This document shows, one piece after another, positions 1-64,000 of a stretch of 64,000 nt of DNA (positions within the stretch are counted from its first letter, which is position 1; every line of letters begins with the position of its first letter). Location of the stretch: the NCBI GenBank assembly GCA_963748625.1, contig CAVVJT010000007.1, forward strand, positions 1,216,001 to 1,280,000, in the 5' to 3' direction. The DNA comes from an uncultured Chloroflexia bacterium. GTDB taxonomy: Bacteria; Chloroflexota; Limnocylindria; Limnocylindrales; CSP1-4. The notes under the pieces are model-generated. The model worked only from the letters and a program-made list of their open reading frames with translations, had not been told where the DNA came from and did no database searches. Both the position numbers and the translations under genes were made by a program.

Positions 1-1665
1 GTCGATGAAGCCCGGATCCTGGTGGCTGAACCCGTTGTGGTCCTGGCGCCACACGAGTGAGCTGAGCAGGTAGTTGAGCGATGCGATGGGCTGGCGCCAC
101 GGGATGTCGCGGGTCACCTTGAGCCACTTCGCATGCTGGTTGAACATCGAGTCGACGATGTGGATGAAGGCTTCGTAGCAGTTGAAGACGCCGTGCCGGC
201 CGGTGAGCAGGTAGCCCTCGAGCCAGCCCTGGCACTGGTGCTCGGACAGCATCTCCATCACCCGGCCGTCCGGGGAGAGGCCCTCGTCGGTGGGGACCAG
301 CTCCGCCATCCAGGTGCGGTCGGTCACCTCCAGCACGGCGCCCAGCCGGTTCGACGCGGTCTCGTCCGGCCCGAAGACCCGGAAGGTCTCCATGTTCCTG
401 GCCATCACGTCGCGCAGCCAGGTGCCCATCACGCGGGTCGCCTCGGCGATGGTCACGCCGGGCGCAGGGACATCCACCGCATACGAGCGGAAGTCGGGCA
501 GGGCGAGGTCGCGCAGGAGGATGCCGCCGTTGGCGTGCGGGTTGGCGCTCATCCGCCGGTAGCTCTTGGGCGGCAGGTCCGCGAGCTCGGGGAGCAGGGC
601 GCCGTCCGCGTCGAACAGCTCCTCGGGCTTGTAGCTGCGCATCCAGGTCTCGAGGATGTCCCGGTTCCGGGCGTTCTTCCGGACCTCGCTCATCGGCACC
701 TGGTGCGAGCGCCAGTTGCCCTCGACCGGCTTGCCGTCGATCTCCTTGGGGCCGGTCCAGCCCTTGGGCGTCCGCAGCACGATCATCGGCCAAGCCGGAC
801 GCTCCACGACGCCGTCCTCGCGGGCCGCCTTCTGGATCGCGTGGATCTCGGTGACCACGGTGTCCAGGGTCGCCGCCATCTGCTGGTGGACACGCGCAGG
901 ATCGTCGCCCTCGACGAAGTACGGCTTGTAGCCGTAGCCCTCCATGAGCGCTGCCAACTCCTCCTTCGGGATCCGCGCGAGCACCGTGGGGTTCGCGATC
1001 TTGTAGCCGTTGAGATGGAGGATCGGCAGGACGGCGCCGTCGCGAGCGGGATCGATGAACTTGTTCGAATGCCAGCTGGTGGCCAGGGGTCCCGTCTCGG
1101 CCTCGCCGTCGCCCACGACCGCGCACACGACGAGGTCCGGGTTGTCGAACGCTGCGCCGTACGCGTGCGAGAGCGCATAGCCCAGCTCGCCGCCTTCGTG
1201 GATGGAGCCGGGGGTCTCGGGCGCCACGTGGCTCGGGATGCCGCCCGGGAACGAGAACTGGCGGAAGAGCTTGCGCAGACCCTCGGCATCGCGGGTGATG
1301 CTCGGGTAGACCTCGCTGTAGGTGCCCTCGAGGTACGCGTTGGCCACGATCCCGGGACCGCCGTGCCCGGGCCCGATGATGTAGATGGCATCGAGGTCCC
1401 AGTTCCGGATGACCCGGTTCATGTGGGCGTAGATGAAGTTCAGGCCCGGCGTGGTGCCCCAGTGGCCCAGGAGGCGCGGCTTCACGTGTTCCGGCAGCAG
1501 CGGCTCGCGCAGGAGTGGGTTGTCGAGCAGGTAGATCTGCCCTACCGAGAGGTAGTTGGCCGCGCGCCAGTAGGCGTCGATCCTGGCGAGGTCGCTGCTC
1601 GAGAGGGGCGTGGCGTCGGCGCCGATGGTGACGGCGGTCGCCAGGGTCGAGGGCTGGAGGGTCAC
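1..1665 (-). CDS. xfp: Phosphoketolase (xylulose-5-P/fructose-6-P), 3' end runs off window
   Basis: Manual minus-strand translation from GTG 1665: ...[29 protein letters not shown]...GHWGTTPG...GPGHG, the XFP N-terminus. AAGGGA upstream. Absent from the ORF track because there is no stop in the window. Confidence 0.95.
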
Positions 1666-1803
1666 GGGTCGATCCCTTGCGTACGGATTGGCACCAGTCT
1701 ACGACCGCCCATTGACGCCAGATGACGGGCTGTCACCTCGTGTGCAGCGGGTCCTGGGCCATGGCCCGGCCTCCTCGTCTGGGGCGGCCATGCGCCCCGC
1801 CGC

Positions 1804-2469
1804 CTACGCCTCCGGTGCCTGCGCCCCGTCGCGACCGAGCCACGCCCCGAGCCCGCCGAGCACGCGGGCCGTCATGCCCCACACGTTGAGCCCGTCCACC
1901 GGGTACGCGGCGTACGTCAGGTCCCAGCCCCGGATCACGCGCCGTACCTGCACCAGCGGCGCGTCCGGGAGGAATGCCGCGACCGGCGGCTCAAGGATCG
2001 CCGCCACCTCGCTCACCTGGGCTGCCATCATCGGACGCCGCTCCGCCACCGCGACCACTGGTGTGACGGCGAAGTTGGACACGGGAACCCATTGGATCGA
2101 CAGCGTGCCGAGCACCCGCACTCCCGCCTGCGCGGGGTCAAGGCCCACCTCCTCGGCCGCCTCGCGAAGCGAGGTGGCCACGATGTCCGCGTCATCGGGC
2201 TCGGCGCGGCCGCCCGGGAACGAGACCTCGCCCGAGTGGTGGCCGCCCCGATCGGCGCGCTCGGTGAGGACGAGGCGCGCAACCCCGTCGGCGTCCGGGT
2301 AGATCAGAACGAGGACCGCGGCCGGCCGGGCCGATGCGTCAGCCTCGCCCCAGGAGGGCCGCGGCCGTGGGGCGCCGGTCTCGGCGAAGACCGGGATCAG
2401 CGCCTCGGGGGCGTCGGGCAGGGGATCAGGCAGTATCTTCAGCCGCCGGACGGCCTCGTCGAACCGCAT
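1804..2469 (-). CDS. Nudix hydrolase, CoA pyrophosphatase family
   Basis: AAVLVL..LTER..HSGEVSFPGG..ATSLREAAEEVG Nudix box and C-terminal VWGMTA. Confidence 0.9.
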   Translation of the reverse strand: MRFDEAVRRLKILPDPLPDAPEALIPVFAETGAPRPRPSWGEADASARPAAVLVLIYPDADGVARLVLTERADRGGHHSGEVSFPGGRAEPDDADIVATSLREAAEEVGLDPAQAGVRVLGTLSIQWVPVSNFAVTPVVAVAERRPMMAAQVSEVAAILEPPVAAFLPDAPLVQVRRVIRGWDLTYAAYPVDGLNVWGMTARVLGGLGAWLGRDGAQAPEA

Positions 2470-2481
2470 CAGGGCCGACCG

Positions 2482-2919
2482 TCAGCCGGTGGCGCCGGGC
2501 ACGATGACGCTGAATCCCTCGCGCCGCGCGGCCTCAGCGAGGCGAACATCGCAGGTGACGAAGGGCACGGTCGCGGGATTTGCGTCGGCCATCAGAGTCG
2601 CCGCGGCGAGCTGGAGTGCATCGCCGGCGCGCAGTTGGTGGACGCGCAGCAACCTGTTCGCTGATCGACGCACCGTGGGCGCCGGTTGTACCTCCTGCCA
2701 CGACGAGGCGAGTGTGTCCAAACGGGCCAGCGCGGCGGTCACTTCAATGCTCGTCAGCGATCCTGACCGTTCCAGCCGCGAGATGGCCGAGACGCACTCC
2801 GTCTCCGTTCCCCACCACGCCGCTACAGCCTCGTCCGTTGCCATGAGCTGAAGTGCGGCCTCGCTGGCCGGCTGGCCGGTCAGCAGGGGAACGATCGCGG
2901 AGCTGTCCCAGAACCTCAC
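2482..2919 (-). CDS. vapC: VapC-type PIN-domain toxin
   Basis: FWDSSAIV, ECVSAI, LRAGDALQLAAA, FVTCD acidic PIN motifs; overlaps the antitoxin stop by 4 nt. Confidence 0.9.
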   Translation of the reverse strand: MRFWDSSAIVPLLTGQPASEAALQLMATDEAVAAWWGTETECVSAISRLERSGSLTSIEVTAALARLDTLASSWQEVQPAPTVRRSANRLLRVHQLRAGDALQLAAATLMADANPATVPFVTCDVRLAEAARREGFSVIVPGATG

Positions 2920-3206
2920 CGGCCGCTCCGGCGCTCTTCGAGAAGCGCATCGACCACCGAGACTCCCGAGGCCGGGATCGGAGGCAGCTTCAGGAAGCCG
3001 GGCGGAAGCTTGCCCGAACCCCGCTTGAGCAGGCCCATGCGCTCCAGGCGGCGCAGGTGGCCCTCGGGATCCGTCAGCGCGGTCACCGGCTCCAGCCGGG
3101 CCACGGGCACGCCGCGGTCCAGGATCACGATCGTCTCGCCGGCCTTCACCCGGTCGATCAGCGCGGAGAGCCCGTTCTTGACCTCGGTGATCGTCGCAGT
3201 CGTCAT
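2916..3206 (-). CDS. Phd/YefM-family antitoxin
   Basis: MTTATITEVKNGLSALIDRVKAGETIVILDRGVPVARL; start reassigned to ATG 3206. Confidence 0.9.
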   Translation of the reverse strand: MTTATITEVKNGLSALIDRVKAGETIVILDRGVPVARLEPVTALTDPEGHLRRLERMGLLKRGSGKLPPGFLKLPPIPASGVSVVDALLEERRSGR

Positions 3207-3225
3207 CTGGCTAGAATAGCCAGAT
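3205..3225. promoter_or_regulatory. TA operator palindrome overlapping -10 and start codon
   Basis: Perfect inverted repeat ATCTGGCTA-GAA-TAGCCAGAT; minus-strand TATTCT lies 6 nt before the ATG. Confidence 0.75.
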
Positions 3226-3270
3226 CGATCCGGCGCAACAAGCCCTATTCCGGCGTCACAACCCCTGATC

Positions 3271-6012
3271 CTAGTTGACGAGGTCGCCACCGTCGCGCTT
3301 GGGCGTCGTTGCCTCCTCGAGCGGGGGCAGGTCGAACGCCGAGGGCCGGTCCTCCTCACCGCCCGCGCCGGCCGTCCGAGCGTCCCGCCGGATGCCCGCA
3401 TCCGCGACCACCGTGGACGACGCGCTCGAGAACACCAGTGCCCCCGCCACCGGGTCCGCGTCCGCCAGCACCAGGTCGCCCGCCTTGAACGTCCCGCCGA
3501 GGAGCGCCCTCGCGAAGGGGTTCTCCACCAGCCGCTGGATCGTCCGCTTGAGCGGCCGCGCGCCGAAGGCGGCATCCGTGCCTTCCCGCACGATCAGCGC
3601 CCGGGCCGCCGGGGTCACCTCGAGGGCGAGCCCGTTGGCCGCGACCCGACCCTGCAGGTCGGCCAGGAGCAGGTCCACGATCGCGACGAGCTCCGCGTCG
3701 GTCAGCGCGTGGAACACGATGACCTCGTCGATCCGGTTGAGGAACTCCGGACGGAAGGCGCCACGCAGGTCGTCGGTGACCCGGCGCTTCATCGACGCGT
3801 AGTCCTCGCCGCCGGGGCGGCCGGCGAAGGCCATGATCTGCTGCGATCCGATGTTGGAGGTCATGATCACGACGGTGTTCTTGAAGTCCACCGTCCGCCC
3901 CTGCGAGTCGGTCAGGCGGCCGTCGTCGAGGACCTGGAGCAGGACGTTGAACACGTCCGGGTGCGCCTTCTCGATCTCGTCGAGCAGGATCACCTGGTAT
4001 GGCCGCCGCCGGACGGCCTCGGTCAGCTGGCCGCCCTCCTCGTAGCCGACGTAGCCCGGAGGCGCCCCGACCAGACGGGAGACCGCGAACTTCTCCATGT
4101 ACTCGGACATGTCGATGCGCACCATCGCCTGCTCGTCGTCGAACAGGAACTGGGCCAGCGCCCGCGCGAGCTCGGTCTTGCCGACGCCGGTGGGCCCGAG
4201 GAACAGGAACGACCCGATGGGCCGGCGCGGGTCCTTGAGTCCGGCGCGCGCGCGTCGGACGGCGTCGGACACGGCCTCGATGGCCTCGTCCTGGCCGATG
4301 ACCCGGGCGTGGAGCCGCTCCTCCATGTGGACGAGCTTCTCCAGCTCGCCCTCCATCAGGCGGGTGACCGGGATGCCCGTCCAGGCGCCCACGATCTCGG
4401 CGATGTCGTCGGCCGAGACCTCCTCCTTGAGCAGCGCACCGGGACCCTGGAGCGCGGCGATGGCCGCTTCCTGGGTCGCCTGGCGATCGGCCAGCTCGCG
4501 GGCCTTGCCGTACTTGAGCTCGGCGGCGGTGCCGTAGTCCGCCTCGCGCTCGGCCTGCTCGATGCGGACAGCTAGCTGTTCGATCTCGGACTTGGTCTCG
4601 CGCAGCGCACCGATCGCGGACTTCTCCGCCTCCCAGCGCTGCTTCATGCCGCCGGCCTCCTCGGCCAGCTCGGCGAGCTCGCGCTCCAGGGCGTCGAGGC
4701 GCGCCTTCGACGCGTCGTCGGTCTCCTTGCGCAGCGCCTCGCGCTCGATCTCCAGCTGGATCCGCCGGCGCTCCAGCTCGTCGAGCGCCACCGGCATGGA
4801 ATCGATCTCCATCCGGAGCCGGCTCGCGGCCTCGTCCACCAGGTCGATCGCCTTGTCCGGCAGGAAGCGCTCGGTGATGTAGCGGTTGGACAGCGTGGCC
4901 GCCGCCACCAGCGCGGAGTCCGTGATCCGGACGCCGTGGTGCACCTCGTACCGCTCGCGGAGGCCGCGCAGGATCGAGATGGTCTCCTCGACCGTCGGCT
5001 GGTCCACCATCACCGGCTGGAAGCGCCGCTCGAGCGCCGCGTCCTTCTCGATGTGCTTGCGGTACTCGTCGAGCGTGGTCGCGCCGATGGTGTGGAGCTC
5101 CCCGCGCGCGAGCATCGGCTTGAGCAGGTTGGACGCGTCCATCGCGCCTTCGGCCGCGCCGGCCCCCACGACGGTGTGGAGCTCGTCGATGAACAGGATC
5201 ACCCGCCCCTCGGCGTCCTTGATCTCCTTGAGGACGGCCTTGAGACGCTCCTCGAACTCGCCGCGGAACTTGGCGCCCGCGATGAGCGCGCCGAGGTCCA
5301 GCGAGACGACCTTCTTGTCCTTCAGGGTCTCGGGGACGTCGCCACGCACGATGCGCTGGGCGAGGCCTTCGGCGATGGCGGTCTTGCCGACGCCGGGCTC
5401 GCCAATCAGCACGGGGTTGTTCTTGGTGCGCCGGCTCAGGACCTGGATGACGCGCCGGATCTCCTCGTCCCGCCCGATCACCGGGTCCAGCTTGCCGGCG
5501 CGCGCCTCGGTGGTGAGGTCGCGACCGTACTTCTCGAGCGCCTGGTAGGTGCTCTCGGGGGTGGCGGTGGTCACGCGCTGGCCGCCGCGGACACCCTGGA
5601 GCGCGGTGAGGATCTGCTCCTTGCCCGCGCCGTGCCGCTCGAGCAGCTTCTGGGTGTCGCCGCCCACCTCGGCCGCGCCGATGAGCAGGTGCTCGGTGGA
5701 GGTGTACTCGTCGCCGAGGCGGCGAGCCTCCTCCTGGGCGCGGTCGATGATGCGCTTGGCGCGCGGATCCAGCGCGAGGTTGCCGCCCTGGATGCGGGCC
5801 CGGCGCGTGAGGGTGGCGGCGAGCTCGCCACGGAACGCGGCCAGGTCCACGCCCAGGCGCCGGAGCGTCTCGGCGGGGATGCCGTCGTCGGGCTCGACGA
5901 GGGCAGCGAGCAGGTGCTCCGCGTCGAGCGTGGGGCTCTGCATCCGCTCCGCGAGCGACTGGGCGTTGACGATGGCCTCCTGGGCCTTCTCGGTGAAGCG
6001 ATCGAGTTGCAT
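3271..6012 (-). CDS. clpB: ATP-dependent chaperone ClpB
   Basis: Clp N-domain, Walker A motifs GEPGVGKT and [19 protein letters not shown], coiled-coil middle domain, GAPPGYVGY. Confidence 0.97.
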
Positions 6013-6048
6013 GGTCAGGTCTCGGGTATAGGGTGCGATGCGGCAGGC

Positions 6049-7155
6049 TCAGCCGGCCGCGCGTGGATCGGGCTGGGCGACCAGGTCAAGGAAGGCGGTC
6101 GCCGCCTCCTTCGCCGGATCGTCGAGGGGGGCGGGGAGCACGACGCGGACCTTCACGTACAGGTCGCCGGTGCCCTCCGCCTTGAAGCGGGGCATGCCCT
6201 GCCCCTTGAGGCGGATGGTCTTGCCGCCCTGTGTCCCGGCCGGGATCGTCAGGAGCAGGCGGCCCTTGAGCGTGGCGACGGGGACCTCGCCCCCCAGAAG
6301 CGCCTCGCGCAGCGTGACCGGGAGCTCGCGCTCCAAGTCCGCGCCCCGGCGCGTGAACACGTCGTGCGGGCGCACGCGCACGCTGACCACGACGTCCCTG
6401 CCGCCCGGCCCTTTGCCGGACAGGCGGATGCGGGTGCCGGTGTCCGCTCCGCGTGGGATCTGGACCTCGAAGCGCTTGCCTTCGACGTCGACCACGCGGC
6501 TGGTGCCGTGGAACGCCTCCTCAAGCGAGAGGTCGGCGGGGGCCTCGACCTCACCCTTGGCGCGCCGGGACTGGTGCTGACGGCCGGTCGAGCCGTCGCT
6601 GTCGCTCCCGGACGAGCCCGCGTTCCGGCCCATGCCCCCGAGGATGTCGGAGAACGATGCCGAGCGGCGCGATGTGCGCCCCCCTGTGGCCGGGCGCGAT
6701 CCGGTCGCCGCGCCGGCCGCGCCGGTCGCGGCGCCGTCGAAGAACATGCGGAAGAAGTCCGAGAAGTCAGGATCGCCGCCGACCCCGCCCCCCGACGTCC
6801 GGTACTCGAAGCGGGAGCCTCCGGGTCCGCCGCCGGTGCCACCCGCCGCCCCGAACCCGCCGAAGCCCGCAAACGGACCGCCCGGTCCGAAGGGATCGGC
6901 GCCGCCCCGTCCACCGCCTGTGCGCTGGTACTGGTCCCAGTTCGCGCCCAGGGCGTCGTACTGCTTGCGCTTGTCCGGATCGGACAGGACGGCATTCGCC
7001 TCGTTGAGGTCCTTGAACCGCTTCTCGGCGGACTTGTCGCCGGGGTTCCGGTCCGGATGGTGCTCGCGCGCGAGCTTGCGGAACGCCTTCTTGATGTCGG
7101 CCTGACTGGCCGACCTCGGCACTCCGAGGATCGCGTAGTAGTCGCGGTACTCCAT
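6049..7155 (-). CDS. DnaJ-class co-chaperone without zinc finger (CbpA-like)
   Basis: J-domain with HPD, G/F-rich linker, DnaJ C-terminal domain; no CxxCxGxG repeats. Confidence 0.92.
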
Positions 7156-7227
7156 CCTCAGTCCCCCAACCCCTGGAGGGACCGGCCCGTCGTCCGGACC
7201 GGCTCCCCCACGGGACCCGGGTTGCCC

Positions 7228-9723
<2,496 letters not shown>

Positions 9724-9796
9724 TCGGGTTCTCCCTGGTGGTGGGCCGACCCTGGGGCCGGCGGACGGTTCGGTGTGAGCTGGGTGGATGGGGACG

Positions 9797-10204
9797 CTAC
9801 GGGGTCTGGTCCGAACCGTCGTCCGGCCTGGGACCCGGGGGGGCAGGGGTTCGACCCGCCGCACGGCCTGCGCCGCTGGGCTGGTCCTCCCCCCTGTCAC
9901 GGGTCCCTTCGTCGTAGAGGGCCTCGAGGATCCTTTTGCCAAGGCGTTCCTCGAGCTCGAACAGGGTGCGAACCCCGGCGAGGTTCACGCCGCGGTCACG
10001 GGTGAGGTGCCGGATCCACAGGATCCGGCGGATGTCCTCCTCCGAGTAGAGGCGGATGTTGGTGGGTGTGCGTGCCGGACAGACCAGGCCCTCGTCCTCG
10101 TAGATCCGCAACGTCCTCGGGTGGGCGGACACGAGGGTCGCGGCCACGCTGATGACGTAGACGGGTCGAGTGGGGTCCCGGTCAGGCCGGCGCGCAGCCG
10201 ACAT
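9797..10204 (-). CDS. hspR: MerR-family heat-shock regulator (HspR-like)
   Basis: PVYVISVAATLVSAHPRTLRIYE..GLV.P.RT..N.RLYS..D..GVNLAGV; located inside the chaperone operon. Confidence 0.85.
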   Translation of the reverse strand: MSAARRPDRDPTRPVYVISVAATLVSAHPRTLRIYEDEGLVCPARTPTNIRLYSEEDIRRILWIRHLTRDRGVNLAGVRTLFELEERLGKRILEALYDEGTRDRGEDQPSGAGRAAGRTPAPPGPRPDDGSDQTP

Positions 10205-10205
10205 G

Positions 10206-10712
10206 TCAGGCAGAGGGGGTTGCGGTGGCGGGCGCCGTGGACTCGAGGGTCTTCGCCTCGCCGGTGCTCACGGGCTGGATCCGGATCTGGCGCGGCTTCA
10301 CCTGCTCTGCCCTCGGCAGGCGCAGGCGCAGGACGCCGTTCTCGAACGTCGCCTCGGTCTTGTCCGGCTCCAGGCCGGTCGGCAGGGTCACGGTCCGCAT
10401 CACGGAACCGCGGCTGATCTCCCGGACGACCCAGCCGGCCCGCTCATCCGTCTCCTCCGAGCGGTCCTCGGCACGGATGGTGAGGGTGCCGTTCTCCACG
10501 GTGATGTCCACGTCCTCGGGCTTGAAGCCCGGGAGGGAGGCGGTCACGAGGAGGGCGTCCTTGGTGGTTCGGACATCGAGCGGGATGCGCGCGTCGCCGG
10601 CGCTCCCGTAGGCCGCGTACGGCCGGAACACGGTGTCATCGAAGAGGCGGTCCATCGCCTGGCGAAGCGTCACGAGCTCGCTGAAGGGCGACGGGCGACG
10701 GGTCATCGTCAT
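10206..10712 (-). CDS. Hsp20/alpha-crystallin small heat-shock protein
   Basis: LPGFKPEDVDITVENGTLTI...ATFENGVLRLRLP; start ATG 10712 with AGGAGG RBS. Confidence 0.95.
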   Translation of the reverse strand: MTMTRRPSPFSELVTLRQAMDRLFDDTVFRPYAAYGSAGDARIPLDVRTTKDALLVTASLPGFKPEDVDITVENGTLTIRAEDRSEETDERAGWVVREISRGSVMRTVTLPTGLEPDKTEATFENGVLRLRLPRAEQVKPRQIRIQPVSTGEAKTLESTAPATATPSA

Positions 10713-10789
10713 CGGGTCGATCCTCCTGCATCCTGCCGGCGGGGACGCCGCCGGCACGGGTGGGATTGGGTTGAGGGTTGCCTTCGCGA

Positions 10790-10819
10790 ACGATAGAACC
10801 ATGACAATGACATTGTCAA
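10790..10819 (-). promoter_or_regulatory. Sigma70-type promoter of the heat-shock operon with an overlapping 17-bp palindrome
   Basis: Minus strand TTGACA-18 nt-TATCGT; TGACAATG-A-CATTGTCA at 10802-10818. Confidence 0.75.
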
Positions 10820-10860
10820 GTCTTCTGCGCCTGGAGCAGGTTGAGATCCTGTCCGCACCC

Positions 10861-11026
10861 CGCCCGTGGCCCGCGCAGGAAAGCCCGCGCAGCTTCCGCC
10901 GACTCCGCTGGGAGTCACCATGGCACGGTCCGTGCGGCGAGCGTGCAACTACATCGAGGTCGCTGCACGGTTCGTGCACAAGGCGTCGATCCTTGACTCG
11001 AGCCGGAGTCAGGGGTCCCAAGGGCG
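10861..11026 (-). ncRNA. Candidate structured RNA (6S-like rod), or paired operator palindromes
   Basis: Nested pairings 10899-10907/11004-11012, 10912-17/10994-99, 10932-35/10976-79 and 10943-49/10962-68, with a 14x14-nt central bubble; G-U pairs favour the minus strand. Confidence 0.35.
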
Positions 11027-11116
11027 ACGTTCCAGCCCCCGGGCCCAGCCCACTGGCCCAGCCCCCGGACCCCGGAGGCGCCCCGGACCCCGCCCACGAC
11101 GCGCGAGCGATCGAGG

Positions 11117-11788
11117 CTAGATCTCGACGGGCTCTCCGATGAGCTGCAAGCGCAGCTCCGCCTCGCAGTCGGGCCGCCCGATCGCGATCACCTTGTCGCC
11201 CTCGGCAAGCACCACGTTCCCGGTCAGGGGACGCGGCTCGCCGTTGCGGATGACACCGAACATCGAGCAGCCCGCGGGCACCGGGATGTCCAGCGCGAGC
11301 TTGCCGATGGCCGGCGAACCCGGCTGCAGGTGCGCCTCGATGATCTCGAGCTCGCCCACGCCCAGGGCCGCGAGGTGCAGCAGCTCGTGCACCGGGATGT
11401 CCTGCTCGATGGAGCCCAGGATCATCCGGGTGGGCGAGATGATCTCGTCCACGCCCAGGTGCCGGAACAGCTGCTCGTTCTTGGGGTTGTTGACGCGGGC
11501 GATCGTCCGGGGAACGTCGAAGTGGTGCTTCGCCATCTGGCAGATGACGAGGTTGTCCTCGTCATCGCCGGTGACCGCGGCCACGATGTCCGCGCGGTTG
11601 GCCCCGGCCTCCTGGAGGTACTTGCCCTCGCAGCCGTCCTGGCCGATGACCACCGACCCGATCTCGTCAGCGATCTGCTCCGCCCGCCTGCGGTCCTTCT
11701 CCATGAGGGCCACCTCGTGGCCCGATGCGATCAGCTCCTTGGTCAGGTAGTAGCCCACCTTCCCGCCGCCGACGACAAGCACGAACAT
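11117..11788 (-). CDS. trkA: TrkA/KtrA family K+ transport regulator (RCK_N + RCK_C)
   Basis: VVGGGKVG NAD-fold, AVTGDDEDNL, TIARVNNP, C-terminal TrkA_C. Confidence 0.9.
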   Translation of the reverse strand: MFVLVVGGGKVGYYLTKELIASGHEVALMEKDRRRAEQIADEIGSVVIGQDGCEGKYLQEAGANRADIVAAVTGDDEDNLVICQMAKHHFDVPRTIARVNNPKNEQLFRHLGVDEIISPTRMILGSIEQDIPVHELLHLAALGVGELEIIEAHLQPGSPAIGKLALDIPVPAGCSMFGVIRNGEPRPLTGNVVLAEGDKVIAIGRPDCEAELRLQLIGEPVEI

Positions 11789-11792
11789 GGGT

Positions 11793-12257
11793 CTACTCCT
11801 CCGAGTCGCCGTCGTGGGCGTGGGCCGTCGGCGGGTAGATGCCCGGCCGGTCGCCCGTCGCCTGGCCGAGGAAGCCCAGGACGGCCGACATCATCAGGTT
11901 CGTCCGGCACAGGGCGGCGACGCCCAGGTGGGCGTAGGCCTCGGCGCGGACCGGATCGTTGATCTTGGCGATGACACGCTTCGCGCCCAGCGCCTCCTGG
12001 CCCAGCTGTGCGGCCATGACGTTGCGGTTGTCGCCCTCGGTGGCCGTGAGGAACAGGTCGGCGTCCGTCGCACCAGCTCGACGCAGGGTGTCCTCGTCGG
12101 TACCGTCGCCACGTAGCGCGGTGCCGCCGAAGGCCGCCGGCAGCCGGTCGAAGGCGGACGCGGAGAGGTCAAGGATCAGGACCTGCCAGCCGGCCCGGTC
12201 CAGGTCGTCGGCCAAGCCGGCCCCGACGCGACCACAGCCGACGATGACGGCTTTCAT
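11793..12257 (-). CDS. TrkA-N domain protein (RCK_N only)
   Basis: IVGCGRVG, GDGTDED.L..AG, TEGDNRN, VIAKINDP. Confidence 0.88.
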   Translation of the reverse strand: MKAVIVGCGRVGAGLADDLDRAGWQVLILDLSASAFDRLPAAFGGTALRGDGTDEDTLRRAGATDADLFLTATEGDNRNVMAAQLGQEALGAKRVIAKINDPVRAEAYAHLGVAALCRTNLMMSAVLGFLGQATGDRPGIYPPTAHAHDGDSEE

Positions 12258-12712
12258 GCTTGCTCCTCGGGCATCGCCTCGCGGACGACCCAGACGCCGC
12301 AGGGGGCGTTCTTCAGGATGTACGGGATGGTCCGGCCCACGGCGAACTCGCCGCCGAAACGGCGGCGGAACGGCAGGCCGCAGATGATGAGGTCCGCCCC
12401 CCGCTCGGTCGCCTCGTCCACGATCGCTGCGCCGACGTCACGCGCCTGCAGCAGGACGGTCTCGAGCTGGTACTTGGATGCCTCAGCGGTTGTCTCGGCA
12501 ATGTCGAGGACCCGCTGCGCCTGCTCGTCATGGCCGGCAATGTCCGCATCCAGGGGATGCGTCCAGTCGATCTCCACCACGTGCACACCGACGAGCTCGG
12601 CATGGCCCTGGCGGGCGAGGTCCGCGGCGAGTGCCACGATCGGCCGGTCCGTCCGGCCACCGGACAGTGCTACGACAGCACGCCGGAATTGCGGTGCCGA
12701 CGAGTCGGCCAC
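12254..12712 (-). CDS. Universal stress protein
   Basis: VVALSG..., ELVGVHVVE, IVDEA.ERGADLII.G, ILKNAPCGVWVVR. Confidence 0.88.
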   Translation of the reverse strand: MADSSAPQFRRAVVALSGGRTDRPIVALAADLARQGHAELVGVHVVEIDWTHPLDADIAGHDEQAQRVLDIAETTAEASKYQLETVLLQARDVGAAIVDEATERGADLIICGLPFRRRFGGEFAVGRTIPYILKNAPCGVWVVREAMPEEQA

Positions 12713-12842
12713 GATGCTCAGGAGCCTCCAGGATCAGGCGACGACCCGGGCCTCTGGGGCGCTCCCGGACGTGTCGTCGCGACGGGTCACGATACCACCG
12801 GGTCGTGATGACCACCCCTACGGTTCGGTCGACTCCGCAGGG

Positions 12843-14963
12843 CTACTGGTCCCGATCTCCACGGGACCCGGTGCCTGGACCGCCCGCCGGAGTCCCGCCA
12901 TTCGGCCCCATCCCACTGCCCGCGACGGCCACGGCAGGCTCATGCTGCTCGCTCCGCCGGTACGGCACGTCCGCGATGACGGTGTGCTCCCGTCCGACGA
13001 GCGATGCCTTCAGGCGCTTCGCCGTCTGGTTGTAGAGCACCCGGTCCCACCAGCGACGCGCCACGTATTCGGGCAGCACCACGATCGTGGTCGGGGCCTC
13101 CCTGTCGGGCGGCCATGCCCGCTCGAGGACGTCGAGGTACGTGATCACCGGGCCCACGAGCGCGCGATAGGGAGACTCCACCACCACCAGTGGCACGCCC
13201 GGCAGCTGGCGCTCCCAGCGCTCGCGGAGCTTGTCAGCCTCCTCGATCTCGGTGGTGACGAAGACCGCCTGCAGCAGTGACGGGTCACTTGCGAGCGACT
13301 TGCCGAACATGACCGCCTGCACGACCGAGCGGTTGATCCCGTTCACCGGAATGACGACTCGCTGCTCTCGATGGGGCCGGTCGAACACCAGTTCGTCGTC
13401 CACCTCCAGCTCGATGGACTGGGCGTCGTACTGGCGCCGGATGAACAGCATCCCGCCGATCAGGGTGGGGATCAGCACCACCACCAGCCACGCGCCGGAC
13501 GTGAACTTGACGGACGTCACGACGATTGCGATGACGAGCGTGAGGAAGGCGCCGATCGCGTTGATCGTCAGCCGGTATTTCCAGCCCTGGTCCTTGGTGG
13601 TCAGCCAGTGCTTGACCATGCCGGACTGCGCGATCGTGAAGTCGATGAACACGCCCACCGCATACAGCGGGATCAGGGCGTGGGTGGAGCCGCCGCCGGC
13701 GATGACCACGAGGGCGGCCACGGTGCCCAGCAGGATGATGCCGGTGGAGTAGGCGAGCCGGTCGCCGCGGAACGCGAACTGGCGGGGCACGAAGCCGTCC
13801 TCGGCGAGGACGGCGGCCAGGCGCGGGAACGCGGCGAAGGAGGTGTTGGCGGCCAGGAACAGCAGCAGCGCGGTGAACGCCTGGAACAGGTAGAAGCCGA
13901 TCGTGTCGCCGTAGACGTGGTTGGCGATCTGGGCGATGACCGTCTGGCCGTGCGACGGCAGGATGTGGAAGCTCGAGGCCAGGAACGTGATCCCGATGAA
14001 CAGGGCGGCGAGGATGGCGGCCATCGCCATCAGCGTCCGAGCGGCGTTGCGGGACTCGGGCGGCTGGAACGCGGGCACTCCTGTCGCGATCGCCTCGGTG
14101 CCGGTGAGGGCGACGGCGCCCGACGCGAAGGCCCGGATCAGGATCAGGAACGTGACGTCGGTGGCGGTCTGGCTCATGGCCGCGATGACCTCTTCCGACG
14201 GGGCCGGGCCCGTGTCGCCCATGAACAGGATGCGGAAGGTGCCCATGCCGATCATCAGGAAGGCTGAGCCCAGGAACAGGTAGGTGGGGATCGCGAAGAT
14301 GTTCCCCGCCTCCCGCAGGCCGCGCAGGTTGCCCAGCGTGATCAGGCCGATCGCGGTCACGCCGATCACGACCTTCCAGTCGTAGAGCGCAGGCACGGCC
14401 GACGCGATCTGCTCCACCGCGGACGAGGTGGAGACCGCCACCGTGAGGGTGTAGTCGATCAGCAGCGCGGACGCGGCGATGAGCGATGCCATGCGGCCGA
14501 AGTTCGCCTTTGACACCGAGTAGGAGCCGCCGCCCGTGGGGTAGGCGTAGCAGACCTGGCGGTAGCTGAAGGCGACGATCGCGAGCAGGATCGCGATCGC
14601 GATCGCCACCTCGATCGAGAAGAAGAACGCGGCCCCGCCGACCCCCGCGGCGATGAATGCCAGCAGGATCTCCTCGGTTGCGTACGCCGAGGATGAGATC
14701 GCGTCCGAGCTGAAGATCGCGAGGGCCTTCTTCTTGGACAGGCGCTCCCCGAGCTCCTCCTCGTTGGCCAGCGGCCGTCCCAGCAGCGTGTGCTTGAGCC
14801 GCATCGTGAAGCGGCCGGTGGAGGTGGTGGGGGCGTTGGCGGCGGCCTTGGCCGTGAGCTGGCCCGGCCCGGTGTAGCGGAAGTAGGGCGAGTGGTGGCG
14901 CTCCACGCGGACGCGCTTGTCGCCGGGCTTGCGACCCTGGACTGGACGCCTGCCTCCGATCAT
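12843..14963 (-). CDS. APC-family permease, KimA/YdaO-like K+ importer
   Basis: ERLSKKKALAIFSSDAISSSAYATEEI, YPTGGGSY, GTEAI..GVPAF, LIPLYAVGVF, C-terminal SPYR..PE....WW..LYNQTA. Confidence 0.9.
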   Translation of the reverse strand: MIGGRRPVQGRKPGDKRVRVERHHSPYFRYTGPGQLTAKAAANAPTTSTGRFTMRLKHTLLGRPLANEEELGERLSKKKALAIFSSDAISSSAYATEEILLAFIAAGVGGAAFFFSIEVAIAIAILLAIVAFSYRQVCYAYPTGGGSYSVSKANFGRMASLIAASALLIDYTLTVAVSTSSAVEQIASAVPALYDWKVVIGVTAIGLITLGNLRGLREAGNIFAIPTYLFLGSAFLMIGMGTFRILFMGDTGPAPSEEVIAAMSQTATDVTFLILIRAFASGAVALTGTEAIATGVPAFQPPESRNAARTLMAMAAILAALFIGITFLASSFHILPSHGQTVIAQIANHVYGDTIGFYLFQAFTALLLFLAANTSFAAFPRLAAVLAEDGFVPRQFAFRGDRLAYSTGIILLGTVAALVVIAGGGSTHALIPLYAVGVFIDFTIAQSGMVKHWLTTKDQGWKYRLTINAIGAFLTLVIAIVVTSVKFTSGAWLVVVLIPTLIGGMLFIRRQYDAQSIELEVDDELVFDRPHREQRVVIPVNGINRSVVQAVMFGKSLASDPSLLQAVFVTTEIEEADKLRERWERQLPGVPLVVVESPYRALVGPVITYLDVLERAWPPDREAPTTIVVLPEYVARRWWDRVLYNQTAKRLKASLVGREHTVIADVPYRRSEQHEPAVAVAGSGMGPNGGTPAGGPGTGSRGDRDQ

Positions 14964-14967
14964 CGGC

Positions 14968-15693
14968 TCACAGTCCGTACGCCAGGCGCGCCACCAGGCG
15001 CTCCGGCAGCTCGAGGCCGCTCATGCGTGCCTGGACCGCCGCGATGTCGTAGGACGTGCGACGCCATGTGGCCTCCCCGGCCTCCGTGTCGAGCAGCATC
15101 CATGACGCGGTCGGGATGCCATCCCGCGGCTGGCCGACGCTGCCCGGGTTGAGGAGCACCCGGCGGCCCTCGTCGAACCCGACCTTGGAGCCCGACCCGG
15201 GGCTCATCGTCTCGAGGCGCCCGTCCTCCTCGATGTAGGCGATCGGGAGATGTGTGTGGCCGTGCAGGCCGTGCGGCGTGTCCATGGCCGCCATCCCGGC
15301 CCGGGCGACAGGTGTGGACGTGACGTACTCCCAGATCGGATCGCGCGGGCTGCCGTGGACGAGCGTGAACCCCTCGCGTTCGAGTCGTTCGGGCAAGGCG
15401 GTCAGCCAGGCCTTCGTCTCGTCCCCGATGTGCTCGCGCGTCCAGATCATGGCATTGCGTGCATCCACGTTGAAGTAGTCGATCTCGCGGCCGCCGATCG
15501 CGGCGGCGTCATGGTTGCCCCGCACCCCGATCGCACCGATCTCGCGCAGCCGGGCGACCACACCGTCGGGATCGGGACCGTAGCCCACGACGTCGCCCAA
15601 CTGCCAGACCTCATCCACGGACGGGACCTCGGCGAGGACGGCGTCGAGCGCCACGAGGTTCGCGTGGATGTCGGAGAAGACCGCGACACGCAT
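14968..15693 (-). CDS. Metallophosphoesterase (calcineurin-like, YfcE-type)
   Basis: SDIHAN, GDVVGYG, RGNHD, HGSP, GHTH, NPGSVGQPRDG; start ATG 15693. Confidence 0.92.
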   Translation of the reverse strand: MRVAVFSDIHANLVALDAVLAEVPSVDEVWQLGDVVGYGPDPDGVVARLREIGAIGVRGNHDAAAIGGREIDYFNVDARNAMIWTREHIGDETKAWLTALPERLEREGFTLVHGSPRDPIWEYVTSTPVARAGMAAMDTPHGLHGHTHLPIAYIEEDGRLETMSPGSGSKVGFDEGRRVLLNPGSVGQPRDGIPTASWMLLDTEAGEATWRRTSYDIAAVQARMSGLELPERLVARLAYGL

Positions 15694-15760
15694 TCCGGCA
15701 GGGTAGCGCGGCGGCGCGCCCCGTGGAGGGTCAAGCGTCTCGCGGATGCCGTCGGCGGTC

Positions 15761-16558
15761 CTACAGCGGGTGGCGCTTGCGCTCGGCCGGATCGCGCGGG
15801 AACCGGGCATCGACGGGCCCGCCGCGTGGCACCACGATCAACCGGTGGGCCTCGAGGCCGGGGATCGTGACGGGCACCACCTCCACCGGTCCCGCCGCCA
15901 GCGCCCGGAGCGCGCCTTCTGCCGCGGCGATCTCGTCGTCCACGGGCGCCCGCTTCCAGGCGACGAGGACGCCGCCTGGGGCGACGAGGGGCAGGGCGAT
16001 CTCCACGAGCTCCGCCAGCGAGGACACTGCCCGCGCGGTGACGACGGGCCAGGCACCCCGGTCGCGCCGGTCTCGCGCGAGGACCTCGGAGCGGACCGTC
16101 TCGGCGGCCACGCGCCGCTCGAGGCCGGTCGCCTCGATCACGGTCTGGAGGAACCGCACCTTCTTGCCCACCGAGTCCACCAGGAGCGCCCGGTCCGAGC
16201 CCAGCGCGACGGCCAGGGGAAGGCCTGGGAAGCCCCCGCCCGAGCCGATGTCGAGCAGCCGGCTCACGCCCCGTGTCCGCAGGAGCGGGAGGGCGGAAAG
16301 GCTGTCGAGGACGTGCAGCCGGGCGACATCGGCCGGCTCCCGGATCGCGGTGAGGTTGATCGCGTCCGTCCAGGCGAGGAGGAACCGGACGTGGGCGTCG
16401 ATGGTCGCGCGGGCGCCCGGATCCAGCTCCGCGCCGAGCGCGCGAAGACCGGCGTCGACGATCTCGTCGTACGCGTCGGGGAGCTGGGGCAGGTCCAGAA
16501 CGCGCGTCGGGAGCGGACCTCTCGGCCGGTCCAGGGGCACCCTCCTCTGGGTAGGCAC
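15761..16558 (-). CDS. rsmG: 16S rRNA m7G527 methyltransferase
   Basis: INLTAI, HVLDSL, DIGSGGGFPG, DSVGKKVRFL, TARAV. Confidence 0.93.
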   Translation of the reverse strand: MPTQRRVPLDRPRGPLPTRVLDLPQLPDAYDEIVDAGLRALGAELDPGARATIDAHVRFLLAWTDAINLTAIREPADVARLHVLDSLSALPLLRTRGVSRLLDIGSGGGFPGLPLAVALGSDRALLVDSVGKKVRFLQTVIEATGLERRVAAETVRSEVLARDRRDRGAWPVVTARAVSSLAELVEIALPLVAPGGVLVAWKRAPVDDEIAAAEGALRALAAGPVEVVPVTIPGLEAHRLIVVPRGGPVDARFPRDPAERKRHPL

Positions 16559-16747
16559 TCGGAACCGTCCGGGAGCCGCTCCCGGCGTCGTTCATGCACG
16601 ACGGCCGGCGTCGACCCGGTTGTGCACCACCCGGTCGGTTCCGGTCCGGGTTTCCCCGTGACCCCTCGCGGATGGTGCTTCCCGATGCGCGCGTGCTGCG
16701 TGCGGAGTGCGGAATTTAGGCTCGCACACCGGAGGCGTCAAGGGGAG

Positions 16748-16789
16748 TTGTCCACGATTCGCGCCCCGGTGGACGATCGCTGTGGATAA
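16748..16789. promoter_or_regulatory. DnaA-box cluster
   Basis: Perfect TGTGGATAA (reverse complement of TTATCCACA) at 16781-16789; TTGTCCACG at 16748-16756; weaker GGTGGACGA at 16768-16776. Confidence 0.55.
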
Positions 16790-17051
16790 CCGGGCGCCGG
16801 TCACCCGGGCCGCCAAGCCGCGGTCGCCAGGCCGCCGCTGTGAGCGCCGTTCCGGCACACCGTGCGGTCCCGTCGTCGATTGCTCGGCCAGCCCGCAGGA
16901 TGTGGGCCATCCGGGTGGGCCAAAGGCACAGACTGCGCAACGTTCGAGCATCCAACGACGTGGGCGCCCGGTGTGCGCGATGGATGCACGCGAGCGGGTC
17001 AAGTCCCAGCGCGTGGGGTGAGCAGGGATTGGCTACATCAGGCCGGCCGCG

Positions 17052-17429
17052 TCAGCCGGTGTTCTTGGTTCCCCGCACCGGTCGACCCAGGGTCCGGCGG
17101 ACCACGTCCACCACCTCGTCCACGTACCTGTCGGCCTCGCCTCGCTCGGCGGCCGTGCGCACGCAGCCCTGGACGTGGTCCTCGAGGATCATGATCGACA
17201 CCGCATCGATCGCCGCACGGAGCGCCGCGGTCTGCTGGAGGATGTCCACGCAGTACTCCTCGCGCTCGATCATCCGCGCGATGCCGCGGACCTGGCCCTC
17301 GATCCGGCTCAGGCGCCGGACGAGCTGCGCCTTGTCCTTGCTGTAGCTGTGGCGGAACGAGGCATTCGCACCGTGGCCCGCATGGGCGCCGTCATGCGCG
17401 GAAGCGGGCCGGGAGGGCGTTTCAGGCAT
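17052..17429 (-). CDS. csoR: CsoR/RcnR-family metal-sensing repressor
   Basis: RLSRIEGQVRGI.RM....YC.DILQQ...EDHVQGC (C-H-C); start ATG 17429. Confidence 0.88.
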   Translation of the reverse strand: MPETPSRPASAHDGAHAGHGANASFRHSYSKDKAQLVRRLSRIEGQVRGIARMIEREEYCVDILQQTAALRAAIDAVSIMILEDHVQGCVRTAAERGEADRYVDEVVDVVRRTLGRPVRGTKNTG

Positions 17430-17437
17430 GTCCCGAT

Positions 17438-17456
17438 GATACCCCATGGGGGTATC
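17438..17456. promoter_or_regulatory. CsoR operator overlapping the csoR -10
   Basis: GATACCCC-ATG-GGGGTATC matches the TACCC..GGGTA C/G-tract operators known for CsoR; minus-strand TATCAT lies 6 nt before the ATG. Confidence 0.8.
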
Positions 17457-17547
17457 CGATTCCGGGGCGGTCGCCGGGGTGTCCGGGAGGCCATCCTTCG
17501 GTAGACTCAGGGTCGATGAACCACCTCGGATTCCGGGCACGCCACGA

Positions 17548-18288
17548 ATGGGCAGGCGACTCCCGGCCGGGTGCCGCGTGAGCGCCGCACCGGTGCTGGC
17601 ACGCCCCGCCTTCGCCCACGCGAGCGAGGCCGAGCTCGCCCGGATCCTTGACTACTACCAGGTCCGCTGGGAGTACGAGCCGGACACCTTCCCGATCGGC
17701 TGGAGCCTGGCCGGGGAGGTGGTGGAGAGCTTCTCCCCCGACTTCTACCTGCCGGACATGGACCTGTACGTGGAGCTGACCACGCTCAAGCAGAAGCTGG
17801 TCCGCAAGAAGAACCGCAAGCTGCGCCGCCTGCGCGAGCTCTACCCGGATATCCGCATCAAGCTCTTCTATGCGCGCGACTTCCGCATGCTGCTGCTCAA
17901 GTTCGGCCGGCTCGCGCTGCACGACGAGCTCTCGGGGACCGTCGGCCAGGCGACGCCGCCGCGCCCGGCGGACATGATCGTCACCGAGGCGGGCGAGCAT
18001 GCCGCGGAGCTCGTGGCGCTCGCGCTCGGGCCGAGCCCGGCCGCCGCCGGGCCGGTCCCGGCCGCCGACGCCGTGGTGGCTGCCGCCGACGCCGTGGTGG
18101 CTGCTGCCGTGATCGCCGCCGGTCCCGCCATCCCGGCCGTGGACACCGTCCACCAGGTCGACGGGGAGCCCGGCACCCCGCACATGCCTGCCGGGCAGGG
18201 GCGCGGCCGTCGTCGTGGACGTCGCCGTCGCCGCGAGGCCGCGGCGCTGACCCTCGCCCCCGCTTCGGCGGATGGGGCCGGCATATGA
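17548..18288 (+). CDS. Hypothetical protein with a restriction-endonuclease-like N-domain
   Basis: FAHASE..ARILDYY...WEYEP..F...FSPDFYLP..DLYVELTT; low-complexity tail; start uncertain (17548 or 17578). Confidence 0.7.
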   Translation: MGRRLPAGCRVSAAPVLARPAFAHASEAELARILDYYQVRWEYEPDTFPIGWSLAGEVVESFSPDFYLPDMDLYVELTTLKQKLVRKKNRKLRRLRELYPDIRIKLFYARDFRMLLLKFGRLALHDELSGTVGQATPPRPADMIVTEAGEHAAELVALALGPSPAAAGPVPAADAVVAAADAVVAAAVIAAGPAIPAVDTVHQVDGEPGTPHMPAGQGRGRRRGRRRRREAAALTLAPASADGAGI

Positions 18289-18370
18289 GCCCGGTCGCCG
18301 TGCGCTCCGGCGCCGGACAGGCGATCATCGACCTGCACCCCGTCCCTCCGGAGGCAGTACCAGTCCCGTC

Positions 18371-18937
18371 ATGAGCTCATCACCCGACATGCTCGCCGAC
18401 ATCGGTGACGTCCTCCTCAGCGAGGAGGCCATCGCCAAGCGCGTCCAGGAGTTGGGCGCCCAGATCGCGCAGGACTACGCCGGCCGCACCCTGACGCTCG
18501 TGAGCGTGCTCAAGGGCTCGCTGCCGTTCATGGCGGACCTGATGCGCCAGATCCCGCTGCCCCTCCGGATCGACCTGATGGAGGTCAGCTCGTACGGAGG
18601 GACCGCCACCGAGTCGTCAGGCCTGGTCCGGATCATCAAGGACCTGTCCAAGAGCATCGACGGTGAGGACGTGCTCCTGGTCGAGGACATCATCGACACC
18701 GGGCTCACCCTCAACTACCTCGTCCGGTACCTGAAGGGCAAGAACCCCAACTCGCTGAAGATCTGCACCCTGCTCGACAAGCCGGCCCGCCGCCTCGTCG
18801 AAATCCCGGTGGACTACCAGGGCTTCGAGATCCCGGACCAGTTCGTGGTCGGCTACGGCCTCGACTACGGCGAGCTCTACCGGAACCTGCGCTTCGTGGG
18901 CGTGCTGCGTCCCGAGGTCTACGGGGCCGCCGACTGA
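18371..18937 (+). CDS. hpt: Hypoxanthine phosphoribosyltransferase
   Basis: VLKGS, VLLVEDIIDTGLTL PRPP motif, LLDKP, FVVGYGLDY. Confidence 0.96.
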   Translation: MSSSPDMLADIGDVLLSEEAIAKRVQELGAQIAQDYAGRTLTLVSVLKGSLPFMADLMRQIPLPLRIDLMEVSSYGGTATESSGLVRIIKDLSKSIDGEDVLLVEDIIDTGLTLNYLVRYLKGKNPNSLKICTLLDKPARRLVEIPVDYQGFEIPDQFVVGYGLDYGELYRNLRFVGVLRPEVYGAAD

Positions 18938-19359
18938 TGCACCGCCGCTCGCTGGGTCATGGGCGGCGGCTCGCCGCGATCGGGGCGCTCGTGCTGATCG
19001 TGGGCTGCCTGCTGCCGTGGTTCACCGTGGGCGGCGATGGTGGCCTGCCGCCGCAATCGTTCCGCTCGGTGGACTACCTGCCGGGCGTGATCGCGTTCCT
19101 GGCGGGTCTCGCGACCCTGGCCCTGGTGATCCTGCCGTTTGCGATGGGCCCCCGTCCCTCCGGGCTGGACCGCGGCCTTGTCTTCGGCATCCTCGCGGTC
19201 GCCGCGCTGCTCGGGGTCACGGTATGGCTTCCGGTCGCGCTGGCAGCCCCGCAGGGCCTGCTCCCTGATCGGGCGTACGGGTTCTGGATCTCCCTGGTGG
19301 GCGCGATCATCATGTGCCGCGCCGCGTACGACATCGGGCGGGAGGCGCGTCCTCACTGA
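18937..19359 (+). CDS. Small four-TM membrane protein
   Basis: Hydrophobic segments, LLPWF and YGFW motifs; TGATG coupling to hpt. Confidence 0.75.
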   Translation: MHRRSLGHGRRLAAIGALVLIVGCLLPWFTVGGDGGLPPQSFRSVDYLPGVIAFLAGLATLALVILPFAMGPRPSGLDRGLVFGILAVAALLGVTVWLPVALAAPQGLLPDRAYGFWISLVGAIIMCRAAYDIGREARPH

Positions 19360-19388
19360 GAGGCCCGCCCACGTGCAGGGCTTTCGCC

Positions 19389-19461
19389 GGCGCGCAGCGG
19401 CCGGTCACACTGTGCGCTCCTTGGCGCGCACCGGCCAGTCACCCTGTGCGCTCCTGGCGCG
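19389..19461. repeat. Imperfect 34-bp tandem repeat in an intergenic region
   Basis: GGCGCGCAGCGGCCGGTCACACTGTGCGCTCCTT / GGCGCGCACCGGCCAGTCACCCTGTGCGCTCCT. Confidence 0.6.
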
Positions 19462-19653
19462 GTGTGAGCGGCTGACGCGCAGGGAATGCTCCCAGCAGCC
19501 CCTTCCAGCGCCCGAGCTGCGCACGTGGTGCTCACCCAGCGCTGCGACTGCCGGGTGTGGCTGGCCCGTGAGCACCGCCTCGGCCCTGCCTCCGGCCGCC
19601 TGATGGCCGCCTCGGCACCGCCTCCGGCCGCCTCGTCAGCCCGGGGGCCACGG

Positions 19654-20430
19654 TCACGGCGTCGTTGTGGGCGGCTCCCCTCCGTCCGTCTCCGCATCCC
19701 GATGCGACCTGACCACCTCGATGCCGAGATAGCGCTCGAAGGAGCCACCGGGAGCCACTAGCCGGATCACGTAGCGGCCGGGGGCCCACGGCGGGCGTCG
19801 CCCCACGGATTGTGGAATCGGGAGCCAGAGCTCGCCGAGGGCATCGGGCGCCGCGGGCTCCAGGCGGTCGAACGCGATGGCGCGCGGCCCGTCGGGTCCG
19901 ATGCGGTACAGGGTTCCCACGGTGGCCAGCGGTGGCCGTTCCGATCCGGTCACGGGAGCGCACCACCCGAGCGCCGTCACCGTCGAGGTGACGACCGAGA
20001 CGAAGGGGATGGCCGGATCGCCGGGACCGGAGGCGATCACCGCGTCGGCGGCCGACCAGACGCGGGCTGTCCGGCCGCCCCAGTCCTGGACCGTGGCGAG
20101 GCGCCATGTCCGCGGGTAGGCGCAGGTGGACTCGGCGACCGCCCATGCCGGTGTGGTTGGCCTCGTGGTCGCGGCACCGCTCGCGGCCGGCCGGGTGGCT
20201 CCCGCATCACCCGCAATCCCCTGGGTGGGTCCGGCCTGCGGCTCGGGCATCCCGCCTCCCGGCGCCAGCCAGTCCCAAGGCCGGACGACGCCAACGAGAA
20301 AGGCCGCCGCAACGAGGAGGAAGACCAGCACGGGTCCCGGTCCCTTGCGCCCGAGGCGCTCGGTTGCGGGGAGCACGACGCGCTCGTCGTGCTCCTGCCC
20401 GTGCGGCTCGCCTCCCTGTCCGGCGGCCAC
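19654..20430 (-). CDS. Membrane-anchored hypothetical protein
   Basis: Single N-terminal TM (VLVFLLVAAAFLVGVVRPW), P/A/T-rich linker, Trp-rich globular part; follows the liv operon. Confidence 0.6.
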   Translation of the reverse strand: MAAGQGGEPHGQEHDERVVLPATERLGRKGPGPVLVFLLVAAAFLVGVVRPWDWLAPGGGMPEPQAGPTQGIAGDAGATRPAASGAATTRPTTPAWAVAESTCAYPRTWRLATVQDWGGRTARVWSAADAVIASGPGDPAIPFVSVVTSTVTALGWCAPVTGSERPPLATVGTLYRIGPDGPRAIAFDRLEPAAPDALGELWLPIPQSVGRRPPWAPGRYVIRLVAPGGSFERYLGIEVVRSHRDAETDGGEPPTTTP

Positions 20431-20464
20431 GATCGTGTCCCTGGCGAGGTGCTCCCCGCCGGGG

Positions 20465-21207
20465 TCAGTCCTCCCCGAGGTAGGCCTTGCGGACCGTCTC
20501 GTTGACCATCAGGTCACTGGACGGGCCGGAGAGGACCACCTCACCGGTCTGCAGCACGTAGCCGCGGTTGGCGATCGAGAGCGCCTGGAGGGCGTTCTGC
20601 TCCACGAGGAGGATCGTCATGCCGCGGGAGTTGATCTCGCGGATGATCGAGAAGATCTGCTGGACCAGGATCGGCGCCAGGCCAAGCGACGGCTCGTCCA
20701 GCAGGAGGATGGACGGCCGGGTCATCAGCGCGCGGCCGATGGCGAGCATCTGCTGCTCGCCGCCCGACAGCGTGCCGCCCTTCTGGAGGTGGCGTTCCTG
20801 GAGGCGCGGGAAGAGCTCGTAGACGTGCGCGACCTGCTCCTCGTTCTCAGCCTTGCTGCGCGTGAACCCGCCCATGAGCAGGTTCTCGTACACGGTGAGG
20901 CGCGAGAAGATCCGTCGGCCCTCGGGCGCGTGCGCGACACCCCGCGTCACGAGCTCGTGCGCCGCGACGTGGCTGATGTCCTTGCCCGCCAGCTCCACGG
21001 TTCCCGTGCGGGGGTGGAGGAGGCCGGAGACGGTCCGCAGCGTCGTGGTCTTGCCAGCGCCGTTGGCGCCGATCAGGGTGACGATCTCGCCCTGGCGGAC
21101 ATCGAGGGTGATGCCGCGCAGCGCGTGGATGGCACCGTAGTAGCTGTTGACGTCGTGGAGCCGGAGGAGGACGTCAGTCCCCGCCGGCGCGGGTGCAGTC
21201 GGGGCGG

Positions 21208-21211
<4 letters not shown>
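20465..21211 (-). CDS. livF: Branched-chain amino acid ABC ATPase
   Basis: GANGAGKTT, PEGRRIF, LSGGEQQMLAIGRAL, LLDEPSLGLAP, VEQN. Confidence 0.95.
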
Positions 21212-22214
<1,003 letters not shown>

Positions 22215-22218
<4 letters not shown>

Positions 22219-23423
22219 CGCTGGCCCTCCTCGGTGGTTCCCTCGGCCGTCGTCATCTCGTCCTGACCGGGCTCGGTGACGGTGGTATGCAGTTCGCGCT
22301 TGCGGCGACTGTTGGGGAAGAGACCTTCCGGTCGCAACAGCATCATCGCCACCAGCGCCAGGCCGTAGAGCAGGAACTGGAGCTGGATGAAGTCAACGTC
22401 CTGGAGGAACGGGATCTTGGTGGCGTCGAAGAACTGGTTGAGGGACTTGAGGAGCACGTTGTTGATCGTGTAGATCACGAACGCTCCCACGGCCACGCCC
22501 CAGAAGTTGCCCATGCCGCCCAGGACGACCATCGCGAGCACCGTGAATGACACGATGAACGTGAACTGGTCGGGCGAGACGGTGACGAGCTTGCTTGCGT
22601 TGAACACGCCGGCGATGCCCGCGGTGGACGCGCCGAGCGCGAAGGCGAGCAGCTTGGTGGTGACGGTGTTGATGCCGTTGGCGGCCGCGGCGAGCTCGTC
22701 CTCACGGATGGCCTCCCAGGCACGCCCGAGGCGGCTCTCCACCAGGCGGTAGCAGAGCATCATCACCACGGCGACGATCGCCAGCATCGTCAGGTAGTAC
22801 GGCCACGGGTTGACGCCCGAGAAGCTGCCGATGATCGGGAGCGACGGGCGGACCAGGCCGCCGATGCCATTGGTGCCGTTGGTGACGGCGTCCGCGTTGA
22901 GGAACACGATCGGCACGATCTCGCCGAAGCCCAGGGTCACGATGGCGAGGTAGTCGCCGCGGAGCCGCAGGGTCGGTGCGCCGAGGAGGATGCCGAAGGT
23001 CGCCGCCACCAGGGCGCCGCCGATCAGCATCGGCCAGAACAGGTAGCCCGCGCCTTCCTGACCAAGGGTCTCGATGATCGGGACGCCGATGATGCCGTTG
23101 CCGAACGGCGAGGCGACGTAGGCATAGGCGTACGCGCCGATCGCGAAGAACGCGGCGTAGCCGAGGTCGAGCAGGCCCGCGACGCCCACGACCAGGTTCA
23201 GGCCCAGGGCCAGCAGCACGAAGACGCCGGCGTTGGTGTAGCCGTCGATCCAGGCATTGGTGGGCTGGGCGAGCTGGAGGATCGGGGTGTATGCCAGCAG
23301 CGGAAGGAGCGCGCCCACCAGCGCCATGCCGAACAGGATCGACCACGAGCGGTGGCGCGACGCGCGGGTCCGCAGGCCGCCGAAGCGCTGCGGCTTGGCG
23401 ACGGGGATCTCTGCGATGCTCAT
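22215..23423 (-). CDS. livM: Branched-chain amino acid ABC permease
   Basis: GLNLVVG.AGLLDLGY, LRLRGDYLAIVTLGFGE, AIREDE, LLRPEGL. Confidence 0.95.
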
Positions 23424-24469
23424 GCGCGCTCACCGAGCTGCTGGCCGAGCAGGCCTGCCGGGCGGAAGACGAGCACGATCACGAGGGTGCCGAACACGAT
23501 CGCCGGGCCCCAGCGGGTGTAGCCCATGGCGGTCGCGCCGACCTCGATGAAGCCGATGATGAAGCCGCCGAGGGCCGCGCCGACGGTGTTCCCGATGCCG
23601 CCCAGGACCGCGGCCGTGAAGGCCTTGAGGCCGGCCTGGAAGCCGTCATCGAAGCGGGCGACGCCGTACTGCAGGCCGTTGACCACACCCGCGGCGCCCG
23701 CGAGGGCCGACCCGATCAGGAACGTGATCGCGATGGTCCGGTTGATGTTCACGCCCATCAGGGCGGCGGCATCGCGGTCGGCAGCGGTGGAGCGCATCGC
23801 GCGGCCGAGCCGGGTGCGTCCGATGAACAGCTGCAGGGCGATCATCAGGCCGATCGAGGTGGCGATGATGAACAGGCTCAGCACCGGGATGTCCACGTTG
23901 CCCACGGTGATCACCCAGGTGGTCGGGAAGATCTGCGGCGAGTTGGTCTGGTACGGGCCGTACCGCAGCTGGACGATGTTCTGCAGGATGAACGACACGC
24001 CGATGGCGGTGATGAGGGGCGCAAGGCGCGGAGCATTCCGCAGCGGCTTGTAGGCGAACCGCTCGATCACCACGCCGACGAGGCCCATCACGCCCATCGT
24101 GATCACGAAGGTCGCCGCCAGCATCACGATCAGGAGGGGGATGTCGTAGATCGGTCCCTCCAGGCCCAGGATCGTGCCGAGGAAGGTGAGGCTCACGAAC
24201 GCGCCCACCATGAACATGTCGCCGTGGGCGAAGTTGATCAGCTCGATGATGCCGTAGACCATCGTGTAGCCCAGGGCGATCAGCGCGTAGATCGCGCCGC
24301 GCGTCATCGCATTGATGCCCTGCTCGATGGACTGCTCGATGCCGAGATTCGCAATGGCGAGCATGGCGATCCCGAACAGGACCAGGGCGACCAGGAAGAG
24401 CCTGACCGCCTTGCCTGCCGAGGGCACACGCGCGCGCCCGGCGTCGCTGGTCGCGGGGAGTGCCGTCAT
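23420..24469 (-). CDS. livH: Branched-chain amino acid ABC permease
   Basis: YALIALGYTMVYGII.LINFAHG, KAFTAAVLGGIG, FRPAGLLG. Confidence 0.95.
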   Translation of the reverse strand: MTALPATSDAGRARVPSAGKAVRLFLVALVLFGIAMLAIANLGIEQSIEQGINAMTRGAIYALIALGYTMVYGIIELINFAHGDMFMVGAFVSLTFLGTILGLEGPIYDIPLLIVMLAATFVITMGVMGLVGVVIERFAYKPLRNAPRLAPLITAIGVSFILQNIVQLRYGPYQTNSPQIFPTTWVITVGNVDIPVLSLFIIATSIGLMIALQLFIGRTRLGRAMRSTAADRDAAALMGVNINRTIAITFLIGSALAGAAGVVNGLQYGVARFDDGFQAGLKAFTAAVLGGIGNTVGAALGGFIIGFIEVGATAMGYTRWGPAIVFGTLVIVLVFRPAGLLGQQLGERA

Positions 24470-24524
24470 CAGGTCCTCCGCTTGGATGGGGGCTTCGGGA
24501 CGGAAGGGGTGACCGGAGAGGAAA

Positions 24525-24558
24525 GGAGCCGGGGAGCCTCGAGAGGCTCCCCGGCTCC
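24525..24558 (-). terminator. Perfect hairpin between livK and livH (attenuator or mRNA stabiliser)
   Basis: GGAGCCGGGGAGCCTC-GA-GAGGCTCCCCGGCTCC, followed by TTTCC on the minus strand. Confidence 0.75.
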
Positions 24559-24585
24559 TACAGGACTACGTCCGGGTGGCCAGGC

Positions 24586-25830
24586 CTACTTGTAGTCGAC
24601 CTGGACGTCGAAGACCCAGTCGCCCGCGCCGTCGGCGGCCGTGAGGTCGACGGTGTAGAGGGAGATGATCTTCTGGCTGGTGTCGCCGACCGCGTCGAAC
24701 TTGACGGGGCCGAGGACGGTGTTGAACGTGGTGTTGGTGTCGGTGCCGGCAACGCGGACCGCCTCGCGGGTGACGTCACCCTTGGCGGCGGCGGCCTTGA
24801 TGGCGTCGAGCACGATCTGCGCGCAGGCGTAGCCGGAAGCGGAGTACGCACCGGCGTCCACGCCGTAGGCGGCCTTGTAGCGCTTGTTGAAGTCTTCCTT
24901 GCCGGGGTACTCGGCGATCGCGGCGACGGAGCTGGCGCTGTTGGCGGCAGCCGCGCCGGCGATGCTGATGAACGAGCCCGCGTTCTCCGCGGTGCCCGGG
25001 CCGTCCTGGATGCCGTCGCCGCCGAGGTACGCAACCTTGGCCGGGTCGAGACCCGCCTGCTCCATCTGCTTGCGGACGAGGCCGCCACCGGTCGCCGTGA
25101 CGCCGCCGTAGAAGACGGAATCAGGGTTCTCGGCAGCGAACTTGGTCAGGATCGCGGTGTAGTCCGTGGTGCCCTTCGGCGCGCCCTCGCGGCCGACGAC
25201 GGTCCCGCCGAGCTTCTTCCACTCGGCTTCGAACGCGTCAGCGAGGCCCTTGCCGTAGGTCTCGGTGTCGTCGATGATCGCGACCGACTTGAGGCCGAGC
25301 GTGTTCACGCCGTACTGCGCGACGGCCGGACCCTGGATGTCGTCCGTGGTGGCGACGCGGACGTAGTTGATCTTGTCCGGGTTCTTCGCGCGCAGCTCCT
25401 TGCCGGCATCACCCTTGGTGAGGTCCGGGTTGGTGTTCGCGGGCGAGCACTGGAACAGGCCGGCCTCGTTGGAGATCGGGATCTGCACCTTGGCCACGGA
25501 CGAGTTGAACGGGCCGACGACGCCGACGACCGCATCCTCCGCAATAAGGGTCTGCATGTCCTTGGCGCCCTGCTGGGGGTCATGGACACCGTTGACCGCG
25601 TGGTCGAGGACCACGGTCTCGATCTTGTAGCCGGGGATGCTGGCTTCCTTGATCGCAAGGAGCGCGCCATCACGGGCCGGTCCCGCACTGGCCAGCGCGG
25701 AGCCGGACAGCGGCAGGGTGATGCCCACCTTGAGGACCTTGTCGCCGCCTGCGCCGGTGGACCCGCCACCGCACGCACCGACGACGATGGCCGCGGCCGC
25801 TACGGCCACGCCTACACGAGCGAACTTCAT
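24586..25830 (-). CDS. livK: Branched-chain amino acid ABC substrate-binding lipoprotein
   Basis: Start MKFARVG (GGAGG RBS), lipobox VGAC, VGPFNSSVA, SPANTNP, DDTETYGKGLA. Confidence 0.92.
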   Translation of the reverse strand: MKFARVGVAVAAAAIVVGACGGGSTGAGGDKVLKVGITLPLSGSALASAGPARDGALLAIKEASIPGYKIETVVLDHAVNGVHDPQQGAKDMQTLIAEDAVVGVVGPFNSSVAKVQIPISNEAGLFQCSPANTNPDLTKGDAGKELRAKNPDKINYVRVATTDDIQGPAVAQYGVNTLGLKSVAIIDDTETYGKGLADAFEAEWKKLGGTVVGREGAPKGTTDYTAILTKFAAENPDSVFYGGVTATGGGLVRKQMEQAGLDPAKVAYLGGDGIQDGPGTAENAGSFISIAGAAAANSASSVAAIAEYPGKEDFNKRYKAAYGVDAGAYSASGYACAQIVLDAIKAAAAKGDVTREAVRVAGTDTNTTFNTVLGPVKFDAVGDTSQKIISLYTVDLTAADGAGDWVFDVQVDYK

Positions 25831-26200
25831 GAACGCCTCCTCCAATTCCCCCCGCCTCAACCCGATGGCTTCCGTAGCCCGGGCACCAGGCCGAGTCCCT
25901 GTTGTGGCCGAGGGGACGCTCGGCGCGGCGGTGACTGCGACCCGGGACGGGGGACCCATACGCCCCGTGGCAGACGCCGCGGAGCGATGCCGTATCATAG
26001 ACACTGGCGTCGGGGATGCAAGGTTGTCGTTTGCATTCATCCCCTTTGCCACTCTCGTTCGGGACGGCTGGTCTGAGCCTCGTGTCGCTCGCCTCCCGGA
26101 CGCCCCAGTCACGCGGCTGGCGCGGAGCCGCCCCACTCGAACGGCAACTCGTCGTGGGACCCGCGTCCGACCGCATGCTGCACGAGGTCGAAACCACGGC

Positions 26201-26659
26201 GTGGAGTACCAGATCCGTCCGGCTCGCATCACGGATATCGATCGCCTGGCCGCCATCGGCCGCGCCGCGATGTCCGGGGCAGGTCACGGAACGCTCGATG
26301 CCGCGGACCTGCTCCGGCAGCTTGTCTACTTGCCGAACGCGAGCCTGTTCGTCGCCGAGTCGCGGCGCGAGGTCGCGGGGGGAGCCCTGCTCGTCCTGCG
26401 CCCGTCCGTGACCGCCGGCGGCTACGTCGGGACGATCGACTTCATGGTCGTCGCCCCCGACCATGATCAGGATCGCGTGACGGATGCCCTCATGGAGGAG
26501 CTGGTCCGGTCCGCGGGCAACAAGGGTTGCACCACGGTCGAGATCGCGCAGCCCTCCAACCCTGCCGACCTCGCGCGCATGCAGCGCGCAGGGTTCGGCG
26601 CCGCCGGGCCTGTGCTCCGGCGGCCCCTTCCGGCGGCAGGCACGGCCCGCCGGCTCTAG
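26201..26659 (+). CDS. GNAT-family acetyltransferase-like protein
   Basis: YQIRPA..TDID, LFVAE, GTIDFMVVAPD; acetyl-CoA motif A is degenerate. Confidence 0.7.
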   Translation: MEYQIRPARITDIDRLAAIGRAAMSGAGHGTLDAADLLRQLVYLPNASLFVAESRREVAGGALLVLRPSVTAGGYVGTIDFMVVAPDHDQDRVTDALMEELVRSAGNKGCTTVEIAQPSNPADLARMQRAGFGAAGPVLRRPLPAAGTARRL

Positions 26660-26713
26660 CGCCCCCAGGGGCGGCCGGGCAGTGATCCGGATCGCCACCA
26701 CAGAGGAGTCATC

Positions 26714-28915
26714 GTGGGGAAGAACGTCGCCGTCTTCGTGGACGTGGCGAACATCTTCTACGCGGCCAAAGCGGCCGGTGTGGATATCGACTACGTCACG
26801 CTGCTGAAGTCGGCCACCGCCGGACGTGATTTCGTCCGTGCGTATGCCTATACCGGGCTCGACCCGGACAACGAGAACCAGCGCAACTTCCACCAGTTCC
26901 TCGCCCGCCACCAGTACAAGGTGGTCAGCAAGGACATCCGCAAGTACGGCGACGGCAAGGTCAAGGCGAACCTCGACATCGAGCTCGTCGTCGACATGAT
27001 GAAGACGGCCCGCAACCTGGATGTGGCCGTGGTCGTGTCGGGTGACGGGGACTTCGCGCCCGCGATCCGCGCCGTCCAGGAGATGGGCGTCCGCGTCGAG
27101 GTCATCAGCTTCCGCGGCAACACGTCATCCGACCTCATGGAGGTCGCGGACCTGTTCACCGACATCTCCCACATCGCCAAGGTGGACAAGGGTTCGTCGC
27201 GCTCCGGGCGCCGTGTCTCGGACGACGACGAGGACCTGTCGATGACCGAGGTCCCCGACAAGATGACCGAGGGCACCGGCCGTGGCCGTGGCCGTGGCCG
27301 TGGCCGGGGTCGGGGTGAGGACCGCGAGGAGTCGCGTGAGACGCGGACCCGCGGTCGCGGGCGGACCACACGCTCCGAGGAGCGCGAGGAGGTCACCCCG
27401 GTCGCGCCGGTCGGGACGGCCGGCGGCCGCCTCGTCGCCCTGCCGGGCGAGAAGCTGTCGCGCGCCACGTCGGCTGCTGTCGATGAGATCGACGAGGTCG
27501 AGGAGCTCGACGAGACCGCCGCGGAGGGCACCGAGGGTGTCGAGGGCGAGCTCGAGGGCGAGGGTGACGCCCAGCGCCGCCGCCGCCGCCGCCGCGGTGG
27601 TCGCGGCCGGGGTCGTGGCCGGCGGGACGAGGGGGAGCTCGAGGCCGGTGCCGAGGGTGAGGTCGTCGAGGGCGACGAGAGCGCCGTCGCCGCTGCCGCC
27701 GACGAGGCGGACGAGGAGGAGGACGAGGACGAGGCTGTCGCCCAGGACGAGGCCTCCGAGGACGCCGAGCCCCAGGCGGCCAAGGCGCGCCCGGCCCGCA
27801 CCGACCGCGGTGGTCGTGGCAGCCCGAGCCGCACGCCTTCGGGTGAGCTGCCCACGCCGTTCGACGACATCGAGGCGCTGGCGGCTCCGCGGGCACCCCG
27901 GTCCACGCCGTTCGGGTCGGTCTGGGATCGCCAGATCGGCACGCCGGCCGCGCGGCCGGCTGCAAGCACTGCGCCGCTTGACGACGAGGAGGACCTCGAA
28001 GAGCCCGAGATCCCGGAGTACCTGCTGGCGGAGCGCCGGCGTGGTCAGGGTGGCCAGGGCAATCGCGGTGGCCAGGGCGGCAATCGCGGTGGGCGCGGCG
28101 GGCGCGGTGGCGCGTACGCGGCGGCCATCGAGCGCGAGCGCTACGGCGGCGCGCGCGGCAGTGGCACCACCACCAGCCGGTACGGCGAGCCCAACCGTGG
28201 CGGCCCGCAGGGCGGCCGTGGTGATGGCCCGCAGGGCGGCCGTGGTGGCACCCCGCAGGGTGGCCGCAGCGGAGCCGCACCGCGACCGCGCAGCGATCGG
28301 CAGGAACGACCTGACCGCGCTCCGCGACCCAGCGGTGGCGCTGAGTGGAGCGAGGTTCCGCCGGAGCTCGAGGCGATGCTCCTTGCGCAGATGAGCACCA
28401 AGGCCCCGGAGCGCACGCGCCGGCCCGCTCCTGCCGCCGGGACCGCTGCCGAGGCACCCGCCGCGGCCGCGCCGAAGCGCCGGACGACCCGCAAGGCCGC
28501 CCCGGCCGCCGAGGCCCAGGCCCCGGTGGTCCCCGCCGAGACCGCTGCCGAGGCACCCGCCGCGGCCGCGCCGAAGCGCCGGACGACCCGCAAGGCCGCC
28601 CCGGCCGCCGAGGCCCAGGCCCCGGTGGTCCCCGCCGAGACCGCTGCCGAGGCACCCGCCGCGGCCGCGCCGAAGCGCCGGACGACCCGCAAGGCCGCCC
28701 CGGCCGCCGAGGCCCAGGCCCCGGTGGTCCCCGCCGAGACCGCTGCCGAGGCACCCGCCGCGGCCGCGCCGAAGCGCCGGACGACCCGCAAGGCCGCCCC
28801 GGCCGCCGAGGCCCAGGCCCCGGTGGTCCCCGCCGAGACCGCTGCCGAGGCACCCGCCGCGGCCGCGCCGAAGCGCCGGACGACCCGCAAGGCCGCCCCG
28901 GCCGCCGAGGGCTGA
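26714..28915 (+). CDS. NYN (LabA/DUF88) domain protein with a long disordered C-terminus
   Basis: VFVDVANI, KANLDIELVVD, SGDGDF..AI...G.RVEV..F..SSDL...AD.F in the first ~160 aa; then acidic, RG-rich and repeat tracts. Confidence 0.92.
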   Translation: MGKNVAVFVDVANIFYAAKAAGVDIDYVTLLKSATAGRDFVRAYAYTGLDPDNENQRNFHQFLARHQYKVVSKDIRKYGDGKVKANLDIELVVDMMKTARNLDVAVVVSGDGDFAPAIRAVQEMGVRVEVISFRGNTSSDLMEVADLFTDISHIAKVDKGSSRSGRRVSDDDEDLSMTEVPDKMTEGTGRGRGRGRGRGRGEDREESRETRTRGRGRTTRSEEREEVTPVAPVGTAGGRLVALPGEKLSRATSAAVDEIDEVEELDETAAEGTEGVEGELEGEGDAQRRRRRRRGGRGRGRGRRDEGELEAGAEGEVVEGDESAVAAAADEADEEEDEDEAVAQDEASEDAEPQAAKARPARTDRGGRGSPSRTPSGELPTPFDDIEALAAPRAPRSTPFGSVWDRQIGTPAARPAASTAPLDDEEDLEEPEIPEYLLAERRRGQGGQGNRGGQGGNRGGRGGRGGAYAAAIERERYGGARGSGTTTSRYGEPNRGGPQGGRGDGPQGGRGGTPQGGRSGAAPRPRSDRQERPDRAPRPSGGAEWSEVPPELEAMLLAQMSTKAPERTRRPAPAAGTAAEAPAAAAPKRRTTRKAAPAAEAQAPVVPAETAAEAPAAAAPKRRTTRKAAPAAEAQAPVVPAETAAEAPAAAAPKRRTTRKAAPAAEAQAPVVPAETAAEAPAAAAPKRRTTRKAAPAAEAQAPVVPAETAAEAPAAAAPKRRTTRKAAPAAEG
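28441..28910 (+). repeat. 99-bp coding tandem repeat (~4.7 identical copies)
   Basis: Units start at 28441, 28540, 28639, 28738 and 28837, each encoding TAAEAPAAAAPKRRTTRKAAPAAEAQAPVVPAE. Confidence 0.95.
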
Positions 28916-28940
28916 CCCTCCGCATCGGGGACGATCTGAC

Positions 28941-30158
28941 GTGGACGGCTTCCTGACCGTCGGCCAGCCGGCCGCGGTGGCGGCCGTCCACGCCATGCTC
29001 GGGTCCCACGTGCCGCACGCCGTGCTCCTGGTGGGGCCAGCGTCCGTGGGCAAGATGTCGCTGGCGATGGACCTCGCCGCGGGGCTCCTGTGCACCGGAG
29101 CCTCCGGCGGGGAACGTCCGTGCCGATCCTGCCGGACGTGCCGGATGGTCGAGCATGGCAACCACCCGGACCTCCATCTCATCGCGCCGTCGGGTGACGG
29201 CAACCAGATCAGGATCGGCGAGCCGCTGAACCCCGATCCGGGCACCGTCCGCCGCCTGATCGGCGATCTTGCGCTCCTGCCCGTCGAGGGCGGCGAGCGG
29301 GTGGCGATCATCCGTGACGCCCACCGCATGTTCGAGACGGCCCAATCGGCCTTCCTCAAGACGCTCGAGGAGCCACCGGCCTCCACCACGATCCTGCTCC
29401 TCACCGACGACGAGGAGCAGATGCTGCCCACCATCCGCTCGCGCTCGGCCCGGATCCGCCTCGGGAGCGTGGGGTCCCGCGAGATCGAGCAGCTCATCTC
29501 CGGGCGGGGCTTGGCCGACGCGCCGACCTCCGCGCGCCTGGCGCGCCTCGCCGGAGGCCGCCCAGGCCTTGCCGTCGCCTATGCCCGTGATCCGGAGGCC
29601 GAGCGGATCCGCCTGGAGATTGCACGGACCATCCTGGATCTGCTCGGGCAACGCCGTTCCGATGGCCTGCTCGCTGCCAAGGGCCTGCTCGCTGGAGCGA
29701 TGGACCTGGCCCGCAGGCTCGAGCTGCCCGCCGCACCCATGGCCGACGCGCCGCGGGGCAGGGGCAAAGGCCGCGGTAGGGGGGCCGGCGTCCCCGCGGC
29801 GGCCGCGCCAGCTGCCGCTGGTGGCGATGTGGAGCCGGCTGACGAGGATGACGCCGGCACGTCGGGCAGGAAGGCGACCGCCGCCGACCGCCGTCGGGCG
29901 CTGACGCTGCTTCTCACCGTGTGGCGGGACCTCGCGCGGGACCTGGCGATGGTCCAGCGCGGTGCCACGCTGTCGGTGCGCCAGGTGGGCATGCTCGAGG
30001 AGCTCGAGGCGGTCGCGCGCCGCTTCGGACCCGACGGCACGACGCCGTTCATCGCCCGCCTGATCCGCGCCGACGAGCTCGTGGCCGGCAACGCCAGCCC
30101 GGAGCTGGTGCTTGACGTGCTCCTCCTCCGGTGGGTGTCGGGAGCGCGGGCCGCGTGA
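28941..30158 (+). CDS. holB: DNA polymerase III delta' subunit
   Basis: HAVLLVGP..VGK, C..PC.SC.TC, HPDL, LKTLEEPP, LPTIRSR. Confidence 0.92.
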   Translation: MDGFLTVGQPAAVAAVHAMLGSHVPHAVLLVGPASVGKMSLAMDLAAGLLCTGASGGERPCRSCRTCRMVEHGNHPDLHLIAPSGDGNQIRIGEPLNPDPGTVRRLIGDLALLPVEGGERVAIIRDAHRMFETAQSAFLKTLEEPPASTTILLLTDDEEQMLPTIRSRSARIRLGSVGSREIEQLISGRGLADAPTSARLARLAGGRPGLAVAYARDPEAERIRLEIARTILDLLGQRRSDGLLAAKGLLAGAMDLARRLELPAAPMADAPRGRGKGRGRGAGVPAAAAPAAAGGDVEPADEDDAGTSGRKATAADRRRALTLLLTVWRDLARDLAMVQRGATLSVRQVGMLEELEAVARRFGPDGTTPFIARLIRADELVAGNASPELVLDVLLLRWVSGARAA

Positions 30159-30451
30159 GCGTGGAGCGCCTGGACGCCACGGTCCGCGGGCGCGTCCAGG
30201 GGGTGGGCTACCGGGTCTTCGCGCTCCGTGAGGCGGAATACCTGGGCCTCAGCGGCCAGGTGGCCAACATGGCCGACGGGTCGGTGCATGTCATCGCCGA
30301 AGGGCCCCGCGCCGACCTCGATGCCCTCCTGGAGCGGCTGGAGGCAGGGCCGCCCGCGGGCATCGTGGAGCGCGTGATCACCCGCTGGGAGCCGGCCCGC
30401 GGCATGGCGCCCGGGTTCCGCATCGAGATCGGCGCACACCGGGGCGACTGA
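30155..30451 (+). CDS. Acylphosphatase
   Basis: VRGRVQGVGYR, G.VAN..DGSV.V.AEG, GPP; GTG overlaps the holB stop. Confidence 0.92.
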   Translation: MSVERLDATVRGRVQGVGYRVFALREAEYLGLSGQVANMADGSVHVIAEGPRADLDALLERLEAGPPAGIVERVITRWEPARGMAPGFRIEIGAHRGD

Positions 30452-30579
30452 CGGCCGGCAGGTCCATGGCGGGCGCCCGCGCGTGCCCGCCTGCCGCCGG
30501 GTGGCCGGTACTCCCAGCGCCTCGACCCGGTACCACCCTCCCATTCCGCGCGGTGCAGCCGCAGGGCACGCTGCGGGGG

Positions 30580-30891
30580 ATGGACCGCAACCCTGCCGAC
30601 GAGCTCCCCGATCTGTACCGCAAGGTGCTCGACGCGCTGGCCCGCCTCGAGGCGGCCGGTGATCGGACCGCTGCCTACGACCTGCGCCTGCGCGCCCACC
30701 GCACCTATGCGACGCGCTGGGATGAGGGTGGCCGCCGAACGCTGCACCGGATCGCACGCGATGCCGAGGCCAGGCTGGCGTCAGGCCGCCGCACGATGCC
30801 GTCCCGGGCGCTCGCCGCGGCCGCACCCGCCTGGCGCCGCCGCCCGAGCCGCGTAGCCGCATCTGCGCCGCACCGCACCCGAGCCGCGTAG
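30580..30891 (+). CDS. Small helical hypothetical protein
   Basis: MDRNPADELPDLYRKVLD...; CACGCT 6 nt upstream of the ATG. Confidence 0.6.
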   Translation: MDRNPADELPDLYRKVLDALARLEAAGDRTAAYDLRLRAHRTYATRWDEGGRRTLHRIARDAEARLASGRRTMPSRALAAAAPAWRRRPSRVAASAPHRTRAA

Positions 30892-30961
30892 CCCGCATCT
30901 GCGCCGCACCGCACCCGAGCCGCGTAGCCCGCATCTGCGCCGCACCGCACCCGCGCCGCGT
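30843..30961. repeat. 36-bp tandem repeat (~3.3 copies)
   Basis: CCGAGCCGCGTAGCCCGCATCTGCGCCGCACCGCAC; first copy is 1 nt shorter; no spacers. Confidence 0.9.
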
Positions 30962-31014
30962 CGTCTGCGCCCGTATCCGACGCCGGCCGCCCGGCGTGCC
31001 GTACGCTGGGCCCG

Positions 31015-31314
31015 ATGACCACCTCCGTCGCCGATTGCATCACCCGCGCCCTGGCGGGCTTCGACACGCTCGCCACGATCGCTGAGCCGGTCGAGGACGA
31101 GTGGCAGTACGTCACCGACCTCGGAACGGTGTGGAAGGCGCGCCTGACCGCGGTCATCGAGGCGCGCGGAGCCGAGGAGGCACCTGCGGGCGTTGATGCG
31201 GCCATCGACGCCCTCGTCGCCGAGGCGGGCGCGATCACCGATCCGCACAGGGCCATCGACTGGCTGTCCACCCTGCCGCAGGTGACCCTGGCCGCTCTGG
31301 GCGAGGCCGCCTGA
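31015..31314 (+). CDS. Hypothetical protein
   Basis: 99 aa, EDEWQYVTDL and DPHRAIDWLSTLP; TACGCT upstream; TGATG-coupled to the next gene. Confidence 0.75.
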   Translation: MTTSVADCITRALAGFDTLATIAEPVEDEWQYVTDLGTVWKARLTAVIEARGAEEAPAGVDAAIDALVAEAGAITDPHRAIDWLSTLPQVTLAALGEAA

Positions 31315-32000
31315 TGCGTTTCCAGGACGCCAAGCCCGATGGCCGCGCGGTCGTCTACGCCCACATCCAGGCTGATCCGCTGGTCGCGCGCGCAGCCGGC
31401 CTGCTGACCGACGCCACGACAACGCAGCGCCTGCTCGCCCGGGCCGTGATGAACGGCGAGAGCCTGGATCCGGACGCCTGGCGCACGATGTTCCCCACGC
31501 TCTTCGGCCCTGCCGCACCCGCGCCCGGTGACCCGGTTCGCGACCGTTCGGAGGCCGTCCTCGCCGTCTCGCTGGAGGTGGCCGACCGGGGCGACCAGGT
31601 CCGCTCCCAGTTCCGCGGCGCGCTCGTCGAGGCAGTCACGGAGCGCCTCCTGGCTGTGCGCACCGGTCCCGTCCGGCGCGAGCGCCGCGTCCTCTTCGAC
31701 GGGCGCCCGACGGAGATCCACCCGTACGACGTGACCGTTGAGCGCGAGGGCGCCGCGGAGGCATGGGACTGCAAGTGGGGCGCGCGGGGCATCAAGGCCG
31801 ATGTGATCCACCAGCTCGACGACGCGCGCCGCGGTGCGGTCGAGGAGGGCGGCCGGCTCCTCGTGGGCCTGGTGGTCTTCGACGCACGCCGTTCCTGCGA
31901 GGTGCGGCTGGTGCGTGAGAAGGGCCCGGTGGGGCTGGAGGGCCTCAAGCTCATCGCCCTCGAGGGGCTCGACCGGCTCGCCGGGCGCAAGCTCGCGTGA
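31314..32000 (+). CDS. Hypothetical protein with a PD-(D/E)xK-like motif
   Basis: E..T..LL...PYDVTVE....EAWDCKWG; coupled within an operon. Confidence 0.7.
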   Translation: MRFQDAKPDGRAVVYAHIQADPLVARAAGLLTDATTTQRLLARAVMNGESLDPDAWRTMFPTLFGPAAPAPGDPVRDRSEAVLAVSLEVADRGDQVRSQFRGALVEAVTERLLAVRTGPVRRERRVLFDGRPTEIHPYDVTVEREGAAEAWDCKWGARGIKADVIHQLDDARRGAVEEGGRLLVGLVVFDARRSCEVRLVREKGPVGLEGLKLIALEGLDRLAGRKLA

Positions 32001-32816
32001 GCCCGGACGTGGGCGACCGGTCTGGCGGTGTCGGCGAAGGACCGGGAACTGGCGACAGGCCAGTCGGCGGAATCACCGTGCCCTACCGGGTCCGCTTCGA
32101 CGAGTGTGGCCCGGACGGCATGGCCCGATCCGCCTCGCTCCTGCGCTACGCCCAGGACGTCGCCTGGATCCACTCCGAAGCCCTGGGCTTCAGCCGCGAG
32201 TGGTACGACGCGAAGGGTCTCGCGTGGGTCGTCCGCGCCGCTGAGCTGGCTGTCGTCGCGCCGATCCCGTCGGGTGTGACCGTGCAGGTCTCGACGGCGG
32301 TGGTCGGGTTCCGGCGGGTCTGGTCTCGCCGCCGCACTGAGGCCCGGTTCGAGGATGGGACGCCGGCGTTCTGGGCCCACACGGACTTCGTCATGCTCGA
32401 CCTGGCCCGCGGGATGCCCGGACGGGTGCCGGAGGACTTCCCGGCCGCCTTCGCGGTCCCGCCCGGCAGCTTCGAGCCCGGGCGCGTGTCCCTGCCCGTC
32501 ACGCCCGGGCATGCCACGCGTGCTCCGCTCCGCCGTGCAGGCGCGTGACATCGATCCGATGGGGCATGTGAACAACACGGTCTACCTCGACTATCTCGAG
32601 GAGGCGGTCCGTGCGTCGGGTCCCGACGGGACGGACACCCTGGCCCGCGTTCCGCGGCGGTTCCGCCTGGAGTACCTGGTGGCCGCGGAGGCCGGTGACG
32701 ACCTGGCCGCGGCTGTCTGGGCGTTGGGCGACGAGGCTGACGACGGGGCCGGCTGGGCATGGCGCCTGGCTGACGCGACGGATCGGGAGCTTGCGCGCGG
32801 CCTCGTGACCGGCTGA
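31997..32816 (+). pseudogene. Acyl-ACP thioesterase (double hotdog fold), frameshifted near 32510-32530
   Basis: Frame 1: YRVRFDEC.PDG..LLRYAQD..WVVR. Frame +1: DIDPMGHVNNTVYLDYLEE..LEY. May be a sequencing error. Confidence 0.8.
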
Positions 32817-32972
32817 CCTCGAGGTCCCCCGGACCCACGGGGGACTATCGGGCCATGACCTTGGTCCCGCCCGTGCGGTGCGCGAAGGAAACGCCGTGCG
32901 GCACCGCGAGGGGCGCCGGGACCTTCGGTTCATAGGCGACCCATTCCGGGCTGCCTACCGTCCGGGGTACAG

Positions 32973-34634
32973 GTGCGTCCACCGGGGGAGCGCACCATCG
33001 ACGTGAGTACCGTGACCGTCAACACCGCATTCGCCCTCGCACTGCTGCTCGCGGCGCTCGCTGGCGCCCTCGCCGGCACCGCCGGCTTCGCCCTCCTTGT
33101 TGCGGGCCGCCAGAACCGGCGCATGGCGCGCCTGCTCGAGCACCTGGCCTCCGCCCAGGACGAGGCGTCGCTCGTGGGTGTGGACGCCGGCCGCCTGCGG
33201 GACCCCCGCCTCCGCCGGTCCGTCGAGACGCTGGCTGATCGCGTCGCGCTCACCTGGGTGCAGGCCACCGTGGACCCGCTCACGGGCGTGGCCAACCGCC
33301 AGGCGATCCTCAGCCTCGTGGACGACGAGATCGCCCGCGCCGCGCGCTACCGCCGCCCGTTCTCGGTGATCCTCGCGGACCTCGACCACTTCAAGCGCCT
33401 CAACGACGCCCACGGACATGCTGCGGGCGACAAGGTCCTTCGGCATGTCGGTGCACTCCTCGCGGGCAGCGTGCGGACGACGGACACCGCGGGCCGCTAT
33501 GGCGGCGAGGAGTTCCTGATCGTGCTGCCGGAGACCGATGCCGACGCGGCCGCCGCGGTGGCGGAGAAGCTGCGCCGCATGGTCGCCGGAGCCCCAGTGC
33601 ACCTGCCGGACGGCGAGACGATCTGCGTGACCCTGTCGGCTGGGGTGGCCGGTGGTATGGGCGACGTCCTCCGTCCCGATGCCCTCGTCCGCGACGCCGA
33701 CGCAGCCCTCTACTCTGCGAAGGCGCTCGGGCGGGACCAGGTCTACGTCTTCCGCGAGACCGGCGACCTCGATACCGTGCGCCGCGCACCGATCGCACCC
33801 GAGGCCCGGAACCGTGCGCTCGACGTGGGGCGCGAAGCGCTGGCCGCCGCCCAGGACGCGCTTCTGAGCACCCTCGCTGCCAAACCCAGCTGGGCTGGCA
33901 AGCCGTCAACGCTGATCGCCGAGGCCTCCGTCGCTGTCGCCCGGGCGATCGCCCTGCCGGCAGGCGAGCTGGACCGCATCCGGACGGCATCCCTTCTCCA
34001 CGACCTGGGCAAGCTCGCCATCCCCGAGGAGATCCTGTCCAAGCCCGGCGACCTCGCCGAGTCGGAGTGGCGCGTGGTGGCCGAGCATCCCAAGATCGGC
34101 CAGGTGGTCCTGGAGCAGGCGGGCGCGCTCCGCGATGCCGCGACCATCGTCCTGCACCACCACGAGTGGTATGACGGGCGCGGCTACCCCCATGGACTCG
34201 CGGGCGGCGAGATCCCTATCGGCGCCCGGATCGTGTCGATCGTGGACGCCTATGAGGCCATGATCGCCGGGCGCCCGTATCGCGCCGCCATCAGCCACGA
34301 GGCGGCCCTCGCCGAGCTACGCCGCCAGGCCGGCGTCCAGTTCGACCCGGAGCTGGTGGAGGTCTTCGGCGAAGTCTTCGCCAACGGCGTCCCATGGGAG
34401 CCCGACGTCCACGAGCATGCGATCGGCGATCCGGTCCACGACCATGCGCGCCCGCAGGACGCTGTCGCTGCTCACGACCACGACCACGACAACGGCCACG
34501 ACCACGAGGGAGCGGACGTCGCTCCCGTCCCGGTCATCCTGCCGGCCGCGCTGCAGGGCATGCCGGCGCGCCGCGGACAGACGACCGCCGAGCTCCACGA
34601 CGCCGTCCACGAGCGCCGCCGCCGCGCCGGCTGA
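32973..34634 (+). CDS. GGDEF + HD-GYP c-di-GMP enzyme with N-terminal TM
   Basis: DPLTG..NR, DLDHFK.LND..GH..GD, RTTD...RYGGEEF; LHDLGK, HHHEWYDGRGYP; His-rich tail; start uncertain. Confidence 0.93.
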   Translation: MRPPGERTIDVSTVTVNTAFALALLLAALAGALAGTAGFALLVAGRQNRRMARLLEHLASAQDEASLVGVDAGRLRDPRLRRSVETLADRVALTWVQATVDPLTGVANRQAILSLVDDEIARAARYRRPFSVILADLDHFKRLNDAHGHAAGDKVLRHVGALLAGSVRTTDTAGRYGGEEFLIVLPETDADAAAAVAEKLRRMVAGAPVHLPDGETICVTLSAGVAGGMGDVLRPDALVRDADAALYSAKALGRDQVYVFRETGDLDTVRRAPIAPEARNRALDVGREALAAAQDALLSTLAAKPSWAGKPSTLIAEASVAVARAIALPAGELDRIRTASLLHDLGKLAIPEEILSKPGDLAESEWRVVAEHPKIGQVVLEQAGALRDAATIVLHHHEWYDGRGYPHGLAGGEIPIGARIVSIVDAYEAMIAGRPYRAAISHEAALAELRRQAGVQFDPELVEVFGEVFANGVPWEPDVHEHAIGDPVHDHARPQDAVAAHDHDHDNGHDHEGADVAPVPVILPAALQGMPARRGQTTAELHDAVHERRRRAG

Positions 34635-34668
34635 CCACGTCCAGCGCCTGGTCCGCCGGGACGGGACA

Positions 34669-35337
34669 CTAGCGTGCCTGCGCCACCCGCATCCGCTCGA
34701 TGCCGTCGAGGATGATGTCCAGCCCGTACTCGAACTCGGCGAAGTAGTCGAATCCGGACGCCATCAGCTCCCGGGACACCTTGGCGAACGTCGGGTACTG
34801 GTCGGCCGGGACCTGGGCGAGCAGCTCCGGACCCATCACCGCCAGCTCGTCGGCGTTCGTGAAGGGCAGATTGACCTCCTGGAGCGCGAAGCCCAGGACG
34901 TAGCTGTCGAGCAGGTTGTAGGCACGGGTGGCCGTGGCCGCCGAGAAGCCGGCCCCCACCAGGACCGTGAGCGTCTCGTCGTGGCTGCGCAGGTTCGCGG
35001 GACCGGGCGCCATCCGCGACTCCAGCAGCGTGATCGCCCAGGGATGGCGTCGCAGCATGGCCCGTGCCGAGATGGATCGCGCGCGAATGGCCGCCCGCCA
35101 GTCCGAGCGGTCCTCGGGCAGCTCGATCTCCTCGAAGGCGAGATCAACGAGGCCGTCGAGGATGTCGTCCTTGTTGCGCACGTGGCGGTAGAGGGACATC
35201 GCCTCGACGCCCAGCCGGCGGCCGATCGCCTGCATGGTCAGCGCGCCGGCCCCCTGCTCGTCGGCCAGCTCCAGCGCGGCGCGGAGGATCCGGTCGCGGG
35301 TCAGGGGCTCGCGGTCGTGAGGTCTTCGGCTGGCCAT
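34669..35337 (-). CDS. TetR-family regulator (TetR_C type)
   Basis: LTRDRILRAAL.LAD..G...LTM..I...LGVEAMSLYRHV.NKD; FEYGLD.ILDG; start ATG 35337 with AGGAG RBS. Confidence 0.93.
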   Translation of the reverse strand: MASRRPHDREPLTRDRILRAALELADEQGAGALTMQAIGRRLGVEAMSLYRHVRNKDDILDGLVDLAFEEIELPEDRSDWRAAIRARSISARAMLRRHPWAITLLESRMAPGPANLRSHDETLTVLVGAGFSAATATRAYNLLDSYVLGFALQEVNLPFTNADELAVMGPELLAQVPADQYPTFAKVSRELMASGFDYFAEFEYGLDIILDGIERMRVAQAR

Positions 35338-35357
35338 CGGTCTCCTTCGCAGGTCTG

Positions 35358-35411
35358 TTGACACCATGGTAGCTTATGTCATACGCTTATGGCATACGCT
35401 TATGTCATAAG
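35358..35411. promoter_or_regulatory. Promoter with three tandem 13-bp operators
   Basis: TTGACA(35358)-18 nt-TACGCT; CTTATGTCATACG / CTTATGGCATACG / CTTATGTCATAAG at 35373-35411. Confidence 0.8.
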
Positions 35412-35459
35412 CGAACCATCAGGGGCGGCGCGGACGGCGCGGCCCGGGGAGACGGACAC

Positions 35460-36458
35460 GTGCGGGCGATCGTCGGGGAGCGGTACGGCGGGCCGGAGGG
35501 GCTGGAGCTTCGAGAGGTCGAGCGGCCCGCCGTCGGAGCACAGGAGGTGCTCGTCCGCGTCGTGGCGGCGAGCGTCCACATCGGTGACGTGTTCGCGATG
35601 CGCGGGGCGCCCTTCCTCGTCCGACTCACGACCGGTCTGCGCCGCCCGAAGCTTGGAGTCCCCGGGCTCGATCTCGCGGGCATCGTCGAGGAAGTCGGCC
35701 CGGAGGTCACCCGATTCGCCCCGGGCGATGAGGTGTTCGGCCTGTGCAGCTGGCCGTCGGCCGGCGCCTGCGCGGACCTTGCGCTGGCAGCTGAGAGCAC
35801 GCTGGCTCCGAAGCCCTCGACGCTCACCTTCGAGCAGGCTGCCGCCCTCCCGACCTCGGCGTCAGCGGCCCTCCACGGCATTCGGGATGCGGGCGGTGTC
35901 AAGGCGGGCCAGCGGGTGCTGGTCAACGGGGCGTCGGGCGGGGTCGGCGTGTTCGCCGTCCAGATCGCGCGGGCGCTCGGCGCCGAGGTGACCGCGGTGT
36001 GCGGCCCGGGCGGCGCGGCGCTCGTGCGGGAGCTTGGCGCGTCCGACGTCATCGACTACACCCAGGCAGACGTCACCACGTGCGGCGACCTGTACGACGT
36101 GATCCTCGACAACGTGGAGAACCACCCGTTGGGGGCGATGCGCCGAATCCTTGTGACTGACGGCACGCTGGTGTGCAACAGCGGCACCGGTGCGGGCGGA
36201 CTCACGTTCCTCGTGCGCCTTGCCATGCCGGTCCTCCAGGACCCGTTCGTGCCGCAGCACCTGCGGCGGCCGTTCTCCAACCCCAAGCGCGAAGACCTCG
36301 AGGTGCTCACGGCCATGGTGGCGGACGGGTCACTGCGGCCGGTCATCGACACGGTGTACCCGCTCGAGGAGACAGCCGCGGCGATGCGCCACGTGGAGAC
36401 GGGTCACCCGCGCGGCAAGGTGGTGGTCCGTGTCGCCGCCGAAGACCTGGGCTCGTGA
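35460..36458 (+). CDS. MDR-superfamily NAD(P)-dependent alcohol dehydrogenase / quinone reductase-like
   Basis: YGGPE.L, PGLDLAG.VE.VG, VLVNGASGGVG, VIDY, GHPRGKVVV. Confidence 0.92.
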   Translation: MRAIVGERYGGPEGLELREVERPAVGAQEVLVRVVAASVHIGDVFAMRGAPFLVRLTTGLRRPKLGVPGLDLAGIVEEVGPEVTRFAPGDEVFGLCSWPSAGACADLALAAESTLAPKPSTLTFEQAAALPTSASAALHGIRDAGGVKAGQRVLVNGASGGVGVFAVQIARALGAEVTAVCGPGGAALVRELGASDVIDYTQADVTTCGDLYDVILDNVENHPLGAMRRILVTDGTLVCNSGTGAGGLTFLVRLAMPVLQDPFVPQHLRRPFSNPKREDLEVLTAMVADGSLRPVIDTVYPLEETAAAMRHVETGHPRGKVVVRVAAEDLGS

Positions 36459-36475
36459 GCGGGAGGAGGCGCGCG

Positions 36476-36862
36476 ATGACGGCGACAACAGTGGACACCC
36501 GGATCGTCCTCGCCGGCCTGTGGGTGGCGATCATGCTCACCTACCTGCTGGGCGACGTGCTGCGCCTCATGGCCGGCCACGCGGTGCCCGGCGAGATGGC
36601 CGGCAAGCCCGCGACCCAGGCGATGTGGCTCCTCGCGGCGTTGATCATGCTCGTGCCGATCGTGATGATCGTCCTGAGCCTGGTCCTCCCATTCCCGCTG
36701 ATCGGCTGGGTCAGCCTCGTGGTGACCGTGATCGTGGTCGTGTTCAACCTGGTCGGCCTGCCCTACCCGGGCTGGTACGACAACGTCCTGATCCTGGTGA
36801 GCTTCGTCTTCAACGCGCTGATCGCCTGGTACGCGTGGGGGTGGGTGTCGGCCGGCGGCTGA
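36476..36862 (+). CDS. Four-TM membrane protein (DUF6326-like)
   Basis: LAGLW..MLTYLLGDVL...; GGAGG RBS; follows the dehydrogenase. Confidence 0.75.
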   Translation: MTATTVDTRIVLAGLWVAIMLTYLLGDVLRLMAGHAVPGEMAGKPATQAMWLLAALIMLVPIVMIVLSLVLPFPLIGWVSLVVTVIVVVFNLVGLPYPGWYDNVLILVSFVFNALIAWYAWGWVSAGG

Positions 36863-37045
36863 TCCGCCTGCCGCTGACCGGGCGGAGCTGTCCCGTCTCG
36901 ACCAGGCCTCGCAGGTTCCACGGAGCCGGTTCCCTTGCAGGCCTGTTGTGCTTCAGCGCCCGGGGGCGCATCCTTGGACTCTGTCCGGTCCTGGTGCCGA
37001 CGCCTCGATCCTCGAGACTGCACGGGCGGCAACGGAAGGCGTCCC

Positions 37046-37828
37046 ATGCCTCTCAACCCCAGTCCTGCTCGCACGGTCGAGCCGGATATCCGGCCGGAGG
37101 TGCCGGGCGGAGACCCGCTGCCTGACGCGGCCAACCGCAGCGTGGCCCGCCCGCTTCGCGTGCTCGTGGTCGACGACCATGACATCGTCCGCCAGGGGCT
37201 GGTCGCCCTGCTGGCCCGGCGCACCCAGTTCCAGGTGGTCGCGCAGGCGGGCACCGTGGCCGAGGCGCTCGCCGAGGCGCGCCGGTTCGAGCCCGACCTT
37301 GTCCTGATGGACGTCAGCCTGCCCGATGGCTCGGGGATCGATGCCTGCCGTCTCATCCGTGCCGAGCTTCCGGGCACGCGCGTCGTCTTCCTCACGAGCT
37401 CGCCAGAGGATGAGGACGTCCTCGCCGCCATCGTCGCGGGCGCATCGGGCTACGTCCTCAAGCAGTCGCGCGCGAGCGAGCTCGTCCGGGCGCTCATCGT
37501 TGCCGGCCAGGGCGAGTCGCTGCTCGACCCGGGCGTGACCGGTGCGGTGATGGAGCACATCCGCCTGATCGCCACCGGCGGGTACGCGGACGTCACGCAC
37601 CAGCTGACGGCGCAGGAGCGGAGGATCCTGCCCCTGCTGGCTGCGGGGAGCACCAACAAGGAGATCGCAGCGCAGGTCTTCCTCTCGGACAAGACGGTCA
37701 AGAACTACGTCAGCTCGATCCTCGCGAAGCTGAACCTGGAACGCCGCTCCCAGGCGCCGGCGTTCGTTGCAGAGCACCGGCGCGAGCTCGGATCCCTCGA
37801 CCCGGACAATCCGGCGACTCGCCCCTGA
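37046..37828 (+). CDS. NarL/LuxR-family response regulator (orphan)
   Basis: VVDDH..VR.G, LMDV.LPDGSG, GYVLK, LT..E..IL..LA.G.TNKEIA..FLS.KTVKNYVS. Confidence 0.92.
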   Translation: MPLNPSPARTVEPDIRPEVPGGDPLPDAANRSVARPLRVLVVDDHDIVRQGLVALLARRTQFQVVAQAGTVAEALAEARRFEPDLVLMDVSLPDGSGIDACRLIRAELPGTRVVFLTSSPEDEDVLAAIVAGASGYVLKQSRASELVRALIVAGQGESLLDPGVTGAVMEHIRLIATGGYADVTHQLTAQERRILPLLAAGSTNKEIAAQVFLSDKTVKNYVSSILAKLNLERRSQAPAFVAEHRRELGSLDPDNPATRP

Positions 37829-37912
37829 TCTAGCGGGGGCGTGCGGAGGGCTGGCTCGTCGCGCCGGGCCTTGCGCCCGTCCAGCCCACCTTTGACGTCG
37901 CCCGGGCCCGCT

Positions 37913-37995
37913 TCACGCACCGTCCGTCACGACGATGACGACCTTGCCTCGAGCGTGACCCTGGTCGAGGTAGCGGAAGGCCTCGGCTGTCTCAT
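37913..37995 (-). pseudogene. C-terminal remnant of an MDR dehydrogenase
   Basis: Manual translation ETAEAFRYLDQGHARGKVVIVVTDGA*, directly after an ATGA overlapping the upstream stop. Confidence 0.7.
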
Positions 37996-38981
37996 GGCGT
38001 TCCCCCGATCACGACGACGATGGTCCCCAGCTTCTGGCCCGTTTCAGCGTACCTGTGCGCCTCGACGATCTTCTCGAGCGGGAAGCTCCGGTCGACGACC
38101 GGGCGCAGGCGCCCCGCCTCGATCAGGCCGCGCAGGTAGGCGAGGTCCTCGCCCGTCGAGCGCGTTGGAATGAACGACACCCGCTTCCCGCTTCGCCTGG
38201 CCGCCCACCTGCCGCGGACGATCTGCAGGAAGCCCGGATTGGCCATCAGCAGCCATCCGTTCGCGGTCAGCAACCCCACCATGCGGGCGGACGGTGTGCC
38301 GCGCACGATGTCGAAGATGACGTCGAAGGTCTCGGGACCGCCAGTGACATCCTCCCGGGCGTAGTCGATGACGCGATCCGCGCCGATCGTGCGCAGCATC
38401 TCCAGCTTCGGTGCGCTGTCCACCGCGGTCACGTGCGCCCCGAGGAGCTTGGCGAGCTGGACCGCGAAGGTGCCGAAGCTCCCTCCCGCACCGTTGACCA
38501 GGACCCGCTGTCCGCTCCGGACGTCCGCCTTCCGCAGGAACGACATGGCCTCGCCTCCCCCGTAGGGAATGGCCGCAGCCTCCGCGTAGCCCAGGTTCGT
38601 CGGCATGGTCGCGATCGCCCCGGTCGGGGGGTTCTCGCGCAGGCAGATGTACTCCGCGTAGGCTCCCAGGGGGATGCCCGTCGCCGCGAAGACCCGGTCG
38701 CCCTGCTTGAGCGACCCGACCTTCCTGCCCACCGCCTCGACGTCACCGGCAAGCTCCTGCCCGAGCACGCGTCGTCTCGGTCTGCGGATGCCGAACCCCA
38801 ATCGCATGGGCACCCAGATCCAGGGGGCGAAGTCGAACCGCCGCAGCTCGCAATCGGCCGTGCTGACCGTCGTGGCGCGAATCCGGACCAGCACCTCGTC
38901 GTCCTTCGGGACGGGTTTCGGCACGTCGCGGAGCTGGAGGACATCCGGCGGTCCGTAGTCCGTGCACACGACTGCTCTCAT
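37992..38981 (-). CDS. MDR-superfamily NAD(P)-dependent alcohol dehydrogenase-like
   Basis: YGPPDVL, LGQELAG.VE.VG, VLVNGAGGSFG, VIDY, AHRYAE.G.K.G. Confidence 0.92.
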   Translation of the reverse strand: MRAVVCTDYGPPDVLQLRDVPKPVPKDDEVLVRIRATTVSTADCELRRFDFAPWIWVPMRLGFGIRRPRRRVLGQELAGDVEAVGRKVGSLKQGDRVFAATGIPLGAYAEYICLRENPPTGAIATMPTNLGYAEAAAIPYGGGEAMSFLRKADVRSGQRVLVNGAGGSFGTFAVQLAKLLGAHVTAVDSAPKLEMLRTIGADRVIDYAREDVTGGPETFDVIFDIVRGTPSARMVGLLTANGWLLMANPGFLQIVRGRWAARRSGKRVSFIPTRSTGEDLAYLRGLIEAGRLRPVVDRSFPLEKIVEAHRYAETGQKLGTIVVVIGGTP

Positions 38982-39017
38982 GGGTCACCGACTCTTGCAG
39001 GGCCCCGTCGTCCTTGC

Positions 39018-39350
39018 CTAGGGGCATTGGGCCCGTCGTGGGGCCCGGCCTCGCCAGGCGCCATCCTGTGCGGCCGTCTCCGTTTCCAGCAACATGTGGG
39101 CGAGCGCAGGAAACGCGATCGCTGAGACCAGACCGGCGAGGACGAGCGCCGATCCGGTGAGGGGCGTGATCAGGCCGAGTCGCTGCCCGACGGCAACGGC
39201 AACCACGACGAAGGACAGGTTGGTGGCCTGCATGAGACCGACGGCCGCGGTGCCTCGACTGGACAGGTGCCGCCCATAGAGGAACGCCGGGGTCCCTCGG
39301 ACCACGAGCAGGAGGCCCGCGAAGAGGGCGATCTGGCCGATCTCCTCCAC
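39018..39350 (-). pseudogene. C-terminal fragment of a cation:proton antiporter (CPA2-like)
   Basis: LLVVRG.PA.LY...GLMQATNLSFVVVA...ALVLAGLVSAIAFP; N-terminal part missing. Confidence 0.55.
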
Positions 39351-39497
39351 ATCAGCCAGTATGTGAACGGCGTCGATGCCTTCGGGCTGTCGACGGACAG
39401 CGCCCGCTTGTTGCGGCTGTTCTTTCAGCCACTGCTCGTCGCCTGGGCGCTGTGGGCGACGGATGCCTGGCGCGTGTTCGTGCGCTCAAGGGCCTAG
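39350..39497 (+). pseudogene. C-terminal fragment of a DoxX-like membrane protein
   Basis: ISQYVNGVDAFGLSTDSARLLRLFFQPLLVAWALWAT; no start codon. Confidence 0.5.
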
Positions 39498-39722
39498 GCA
39501 TCGCGAAGGGGCTGCTGCGCCGGAGTGTGGGCGGCACGGAGCGAGCCCCGGGCTGGGCTACCGCGCTGGCCCACCGCGCTGGCCGCACCCCGAGCACGAG
39601 GCCCGCGACAGCGTCCGCGCGCAGGGTGTCCCGGCGGGCATGAGGGCAGCTTCCCAACTCAAGTCCCTCGTGTGCGAGCGATCAACATCGCAGACGCATG
39701 AGGGCAGCGCGTCGAGCCGTCG

Positions 39723-40406
39723 TCAGGCTTCGTCCGCGCCAGAGAGGTCCTTGTCCTCCATCTCCCACGCATGGTCGAGCGTGTGGAACGCCGAGTGCCG
39801 GATCAGGTACGGCAGCGTCCAGGACCGCGTGCGCTTCGCAACCTCGCCGGCGTTGTACGCGCGCATTGCCGCGACGTAGCCCTCTCGGTGCTGGCGCAGC
39901 CCGTCAGGCGTGAGCGCGGCCTCCTCGGCGATCCGGATCCCGACCTGCTTCGCGAAGTCCTCGCTCTCCGTGCGGATGGTGTGCCGGATGATCCGGTCGC
40001 GGTCGCGACCTCCCCCCCGGGGGCCCTTGCGCATCACCGGCGAGACCCGCGCCGCGACGGCGTCGAAGAACGCCCAGGAGGCCTGGAGGATGGTGATGCC
40101 GCGCTCGAGCTCGGCATCCTCCATCGGTCCCTGCTCCGTGGACGACGGGGAGAAGGAGATGCCCCAGAAGTCGACCGAGCCCGTGCCGACCTTGTCCTCC
40201 ACGACCACGAGGGGTCCGGCAGCGGCGAACTCGCGCGCCATCCCGGCCAGGCTCGCCACGGGACGGTACCGCTCGCGATAGGCCTCGAGTGCCGCAAGGG
40301 CGAGGTCGCCGGTCTTTGCGCCGCGGCTCCACCCCGGCCAGTCGAGGCTGAAGGCGACCGACCGCTTGCCCTTGGGTCCATGTTCGACGACGGTGCGGAC
40401 AGGCAT
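39723..40406 (-). CDS. Hypothetical protein (DinB-like C-terminal His motif)
   Basis: LDWPGWSRG, GPRGGGRDRD.I..H, RHSAFHTLDHAWEMED. Confidence 0.75.
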   Translation of the reverse strand: MPVRTVVEHGPKGKRSVAFSLDWPGWSRGAKTGDLALAALEAYRERYRPVASLAGMAREFAAAGPLVVVEDKVGTGSVDFWGISFSPSSTEQGPMEDAELERGITILQASWAFFDAVAARVSPVMRKGPRGGGRDRDRIIRHTIRTESEDFAKQVGIRIAEEAALTPDGLRQHREGYVAAMRAYNAGEVAKRTRSWTLPYLIRHSAFHTLDHAWEMEDKDLSGADEA

Positions 40407-40642
40407 GGGTCATTGTCGCGTGGACGCGCAAGGCACGCCGTAGCTGGCCCATGGCGGCGTCCCGGGTGTTCTCCGTCCTGTGCGAGCGGCCGATCGCGTC
40501 CGTGGAGAGGGTGCACATGGGCGCCTAGAACGTTGACACCGCTCCCGGAGACAGACGACGAGGGTCCCGATCGCGCCTCGGCCGCGGTGAGGACTCTCGC
40601 GAGCGCCGTTGACGGTGCTCGAGCGGGCGGTGGTCGTGCGGG

Positions 40643-41461
40643 TCAGACCGTTGCCGCACCCGGGCGGCGCAGGCGCTTCACCGTTGCCGGAGAGGGAGGG
40701 GACTCGCGTCGGAGCCCGCCCGGCAGGTCCTGTCCGGTGGCCCACGCCTCGACCATGCGGATGTGCAGGTCCGGTGACCTTCGCTGCCAGCAGTGGTCCA
40801 GGTCTGGGGCGAACATCGCGGTCGCGTGCGGCATGAGGGCGGCAAGCGCCGCGTTGGACGGCCGGACCATGCTCTCCTTCTCGCCGGCAACGAGGAGGGT
40901 CGGGCACGGGGCGCCGGTGGCCGCAAACGTCGTGAAGCACTCCGCAAGCGCCCGCCCGAACGCCTTGCGTGACACGGCGCCCAGGTCCGCCGGGTCGTGC
41001 GTCTCACGGAACATGGCCATGACCGGACGGGTGTGGATGAAGGGCGCCAGCGCCATCATGAACAGGCGCATGAGTCCACGGCCGACGCGCGGCGCGTCAA
41101 ACGGTGGCGAGCCATCGATGATGGCCCGCTCGACGCGTTCAGGGTGGCTGTCCAGCAGGGCGTGGAGGAGGACGCCGCCCCAGGACAGCCCGACGACGCT
41201 CGCTCGGCCCGCTGGCACGCGCGCCTCGATGAGCTGGGCCAGCAGGTCCGCGATCTGATCCTTCGACGCTGGCGGCAGCCGGTTGCTGCGCCCGTGGCCG
41301 GGGAGATCGGGGGCCAGGCAGTGGAAACCTCCGAGCCTCGCCATGTGCCCGCGCCACTCCCGGCCGCTCTGGCCGGCCCCATGGATGAACACGATCGCCG
41401 GCGCGCCCGGGTTGCCGGACTCGTGCACGTGCATGCCGCCTGGATTCGTCGACGGGTCCAT
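40643..41461 (-). CDS. Alpha/beta hydrolase
   Basis: FIHG, APDLPGHGRS, GLSWGG nucleophile, LVAGEKE, H near the C-terminus; start 41461 or 41434. Confidence 0.88.
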   Translation of the reverse strand: MDPSTNPGGMHVHESGNPGAPAIVFIHGAGQSGREWRGHMARLGGFHCLAPDLPGHGRSNRLPPASKDQIADLLAQLIEARVPAGRASVVGLSWGGVLLHALLDSHPERVERAIIDGSPPFDAPRVGRGLMRLFMMALAPFIHTRPVMAMFRETHDPADLGAVSRKAFGRALAECFTTFAATGAPCPTLLVAGEKESMVRPSNAALAALMPHATAMFAPDLDHCWQRRSPDLHIRMVEAWATGQDLPGGLRRESPPSPATVKRLRRPGAATV

Positions 41462-41510
41462 CACGAGCCCTCGCAGGCGGCGACGCCCGGTGGCCGTGGT
41501 CCGACCGCCA

Positions 41511-42251
41511 TCATCGTTTCGGTCTCGCGAGGTGCCCGATGCCGACGGCCCGTGCGGCGGCCACGGCGGCCGCGACGCCATTGGTCCAGGGGCTCCCATG
41601 CCCGGGCAGCAGCCAGTGCGCCTCGAAATGCTCGACGTTCGCGAGTGATGCCAGCGCATCGTCGGGGTCGGCGGCGAACGGACAGACCTGCGGACCGCGT
41701 CGCCCATTGATCAACGCGTCCGTCGCCAGCGCATCGCCCACGAAGAGGGCGTCATGCCCCGGCGCGTGGAAGGTGACGCTGCCTGGCGTGTGACCCGGCG
41801 TGGGGATGACACGAAGCGCACCCGGCACGTCCAGCGTGGCGCCCGGGTCGAAGGTGCCGACCGTCGTCAGCGCCTTGGTGCGCATCCCGCCGTGGCGCAT
41901 GAGCCACAGCATGTAGCGCAGCAGGGAACCGACCCGGTACTCGCCCATGCCGGCGCTTGGGTTCCTGGCCTCGCCGCGCGCGAGGGCAGCGTCGACCTGG
42001 TGGATGCTGACGGGCACCGCGTGCTCGGCGCGCAGTCGCTCGGCGAACCCGCGGTGGTCGTCGTGGCCGTGGGTCAGCACGAGCGCCTGGACGTCGTCGA
42101 TCGTGCGGCCCATGGCCGCCAGCTCGGCCGTCAGGTCCGCGTAGTAGGCGGGCACGCCCGCGTCGATGATGGTGACGGCCCCGGCCTCCTCCACGAGGTA
42201 GCAGCCGACGGTCTCCTCACCGAGCCGATGCAGCGATGGGGCGAGACGCAT
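41511..42251 (-). CDS. MBL-fold metallo-hydrolase
   Basis: IDAG, THGHDDHRG, PGHTPGS, VGDA, PGHG. Confidence 0.92.
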   Translation of the reverse strand: MRLAPSLHRLGEETVGCYLVEEAGAVTIIDAGVPAYYADLTAELAAMGRTIDDVQALVLTHGHDDHRGFAERLRAEHAVPVSIHQVDAALARGEARNPSAGMGEYRVGSLLRYMLWLMRHGGMRTKALTTVGTFDPGATLDVPGALRVIPTPGHTPGSVTFHAPGHDALFVGDALATDALINGRRGPQVCPFAADPDDALASLANVEHFEAHWLLPGHGSPWTNGVAAAVAAARAVGIGHLARPKR

Positions 42252-42257
42252 GGGTCC

Positions 42258-42941
42258 TCACCCCGCCCCCACGCCCGCGAGCACGGGTGTCGCGGCGACC
42301 GGCTCCTCCACCGGCGCTGTCCGCACCGCGCCACGAACGAACTGGAGGCCCAGCCGGGTCGGCATGTCGACGACGGAGACGTCGGTGAAGCCCGCCTCTT
42401 CCATCATCCGCCGCATCGCATCCACGCTCCACTGCCACTGGCCGAATGCATCGACCTTGCCCGACCGGCCCCACTTGTCGACCTGCTTGTCGATGGTGAT
42501 CACCAGCCGACCGCCGGGCCGCAGCACCCGCCGCATCTCCCGTAGCGCCTTGGCGGGATCCGGGACGAACTTCAGGCAGTTGAGTGATGACGCGACGCTG
42601 AAGCGGCCGTCCTCCCACGGCAGCGTCATGGCATTGCCCAGGACGATCTCGGCCGTCCCTGCTGCAATGCGGTCGGCCAGCCGCTTCCGGGCCATCCCGA
42701 CCTGGATCTCCGACGCATCCAGGCCGGCGACGTGGCGGACGTGCGCCGCCTGATCCGCGAGCAGCCTCGCGGACCCGCACCCGATATCGAGAAGATCGTC
42801 GTCGGGCTGGAGGCGGAGCTCGGCCGCAAGCATCGGATAGAGCGGCCCGACCATCTTCGGCATCAGTCGCGCACCGGCCGATCCGAGTGGACCGTGTGGC
42901 ACCCCGAAGAACGGGAGCCAGAACGACCTGCGCAGGCCCAT
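42258..42941 (-). CDS. Class I SAM-dependent methyltransferase
   Basis: LLDIGCGSA, GLDASE, LPWEDGRF, EMRRVLRPGGRL; start ATG 42941. Confidence 0.9.
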   Translation of the reverse strand: MGLRRSFWLPFFGVPHGPLGSAGARLMPKMVGPLYPMLAAELRLQPDDDLLDIGCGSARLLADQAAHVRHVAGLDASEIQVGMARKRLADRIAAGTAEIVLGNAMTLPWEDGRFSVASSLNCLKFVPDPAKALREMRRVLRPGGRLVITIDKQVDKWGRSGKVDAFGQWQWSVDAMRRMMEEAGFTDVSVVDMPTRLGLQFVRGAVRTAPVEEPVAATPVLAGVGAG

Positions 42942-43259
42942 CGCGCTGCCCTCCATGCGCGAGCGGGTCGGTCTCGCCAGTTGCTCGGCGCGGTCCCGGC
43001 GGCCGGAGCATGGGCCGCGCGTCAGAGCATCCCGCGTGTGCAGCCGCACGCTCGCAGAGCCAGGACGTGATGCCTAGAGGCTTTCGACCTGATCCCCGCC
43101 CGACCCTGCCCGTCCGCCCAGCCCGGACCCACGTTCAAGCGACCTCCACCCCGCCGTGAGGGCAACGTCCGATGGCGGAGGTGAATGGATTGGGCGACGT
43201 CACACAACCGGTGTGTGTTGTGATGCTCGACGGCATCTACTTCAACGACCGGCCGGTTG

Positions 43260-44030
43260 CTACGAGCGCGAGGCCTCCGAGGACTGCGCCAGCCAGCGGA
43301 TCGCCTGACTCCAGAAGGCTGCGTAGTGGTCCCACTTCACGAAGTCGGTCCCCCAGTGGGGGGCGAGGTCGCTCGTGAAGGCCATAGCGCGCCCTTCGCC
43401 GACGTTCCACACGGCAACAAGGGGATCGCCGTCGCCGATGACGGCCAGGACATCACTGCCCTCCTTGGCGACGACGCGCTGGTAACCCAGAAACTGCGGC
43501 CACTCGGCCGGGATCCCCGAGAGCACCTCGTGGTCGCCCTTGATGACGCGCACGGGCGCCCCCTGCGTGGTCTCGACGCGGTCGTCGAACGGCGAGATCT
43601 CGACCGGGAGGATGGCCTCGATGGCGCTGCCGTGGTAGCTCGCCTTGGCCTGGTACCCCTGGAAGCTGAGCCAGCCGCCGGCCATCGCGAGCGCGCCTCC
43701 CTGGCGCACATAGTCGGCGATCACCTGCACCCGGTCCGGGCCCATGGGCACGACAAACATGTTCGGGTACATGGTCAGGTTGTTGCGGCCGCAGTCGCTG
43801 ATGATGACCACGTCGTACTGCCGGAGCTCCTCCACCGTGGTGGGGAACGTGGTGGCCACAAGGTGGTTCGGGATGTGGGTGATCTGGACGTCTGGATCCT
43901 CGCGCATTGCGTCGCGGAAGAAGACTGAGAAGTCCTCATACCCGCCGAGCTCGACGACGTCGAACCCCTTGGTGTGGATGCGCGTCACCGTCCAGGTCTC
44001 GCCCGCCAACAGCACTCGCCGCGTTGCCAT
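43260..44030 (-). CDS. Glutamine amidotransferase-like (DUF1355-type) protein
   Basis: VLLAGE.W....HTKGFD, YDVVIISD, GG.L.MAGG.LSFQG, SDLAPHW; start ATG 44030. Confidence 0.85.
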   Translation of the reverse strand: MATRRVLLAGETWTVTRIHTKGFDVVELGGYEDFSVFFRDAMREDPDVQITHIPNHLVATTFPTTVEELRQYDVVIISDCGRNNLTMYPNMFVVPMGPDRVQVIADYVRQGGALAMAGGWLSFQGYQAKASYHGSAIEAILPVEISPFDDRVETTQGAPVRVIKGDHEVLSGIPAEWPQFLGYQRVVAKEGSDVLAVIGDGDPLVAVWNVGEGRAMAFTSDLAPHWGTDFVKWDHYAAFWSQAIRWLAQSSEASRS

Positions 44031-44135
44031 TTCGACTCCTGTCTTCGTCGCTGCACGGGAACGCGAGGCGTGCGACGGTTGCCTGCGTTGGTCGACTCCG
44101 ACAACCGGTGCGCCGGCACGGTGGGAGCCATCGCG

Positions 44136-44164
44136 TAATATACTTGCGCAGCAAGCAAAATACA
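44136..44164. promoter_or_regulatory. Candidate ROK operator between divergent genes
   Basis: AT-rich imperfect dyad TACTTGCG-CAGCAA-GCAAAATA in an otherwise GC-rich region. Confidence 0.5.
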
Positions 44165-44180
44165 AGAGGACCATCCAGCG

Positions 44181-45323
44181 ATGCGCTCCGCACGGGAACT
44201 CGAGCTGCTGCAGCTCGTCCACGCGCGCCCTGGCGTCACCCGCGCACAGGCCGCGACCGCGCTATCCGCCAGCAGCGGCACCATCACCGGATTGGTCCGC
44301 AACCTGAGCGAGGCGCGGCTACTGGATGATGAGCCGGGAGACCATTCGGGTATGCGCGGGCGGCCGACTCGGAAGCTCGTGCCGCATGCCGACGGCCCGC
44401 TCGTGCTTGTCGGCGTCGTGTCGCACGAGTCGTGGACGCTGAGCGTCAACCAGTTGGGCGGGGCGGTGATCGCAACGGAAAGCCACAAGCACGGCGTCGT
44501 GGACGGGGCTCGCCTCGTGCGGGAGCTGGGCGCAGCGGCCAGAGCCCTGGCCGCCAGGTACCCTGGCCGAGTTCGGGGCACCGGGCTTGCGCTCCCGGGC
44601 GTCGTGCGTGGGAGCGTGCTGGTCGACGCGCCGCTCCTCAGCTTGCGCTCGCTGGACCTCAGCCCGGTCGCGCCGCGGGAGTCCTCGGGATCGGGGCCCA
44701 ACCACGTCTTCGTCGTAGGCAACGACGCGACACTCGCCGCGCTTGGCGAAGCCGTACGAGGGGCCGCTACGTCTGCTGAGCTGCACCTGCACCTGTATCT
44801 CGACGCCGGCCTGGGAGGAGCGCTCACCCACCGCGGTGTCGTGGTCCCCGGGGCTCGCGGTTTGGGGGGCGAGTTCGGACATATGCCCTTCGGCGAGCCG
44901 ACTGCGGCGTGCCCGTGCGGGGCCGTGGGCTGCTGGACGACCACAGTCGGAGCGCTGCCGCTGGCCCGGGCGCTCAGCGAACCGCTCCCAGCCGACGCCG
45001 TCAGCTACGCCCGCCGGGTCGTCGAGCGCGCTCGCCAGGGCGATGGAGTGGCGCATGAGGCCCTGACCCGGGTCGCCGCGAGTCTCGGGCGAGGAATTGC
45101 CGGCCTCGTCAACGGCCTCGACATCGACTTCATCACGCTCGGGGGATGGGCGGCCGACATCGCCCAGCTCACGCCCGACGCCATCGGCGACGCGTACGTC
45201 GGCGGGCTGATGCGGTTCCGCAGGGCAGATCCGCCGCCGATCGTCGCCGGCATGCTTGGCAGCGATGCTCCGAGCGAGGGTGCCGCGGAGCAGGTCTGGG
45301 CCGAGCTCTGGGCGCTTCTGTAG
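44181..45323 (+). CDS. ROK-family transcriptional regulator
   Basis: N-terminal wHTH with RGRP, GNDA.LAALGE, GEFGH, CPCG..GC. Confidence 0.93.
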   Translation: MRSARELELLQLVHARPGVTRAQAATALSASSGTITGLVRNLSEARLLDDEPGDHSGMRGRPTRKLVPHADGPLVLVGVVSHESWTLSVNQLGGAVIATESHKHGVVDGARLVRELGAAARALAARYPGRVRGTGLALPGVVRGSVLVDAPLLSLRSLDLSPVAPRESSGSGPNHVFVVGNDATLAALGEAVRGAATSAELHLHLYLDAGLGGALTHRGVVVPGARGLGGEFGHMPFGEPTAACPCGAVGCWTTTVGALPLARALSEPLPADAVSYARRVVERARQGDGVAHEALTRVAASLGRGIAGLVNGLDIDFITLGGWAADIAQLTPDAIGDAYVGGLMRFRRADPPPIVAGMLGSDAPSEGAAEQVWAELWALL

Positions 45324-45445
45324 GAGTGGCACGGCGTCGGTCAACTCAGGTGGAGCAGCTCACGCATGCCGCTGACTATCGCATGCGCGTCCCGAACGCC
45401 ATCGGCCCGGCTCACGAACCTGGGAGGAGTCGACGACCGATGTCT

Positions 45446-47173
45446 TCATCGGCTCCCGACGCGGTCGGCAGTCCGTGTCGGCGCGGAGACGCCCCGCGCG
45501 GGAGCAGCTGGGCCGGTCGATGTGCGAAGCGCGGTCTCGTGCATCGCCGCCGCGGCGAACGCCGCGATGATCGCAGCCGCCACGCCGATCCAGAATGTCT
45601 GCGCGACGGCCAGGCTGAACGCCTCCTCGATCCCCGTCACGACGCCGTTGACGTACGGTGCGATGGTCGCCTGCGCAGGCGCCGGCAGGGCTGCCATGAT
45701 CGCCGCCCCGAGATTTCCGACGCCGGTCAGGTTGTTGAAGTCGAGCTGGCCGGCAGCTGTCGCCCGTCCGATGCCGGCCACAACCGCCTGGGGTACGCGG
45801 GCATCGCCGATCTGCGGCCCCAACTGGTCGAGGAACGTCGTCCCAAAGACTGTCCCTGCGACGGCCAGCGCGACGGAGGCGCCGATCTGGCGGAAGAAGG
45901 TGAGGTTGGCCGTGGCGACCCCGAGGAGATGGAACGGCACGGCATTCTGGACGACGATCGTGAACACGGCGAACGACGGCCCGACGCCAAGGCCGGCCAG
46001 CAGCATCCACATGGAGAGGACAAGGAGCGGCGTGCTGGCCGTGAGTTGCGTCATCAGGGCGGTTGCGACACCCATGACCAGGAGGGAGCTCACGAGCAGC
46101 CACCGGTACCGGCCGGTCCGCGACACGAGGTATCCGGAGGCGATCGAACTCGAGATGAGCCCAACCATGAGGGGCAGCAGCGCCAGACCGGAGTAGGTCG
46201 GCGAGAAGCCGTGGACGAACTGGAACCATCGGGGCAGGAACACGATGGCCCCGAAGAAGGCGAAGCTCCCGAAGAAGGCCGCCACCATTGAGCTCGAGTA
46301 CGTCCGAATTCGGAACAGGCTGAGCGGAACGATCGGTTCGCTCGCCCGGGCCTCCACGAGGATGAACAGGACGAGGCCGCCGATGCTGGCCAGGATCAGA
46401 CCGCCGACGGATGGGTCACTCCAGGTGTTGAGCTGGTGCGTCGTCGCGTCCGGCAGGCCCTTGTTGGTGAGGCCCAGCAGGAGCAGCGTGATTGCCACCG
46501 TGAACATGGCGCCGCCGAGGATGTCGAGGTTCCTGGTCGCGCGAGGCGTCCTGACCGTGGGCAGCAGCCGGGATATGACGTACAGCGCGACGAGGCCGAT
46601 CGGGACGTTCACGAAGAAGATCCAGTGCCAGCTGACATTCTCGGTCAGGAAGCCTCCGATCAGCGGTCCGACGATGAACGCGATGCCGAAGACGGCACCG
46701 AACAGCCCCTGGTACTTGCCCCGCTCCTGCGGACTGAACAAGTCGCCGATGATCGCGAGGGCGACCGGGAACAAGGACCCGGCACCGATGCCCTGGATGC
46801 CCCGGAAGAGGATGAGCATCCCCATGGTCTGGCTCAGGCCCGATAGCGCCGAGCCGATCAGGAAGATGACGATCCCGATCATGAAGACCGGCTTTCGACC
46901 GTGGATGTCGGACAGCTTGCCCCAGAACGGGATGCTGATGGTGCTCGTCAGCAGATAGGCCGTGACGACCCAGACGTAGTACTCGCTGCCACCCAGCTGG
47001 GTCGCGATGGTCGGAAGTGCCGGGCCGACGATCGTCTGGTCGAGCGCTCCCAGGAAGAGGCCGAGCATGACCGCGAAGAGGATCTGCATCTTCGCGCGCT
47101 GGCTGAGCTCGAGGGCCGGGTCCTCGAGCTCAGCCAGGCCCCGCCCGCCCGAACCGGGGGAGTATCCATCCAT
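45446..47173 (-). CDS. MFS DHA2 (14-TM) efflux transporter
   Basis: [50 protein letters not shown]. Confidence 0.95.
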
Positions 47174-47319
47174 GCCTTGGCCTTCCGCTGGGTCACGAGG
47201 GGCGCGCTGCCCTGGTTCGGGCGTCGCATGCTCGTGTGCCAGACGCTAGGGGGCGGGGATCCACCCGAGAAGTCACGGTCGTCGCGATCGCCCAATGACG
47301 ATCCTCGGGTCGTCGGTCG

Positions 47320-47437
47320 TGACCGATGTCACGACGCGGGACGCCGGTCCTCAGGCCGTATCCAGGTGCCCTGACATCCGTCATGGGGAGTTCCCGACGT
47401 GTGTGACTTTCTGCGGGCCGCGAAGCGCGGCTACGGT
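47320..47437 (+). promoter_or_regulatory. TGAC-N4-GTCA box promoter (copy 1)
   Basis: TGACCGATGTCA 47320, TGACATCCGTCA 47372, CGACGTGTGTGA 47395, -10 TACGGT 47432. Confidence 0.65.
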
Positions 47438-47833
47438 GTCTGGGCCACTCCGTCGGGGCGGCATGCATCCAGTGCGATCGAGACTTTCATTGCTACGCTC
47501 GTGCACGAAGTCGTCGCCAGCGTCGACAGGCAGTTCGTTGTCCTGGTCGTGGCTCGGCGTCCCGCGTGGACTGCGCCGACGCCGCTGCCGTTCCGATCCG
47601 CAGACGTCCTGGGCCGTGTCCATCAGGATCGACGCTGGGATGGAAGAGTCCCTCCCGGCTGTCGCGCGTACGATAGGCGCACCACCGCCCTCGTTCTTGG
47701 TCGACGTCCATGACCACCAGGCGAACGCAGCACGGCATCCAACCTCGGGCAATCGCGAGTCCACCGCGTTCGTCGCGTTCAGGTCGATCTGGTTGTCGAT
47801 CCGAGATGGCGGAAGACCCCGAACGTCGCTGAC

Positions 47834-49156
47834 ATGCGACGGATCTCGCGCAGATCCCAGTCGAGGGACGCAGTGGCCCTGCGGGACGAGGGGCTCCTCC
47901 GAGCTCCGAGTCGGCCAGATCCGATCCCGGGCTGGCTCGCGCTCGGTGTCGGGGTCGGGCTGGTGGCCTTCATGATCCGGCCCGCCCTGGCGCTCGCCCA
48001 GGAACCGACGACGGGCCCATACGAGTACGTCGCAGTGGGCAGCCTCGTCGCGTTCATCGGCGTCTACTTCTGGGCCGGCCCCATCGCCTTCGTGCGCCGG
48101 GCCGGGGGGCGGCCGAGCCTCGCGGCGGCGGTCCTCGGATCCCTGGCCTTCGCGGTTGCGCTCATCGGGCGCGACGCGAACTGGACCATCCTGTTCGTCG
48201 CCGTCGCGGTGGTTGCCGGCGCGATCATTCCGTGGCAGCGCGCCATCGCGGCGATCGTGCTGACCACCGTGCTGGCCACGCTGGCACGGGTCGTCGCAAC
48301 GGGGGCCCCGGTCGGCATCGTCGAATCGGCCTTCGCCGTGGTCATCTCGGGGCTTGTCGTGGTCAGCTTCGGTCGGCTTGACCGGACGGCCCGCGAACTG
48401 ACCCTGGCCCAAGCCGAGGTCGCGCGTCTCGCGGCCGCCGACGAGCGGGCACGGATCGCCCGCGACGTTCATGACCTGATCGGTCACAGCCTGTCGGTCA
48501 TCGCGCTCAAGTCCGAGCTAGCACGCCGGCTCGTCGAGGTCCGTCCCGACCGGGCGGCGGCCGAGCTGCAGGACATCGAGAGCGTCGCACGTGGCTCGCT
48601 GCGTGACATCCGGGAGACCGTGGCCGGGTACCGACTCATCACGCTGGAAACTGAGCTTGCCGGCGCCCGGATGGCGCTCTCCGCAGCCGGGATCGTGATG
48701 GAGGTGCACCAGACGACCGACGTGCATGACCCGGCAACCGAGGCATTGCTTGGGTGGGTGGTACGCGAAGGCATCACCAACGTCATCCGTCACAGTAACG
48801 GCGTGCATTGCACGATCCGGATCAAGGCCGTGGCCGGTCAAGTGCGACTCGAGATCATCGACGACGGTCGGGGCCACGACCGACATGGGTCGGGGCTGGC
48901 GGGACGGCCGGGAAGCGGGTTGTCCGGGCTCCAGGAACGCCTCCGGGCGGCCGGCGGACGTCTGGAGGCAGGGCCGGTCCCGGGCAGAGGCTACCGACTG
49001 GAGGCTGTCATACCCGACCGGGCCGGCCCGCGTGCCCCGTCGCCGACCGCCGACGAGCGTGACACGACGGAGGCAGGTGGAGACGAGGATCGAGACGTCC
49101 AGCGGCCAGGTCAGGCTTCCGCGGCGTCCGGGTTCTCCAGGGGAGGTCGAGCGTGA
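47834..49156 (+). CDS. DesK-like (HisKA_3) membrane sensor kinase
   Basis: ERARIARDVHDLIGHSLSVI.LK.ELA, REGITNVIRHS, DDGRG, GSGL.GL.ER; start uncertain. Confidence 0.93.
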   Translation: MRRISRRSQSRDAVALRDEGLLRAPSRPDPIPGWLALGVGVGLVAFMIRPALALAQEPTTGPYEYVAVGSLVAFIGVYFWAGPIAFVRRAGGRPSLAAAVLGSLAFAVALIGRDANWTILFVAVAVVAGAIIPWQRAIAAIVLTTVLATLARVVATGAPVGIVESAFAVVISGLVVVSFGRLDRTARELTLAQAEVARLAAADERARIARDVHDLIGHSLSVIALKSELARRLVEVRPDRAAAELQDIESVARGSLRDIRETVAGYRLITLETELAGARMALSAAGIVMEVHQTTDVHDPATEALLGWVVREGITNVIRHSNGVHCTIRIKAVAGQVRLEIIDDGRGHDRHGSGLAGRPGSGLSGLQERLRAAGGRLEAGPVPGRGYRLEAVIPDRAGPRAPSPTADERDTTEAGGDEDRDVQRPGQASAASGFSRGGRA

Positions 49157-49779
49157 TCCGTGTCCTGCTGGCCGAGGACCAATCGCTGGTCCGCGGTGCG
49201 CTCACCGCGCTGCTTACCCTCGAAGGCGACATCGAGGTGGTCGCCGAGGTCGCCCGGGGCGACGAGATCGTCGCGGCTGCGGAACGAGTCCGTCCGGACG
49301 TCGCCCTCTTGGACATCGAGCTGCCCGGCGCCGACGGCCTCTCGGTGGCAGCCGTATTGCGCGATCGTCTTCCCGACGTCCGGGTCATCATCCTCACGAC
49401 GTTCGGTCGGCCCGGTTACCTGCGACGGGCGATGGAGGCGGGCGCGATCGGCTACGTCCTCAAGGACGCCCCCGCGAGCACGCTGGCGACCGCGATCAGG
49501 CGCGCGACCGAGGGCAAGCGGACCGTCGACCCGACCCTTGCCGTGACGGCGCTGAGCGAGGGAGGCAACCCGCTCACCGAGCGCGAGCGGGAGGTCCTCG
49601 ATGTGTCGCGCGAGGTCGCGACGATCGCCGAGATCGCAGACCGCCTGTTCCTGTCCGAGGGGACCGTGCGGAACCACCTGTCCGCGGCGATCCAGAAGGT
49701 CGAGGCACACAACCGGGCGGAAGCGGCGCGGATCGCCGAACAGAAGGGTTGGCTCGAACCTGCGCGAGAGGATCGATGA
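49153..49779 (+). CDS. DesR-like NarL-family response regulator
   Basis: LLAEDQ, LLDIELPG, LTTFGRPGYL, NPLTERE, LSEGTVRNHLS. Confidence 0.95.
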   Translation: MIRVLLAEDQSLVRGALTALLTLEGDIEVVAEVARGDEIVAAAERVRPDVALLDIELPGADGLSVAAVLRDRLPDVRVIILTTFGRPGYLRRAMEAGAIGYVLKDAPASTLATAIRRATEGKRTVDPTLAVTALSEGGNPLTEREREVLDVSREVATIAEIADRLFLSEGTVRNHLSAAIQKVEAHNRAEAARIAEQKGWLEPAREDR

Positions 49780-50336
49780 CCGCCGCGGGGCGGCCTGGCG
49801 CCAGGCTGACACAGGGAGCGGTTCCGGGCTGGGATACGCGGTCCGGGGATGGCGCGAGTCGGCATCCGGTCAACCGCCTGCTCGTCGACGCGGCGCCGCT
49901 GCCCGAGCGGGTCGCCGACCGCGCCGTGGGGTTGCTCGGCAGCTGGCGGTTCATGGCCGTCCAGACGGTCATCGTCCTGATCTGGATCGTCGGGAATGCC
50001 TATCTCTGGTTCCACTTCGACCCGTACCCGTTCATTCTCCTGAACCTGGCGTTCTCGACCGAAGCCGCGTATGCCGCGCCTCTGATCCTTCTCGCCAGCA
50101 ACCGGGCAGCGGCGCGCGACCGGATGACGCTCGAGCACGCGGCCTCGGAGGCGGATATCGAGGACGCCCAGAACGAGCGACTGCTCGAGGGCAACGCTGC
50201 GATCCTGGCCCATGTCGAGGTCCTGGAGCATCGGATCCTCGATCTCGAACGCTCGATCCTCGAGGCCCTCGCGGATCGGCCCCGACGTCCGGTGACGCCA
50301 TCGTCGCCTGCTGATCCGGGGCAGCCCGGCGCGTGA
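49776..50336 (+). CDS. DUF1003 membrane protein
   Basis: ERVAD....GSWRF, FDPYPFILLNLAFS..AAYAAPLIL...NR; ATGA overlap with the regulator. Confidence 0.88.
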   Translation: MTAAGRPGARLTQGAVPGWDTRSGDGASRHPVNRLLVDAAPLPERVADRAVGLLGSWRFMAVQTVIVLIWIVGNAYLWFHFDPYPFILLNLAFSTEAAYAAPLILLASNRAAARDRMTLEHAASEADIEDAQNERLLEGNAAILAHVEVLEHRILDLERSILEALADRPRRPVTPSSPADPGQPGA

Positions 50337-50422
50337 CATCGGTCATGTCCGCGACCCATGGAGATGTCACCAGGGCATTGCGACGGCCGTGACTTCTTCC
50401 GGTGCCGGAGCGTAGGTAGGCT
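50334..50422 (+). promoter_or_regulatory. TGAC-N4-GTCA box promoter (copy 2)
   Basis: TGACATCGGTCA 50334, ATGGAGATGTCA 50358, CGACGGCCGTGA 50381, -10 TAGGCT 50417. Confidence 0.65.
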
Positions 50423-50474
50423 CCTATCGATGTGGAGGCAGCCAACGTCCCGGCCCCAGGGTGACGTGAACAAG

Positions 50475-50624
50475 ATGGAAGTCGACCTGGGATTGCTGGT
50501 CCTGCGCGCCACCATCGGCCTGCTGTTCGCCGGTCATGGCCTGTCCATTCTTGGCGCCGTCGCTGCGACCTGGTTGCCGGGTCCTGCGCCGAGGCGACAA
50601 GCGACCGCAGCCCGATCCGCGTGA
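50475..50624 (+). pseudogene. Truncated DoxX-family gene
   Basis: DLGLLVLRATIGLLFAGHG is the DoxX N-terminal signature; similarity is then lost. Confidence 0.6.
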
Positions 50625-51490
50625 TCGCCATCGGGCTGCCGCCCCTGCTGGCCCCAACCGCCGAGCTCGGAATCTTCGTGGTCAGCATCGTTGCGGGCCT
50701 GATCGGAGCGCTGGCCGGTGTTGGCGGCGGGATCATCGTCGTGCCGGCACTGACGATCTTGTTCGGGGTCGACGTTCGGCTCGCGATCGGTGCGAGCATC
50801 GTCAGCGTCATCGCGACGAGCTCGGGTGCGGCAGCGGCCTATGTCCGGGACCGGATGACAGACATGCATATCGGTATGTTCCTCGAGCTGGCAACGACGA
50901 GCGGCGCGATCGCCGGAGCGCTGCTCGCGGCCGTGGTCGCGCCATCGCTGCTGCTGGTCCTGCTGGGGATCGTCCTGCTCGGTTCGGCTGGCCAACAGGC
51001 TCTCCGCCTCGGTGAGGAGCTCGCCCCGGACGTCGCGCCGTCGGGCGCCGCCCTCCGTCTCCGGCTGTGGGGCAGCTACCCGGATGTGCAGCTCGAGCGC
51101 GAGGTCCACTACAGCGCCCAGCGCGTCCCCCTCGGGTTCGTCCTCATGGGCTTCGCAGGGCTCGTATCCGGCCTTCTCGGGATCGGCTCGGGGGCGCTCA
51201 AGGTCCTGGCCATGGACGGCGCGATGCGCCTGCCGATGAAGGTCAGCTCGGCGACGAGCAACTTCATGATCGGCGTGACGGCGGCGGCATCGGCCGGGAT
51301 CTACCTGGGTCGAGGGGACGTCGATCCGACGATCGCCGTTCCGGTCGCCCTCGGCGTCCTGGCCGGGGCCACGCTCGGAGCCCGACTCCTGCCGAGGCTG
51401 TCGAACCGGCGGGTTCGCCTCATCTTCCTCCCGGTCCTCGTCGTGATCGGCCTCGAGACGCTGGCTCGCGGCCTCGGAGTCGGGTTGTGA
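50621..51490 (+). CDS. TauE/SafE-family (TSUP) sulfite exporter-like permease
   Basis: G.GGGIIVVP.L, AIGASIVSVIATSSG, GLLGIGSG.LKV.AMD..M.LP.KVS.ATSNFMIGVT. Confidence 0.92.
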   Translation: MIAIGLPPLLAPTAELGIFVVSIVAGLIGALAGVGGGIIVVPALTILFGVDVRLAIGASIVSVIATSSGAAAAYVRDRMTDMHIGMFLELATTSGAIAGALLAAVVAPSLLLVLLGIVLLGSAGQQALRLGEELAPDVAPSGAALRLRLWGSYPDVQLEREVHYSAQRVPLGFVLMGFAGLVSGLLGIGSGALKVLAMDGAMRLPMKVSSATSNFMIGVTAAASAGIYLGRGDVDPTIAVPVALGVLAGATLGARLLPRLSNRRVRLIFLPVLVVIGLETLARGLGVGL

Positions 51491-51846
51491 CACCGGATCG
51501 ATTCCGCGTGCTCGTCAGTGGGGTCCTCATCGTCGGGGTCGTCACGAGCGCGGTCCTCATGACGGTCGCCCTTGTCGCCTCCCTCGCCGTTGGCTGGGAC
51601 GGTTCGCTTCGCGGCCTGCCCGCCGCCACGTCGTCCGCGTCCGACTTCTCCGCCGTCGTGGCGGCCGTGCTGGAGCTGCGACCGATTGCGATCGCCCAGA
51701 TGGGGCTCCTGGTCCTGATCGCGACCCCGGTGGTGCGAGTCATGGCGTCGGTCGTCGCGTTTGTGCTGGAGCGTGACCGCCTGTATGCGGCAATCACCCT
51801 CGGCGTGCTCGCGATCCTGCTCGGGAGCCTGTTCTGGCTCCGGTAA
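51487..51846 (+). CDS. DUF1634 membrane protein
   Basis: GLLVLIATPVVRV...F..ERD..Y; GTGA overlap with tauE. Confidence 0.85.
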   Translation: MTPDRFRVLVSGVLIVGVVTSAVLMTVALVASLAVGWDGSLRGLPAATSSASDFSAVVAAVLELRPIAIAQMGLLVLIATPVVRVMASVVAFVLERDRLYAAITLGVLAILLGSLFWLR

Positions 51847-51899
51847 GCACCGATCGCGGCCGGCGCGGCATGGCTGGCGAGCATGGCGGACGGACCCCG

Positions 51900-51987
51900 T
51901 GACGCCTGTCACCGTCGTATCGAGACACCCCTCATGGCCGAATCCAGACGGCCGTGACTTCCGGGCGCATTTGCGCGGCCATACGGT
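51900..51987 (+). promoter_or_regulatory. TGAC-N4-GTCA box promoter (copy 3)
   Basis: TGACGCCTGTCA 51900, AGACACCCCTCA 51923, AGACGGCCGTGA 51946, -10 TACGGT 51982. Confidence 0.65.
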
Positions 51988-52059
51988 GATGGAGTCAGGC
52001 GCGGACCTTCCCCACCGTCGCGAGCGCCGTCCGCACCACCACCTCGAAGGATTCGTGTC

Positions 52060-52683
52060 ATGACTGCCGCAACCGTCCAGGCTCGCCGCTCGCCGGCCGA
52101 CTTCCAGGAACCCGCACTCGCCCGCTTCCTCTTCTCTGACGGCCGGGCGGCATGGCTCTGGCTGATCGTCCGGGTCTACCTCGGCTACGAGTGGCTCACG
52201 GCGGGCTGGGGAAAGGTCACCAGCCCGGCATGGACTGGCCCCCAGGCCGGCAGTGCCCTGACCGGCTTCGTCAACGGAGCCATCGGCGAGGCCACCGGCG
52301 CGCACCCCGCTGTCCAGGGCTGGTACGCCGACCTCCTGAAGGGCTGGGTGCTGCCCAACACGGCGCTCTTCGCGCACCTGGTGGCCTACGGGGAGCTGCT
52401 CGTGGGCCTCGCGCTCATCGTGGGTGCGCTCACCGGCATCGCCGCCTTCTTCGGCATCGTCATGAACGCCAACTACCTGCTCGCCGGTGCCGTGTCCACC
52501 AACCCGATCCTGGCCGTCCTGGCCATCTTCATCGTGCTTGCCTGGCGCAACGCGGGCTGGATCGGGCTCGACCGGTGGCTGCTGCCGCTCATCGGCACGC
52601 CCTGGCAGCCCGGTGGCATCTTCCGGAGGGAAGCCGGCGCGCGGTCGACCGGGGTGGACACGCATGACGCCGCGGTCTCGTGA
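52060..52683 (+). CDS. DoxX/DoxD-like membrane protein (thiosulfate:quinone oxidoreductase small-subunit family)
   Basis: RVYLGYEWL.AGW.K, WY..L...VLPN, GELLVGL.LI.G, NYLLAG.VSTNP, GLDRW. Confidence 0.88.
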   Translation: MTAATVQARRSPADFQEPALARFLFSDGRAAWLWLIVRVYLGYEWLTAGWGKVTSPAWTGPQAGSALTGFVNGAIGEATGAHPAVQGWYADLLKGWVLPNTALFAHLVAYGELLVGLALIVGALTGIAAFFGIVMNANYLLAGAVSTNPILAVLAIFIVLAWRNAGWIGLDRWLLPLIGTPWQPGGIFRREAGARSTGVDTHDAAVS

Positions 52684-52921
52684 GGGCACCATGGCAGAGG
52701 GACGACGATGCAGATCCTGCCGGCACGTCGATGGTGCCGGGCGACGAGATGATCGACACCGACTTCCAGGCACTCACGGGTCTCGGCGGGTGGCTGGCCG
52801 ACGATAGTCCGCAGGGAGGGCGATCAGCGACCTGTTGGCGTTCGCTCCGTCGCACTATCCATGAACTCGCCGGACGACCCCGGGCAGCGGGCAACGGTGG
52901 TGACTGACGGAGTCGAGCTGT

Positions 52922-53404
52922 TCAATGGGCAGTGTCGGAAGCGAGGCGCTGCGACGCCATCTGGGCGCTGGCTTCAAGTGACGCGATCTTGGCCACGCGG
53001 ACTGCGTGCCGGCCGCCCTCGAAGCTCGCCGTGAGAAATGCTTCGACGCACGCCCGCGCCACGGCGTGGCCGACGATCCGCTCACCCATCGCGAGAACGT
53101 TGGCGTCATTGTGTTCGCGGCCGAGCCTGGCCGTCACCGGGTCGGCGGCCTCAACGCACCTGATACCGCGGATCTTGTTGGCGACGATGGCCTCGCCCGT
53201 CCCGCTGCCACCAAGAACGATCGCCAGGTCGCACTCGCCCATCGCCACCGCCCGTGCGGCGGGTGCGATCACGTCGGGATAGTCCACGGGTTCCCGCGTG
53301 CCGGTCCCGAAGTCCACAGCCTCGTGGCCTGCCAGACGGACCCACTCGAGAACGGGTTCCTTCAGTGGGAATCCTGCGTGATCGGCCGCGACCGCGATCC
53401 TCAT
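52922..53404 (-). CDS. rpiB: Ribose-5-phosphate isomerase B
   Basis: IAVAADHAGF.LK, DYPD, GGSGTGE.IVANK..GIR, REHNDANVL, FEGGRH..RV. Confidence 0.93.
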   Translation of the reverse strand: MRIAVAADHAGFPLKEPVLEWVRLAGHEAVDFGTGTREPVDYPDVIAPAARAVAMGECDLAIVLGGSGTGEAIVANKIRGIRCVEAADPVTARLGREHNDANVLAMGERIVGHAVARACVEAFLTASFEGGRHAVRVAKIASLEASAQMASQRLASDTAH

Positions 53405-53682
53405 CAGTCGAGGGGACCCTGAGCGCGGGTCATGGCCGGTGTTCGCGGTTGTCGATCCGTCGCCCCCGGAGCCGCATCCGGCGCGTCGTAGATCGAGAGC
53501 CGCGCCTCGTTGTGCAGGCATACCACGATCTCGTGCTCCAGCCGCCGGATCTCCCGCTCGGCCGCCCACGGCGGGCTGTCTGGATCTGACTCCTCACGCA
53601 GCTCGAGGGCGCCGACGAGCCTGGCGAGCAGGTCGACCGCCGTGGCCATCCGGTCGGCAGCGTCCGTGGATCCGATCATCAT
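53404..53682 (-). CDS. Small hypothetical protein
   Basis: 92-aa ORF with TGATG coupling to rpiB. Confidence 0.4.
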   Translation of the reverse strand: MMIGSTDAADRMATAVDLLARLVGALELREESDPDSPPWAAEREIRRLEHEIVVCLHNEARLSIYDAPDAAPGATDRQPRTPAMTRAQGPLD

Positions 53683-54248
53683 CGTGGCTCCCGATCCCTG
53701 GTGAGCATCGCGATCACATGCTCAGTCGAGTAGACGGTCCGCGGCGTGACCAGGACGGCGATGCGAGCCGGGTCGCCCTTGGTCCTGAGCAGACGGGCGC
53801 GGTCAAGCCTCGGCCACATCGCGAGCGCCCTCGCCGAGCAAGGCGGCAGGTGGCGAGCCATGGGAGCCCTCGGCTTCCGGATCACCATGTGGTCCACCAG
53901 GACCGAACTCCCCGACGAACCCAATTCGTACGCGGTAGATACCTGACCCATCGCGGTGCTCCTTTCTGGTCTCGCCAACGTACGGCGGCCCGCAGTCGGT
54001 CGGAAGTCGCGCTCGTCTCGTTTCCGCCGTGAGACGCGTCCCGCTGATGCCATGACAAGCGTCACGGCCCTCCGGTGATGTCAATGCACGTCCCGCCTCG
54101 TAGCGACGATGGCACTGGGCGGCCGGCGGCGCTACGCGGCTCGACGGCCTCATCGCACTGCCGGCCGCGATCCGGATCGGGCGCGAAGATCCGAATCGGG
54201 CGCGAACCGTCGTCGCTGGGACCGTGCCGCCCAGGGATCGGACCGCGG

Positions 54249-55500
54249 CTATGTGCGACCGTCGGACCGGCCGACTCGCCGATATGGCACCTGGAGCACG
54301 ATGAGTTCCGGGCGTCCGATGAGCGCCTCCCGGAGGCGATGCGCGTTCTGGTTGTAGAGCATGCGCTCCCACCAGTGCCGGGGTACGTATTCCGGAATGA
54401 GAACGACGATGACCTCTGCGGGGCGCTCGGCTTGCTGCGTCTCGACGTAGCGTACGAACGGATTGACGAGTGCCCGGTGGGGCGAGTCAATGATGATCAC
54501 GGTCGCCGCAGGCTCGTGCCGGGCCACCAGTTGCCGGAACCGCTCACCCTCGGCCCTGTCCGACGTCACATGAACCACCTGCACGCTGCTTGCCATCGTC
54601 TGCCCAACGCCGATGGCCTGCACCAGAGCACGCGTGAAGTCCAGCGCGGCGACGATCACCAGCTCGCCCCCAGGTGGCGCGATCACGCCCCGTGTCCGGA
54701 CCGTCAGGGCCGCCGCCTCGAGCCCGTACGCGCGATGGATGAAGAGCATGAGCGCGACAGGACCGGAATGACCACGATGACGATCCAGGCGCCAAGCGCC
54801 GAATTTGGCGATCACGAAGGTGACGACCACGAGGCCGGTGGCGATGGCTCCCACCCCGTTCAACGTGGCGCTGCGGCGGCCAGCCCGGTCCGTGCTGTGT
54901 GAACCAGTGGCGCACCATGCCTGACTGCGAGAGCGTGAATGCCGTGAATACGCCGATCGCGTACAGCGGGATGAGCGCCTCGACCTGCGCGTTGAACGCG
55001 ACAACGAGCAGGATCGATACGGCCGCAAGGACCAGGATCCCGGCGTTGAACGCCAGACGCTCCCCACGGAAGGCGAACTGGTGTGGCATGTACCCGTCCC
55101 GGGCGAGGAGCGACGCAACGCGAGGGAAATCGGCGAAGCTCGTCTGCGCGGCGAGGATCAGGATGCCCATCGTGGCGAACCGAAGGACGTACCACAGGGG
55201 TCCTGGGCCGTAGACGGAGCGCCCGATCTGTGACAGAACGGACTCGCCGCTCATCGCGGGCATCGCCCCCGTGACCTGAGCGAGAAACGACGTGCCAAGG
55301 AAGAGGCTGGCGAGCAGGATCGTCACGATGAACATGGTCGTTCGCGCGTTCCGCCACTCGGGGGGCCTGAACACGGGAACGCCGTTCGCGACAGCCTCGG
55401 TTCCCGTCATGGCCGTACACCCGTCCGCGAAGGCGCGCATGAGGAACAACAGGCCGAACGTCTCGACGGGGGTGCGCCGACCGCGCCCGGGATCGCCGGG
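54249..55500 (-). pseudogene. Second KimA-like APC permease, 5'-truncated and frameshifted
   Basis: RAFADGCTAMTGTEAVANGVP.F, LIPLYAIGVF, then shifts frame to SPHR..IPEYVPRHWWERMLYNQ; the N-terminal third is missing. Confidence 0.85.
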
Positions 55501-55786
55501 CTGCGGCAGCGCCCGGCACGGTGGAGACGACCGCTGGCGTCGTCACGGTCACGGTCGCCCGGCATGGCGGCTGCCGGCCGGGTCGCACAACCCGCTTGCG
55601 CGGGCACCTCCCGCGGCGCATCGTGTCCCACTTCGGGTCCACCCTCAACGGGGCAGTCGAGCAGTCCGAGAAGGGAGGCGACGGCAAGGGCGGGAGCCCG
55701 GAGCGGGGCTGGTTCACTCCACGTCGGGGCGACGGAGCCCAGGCACGGGAGACAGGCGAGCACACCTCGGCAAGGGCGGGGCGGTT

Positions 55787-55863
55787 TGGCGCGCCCGACA
55801 GGATTCGAACCTGCAGATGCCACCATTATCGTGCGGGTCCCGATCGCGCCGCGGCCGTGGTGA
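55787..55863. mobile_element. att-like site 1: tRNA 3'-end fragment plus element arm
   Basis: Reverse complement of 55787-55815 is TGCAGGTTCGAATCCTGTCGGGCGCGCCA (T-arm, acceptor strand, CCA; tRNA-Arg-like); no 5' half. Confidence 0.8.
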
Positions 55864-55898
55864 CCGGACCAGACCCAGGCGATGACGACCCTCCCGGA

Positions 55899-57164
55899 TC
55901 AGGCTCCTAGGGCGCCGACCGCCACCTGGAGGACGCCGTCGGGCCGTGTGAACGAGTACCCAGTCCCCGTGATGACGACGAGCGCAACCGGCGGCCGCCC
56001 TGCCACCCGGTCGCGCAGGCGCAAGAGGCCTGCTGCCGCGGGATCGACGACGGAGGCGTGGGACCCGAGCTTGACCTCGAAGGCGGCCCAGTCGCCGCCG
56101 GGCAGCTCGATCACGGCGTCCGCCTCGAGGCCCGCAGCGTCCCGGTAGTGGTAGATCCGGCCCCTGAGCGGCCCGGCGAGGACCCGCAGGTCGCGTACGA
56201 CCAGGGATTCGAACAGCAGGCCCATCAGGTTGAGGTCGGCCAGCAGGGCGTCTGGGCCAGCCCCGAGGGCCGCCACCGCTAGTGACGGGTCGGCCAGGTG
56301 GCGGACGGGCGAGGCTCGCAGGCGGGTCCTGCTCCGCAGGCTGGGGCTCCATGCGGGGAGGTCATCGGTCAGCAGCAGGCGGTCGAGCGCCCCGAGGTAG
56401 GCACGGGCGGTCTCCACCTTCATCGAGCGGTCGGCGCCGGTGTCTGCCGCGAGGCCCTCCGCGCTCACAGGGCAGGCCGTGTTGCGGGCCAGCGAGGTCA
56501 GGAGCGCACGCACGCCCGCGGGATCCCGCCGCACACCATCGACACGCGGCACGTCGAGCCGGCAGACATCCTCGAGATAGCCCTCGTTGAGGAGGGAGGC
56601 CTGCGCCGGAGTCAGGCCCAGGTTGCCCGGCCATCCGCCGACCACCAGCCGCTCCGCGAGGTCGCCGACCCGGAGCCCGGGATCCGGCGCGCTCACCGGC
56701 TCGCCTGCGAGCACCCGTGCCAGCGAGACCGACCTCGTCGAGTGGCCACTCTCCACGAGTGCCATCGGGCGCATCCGGAGGCGGATGAAGCGGCCCGCAC
56801 CCGAATGCCGCCGCGCGTCGTCCCGGGGCACCGACGAGCCGGTGAGCACGAACTGGCCCGGCGCCCGGCGATCGTCGACCTCGTGGCGCACCAGGTTCCA
56901 GAGGTCCGGCACCTCCTGCCACTCGTCGATGAGGCGCGGCGTCGCGCCGGCGAGCACGAGGGCTGGGTCGACGGCGAACGCCTGTTGGGCGGCGGGCGTG
57001 TCCATGCGGATCTCGCTGGTCGCCGCCTGGCGGGCGGTCTCCGTCTTCCCGCAGGCCCGGGGTCCCTCGATGACGACGGCTCCAGCCGCTCCGAGTGTCT
57101 CGTGGAGCTGGGCGTCTATCACCCGCTGCCGGTACTCGTGGAGGGGCGGATCAGGGGTCGTCAC
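55899..57164 (-). CDS. AAA+ ATPase with DUF4143 domain
   Basis: EGPRACGKT, LIDEWQ, LTGS, GAGR, FESLVVRDL, YHYRD..GLEADAV, FEVKLG; start GTG 57164. Confidence 0.9.
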   Translation of the reverse strand: MTTPDPPLHEYRQRVIDAQLHETLGAAGAVVIEGPRACGKTETARQAATSEIRMDTPAAQQAFAVDPALVLAGATPRLIDEWQEVPDLWNLVRHEVDDRRAPGQFVLTGSSVPRDDARRHSGAGRFIRLRMRPMALVESGHSTRSVSLARVLAGEPVSAPDPGLRVGDLAERLVVGGWPGNLGLTPAQASLLNEGYLEDVCRLDVPRVDGVRRDPAGVRALLTSLARNTACPVSAEGLAADTGADRSMKVETARAYLGALDRLLLTDDLPAWSPSLRSRTRLRASPVRHLADPSLAVAALGAGPDALLADLNLMGLLFESLVVRDLRVLAGPLRGRIYHYRDAAGLEADAVIELPGGDWAAFEVKLGSHASVVDPAAAGLLRLRDRVAGRPPVALVVITGTGYSFTRPDGVLQVAVGALGA

Positions 57165-57213
57165 GTGCCCATTGTCGAGGCCAGCCGCCGTTGCGTCAAT
57201 CCCAAGGGATCGG

Positions 57214-57261
57214 CTTGCAGATCCAACGGGGGGTTGCCTTGCAGTGTTGACAGGGGGTTGC
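57214..57261. repeat. 24-bp direct repeat upstream of the DUF4143 ATPase
   Basis: CTTGCAGATCCAACGGGGGGTTGC / CTTGCAGTGTTGACAGGGGGTTGC. Confidence 0.6.
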
Positions 57262-57540
57262 GGGCCCACGTTCGCGCGGGCTTGCGCTGGCCGCGGAGGT
57301 GCGACAACCGGTCGGCAAGGCGGGCCAGCCGGAGGCATCGGGCTCGTAATGAACAAATCTGCGCGAATCCGTTAGCAGCGATCTCCCTAATGAACGGTCT
57401 TGACGACGGGACCCCTGCGAGATGGCGGGAGCGGGACCTGCCCGTTCGCCGCCGACGCGGTGCCCTTCGCGCATCGTGATCGAGGCCTGCATGGCACCGC
57501 ACCCCAGCGGCTGCCCGTCGGTCCGCACGAGGAGCGACAG

Positions 57541-57711
57541 ATGCAGGAAGACCGCATCGAGGCCGACCCGCCGACGGGCGACCAGCCTGCCACTCCGGGC
57601 GGCAGCGACCGGCTCATCGCCGCCCCTGCGGCCGTGATCCATGACGCGATGGCAGCCGACGATGCCGCCGGGCGGGACCTGCCGCTGTCGGGCGAGGAGG
57701 ACGAGGACTGA
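57541..57711 (+). CDS. Small acidic hypothetical protein
   Basis: GAGGAG RBS 6 nt before the ATG; 56 aa. Confidence 0.4.
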   Translation: MQEDRIEADPPTGDQPATPGGSDRLIAAPAAVIHDAMAADDAAGRDLPLSGEEDED

Positions 57712-58073
57712 CGCCACGACGACCACGCCTCGGATCAGGGGAGCGCCCGGCTCGCCTCAGTCGTCTGAAGACTGCGCAATGCGCCCGCGATCACGCTCGT
57801 CCGCGACGACCAGCGGCCAGTCCCAGAGTCCCGCCTCGGCGATACGGGCCTTGTCGCCCACAACGACACACAACTCGCTTGCTCGGACATTCCCCGCAGC
57901 GCATCGTGTCTCACGTCGGGTGACACCGGCAGGGAAGTCAAGCACAGGGAGTAGGGAGGCAACCGAAGAGCAGGTGCCCGGGCCAGGGATGGTCGCCACT
58001 GCTGGACGCCAACGGGCTACAGAGCCGGGACGGTAAGAGAGCACACGAGACCGAGGGGAGAGGCGGGGTGGTT

Positions 58074-58150
58074 TGGCGCGCCCGACAGGAGTCGAACCTG
58101 CAGATGCCACTATTTTCGTGAAGGTCCCGATTGCGCCGCGCCCGTGGTGA
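58074..58150. mobile_element. att-like site 2: tRNA 3'-end fragment plus element arm
   Basis: Reverse complement of 58074-58102 is TGCAGGTTCGACTCCTGTCGGGCGCGCCA; direct repeat of 55787-55863. Confidence 0.8.
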
Positions 58151-58621
58151 TCATCCTCGTGATGGATCCCACGGAGCGCGGCACTCCTGTGTGCGGGCTT
58201 CGCGATGCTCAAGACCGGTCGCAGCCCTGACTGACCAACGGCCCCCCACTCGAGCGACTTCCGAGGCGCGGCACCTTGCCTTCAATCGCGCGCGCAGCCT
58301 TGTGGCGAGCGCGGCCCGTCGCCCTGTGGGTCAGGAGAGTGGATCGCGATTGAGTGGTCGTCATCGCACAGACGGTGGCAGGCGCTTCGCCGATGGACAA
58401 CCGCGATGCGTGCCGAGGTGTGCGAGATACAGCGAGAACCCCGCTGGCCGGCTTGCGGTCCAGTTCGCGCCTTCCTGCCGCGGGTAATCCCAGTAGGGCG
58501 CTAGCCTCGCCTCGGTCCCGACCGCTATCCCCCCAGCGGCCGGGAACGTTGCGTATCGCTCAGAGCTCCAGGCCGAGAGCCCGTTGCCGGTCGGTGCCAA
58601 GGTCTCGGGTCTGAGGTCCGG

Positions 58622-59425
58622 TCACCACCTGCGGTCAGGGTAGCCGCGTCGCTTCTTCTGAGCAGGGATGGCAGCCGCGTATGCGCGAATGCCGCTCCAT
58701 GCAGCGTGATACCTGTCAGCGTCCTCGGCGAGCCGCCCCTCGATCCACTCCTCAAGCGCTTTGACGGGCAGGAGGACCCGCTTGCCGATGCGCAGGCTCG
58801 GGATCGTGCCCGCAGCAGCAAGCGACCCGACGGTGGAGGTGGAGAGCCCGAGCACTCGGGAGGCGTCGGCGACCGAGATCAGCAGTGGCTCCATACCTAC
58901 GGCGAAGCGCTCTTCTGCTGGCGCCACCACTTCAGGGCCCTCCCTTGACTTCGCTTGCGGCTCAGCCGGTGCGGACGGCGGTGGCTGTGCCCAAGGGTCG
59001 TCCAACTCGCGATGTTCTGGCCGCGAGACGTGGTAGCTCATCGCGACGGGGTCGATGAGCAGGGCGCACCTCAGGCAGATCCGCTTCGGGGACGGAGCGT
59101 CCTCAGGCAACTGGCGGACGAGCCTCTCGATAGCGATGCCGACCTGGCGGGCCTCCACGCGGAGTGACGCGCCTCCCCCAAGGTTCGCGATCCCCACCCA
59201 TACGTTGTCCGGACGCCGGAAGACACCGCTCTCGCCGTGCGCGAGGCCGAAGTGACGGCCCTCCGGATCGATTGGCCGGATCCGATCCGGCGAGATCGCC
59301 CGGGGTGCGATCACGCACTCCCTGTGCGCCTGGGAGTTGAGGTGCCGATCCCAGTCGCGCCACAGCCTCCACGTCACGACCACATCGCAAACGGCACAGA
59401 AACTCACGCGCTCGACCGCCGCCAT
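58622..59425 (-). CDS. Excisionase-like HTH protein with two C2H2-type fingers
   Basis: C-terminal LLISVADASRVLGLS.STV..L...G.IPS.RIGKRVLLP...LEEW (HTH_17-like); two CxxC...HxxxxxH motifs; start probably 59425. Confidence 0.75.
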   Translation of the reverse strand: MAAVERVSFCAVCDVVVTWRLWRDWDRHLNSQAHRECVIAPRAISPDRIRPIDPEGRHFGLAHGESGVFRRPDNVWVGIANLGGGASLRVEARQVGIAIERLVRQLPEDAPSPKRICLRCALLIDPVAMSYHVSRPEHRELDDPWAQPPPSAPAEPQAKSREGPEVVAPAEERFAVGMEPLLISVADASRVLGLSTSTVGSLAAAGTIPSLRIGKRVLLPVKALEEWIEGRLAEDADRYHAAWSGIRAYAAAIPAQKKRRGYPDRRW

Positions 59426-59560
59426 ACCCTCGATTGTGGAGCCAGTGGGGGTCGATGTAACGGCGATTCCGCGGCTGTTCATCGTGGTGACGGTGACGAT
59501 GCCCTCCTGCCGCCTGCCCGCCGGTCGATCGCGTGGAGGGCAGCATGGCAACCTTGCGTT

Positions 59561-60082
59561 GTGAAGTGGCGACGTTCGATTACCGGCCCTCGGCTGCCTG
59601 AGCAAGTGCGCCAGCACGCCCCCATCCCGGAGGTCGTCGCTGCTCGACTGCTCCGGTATGACGGCGACCGGCCCCTATACCTGGATCTGCTCCAGTTTGG
59701 GAGCGGGCCTGTGGGAGTCATGGAGGAGGACTACCCATACTGGGTCATCCGGGATGCCGAAGGTCGCGTGGTGGGTGGCGCGAAGGTGATGCGCATGCCG
59801 GCTGGTCACCCGGTGTCGCTCGACGTCGCCATCGCGCCGGACCGTCAAGGCCTTGGGTGGGCGACCGCCCTCTACGATGCGTTGACGGCGCGTGGGATCG
59901 ACGTCGAGGCAGGCTCATCAGCTTCGCTCGCCCACGGGACGATGACCCTCGACGGCTACCTCTTCATGCGAGCTCGGCGTCTGCGGACCGACCCGGACGC
60001 CGAGGCCCAGATGGTCGCCGAGGCCAACGTTTGCCCGATGTGCGGTCCCTTGGACGAGCCCAGGGCCCAGGCGGACGAGTAG
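59561..60082 (+). CDS. GNAT-family acetyltransferase
   Basis: DVAIAPDRQGLGWATALY motif A; C-terminal CPMC; start uncertain. Confidence 0.65.
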   Translation: MKWRRSITGPRLPEQVRQHAPIPEVVAARLLRYDGDRPLYLDLLQFGSGPVGVMEEDYPYWVIRDAEGRVVGGAKVMRMPAGHPVSLDVAIAPDRQGLGWATALYDALTARGIDVEAGSSASLAHGTMTLDGYLFMRARRLRTDPDAEAQMVAEANVCPMCGPLDEPRAQADE

Positions 60083-60116
60083 CGGGCTGGGCGAAGGGGC
60101 GTTGACCCGCCGGGCG

Positions 60117-61349
60117 TCAGTAGTCCTCCGCGAGTCGATCCAGGTCGGCGACGCTCAGGATCTCCGAGTGCAGGACGCTTCGCGGATCGTCCGACAGCGG
60201 GAGGCCGAAATACAGCACGCCGATGTTCCGCGTCACCATCTTCCGGAGGCGGCTCGCCGCGATGCTGGCGCCGAAGGGACCTTTCGCGTTCATTCGCGCG
60301 GTGGACACCACGGAGAGATGGCCTGCGGCGCGATTGCTGAACGCCCACCGCCACTCGGGGATGCCTCGGATGTAGATGTCCCCGGGCAGCACGCCGATGA
60401 CGACGCTGTTCGGGTCGGCGGCTTCCAGATAGAGGGATGGCAGCAGCCCGATCAGGTCTTCGGCAGCCATCTGGCGGCGCACCGGGTCCACCAGGCTCGC
60501 CGGGACGGGAGCGGGCGGGAGGATAGCGACATCGAGGTCGTACCGGACCTTGTAGAAGTCGGCCAGGTCCTGCAGGTCCGCTGCGGCAAGCCCACCGAGC
60601 GGGGCGAGGTAGACGGTCCTGCCCGGCGGGTGGATCGGGACGACCGCTGCGCGACCTCCCGGCGGCAGACTCGTGATGCCTGTCGCGACACCGCCGATGC
60701 CGATCACGATGCACGCTGCTGCCGCGACGACCCCAACCCAGAATCCGCCTCGGACGATCGCTGCGCGCTTCTTCCGGCGCTCAGCAGCCGGCCCTCGGAG
60801 GGTGTCCCAGTTGGCGGCGAGTAGGGCGACTCGTTCCTGCCAGGGCTGCCAGTCATCGGCCACAGCCCCGGATCGCTGGCGGTCCGCCCACTCGACATCA
60901 CCTTCCGCGAGCCCATCTGCAAGCGAGGCCCAGGCGCTACTGGGCGCTGGGGCCGTTACCGTATGGCGCCAGCGAGCCTTGCCGGCAGCGGACTCTTCAC
61001 TGCCCCAGGCGGCAGCAATGAAGGGCTGACGCGCCAGGATGATGGCCTCATCGAATGTCCACGCCGGCAGCCTGTCGCCGAGAAGCAGGCGATCCTCCAG
61101 CGACTTCGGGAGACCCAGCCCGAACGTCACCGCGCCGGCGATGAGAAACGCGCCGACGATGATGGCCACGTCGTCGGCGTCCGTGATGAACGTCGAGTCG
61201 AGGCCGGACCTCGCGATCGTCACGGGGACGAGCAGCACTAGGAGCCCTGCGAAGACCGCCCATAGGGCGTCACGCCTGCGGACCGCAGCGGCCGCGAACG
61301 CCCCGGCAAGCGCCAAGACGCCAACGATCCCGCCGAGCGTCATGAGCAC
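60117..61349 (-). CDS. Membrane protein fused to an archaemetzincin-like domain lacking HExxH
   Basis: About 4 TMs, then VYLAPLG, RRQ..AE.L, IGV...DIY, VVSTARM, RLRKMVTRNIG.LYFGL. Confidence 0.7.
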   Translation of the reverse strand: MLMTLGGIVGVLALAGAFAAAAVRRRDALWAVFAGLLVLLVPVTIARSGLDSTFITDADDVAIIVGAFLIAGAVTFGLGLPKSLEDRLLLGDRLPAWTFDEAIILARQPFIAAAWGSEESAAGKARWRHTVTAPAPSSAWASLADGLAEGDVEWADRQRSGAVADDWQPWQERVALLAANWDTLRGPAAERRKKRAAIVRGGFWVGVVAAAACIVIGIGGVATGITSLPPGGRAAVVPIHPPGRTVYLAPLGGLAAADLQDLADFYKVRYDLDVAILPPAPVPASLVDPVRRQMAAEDLIGLLPSLYLEAADPNSVVIGVLPGDIYIRGIPEWRWAFSNRAAGHLSVVSTARMNAKGPFGASIAASRLRKMVTRNIGVLYFGLPLSDDPRSVLHSEILSVADLDRLAEDY

Positions 61350-61444
61350 GTCCCGAAGCTGACGACGCCGAACACGACCGCCGCCGTCGCGTGGTGCATC
61401 ACGACGTGAGCGAGTTGATCGCTGAACAATCAGCCCTGACGCCG

Positions 61445-62440
61445 CTACTCAGCACGCGCCTGCGCCAAGGCGGCCGCTTGGGCATCACCCGGACGAAGTG
61501 ATCCGATCTCCCACAGTCGGAACACGACGCGGGCGAGGGTGGCGAGAGCCCAGGACAGATCAATCGCGACGGGAGTCGCGACCTCAGGCGACACCTGCCA
61601 TCTCCCGCCGATCGAGCGGGTAGCTTCTCCGAGGGTGTCGGTCAGCCGAGCAAAGTCGGCCGGTGGTAGTCCGAGGGCGATTGGCGTGACCCATGCCGAC
61701 AGGACCTTCAGGCGACGGCCCGTCACGTCGAACTGCTCGGCGAGTGCGCGATCGTTGGCGACGATCGCCCGATGGTCCGTCGATCCCGTCCCGGCCCCGC
61801 GGTATGGGGGCCGGTATGAGGCTGGTCGAGGGTCCTGCAAGCGGGGAGTCACTCGCCCGAGCATTATCCCTAGCGCGATCGAGGCGGCTTCCCTCGCCTC
61901 GGAGAGCTTTCCATCCGACATGCACCCCTCTGCTTCGATCATCTTGGCGGCGAGGTCCGGCGCGTCGACCTGGGACGCGACGGCGCGGAGGAGGCCTGCT
62001 CCGCTGGGAAGCACCGACAGGGCCGGCAGCGCTCGGCTCAGGATCTCCAGGAGCCCGGAGACTGCCAGCTGGGCCTCTTCGACGTCGCGTTGAGTGGCGT
62101 CATCGCCGTTGTGGACGACACCGTTCCGCCGCGTGTGTGTAAGGCGGATGACGCGGGCCAGGGTGCTTGGGATCGGGGTACCGGCCGAGGCGGACATCCT
62201 GGTCGCCAGTGCCAGCAAGTCTTCGTGGTGCGCCTTGGCCTTGACCGGTTCGCCGACCTGATCGGCAAGGATGCCCAGGATGGCCTCTGCTGCGGTATCG
62301 GCCGAGACGAGTGCCGCGCCCGCGCTCACTGGAGACAGGCTGGTGGCGAGCTCGCTAGAGGAGGACGCCAGCGACACGGCGATGAGCCAGCGTCGAACGA
62401 TGATCGCGTCAAGACGTGTAGCTTGCGGGTCTGTGACCAT
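61445..62440 (-). CDS. Hypothetical protein with a HEPN-like RxxxxH motif
   Basis: Helical protein; D.AAE..L upstream and RRNGVVH motif (62111-62128); divergent from hsdM. Confidence 0.6.
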
Positions 62441-62524
62441 CTCGCTGCAAGTGTAGATGCGACCCCTCGGTGTGGGCGTGAGCGCTACCCTGCGATAACG
62501 CGTGACATCGGGAGGAGCGGACGC

Positions 62525-64000
62525 TTGGGGGACTCAGGACTCAACAACCACGCAGGGCTGATCTGGTCGATCGCCGACCTGCTCCGCGGTGACTACAAGC
62601 AGTCCGAGTACGGCCGCGTCATCCTGCCGCTCGTCGTGCTGCGCCGGCTCGACTGCGTGCTCGAGCCCACCAAGGCCCAGGTCCAGAAGCGCCTGGAGAC
62701 CGCGATCGGTCGAGAACGTCGGCGTCCTGCTCCGCGCGATCACCGGGCTCGATGTCTACAACACGAGCCGCCTCACCCTGCGGACGATCCTCGCCGACCC
62801 GGCCCAGGTCGCCGGCAACCTGCGCGCCTGGATCGCGGGCTTCGACCCCGACACCCGCGACGTCATCGAGAAGTTCGACTTCGACGCCCAGATCGGGCGG
62901 CTCGACCGGGCCAAGATCCTGTACCTCGTGCTGTCGCAAGGTGACCGAGGTCGACCTCCACCCGGACACCGTCAGCAACACCGAGATGGGCTACCTCTAC
63001 GAGGAGCTCGTCCGCCGCTTCTCCGAGCTCTCCAACGAGACCGCGGGCGAGCACTTCACGCCGCGCGAGGTCATCCGCCTGATGGTGGACCTCCTGTTCA
63101 TCGAGGACGACGAGGCCCTGCGCACCCCGGGCATCGTGCGCACCCTGCTCGACCCCGCGTGCGGCACGGGCGGCATGCTCTCGGTGGCGGCCGACCACCT
63201 GCATGCGCTCAACCCGGGCGCCCACCTCGAGGCGTACGGCCAGGAGCTCAACGCCGAGACGTACGCCGTCGGCCGCTCGGACATGATGCTCAAGGGCCAG
63301 GACGGCGCGGAACATCCGCCTCGGCAACAGCTTCAGCGAGGACCAGCTTCAAGGGCGAGCGCTTCGACTACTGCCTCGCCAATCCGCCGTTCGGGGTGGA
63401 GTGGAAGAAGGTCGAGCGCGAGGTCCGCGACGAGGCCGACAAGCTCGGCTTCAAGGGCCGCTTCGGCGCCGGCACTCCCGCGCATCAACGACGGCTCGTT
63501 CCTGTTCCTCCAGCACATGATCAGCAAGCTGAAGGCACCGGCCGAGGGCGGTGGCCGCCTGGCCATCGTCTTCAACGGCTCGCCGCTGTTCACCGGCGGC
63601 GCGGGCAGCGGCGAGAGCGAGATCCGGCGCTGGATCATCGAGAACGACTGGCTCGAGGGCATCGTCGCCCTGCCCGACCAGCTCTTCTACAACACCGGCA
63701 TCAGCACCTACTTCTGGATCGTCACCAACCGCAAGCGCCCCGAGCGCCGGGGCCTTGTCCAGCTGGTGGACGCGCGCGAGCTCTTCACCAAGATGCGCAA
63801 GTCCCTGGGCGAGAAGCGCAAGGCGATCAGCGACGACCAGATCGGCGAGATCGCGCGCCTCTACGGCGACTTCACCGAGGGCGAGCGCGTCAAGATCCTG
63901 CCCAACGAGGCCTTCGGCTTCCAGCGGATCACGGTCGAGCGGCCGCTGCGCAAGCGCTACTCCGTGCCGGCCGACTTCAGGACTGTCGCGACGCAGGCAC
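62525..64000 (+). pseudogene. hsdM: Type I restriction-modification methyltransferase (HsdM), multiply frameshifted as assembled; runs off window
   Basis: [66 protein letters not shown] (63381), FNGSPLFTG, LPDQLFYNTGI; frame changes near 62705, 62937, 63305, 63345 and 63474. Confidence 0.92.

Follow-up and report, generated by a model that had tools for sequence, protein, structure and literature searches.

Paired repeats and cargo in the window

The window, a 64,000-nucleotide stretch of contig C7, contains a direct repeat of 89 nt (55775-55863 and 58062-58150; 91% identity, spacing 2287 nt), and each arm of this repeat holds a 77-nt unit (copy A, 55787-55863; copy B, 58074-58150) in which the final 28 nt of a tRNA-Arg(CCG), in antisense orientation, are fused to a 49-nt tail that ends in TGA (Table 1). 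Translation of the + strand gives LARPTG(F/V)EPADATI(I/F)V(R/K)VPIAPRPW and then the stop codon for both copies, as stated in the original prediction. The differences between the two tails were also described correctly there: ACC/ACT, ATC/ATT and CGG/CGC are synonymous, ATC/TTC exchanges I for F, CGG/AAG exchanges R for K, and the alignment of the two copies ends directly past the TGA. One extra difference, TTC/GTC (F/V), lies in the tRNA part. The genome (4.6 Mb) contains the terminal 28 nt of the tail at three places, always on the + strand within the window, and the third occurrence is an intergenic remnant that has the tail only.

Table 1. Features of the repeat locus (positions in the window)
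Feature	Coordinates	Strand	Evidence
Tail-only remnant (..RVPIAPRPR, stop), without tRNA core, intergenic	40562..40590	+	93% identical to tail A over 29 nt; 2 mismatches/28 nt
Copy A left arm, non-coding, class i; CACAACCCGCTTGC motif at far end, GGCGGGGCGGTT beside core	55586..55786		likeness to copy B arm
Copy A tRNA part: displaced 28-nt 3' fragment of tRNA-Arg(CCG), with CCA, T arm and acceptor 3' strand	55787..55814	-	identity to C8 tRNA
Tail A: predicted orphaned final codons of large-serine-recombinase gene (..ADATIIVRVPIAPRPW, stop 55861-55863)	55815..55863	+	frame, peptide, profile score
AAA_14 + DUF4143 ATPase, cargo between copies A and B, longest ORF	55899..57356	-	Pfam DUF4143 4.9e-30, AAA_14 5.6e-12
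Copy B left arm, non-coding, class i; far end of DUF4143 cassette	57869..58073		
Copy B tRNA part: tRNA-Arg(CCG) 3' fragment, single T-loop mismatch	58074..58101	-	
Tail B (..ADATIFVKVPIAPRPW, stop 58148-58150)	58102..58150	+	frame, peptide, profile score

The caveat attached to the prediction, that the left flanks of the two copies are also alike, is justified: they share approximately 75% identity over 291 nt (83% between 55586-55638 and 57869-57921), with indels of lengths not divisible by three. Neither of the two ORFs that overlap the copy A arm has a coding-like GC pattern, and the in-frame ORFs upstream of the window copies are without coding composition. The same class i arm type is present at junctions in relatives and, in genome G028, beside the true tRNA. 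Five long ORFs that enter copies from the left had no family match when scanned against Pfam, tblastn identified no integrase remnant in the window, and a DNA alignment of the class i arm with the 3' end of the C8 integrase gene (see below), as a decayed integrase end, was unconvincing.

The ATPase ORF between the copies has a GC content by codon position of 0.78/0.55/0.85, and its real start is probably farther inside the longest ORF. No integrase is encoded in this 2.3-kb cassette. Homologous ATPase genes adjoin the tail at nine further junctions in relatives, in both orientations, and integrase-less single-gene cassettes of 1.4-3.5 kb (encoding DUF4143 ATPase, Fic, HipA, PIN or baeRF proteins) have kept the site formed by core and tail together with the conserved arm. 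The window units bound the integrase-less DUF4143 ATPase cassette and the beginning of a defence-gene island.

The intact tRNA-Arg(CCG) gene and the resident serine recombinase

No complete tRNA gene was identified in the window (ARAGORN, 0 genes), and the intact tRNA that had been expected further rightwards on contig C7 was not found there. The sole tRNA-Arg(CCG) gene of the genome is instead located on contig C8 (c[28851,28926]), and window positions 55785-55814 are identical at 30 of 30 nt to its 3' end (C8:28849-28878).

On C8, a 515-aa serine recombinase (P0001) runs into the intact tRNA-Arg gene in the ARPTGFEP frame (...ARPTGFEPATFGSGGRRSIH, stop), such that its end (..ALARPTGFEPATFGSGGRRSIH, stop) lies within the antisense tRNA-Arg. 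P0001 has the PF00239 Resolvase N-terminal catalytic domain (43 bits, cut-off 23.3; E 6.1e-11); its PF07508 Recombinase domain score of 19.3 bits is under the 21.1 cut-off, and PF07508 is annotated (precomputed) in four of its homologs (P0085, P0095, P0111 and P0112). A whole-genome scan identified P0001 as the only family member in this genome. Across 50 family sequences C291, C293 and H311 do not vary and conservation of C316 is at least 90%, and the AF2 model of a member with the native tail (see below) has helices across residues 328-444; the four residues may form a zinc ribbon and the helices a coiled coil near the C-terminus. As predicted, a recombinase ORF entering the att core in frame with ARPTGFEP exists: this is the case for P0001 and for L017, L053 and L061 in relatives, but not at either window copy, where non-coding arms precede the core and no recombinase enters it.

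Two C-terminal forms of the integrase family

P0001 has 541 homologs at E<=1e-20, and the C-terminal ends of the best 120 of these were classified. Within this set, 67 proteins end in antisense-tRNA peptides, comprising 41 with the antisense peptide of tRNA-Arg(CCG) and 26 with other antisense-tRNA-like peptides; 40 (plus three recognized by eye) have a conserved native tail, and the remaining 13 have other or truncated ends. The family is hence represented by two protein forms that differ in their C-termini. The native tail follows the pattern ..ARPTGV..[IV]R[IV]PIEG..EW..RRSA before the stop; P495 and G498 are at least 90% conserved (42 sequences), and 32 of 43 native tails have the ending [RKQ][STLIV]A. 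In the AF2 model of the native-tail member (pLDDT 86.4) the tail has a strand (489-493) and a helix (499-509), and the segment coded by ARPTG is a low-confidence loop.

Relatives are carried by 24 IMG/VR viral contigs, the native tail being present in most; these were recovered by a scan with the alignment, whereas a single-protein scan of viral contigs gave none. In one of them (L062) the integrase ORF contains an exact match to the 16-nt tRNA end, 27 codons ahead of the stop, and another (L061) has the integrated form, the end of its ORF being overlapped by tRNA-Arg(ccg). A comparison of the family with known phages and plasmids produced four weak phage matches (24-27% identity) and no plasmid matches.

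Tails and junctions in relatives

The tail is a homolog of the native C-terminus of uninterrupted family genes, as the prediction implied. Against a profile built from 21 native integrase tails, tail A scored 13.3 bits, a value reached by none of 500 and none of 300 shuffled sequences. Tail B scored 7.9 bits and was likewise reached by 0/500 and 0/300 shuffles, although the match is marginal because the best shuffle scored 7.8 bits. For 34 of the 36 scored junction tails, including tails A and B, at most 3 of 300 shuffles equalled the score, whereas a control peptide from antisense tRNA (0.3 bits) was not distinct, with 81 of 500 shuffles reaching its score. Tails of the window type stop right past the W, eight residues short of the native end, and have modest profile scores (4-15 bits); they are a shortened form of the native tail.

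In the complete genome of a relative, G006, an intact integrase enters the tRNA at C1:1304881, and four distal junctions on the same strand lie 98-131 kb from the integrase and tRNA. Their tails are of the native type (e.g., VGCSISTYTIPIEGREEWLAAARRLA, stop) and score 24-43 bits, reached by 0/500 shuffles. The summed distance from the window copies to the C8 integrase and tRNA would be approximately 90 kb, on different contigs, compared with the 98-131 kb of G006. C8 and the window may be parts of one array, a link that is unproven since the ends of C7 and C8, when compared, had no shared overlap.

Integrase ORFs that cross the att core and have their stop beyond it were identified in P0001, G006, G003, L061 and L062. 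The arrays in relatives lie downstream of the true tRNA and have decayed integrase 3' ends at their joints. Altogether, 27 full copies of the unit from 18 genomes were compared, and the cargo between copies differs across these places.

In the public sequencing runs, 20 had small shares (max 0.22), all as contigs. The contigs of four public runs contained no joint spanning the cassette, no usable junction and neither an excised nor an empty-site form; they had only short pieces over the tRNA core, which is common to many organisms, and are uninformative on excision.

Model for the origin of the repeats

We infer, with a probability of roughly 85%, that the two repeats represent distal junctions, each belonging to an element inserted into tRNA-Arg(CCG) by a serine integrase whose attP lies within the last codons of its own gene. 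The enzymes would be phage- or island-borne large serine recombinases with attP inside their own last ~27-30 codons. In the free element, the integrase ORF would continue across 16 nt that duplicate the tRNA 3' end (..ARPTG..) and into the conserved C-terminal strand and helix. Recombination inside the 16-nt block would join the integrase gene to the tRNA antisense strand, giving it a new end (..FEPATFGSGGRRSIH, stop), and would leave the native final codons stranded at the far end of the element, beside the displaced tRNA fragment. The crossover is bounded only by the common 16-nt block (TGGCGCGCCCGACAGG), and it probably falls within this block. Repeated insertions would accumulate by accretion and, because such insertions stack, a unit of core plus tail would be kept at each internal joint.

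The original prediction of an integrase C-terminus switched by integration is borne out in part, in having attP inside the gene and two C-terminal forms; it departs from the findings in that the enzyme is a serine recombinase, no recombinase enters either window copy, the intact tRNA lies on a different contig, and the window tails are truncated.

Coding versus DNA-level conservation

The frame is open to a stop within at most one codon of the same place in 25 of the 27 full copies, and one subfamily of copies has an in-frame 3-nt deletion. In a codon test of the 26 ungapped copies (1/27 was dropped), pN/pS was 0.55 in the proposed + frame versus 0.57-0.60 in the minus-strand frame that has the same wobble positions, and variation by codon position was 55/77/119, with an excess at third positions and more at second than at first positions. 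The within-copy codon evidence for the proposed frame is therefore weak, as pN/pS and the third-position excess fail to separate the + and minus frames. The coding reading in the prediction is correct in essence, the tail being homologous to native integrase ends. The motif GGTCCCGATCG is near-invariant, third codon positions included, a pattern that constraint at the DNA level also fits.

The tail could be kept purely as DNA, as the element-side half of a recombination site or as an accessory binding site, with the open frame and the likeness to integrases being incidental. This would be in keeping with the near-invariance of that motif at every codon position, with a pN/pS of just 0.55 that is equalled on the opposite strand, with the existence of core-less tail remnants, and with the retention of the tail at 80-95% identity in integrase-less cassettes. 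However, a serine-integrase half-site is only ~25 bp, and conservation here extends ~60 nt from the common 16-nt block and stops at the stop codon; in addition, the same residues are kept in integrases that are merely 45-50% identical, and the tails fit the native-tail profile. We consider conservation as DNA alone to be unlikely. The openness of the frame would also suit an independent micro-gene encoding a peptide of 25 residues, with its start at the NTG overlapping the tRNA CCA, and some copies do have ATG, GTG or TTG at this codon and a purine-rich stretch upstream. Yet a start codon is present in only ~15 of 27 copies (alignment, by eye), against the 3 in 4 expected by chance because CCA fixes the TG; the upstream flanks belong to unrelated classes, and the peptide is accounted for as an integrase end, all of which makes a micro-gene very improbable.

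The size of the unit, 77 nt, is that of a tRNA, and the left flanks of the window copies are alike, which might point to a small RNA gene, tRNA-like or otherwise, or to plain segmental duplication without site-specific recombination. We find either scarcely credible: the unit contains no ARAGORN gene and no Rfam match (E<=1); the RNAalifold energies for the two strands of the 27 copies were -3.0 and -1.9 kcal/mol, compensatory pairs numbered 0 and 1, and the T stem was not retained; and the unit is seen at 27 places in 18 genomes with varying cargo. It is similarly far-fetched that the repeats are att sites of an element with a tyrosine integrase (SSV1-type or P4-type), even though such enzymes classically insert at tRNA 3' ends and SSV1 and Mx8 integrases are described as spanning attP (PMC4383910). 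The genome has four PF00589 matches, none of them on C8 and the nearest on C7 ~399 kb away; in the five relatives scanned, the near-junction enzymes adjoin other tRNAs (in G006 and G029, tRNA-Gly and tRNA-Thr) and have no relation to the present junctions; and the core-crossing ORF encodes a serine recombinase. An integron, with an IntI tyrosine recombinase and hairpin-forming attC sites separating its cassettes, was also considered and rejected: there is no tyrosine recombinase nearby, and the consensus of the 77-nt unit has neither palindrome nor fold.

Comparison with known systems

Integration of SSV1-type elements breaks the integrase gene into two large pieces and does not exchange a short tail. 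The original prediction had invoked this type, but SSV1-type integrases are tyrosine recombinases, and the enzyme here is a large serine recombinase that is located outside the window; the shared trait is a gene that extends across attP, as described for these archaeal integrases (PMC4383910). The integrase gene of myxophage Mx8 (IntP/IntX) is likewise described as spanning its own attP (PMC4383910), but the product is again a tyrosine recombinase. In mycobacteriophage BPs and Mycobacterium abscessus prophages, attP inside a gene causes the viral and prophage C-termini to differ, as here, and the swap is reported to take away a degradation tag; in those systems, however, the gene concerned encodes the repressor, and a tyrosine enzyme serves as integrase (PMC8092301, PMC4557955), whereas here the core-crossing ORF is the recombinase itself. 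The likeness of the common ..R(S/T/L)A end to such a tag is only suggestive.

The islands at ssrA in Dehalococcoides, as presented by McMurdie et al. (2011; PMC3146451), share several properties with the elements inferred here: the 3' end of the gene for a large serine recombinase, DsiB, overlaps att in every case (its stop codon lies outside the island); a tRNA-like gene is targeted at its T-loop end; and the islands form tandem stacks whose joints consist of a direct repeat and a conserved adjoining motif. Many of the stacked islands have no integration module and were termed cis-mobilizable, and the authors suggested that DsiB might be fully functional on the circle only (PMC3146451). The target differs, being tmRNA for DsiB and tRNA-Arg here, and DsiB is accompanied by a second small recombinase, DsiA; moreover, the overlapping C-terminal part of DsiB is divergent and its function was doubted by the authors (PMC3146451), whereas the native tail here is conserved family-wide and has a predicted fold. 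The layout is already known in kind from Dehalococcoides DsiB at ssrA and Mx8 IntP/IntX.

Accreted integrative elements and cis-mobilizable remnants between direct repeats are also described at a tRNA-Arg of Streptomyces (PMC9513070). According to a 2011 survey, serine recombinases rarely target tRNA genes, the cases at tRNA genes including Mycobacterium AICEs and phage phiRSM1 (PMC3218068), and the 2014 Islander paper treated tRNA targeting by serine integrases as not known (PMC4383910). In the literature searched, the present family of tRNA-targeting serine integrases was not described.

Possible function of the tail swap and implications

The integrase-less cassettes may have been moved in trans, and the tail swap may affect the function of the enzyme. 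Going further, we raise as a tentative and rather doubtful possibility that the swap constitutes a switch, with the free form integration-competent or short-lived and the antisense-tRNA form inactive, stabilised or changed in direction, and that cassettes are captured in trans at an integron-like tRNA-Arg locus. In such a switch, the free form could be the one with the C-terminal strand, the helix and the ..R(S/T/L)A end. If both the switch and capture in trans are true, the tRNA-Arg locus would gather defence and toxin genes much as an integron does, with a serine integrase as the driver.

The placement of attP within the integrase gene, together with the natural pair of protein forms, makes C-terminal control of direction or lifetime directly testable, and such control would be relevant to tools based on serine integrases. 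For annotation, members of this integrase family whose reading frame continues into a tRNA should be neither trimmed nor labelled as pseudogenes. The family adds a large group of tRNA-targeting serine integrases (541 homologs at the threshold used), and the startless conserved mini-ORFs beside tRNA fragments would be explained as severed integrase termini, each marking a joint between stacked mobile elements.

Repeat Units in the Window

The two att-like copies in the window (copies A and B) are 77-nt units, each of which opens with the final 28 nt of a tRNA in reverse complement (the core) and runs on for 49 nt (the tail) to a TGA, at which the similarity between A and B stops. An 89-nt direct repeat (91%; spacing 2287 nt) results when a few neighbouring bases are included. 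Direct comparison reproduced both + strand peptides as well as the substitutions listed in the original prediction (ACC/ACT, ATC/ATT, and CGG/CGC as synonymous changes; I/F and R/K), and also bore out its caveat that the left flanks are similar: these are ~75% alike over 291 nt, with indels that disrupt every frame. Positions 55785-55814 have 30/30 identity to the 3' end of tRNA-Arg(CCG), a single gene in the genome that is located on contig C8 (c[28851,28926]), not on the window's contig (C7). The final 28 nt of the tail occur three times in the 4.6-Mb genome, all within the window; the third, a tail-only remnant, is possibly an older joint, since eroded, of the array to which copies A and B belong.

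Features of the window and of contig C8
Feature	Position	Strand	Description
Tail-only remnant	40562-40590		Without tRNA core; intergenic, 15 kb left of copy A
'Class i' arms	55586-55786; 57869-58073		Precede copies A and B
Copy A	55787-55863	+	77-nt unit; peptide ending at TGA
Copy B	58074-58150	+	77-nt unit; peptide ending at TGA
ORF, 331 aa	58622-59617	-	First right of copy B; HTH_17 near C-terminus (Pfam 3.3e-10; TIGR01764 6.8e-09)
Defence-island-like run	62593-64000, on to C7:1274000-1301810 (loci L056, L057)		Right of copy B
P0001 gene	L050:9369-10916 (C8)		Large serine recombinase, 515 aa

The arms preceding both copies are non-coding and of a type ('class i') that recurs at junctions in relatives and beside the true tRNA in the relative G028; the window arms and those at L021, L022, L023, L035, L038, and L040 have in common the motif CACAACNCGCTTGC at the far end and ..GAGCAC..AAGAGCGGGGTGGTT as a near motif adjoining the core. 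A second arm type carries a GCCGC..GCGGC hairpin. A DUF4143 ATPase gene sits between copies A and B. The 331-aa ORF with an excisionase-family HTH_17 domain is a candidate directionality factor or regulator for the element next to it. The defence-island-like run encodes a type I R-M methylase (N6_Mtase), an HsdR-like SWI2/SNF2-ResIII protein, AlbA_2/HATPase_c_4, a ClpP-like SDH protease, and DUF6119.

A Large Serine Integrase Reading Into tRNA-Arg

In most relatives that have no array, the true tRNA is bordered on its left (as oriented in the window) by the 3' part of a long ORF on the + strand, which enters the antisense tRNA in the frame originally proposed (ARPTGFEP frame); at L017, the ORF reading into the tRNA encodes an intact 517-aa protein. 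The recombinase that the original prediction required is also encoded in the window's own genome: P0001 combines a catalytic domain of the resolvase type (43 bits, E 6.1e-11) with a match to the Recombinase domain that stays below threshold, and its C-terminus (..RPRKSMALARPTGFEPATFGSGGRRSIH*) crosses the att core in frame with ARPTGFEP and stops 65 nt inside the tRNA gene. P0001 is the sole family member in a whole-genome scan. Two expectations had to be revised: the enzyme belongs to the large serine recombinases instead of the tyrosine integrases, and it lies with the intact tRNA-Arg(CCG) on C8, no integrase entering either window copy. Four tyrosine recombinase genes are present in the genome; C8 carries none of them, and the closest one on C7 lies ~399 kb away.

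Copy B is 61 kb short of the C7 end, and the tRNA lies 29 kb into C8; taken together, these distances resemble the array in the complete genome of a relative, G006, but the ends of C7 and C8 do not overlap, so a link between the window and C8 is putative. Elsewhere in this genome, the right end of C4 and the left end of C5 overlap by 2.4 kb at 99.4% and the contigs probably join, and the right ends of C2 and C10 have 78 nt in common.

Two C-Terminal Forms of the Integrase

P0001 has 541 homologs at E<=1e-20, and the C-terminal ends were classified for the best 120. Among these, 41 end in the tRNA-Arg(CCG) antisense peptide (..ATFGSGGRRSIH/R), 40 (plus 3 by eye) in a conserved native tail (..ARPTGV.RA.T..[IV]R[IV]PIEG..EW..AARRSA*), and 13 in other or truncated ends. 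The remaining 26 carry other typical antisense-tRNA peptides (DSNLRP.., FEPAA.., LEPPT..), which points to many switches of tRNA target with attP staying in the gene. Other-tRNA ends of the DSNLRP, DSNPRP, FEPAA, and LEPPT.. types occur in P0023, P0029, P0036, P0040-P0046, P0053, P0056, and P0060, among others.

Across 42 aligned native-tail members, both P and G of the PIEG motif reach at least 90% conservation, and 32 of 43 native tails terminate in [RKQ][STLIV]A. An AF2 model of one member (42-sequence alignment; mean pLDDT 86.4) places the ARPTG-coded residues in a low-confidence loop, followed by a tail that folds as a strand (residues 489-493) plus a helix at the C-terminus (499-509), at pLDDT 83-92; on this predicted fold, the tail appears to be a structured portion of the enzyme rather than a spacer.

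Against a profile of 21 native tails, taken from after the ARPTG anchor, tail A scored 13.3 bits (0/500 shuffles reached the score) and tail B 7.9 bits (0/500; best shuffle 7.8), compared with 0.3 bits (81/500) for the antisense-tRNA peptide used as control. When all junction peptides were taken straight from DNA and scoring was repeated, 34 of 36 were reached by <=3/300 shuffles. In a visual alignment with the native tail, the window-type tail (..TIIVRVPIAPRPW*) retains the strand and PI motif and ends directly after the W of ..EW.., thus without the last 8 helix residues.

Distribution and Coding Character of the Unit

The 77-nt unit is also present in other genomes of the same genus, with 27 full copies in 18 genomes drawn from the window and 31 examined loci; 15 further copies form a shorter subfamily, set apart by a 3-nt deletion that keeps the frame and by an end that is both longer and different. 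The proposed frame is open in 25 of the 27 full copies, with the stop at the same place or at most one codon away. As to protein-level selection on the tail, as originally claimed, variation by codon position (55/77/119) is highest at the third, with pN/pS of 0.55 (26 copies; one of 27 dropped for a gap), but the minus-strand frame with the same wobble positions gives 0.57-0.60 and position 2 is more variable than position 1, so the codon test is weak on its own.

Other identities of the unit fared poorly. ARAGORN found no tRNA in the whole window, and Rfam gave no match on the unit at E<=1. For a conserved RNA structure, RNAalifold on the 27 copies yielded only -3.0 and -1.9 kcal/mol for the two strands, with covariation absent and the tRNA T stem not preserved. 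ORFs overlapping the copies on either strand lack the GC pattern seen in real genes of this DNA (GC3 0.6-0.7 vs 0.85 in the neighbouring ATPase gene).

The copies are often arrayed downstream of the true tRNA-Arg at a spacing of 1.4-3.5 kb, with one gene between neighbours, most commonly an AAA_14 plus DUF4143 ATPase, as in the window; others encode Fic, HipA, PIN, baeRF, and AlbA_2/HATPase_c_4 proteins. The cassettes at L021 (G028:C17), L022 (G031:C10), L029, and L042 have a single gene per 1.4-3.5 kb unit (Fic/Fic_N, HipA, PIN_3, baeRF family 11, AlbA_2).

Free and Integrated Elements

The architecture originally envisaged, with the att core inside the recombinase gene and the tail split off, is seen in P0001, in viral contigs, and at junctions in G006. 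Relatives of P0001 are encoded on 24 IMG/VR viral contigs. At L062, where ARAGORN finds no tRNA genes, the exact 16-nt tRNA end TGGCGCGCCCGACAGG lies within the integrase ORF, 27 codons upstream of the stop, and is followed by the native tail; at L061, the same integrase 3' end is fused to a real tRNA-Arg(ccg). In G006, an intact integrase enters the tRNA at C1:1304881 (L053), and four same-strand junctions 98-131 kb to its left each consist of core plus native-type tail (e.g., VGCSISTYTIPIEGREEWLAAARRLA*). The outermost junction (L051, C1:1173588) and L053, 131 kb apart, have in common a 106-nt direct repeat, of which 92 nt are integrase coding sequence and in which identity stops at ..ACAGG; the earlier target thus already held a 3' remnant of a same-type integrase. 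Crossover should occur inside the 16-nt block, since this is the only constant part over all junctions and the T-loop part varies together with the tail rather than the left flank.

Relation to Known Systems and Proposed Mechanism

The layout is already known in kind. McMurdie et al. (PMC3146451) describe stacked islands at ssrA in Dehalococcoides, 15 without integration modules, with a conserved motif beside each direct repeat; the gene of their large serine recombinase, dsiB, overlaps the att site at its 3' end and, as they propose, may be fully functional solely in the circular form. The Islander paper (PMC4383910) describes the integrases of Mx8 and SSV as reaching across attP and cites Tojo 1996 for a change of the IntP C-terminus; and in integration-dependent immunity, attP is located in the repressor gene (PMC8092301). 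Compared with these systems, the P0001 family is large, targets a tRNA gene, and has a clearly conserved native tail. The target matters because serine integrases at tRNA genes are called unknown in PMC4383910 and rare in PMC3218068. We found no paper describing the family in the literature searched.

Our comparisons show that the integrase gene spans its own attP, and that integration at tRNA-Arg swaps a C-terminal strand and helix, conserved and probably folded, for 15 antisense-tRNA residues, while the displaced integrase codons remain at the distal junction; stacks are built by repeated insertion, with 'core + tail' units as their joints. A switch in stability or activity, as originally proposed, is a candidate consequence of the swap, and excision would restore the native integrase end. 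Cassettes without an integrase could be mobilized in trans or could instead be relics, and the window tails would represent a truncated version, conserved either because part of each acts as the element-side half-site or through recent common descent.

Follow-up and report, generated by a model that had tools for sequence, protein, structure and literature searches.

Known Xis/RDF proteins are single-domain proteins of 55–100 amino acids, usually encoded beside the integrase. Pukovnik Xis (4j2n), RdfS (8dgl), GIsul2 excisionase (8c3t), Tn916 Xis (1y6u) and TorI (1z4h) have the same DNA-binding fold and family models as the protein analyzed here. The helix-turn-helix (HTH) core is also very close to that of BldC from Streptomyces (6amk) and of small MerR-like regulators. 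BldC differs in being encoded on the chromosome as a developmental regulator that lacks zinc fingers, and we know of no link between BldC and att sites. C2H2 fingers of the U1/JAZ type, with H-x5-H spacing, are regarded as essentially eukaryotic binders of RNA duplexes, and the usual spacer in U1/matrin/JAZ fingers is 12 residues. We analyzed a 64,000-nucleotide stretch of DNA (the window) from an uncultured Chloroflexia bacterium, in which a gene next to a tRNA-derived repeat encodes a protein that joins two putative fingers of this kind to an excisionase-class HTH.

The coding sequence (protein P0001) occupies 58622–59425 of the window on the reverse strand, as do all segments of the protein given below, and translates to 267 amino acids plus a stop codon. 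The longest open reading frame extends to a GTG at 59617. The homologues start at the methionine equivalent to that of MAAVER, and DNA homology with the closest relative stops 13 nt upstream of the ATG of this start. GC3 across the N-terminal part is 0.77–0.93. Compared with two orthologues, pN/pS is 0.16–0.17 for residues 1–146, 0.46–0.63 for the linker and 0.24–0.35 for the HTH part. By reading frame, composition, homologues and selection, 58622–59425 is a real gene, and residues 1–146 are under purifying selection. The initial annotation had allowed that the true start might lie just upstream of the HTH; because the N-terminal part is under purifying selection, it does not. The sequence strings on which that annotation was built, including HGESGVFRRPDNVWVG at residues 63–78, are all present in the translation. 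Residues 147–177 (58895–58987) form a Pro/Ala-rich variable linker with low pLDDT and relaxed selection, and residues 232–267 (58625–58732), judged by homologue comparison and the predicted model, a long C-terminal helix with a basic tail.

The C-terminal domain is a winged helix-turn-helix of the excisionase (Xis/RDF) class. Residues 183–231 (58733–58879) match PF12728 (HTH_17) with an E-value of 2.4e-10 and 40.9 bits against a cut-off of 27, and TIGR01764 (‘excise’) with 5e-9 and 36.4 bits against 28.8. They also match PHROG 66, ‘excisionase and transcriptional regulator’ (9.1e-9). In our alignment of the family (A3, 19 rows), PF12728 is matched by 10 rows; the other nine are the N-terminal-only query of the window protein and shorter fragments. 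The model of residues 178–250 has a pLDDT of 76–82, and its closest folds are Rpp (6hn7_B, Z 8.4), BldC (Z 7.2), Pukovnik Xis (Z 6.8) and RdfS (Z 6.4), followed more weakly by the GIsul2 excisionase (Z 5.9), Tn916 Xis (Z 4.9) and TorI (Z 4.4). RdfS is also the sole PDB sequence match of the family profile (E 0.23). The HTH_17/Xis-like domain noted at the outset is thus borne out by family models and folds alike.

In front of this domain lie two Cys/His knuckles. Finger 1, predicted as a beta-hairpin and kinked helix, spans residues 6–40 (59306–59410) with the pattern C10-x2-C13-x14-H28-x5-H34; the letters read C10-A-V-C13, 14 residues, then H28-LNSQA-H34. Finger 2 spans residues 113–141 (59003–59089) with C117-x2-C120-x11-H132-x5-H138, read as C117-L-R-C120, 11 residues, then H132-VSRPE-H138. 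For each finger, 14 rows of A3 have letters at all four ligand columns. The C-C-H-H set is present in 13 of these 14 rows for finger 1, the exception being P0019 with Q for the first His, and in 11 of 14 for finger 2. The three exceptions at finger 2 (P0015, P0021 and P0022) are short predicted proteins in which the family similarity ends wholly at this finger. The spacer lengths of both fingers are invariant in A3. Judged from the alignment, the paired pattern exceeds chance, and the possibility raised earlier that the Cys and His residues might vary among homologues is answered by these counts. The picture of a composite protein, with conserved paired knuckles preceding a true excisionase-class HTH, holds.

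The likeness to U1/matrin/JAZ fingers is borne out weakly. In Pfam, finger 1 alone matches zf-C2H2_jaz (14.1 bits against a cut-off of 22.6, E 0.056) and zf-met (13.5 bits against 21.2, E 0.098), both below the cut-offs. Finger 2 has no match to either family in the scan of the N-terminal segment, and none of the whole members scanned at E ≤ 1 matches PF12171 or PF12874. In fold comparisons of residues 1–43, fingers of U1C, JAZ, TUT1 and Mod5 type rank at the top, with Z of 3.9–3.0 and a model pLDDT of only 52. Foldseek with the N-terminal model against the PDB gave no matches at E ≤ 0.001. We take the knuckles to be putative C2H2 units of the U1/JAZ kind, predicted to bind zinc.

Between the fingers lies a conserved segment, residues 58–106 (59108–59254), with the consensus GLxxGESxVFRRPDGxWxGxAxLGxGA and a predicted strand-strand-helix order. 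The initial annotation likened it to the arm-binding domain of tyrosine integrases, whose fold combines a three-stranded sheet with a helix; this assignment was not supported. The likeness to the AP2-like domain (PF14657) is one of pattern only, namely G-E-S-x-V-F-R-R-P-D-G-x-W followed by two predicted strands and a helix; unlike Arm-DNA-bind_4 (PF14657) domains, the segment has no HMM, profile or fold match. No Arm-DNA-bind family was found at E ≤ 10 for residues 55–110 or 1–146. When profile A4 was aligned by hhalign with an integrase carrying PF14657, just 20 columns were paired, inside the HTH, with a probability of 0.1, and the middle segment was left unaligned. PF14657 is present in 2 of 151 genomes of the order, and a word search from one such integrase returned one protein, so this comparison is of a profile with a single integrase sequence. 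The model of the segment has a pLDDT below 50 and scattered fold matches, and neither the full-length model (pLDDT 56.1) nor the N-terminal model (52.4) settles its structure.

The family is tiny, with 13 clusters among 5.8 billion. When the N-terminal part was searched against 401 genomes from the order, three matches came up besides the source genome: a fragment at a contig end (G388), a decayed fragment without the Cys pair (G191) and a borderline match with an E-value of 9.6e-4 (G080). The genome with the orthologue discussed below, G036, lies outside this draw. The N-terminal part has no match among 50,697 phage records (tblastn, E ≤ 10) and matches no PHROGs family. In the ESM Atlas, the best cosine for residues 1–146 is 0.75, to an unnamed viral cluster, which is below the useful level. 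A PDB sequence search with the N-terminal 146 amino acids gave a maltose transacetylase at E 1.4, which we dismissed as a chance match.

The gene lies at the end of what appears to be an integrated element. Two att-like direct repeats of 89 nt, 91% identical and both on the reverse strand, are found at 58062–58150 (copy 2) and 55775–55863 (copy 1). The repeat includes 28–30 nt of the 3' end of tRNA-Arg(CCG), whose intact gene is on contig C8; the 3' 28 nt of the tRNA lie at 58074–58101 in copy 2 (one mismatch) and at 55787–55814 in copy 1 (exact). Copy 2 is 471 nt from the stop codon of the zinc-finger/HTH gene, on the same strand, and corresponds to the att site placed at about 0.5 kb by the initial annotation. 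We take the element carrying the gene to end, on its tRNA-distal side, at copy 2. The sole gene identified between the repeats encodes an AAA_14/DUF4143 ATPase (55899–57356, reverse strand; PADLOC candidate PDC-S01), so that the repeats enclose a small module, lacking an integrase, that lies in tandem with the element. On the other side, 235 nt from the zinc-finger gene and divergent from it, is a small GNAT acetyltransferase-like cargo gene (59660–60082, forward strand). Variable cargo begins at 60117 and continues past the end of the window at 64000. It opens with two reading frames on the reverse strand without Pfam matches (60117–61349 and 61445–62440) and a type I restriction-modification methylase on the forward strand from 62752 onward; this methylase and a restriction subunit are 3–9 kb from the zinc-finger gene.

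Linkage to a tyrosine integrase that targets tRNA genes, anticipated in the initial annotation, is absent from this locus. On the contig of the gene, C7, there is no recombinase within 300 kb of the gene and no tyrosine integrase anywhere near. A serine recombinase lies beside the intact tRNA-Arg(CCG) on C8, and a tyrosine recombinase next to the tRNA was seen only in G036. No overlap was found between the ends of C7 and C8. Among the sequencing runs listed for this DNA there is no RNA run, and the best DNA run contains 0.21 of the sampled words. Contigs from four runs are short pieces of low depth, and none of them joins across the two att repeats. A joint at 58877–59354 taken from these contigs was set aside as unusable (side 22, single contig).

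Two related elements allow comparison. In G036, the orthologue is 81% identical and lies 1.3 kb from a 45-nt stretch identical to the 3' part of tRNA-Thr(CGT), on the same strand; the shared repeat is 52 nt in full. The intact tRNA-Thr is 85.8 kb away, and a 311-residue tyrosine recombinase is encoded 140 nt from it. This integrase is Xer-like, with SAM-like and catalytic domains only. The core is flanked by three direct repeats of CCTGCTAWCT, a sequence that occurs nowhere else in 122 kb. The zinc-finger gene adjoins an att repeat in both loci with enough flank, at tRNA-Arg in the source genome and at tRNA-Thr in G036, and its placement next to a tRNA-derived repeat recurs at a different tRNA. 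The two elements have in common only the zinc-finger gene and a 10.6-kb Tad/T4SS-like cluster (76%). The gene is 80.5% identical in nucleotides between them, with homology ending at the stop codon and 13 nt before the ATG, and it is retained among wholly different flanking genes and cargo. We dropped the idea that the Tad-like cluster is core genome: just 10 of 41 genomes from the genus carry it, and G036 has it in multiple copies, which argues for an accessory cluster.

The second element is in G006, a single-contig genome, and is 98.5 kb long. It is integrated at tRNA-Arg(CCG), contains the Tad/T4SS-like cluster and encodes another HTH_17 protein about 7 kb from the distal tRNA fragment. Its serine recombinase is 49% identical to the one beside tRNA-Arg on C8 of the source genome. 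By analogy, this layout supports an element running from C7 to C8 in the source genome. The CCTGCTAWCT arm-type repeats of G036 are absent from the source genome, the source attR arm shares nothing of 11 nt or longer with the flank of the tRNA on C8, and the 10- to 12-mers shared by the att-proximal and promoter regions of the two orthologues are within the range of shuffles.

Based on these observations, we tentatively favor, while holding it far from secure, the reading that the protein is an accessory factor of the Xis/RDF class whose gene borders attP once the element has been excised as a circle. It would belong to the backbone of a large integrative element that has inserted at a tRNA gene's 3' end, and is predicted to bind DNA through its C-terminal winged HTH. 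The N-terminal 146 residues would form a family-specific module, a zinc knuckle, a beta-rich segment and a second zinc knuckle, whose U1/JAZ-kind knuckles would grip double-stranded nucleic acid. It is encoded by the final gene ahead of the att repeat on the tRNA-distal side, and transcription runs towards that repeat, so that in the circularized element this gene and the recombinase gene would flank attP. The protein, as a directionality or architectural factor, would bind the neighboring att arm and promote or control excision, and the zinc module would supply a second contact, to nucleic acid or protein. This reading is favored by the excisionase-model scores above cut-off together with PHROG 66 and the RDF folds, by the att-adjacent position in two genomes, by the gene and the Tad/T4SS-like cluster alone being common to both elements, and by the conservation of the N-terminal module under selection. 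Several points count against it. Orthologues 81% identical accompany a serine recombinase at tRNA-Arg and a tyrosine recombinase at tRNA-Thr, which argues against a tightly co-evolved RDF-integrase pair. No above-chance motif is shared and CCTGCTAWCT is missing from the source genome; no recombinase lies within 300 kb on C7, and the link to C8 is putative. The protein is three to four times the size of a classical Xis, HTH_17 also occurs in plain regulators such as BldC and mad1, and the fingers are assigned from models with pLDDT of 52–56.

The main alternative, possible but somewhat less probable, is that the protein regulates transcription of the element, like AlpA or BldC, with no direct role in the recombination synapse. 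Its HTH_17 domain would bind promoters of element genes for transfer or the recombinase, and the zinc module would serve oligomerization or partner contacts. BldC as the second-best fold (rmsd 1.2 over 51 residues), with many MerR-type regulators next, agrees with this, as do the co-occurrence of the Tad/T4SS-like cluster in both elements and the divergent arrangement over 235 nt. The occurrence with two recombinase classes is also easier to reconcile with a regulator than with a partner specific to one integrase. However, neither an upstream or downstream DNA motif nor the set of flanking genes is conserved between the orthologous loci, and the position at the extreme end, adjacent to att in two elements, resembles that of recombination modules once the element is circular.

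Control of the adjacent defence cargo, in the manner of a restriction-modification C-protein or mad1 of the MADS system, is very improbable. Residues 182–233 do match PADLOC mad1 (E 5.7e-6), a type I system is nearby, and the neighbors in G036 and locus L007 are also conflict-type genes (SNF2-NOV_C, DUF1156/DUF499, a TIR protein and ARPP-1). But the mad1 match spans the generic HTH only, the methylase fits type I models far better than mad2 (4.6e-177 versus 1.2e-21), and the gene is kept where the cargo differs completely. With an ordinary type I methylase beside the gene and no neighbor conserved in G036, the locus shows no conserved mad gene set. Slightly less probable again is a protein that binds RNA or structured nucleic acid, in which the fingers would hold dsRNA, a tRNA-like hairpin or an RNA-DNA hybrid and the HTH would be secondary. 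The best neighbors of finger 1 are 7vpx_N from the human pre-A spliceosome complex, JAZ, TUT1, the Mod5 finger, 8r7n_E (a U11 snRNP chain) and SF3a subunits, all of them fingers that bind RNA duplexes; Foldseek matches were weaker. Against this stand the low Z and pLDDT of the finger model, the sub-cut-off Pfam scores, a C-terminal DNA-binding fold scoring above threshold, and a search for structured RNA families that found none beside the gene.

A bolder form of the accessory-factor reading, which we regard as improbable, is that the finger/beta-rich/finger module is a detachable arm-binding unit acting in trans, so that arm binding and Xis function would be fused in one protein usable by different recombinases. 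The G036 recombinase has no arm-type domain of its own, yet CCTGCTAWCT repeats flank its core. Binding of the protein to such repeats, or to the hairpin-prone core DNA derived from the tRNA, would deliver the higher-order synapse and its directionality. A bacterial protein with two U1/JAZ-type fingers under purifying selection, joined to an excisionase fold and encoded beside the att site of an 86–98-kb island, would represent a domain architecture new to recombination accessory factors. It would also lend itself well to asking how fingers of this type recognize nucleic acid in a bacterium. The gene points to a family of large elements, integrated at tRNA genes, that has been little described and belongs to a poorly studied lineage; its members have in common a Tad/T4SS-like cluster and carry interchangeable defence cargo. 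General impact is limited by the very small size of the family, unless the trans-acting arm-binding idea proves right.

Compared with known systems, the putative fingers share with U1/matrin/JAZ fingers (PF12171, PF12874) the C-x2-C and H-x5-H ligands, an aromatic residue before the first Cys, an H-x-x-S-x-x-H-R/K-E tail, and a predicted hairpin with a kinked helix. The solved chains likened to residues 1–43 are JAZ (2mkn), TUT1 (9j8p), Mod5 (3eph) and fingers of the spliceosome and snRNPs. Unlike these, the present protein is bacterial, its putative fingers are fused to a DNA-binding HTH, and their spacers, at 14 and 11 residues, depart from the usual 12. The 400-residue HTH_17 protein of G006 (L029:8513–9715, reverse strand) is likewise encoded in a related element, close to the tRNA-distal end, and also has Cys pairs. 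Its HTH is homologous to the present one (hhalign E 2e-9, 40% identity over 53 residues), but the order is reversed, with the HTH first and the Cys-rich part last, and the similarity is confined to the HTH. As with known Xis/RDFs, the present gene is on a tRNA-integrated element and adjoins an att site. It differs from them in that its product is 267 residues long, carries a putative zinc module of 146 residues in front of the HTH, and is encoded at the opposite end of the element from the recombinase.

The gene at 58622–59425 (minus strand) translates into 267 residues followed by a stop codon, and the translation contains the two Cys/His strings and the HTH_17/Xis-like C-terminus described in the initial annotation. 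The G+C content of the window is 70%, and the third-position G+C in the N-terminal part of the gene, 0.77–0.93, is coding-like. The open frame reaches a GTG at 59617; homologues start at the methionine chosen in the initial annotation, and nucleotide homology to the nearest orthologue ends 13 nt upstream of this ATG and exactly at the stop codon. Comparison with two orthologues gives pN/pS values of 0.16–0.17 for residues 1–146, 0.24–0.35 for the HTH part and 0.46–0.63 for the Pro/Ala-rich linker, placing the N-terminal value below that of the HTH part and far below that of the linker. M178, five residues ahead of the HTH, is invariant among homologues. A short internal product may exist, although no observation here requires one.

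The family has very few members: among 5.8 billion protein clusters, 13 proteins matched at E ≤ 0.001, including the query. Residues 1–146 alone, used in an exhaustive HMMER search against 1.84 billion representatives, gave 11 matches, all of them family members or fragments; at this sensitivity the N-terminal module occurs in no other architecture. Ligand conservation was counted in a 19-row alignment, using only rows with letters at all four ligand columns. The ligands of finger 1 (C10-x2-C13-x14-H28-x5-H34) are kept in 13 of 14 scorable rows, with Q replacing the first His in the remaining one. Those of finger 2 (C117-x2-C120-x11-H132-x5-H138) are kept in 11 of 14; the three exceptions are short predicted proteins in which family similarity ends there. 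The spacer lengths are invariant across the alignment. The initial annotation had named unconserved Cys/His residues and a true start just upstream of the HTH as grounds for abandoning its reading; the conserved ligands and the low N-terminal pN/pS argue against both. A decayed family remnant is found in a different genus (genome G191, contig C25 ~5581–5931; L024:1396–1746, minus strand), in which the latter half of finger 1 and the stretch as far as VLHRPD..IGLA survive, whereas the Cys pair and the HTH are missing.

Two structure predictions of the N-terminal region, both of low confidence (mean pLDDT 56 and 52), show the same secondary structure: a hairpin and a broken helix at residues 6–39 and again at 114–139, and two strands and a helix at 66–103. 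When residues 1–43 were searched against structural representatives, the top chains all belonged to one class, at Z scores of only 3.9–3.0: 7vpx_N from the human pre-A spliceosome complex, JAZ, TUT1, the Mod5 finger, a U11 snRNP chain, SF3a subunits and ZFa. The same class appears in Foldseek among non-significant rows only, and finger 1 stays below the Pfam thresholds of zf-C2H2_jaz (E 0.056) and zf-met (E 0.098). Over nine columns, the His knuckle of one finger aligns with that of the other (E 1e-4). Both fingers probably belong to the U1/JAZ type, although their Pfam scores fall short of formal membership, and zinc binding is a prediction. The middle segment, which includes residues 63–78 (HGESGVFRRPDNVWVG), is the most conserved region of the protein. 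Its suggested likeness to an integrase arm-binding domain is a resemblance of pattern only and found no support: the segment matches no Pfam family at E ≤ 10, does not align with a PF14657-bearing integrase and gave no consistent fold match in the structural search.

In the C-terminal domain, HTH_17 matches residues 183–231 above cut-off (Pfam E 2.4e-10), as does the NCBIfam model TIGR01764, ‘excisionase family DNA-binding’ (E 5e-9). The model of this domain is usable (pLDDT 76–82), and superposition gives Z 8.4 for Rpp from an E. coli island, 7.2 for BldC, 6.8 for Pukovnik Xis, 6.4 for RdfS and 5.9 for the GIsul2 excisionase; Tn916 Xis and TorI superpose as well. With the family profile, RdfS was the sole match among PDB sequences (E 0.23).

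No tRNA genes were found in the window, and Rfam gave no tRNA match within 39000–64000. An 89-nt direct repeat at 58062–58150 and 55775–55863 (copies 91% identical) contains 28–30 nt (near-)identical to the 3' end of tRNA-Arg(CCG), whose sole intact copy in this genome lies on another contig, C8, on the same strand. The zinc-finger gene is transcribed toward the copy at 58062–58150, ‘att site 2’ of the initial annotation, and its stop codon is 471 nt away, in line with the distance of about 0.5 kb reported there. No tyrosine integrase was found near the gene on its own contig, C7, so the anticipated linkage to a tRNA-targeting tyrosine integrase is not seen in this genome; next to the intact tRNA-Arg, C8 encodes a serine recombinase of 515 aa, the frame of which enters the tRNA on the opposite strand.

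The ends of C7 and C8 do not overlap. The analogous layout of another genome, G006, suggests that both probably belong to one element of ~90 kb or more. On the single contig of G006, 98.5 kb lie between a 25-nt fragment of tRNA-Arg(CCG) and the intact tRNA, and they hold the same Tad/T4SS-like gene cluster as the element studied here. Its serine recombinase is 49% identical to that on C8 and likewise overlaps the tRNA, and a distinct 400-aa HTH_17 protein with Cys pairs is encoded ~7 kb from the distal tRNA fragment. In both genomes the large serine recombinase frame (C8:27368–28926, L002:9368–10926; G006:C1 ~1303429–1304954, L034) continues past the boundary between element and tRNA and reads antisense into tRNA-Arg(CCG), so its C-terminus would change upon excision.

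The orthologue in the related genome G036 is 81% identical. On the same strand, 1.3 kb past it, 45 nt match the 3' part of tRNA-Thr(CGT) exactly, in a repeat extending to 52 nt, and the intact tRNA-Thr is 85.8 kb off. A 311-aa tyrosine recombinase with SAM-like and catalytic domains only starts 140 nt from the intact tRNA. Only the zinc-finger gene (80.5% nucleotide identity) and the Tad/T4SS-like cluster (10.6 kb, 76%) are homologous between the two elements. The cluster encodes a T4SS-pilin-like protein, a CpaF/VirB11-type ATPase, and TadE and RcpC proteins; it is accessory: 10 of 41 genomes from the genus carry it, G036 in several copies. The DNA between gene and cluster holds unrelated defence-type cargo: type I restriction-modification genes, a Schlafen/AlbA_2 protein and an SDH protease here, and SNF2-NOV_C, DUF1156/DUF499 and a TIR protein in G036. 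Elsewhere in G036 (C94 ~11761–11810, L021), a tRNA-Arg(CCG) seems to be disrupted past the anticodon loop: its 5' 40 nt alone are left and run into unrelated sequence, ARAGORN calls no tRNA there, and the contig ends 0.9 kb further.

Excision would join both element ends, and in the circle attP would have the zinc-finger gene on one side and the recombinase gene on the other, within 2–3 kb. A recombinase and an accessory gene flanking attP are the usual layout of a recombination module. Because of this layout and the excisionase-class fold, we tentatively favour an Xis/RDF-type accessory factor acting at the neighbouring att arm. Against this assignment, the 81%-identical orthologues differ in their partners (a serine recombinase and tRNA-Arg here, a tyrosine recombinase and tRNA-Thr in G036), no DNA motif common to the two loci rises above chance, and the protein, at 267 residues, far exceeds classical Xis proteins in size. 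Almost as probable is a plain regulator of the element, of the AlpA/BldC type. Control of the defence cargo is improbable, since the cargo is not conserved although the gene is, and an RNA-directed role, for which the weak fold matches of the fingers are the sole argument, is slightly more so.

The G036 arms carry a repeat, CCTGCTAWCT, with only three copies in all on the two strands of 122,463 bp (C64 ~131052, 216666 and 216728; L006 ~12026–12041 and L032 ~13660–13745). All share one orientation and lie on the element side of the 52-nt tRNA-Thr att cores: a single copy ~55 nt away from the core of attR, and a pair no more than ~80 nt from that of attL. They look like arm-type sites. The 311-aa Xer-like integrase beside them has no arm-binding domain, so their reader may be a different protein. 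For this role the zinc-finger protein is an unlikely, speculative candidate, as the motif is absent from the element arms of the genome analysed here.

Several other features were observed. Bracketed by the two 89-nt repeats, a 2.3-kb module (55775–58150) has as its sole identified gene an AAA_14/DUF4143 ATPase of the PADLOC candidate defence family PDC-S01 (E 4.1e-67); it resembles a small unit without an integrase, mobilisable in cis and arranged in tandem with the larger element. The motif CACC(A/G)CGG...GCGCGATCGGGACC has three copies within 18 kb, two inside the repeats (55835–55863, 58122–58150) and one between unrelated genes (40562–40590), and a further one just outside attR in G036 (C64 ~130890); the loose pattern has only six matches genome-wide. 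Left of the repeat copy at 55775–55863, 54249–55449 has no Pfam match; its 73% identity over 94 nt with an amino-acid permease gene (12843–14963) and its matches to several places in G036 suggest a possible decayed paralogue. A c-di-GMP-II-GAG riboswitch aptamer (42957–43041, minus strand; RF03169, 76.3 bits against a gathering threshold of 40, E 5.5e-14) is probably the leader of a SAM-dependent methyltransferase gene, as it sits at the 5' end of that open frame (42258–43049, minus strand). Tandem 99-nt units at 28335–28928, 93–99% identical, lie inside a 733-aa ORF (26714–28915, plus strand), and three tandem 36-nt units lie at 30857–30964. On C7, about 20–55 kb past the right end of the window (L004, L005), G+C falls from ~0.73 to 0.61–0.65, and the genes there (LptE, an ExbD/TolR-like protein, TPR proteins, an N-acetylglucosaminidase) are odd for the lineage. 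This region is either foreign cargo or a chimeric join; bin contamination is estimated at 7.7%.

Pfam holds no model for the N-terminal module, and none of the papers listed by literature searches reports C2H2 fingers in an excisionase-type protein. One paper merely names a separate ‘C2H2-like protein’ among the genes of Frankia elements (PMC3218068). We regard the protein as an Xis/HTH_17 protein of a known type with a new zinc module.
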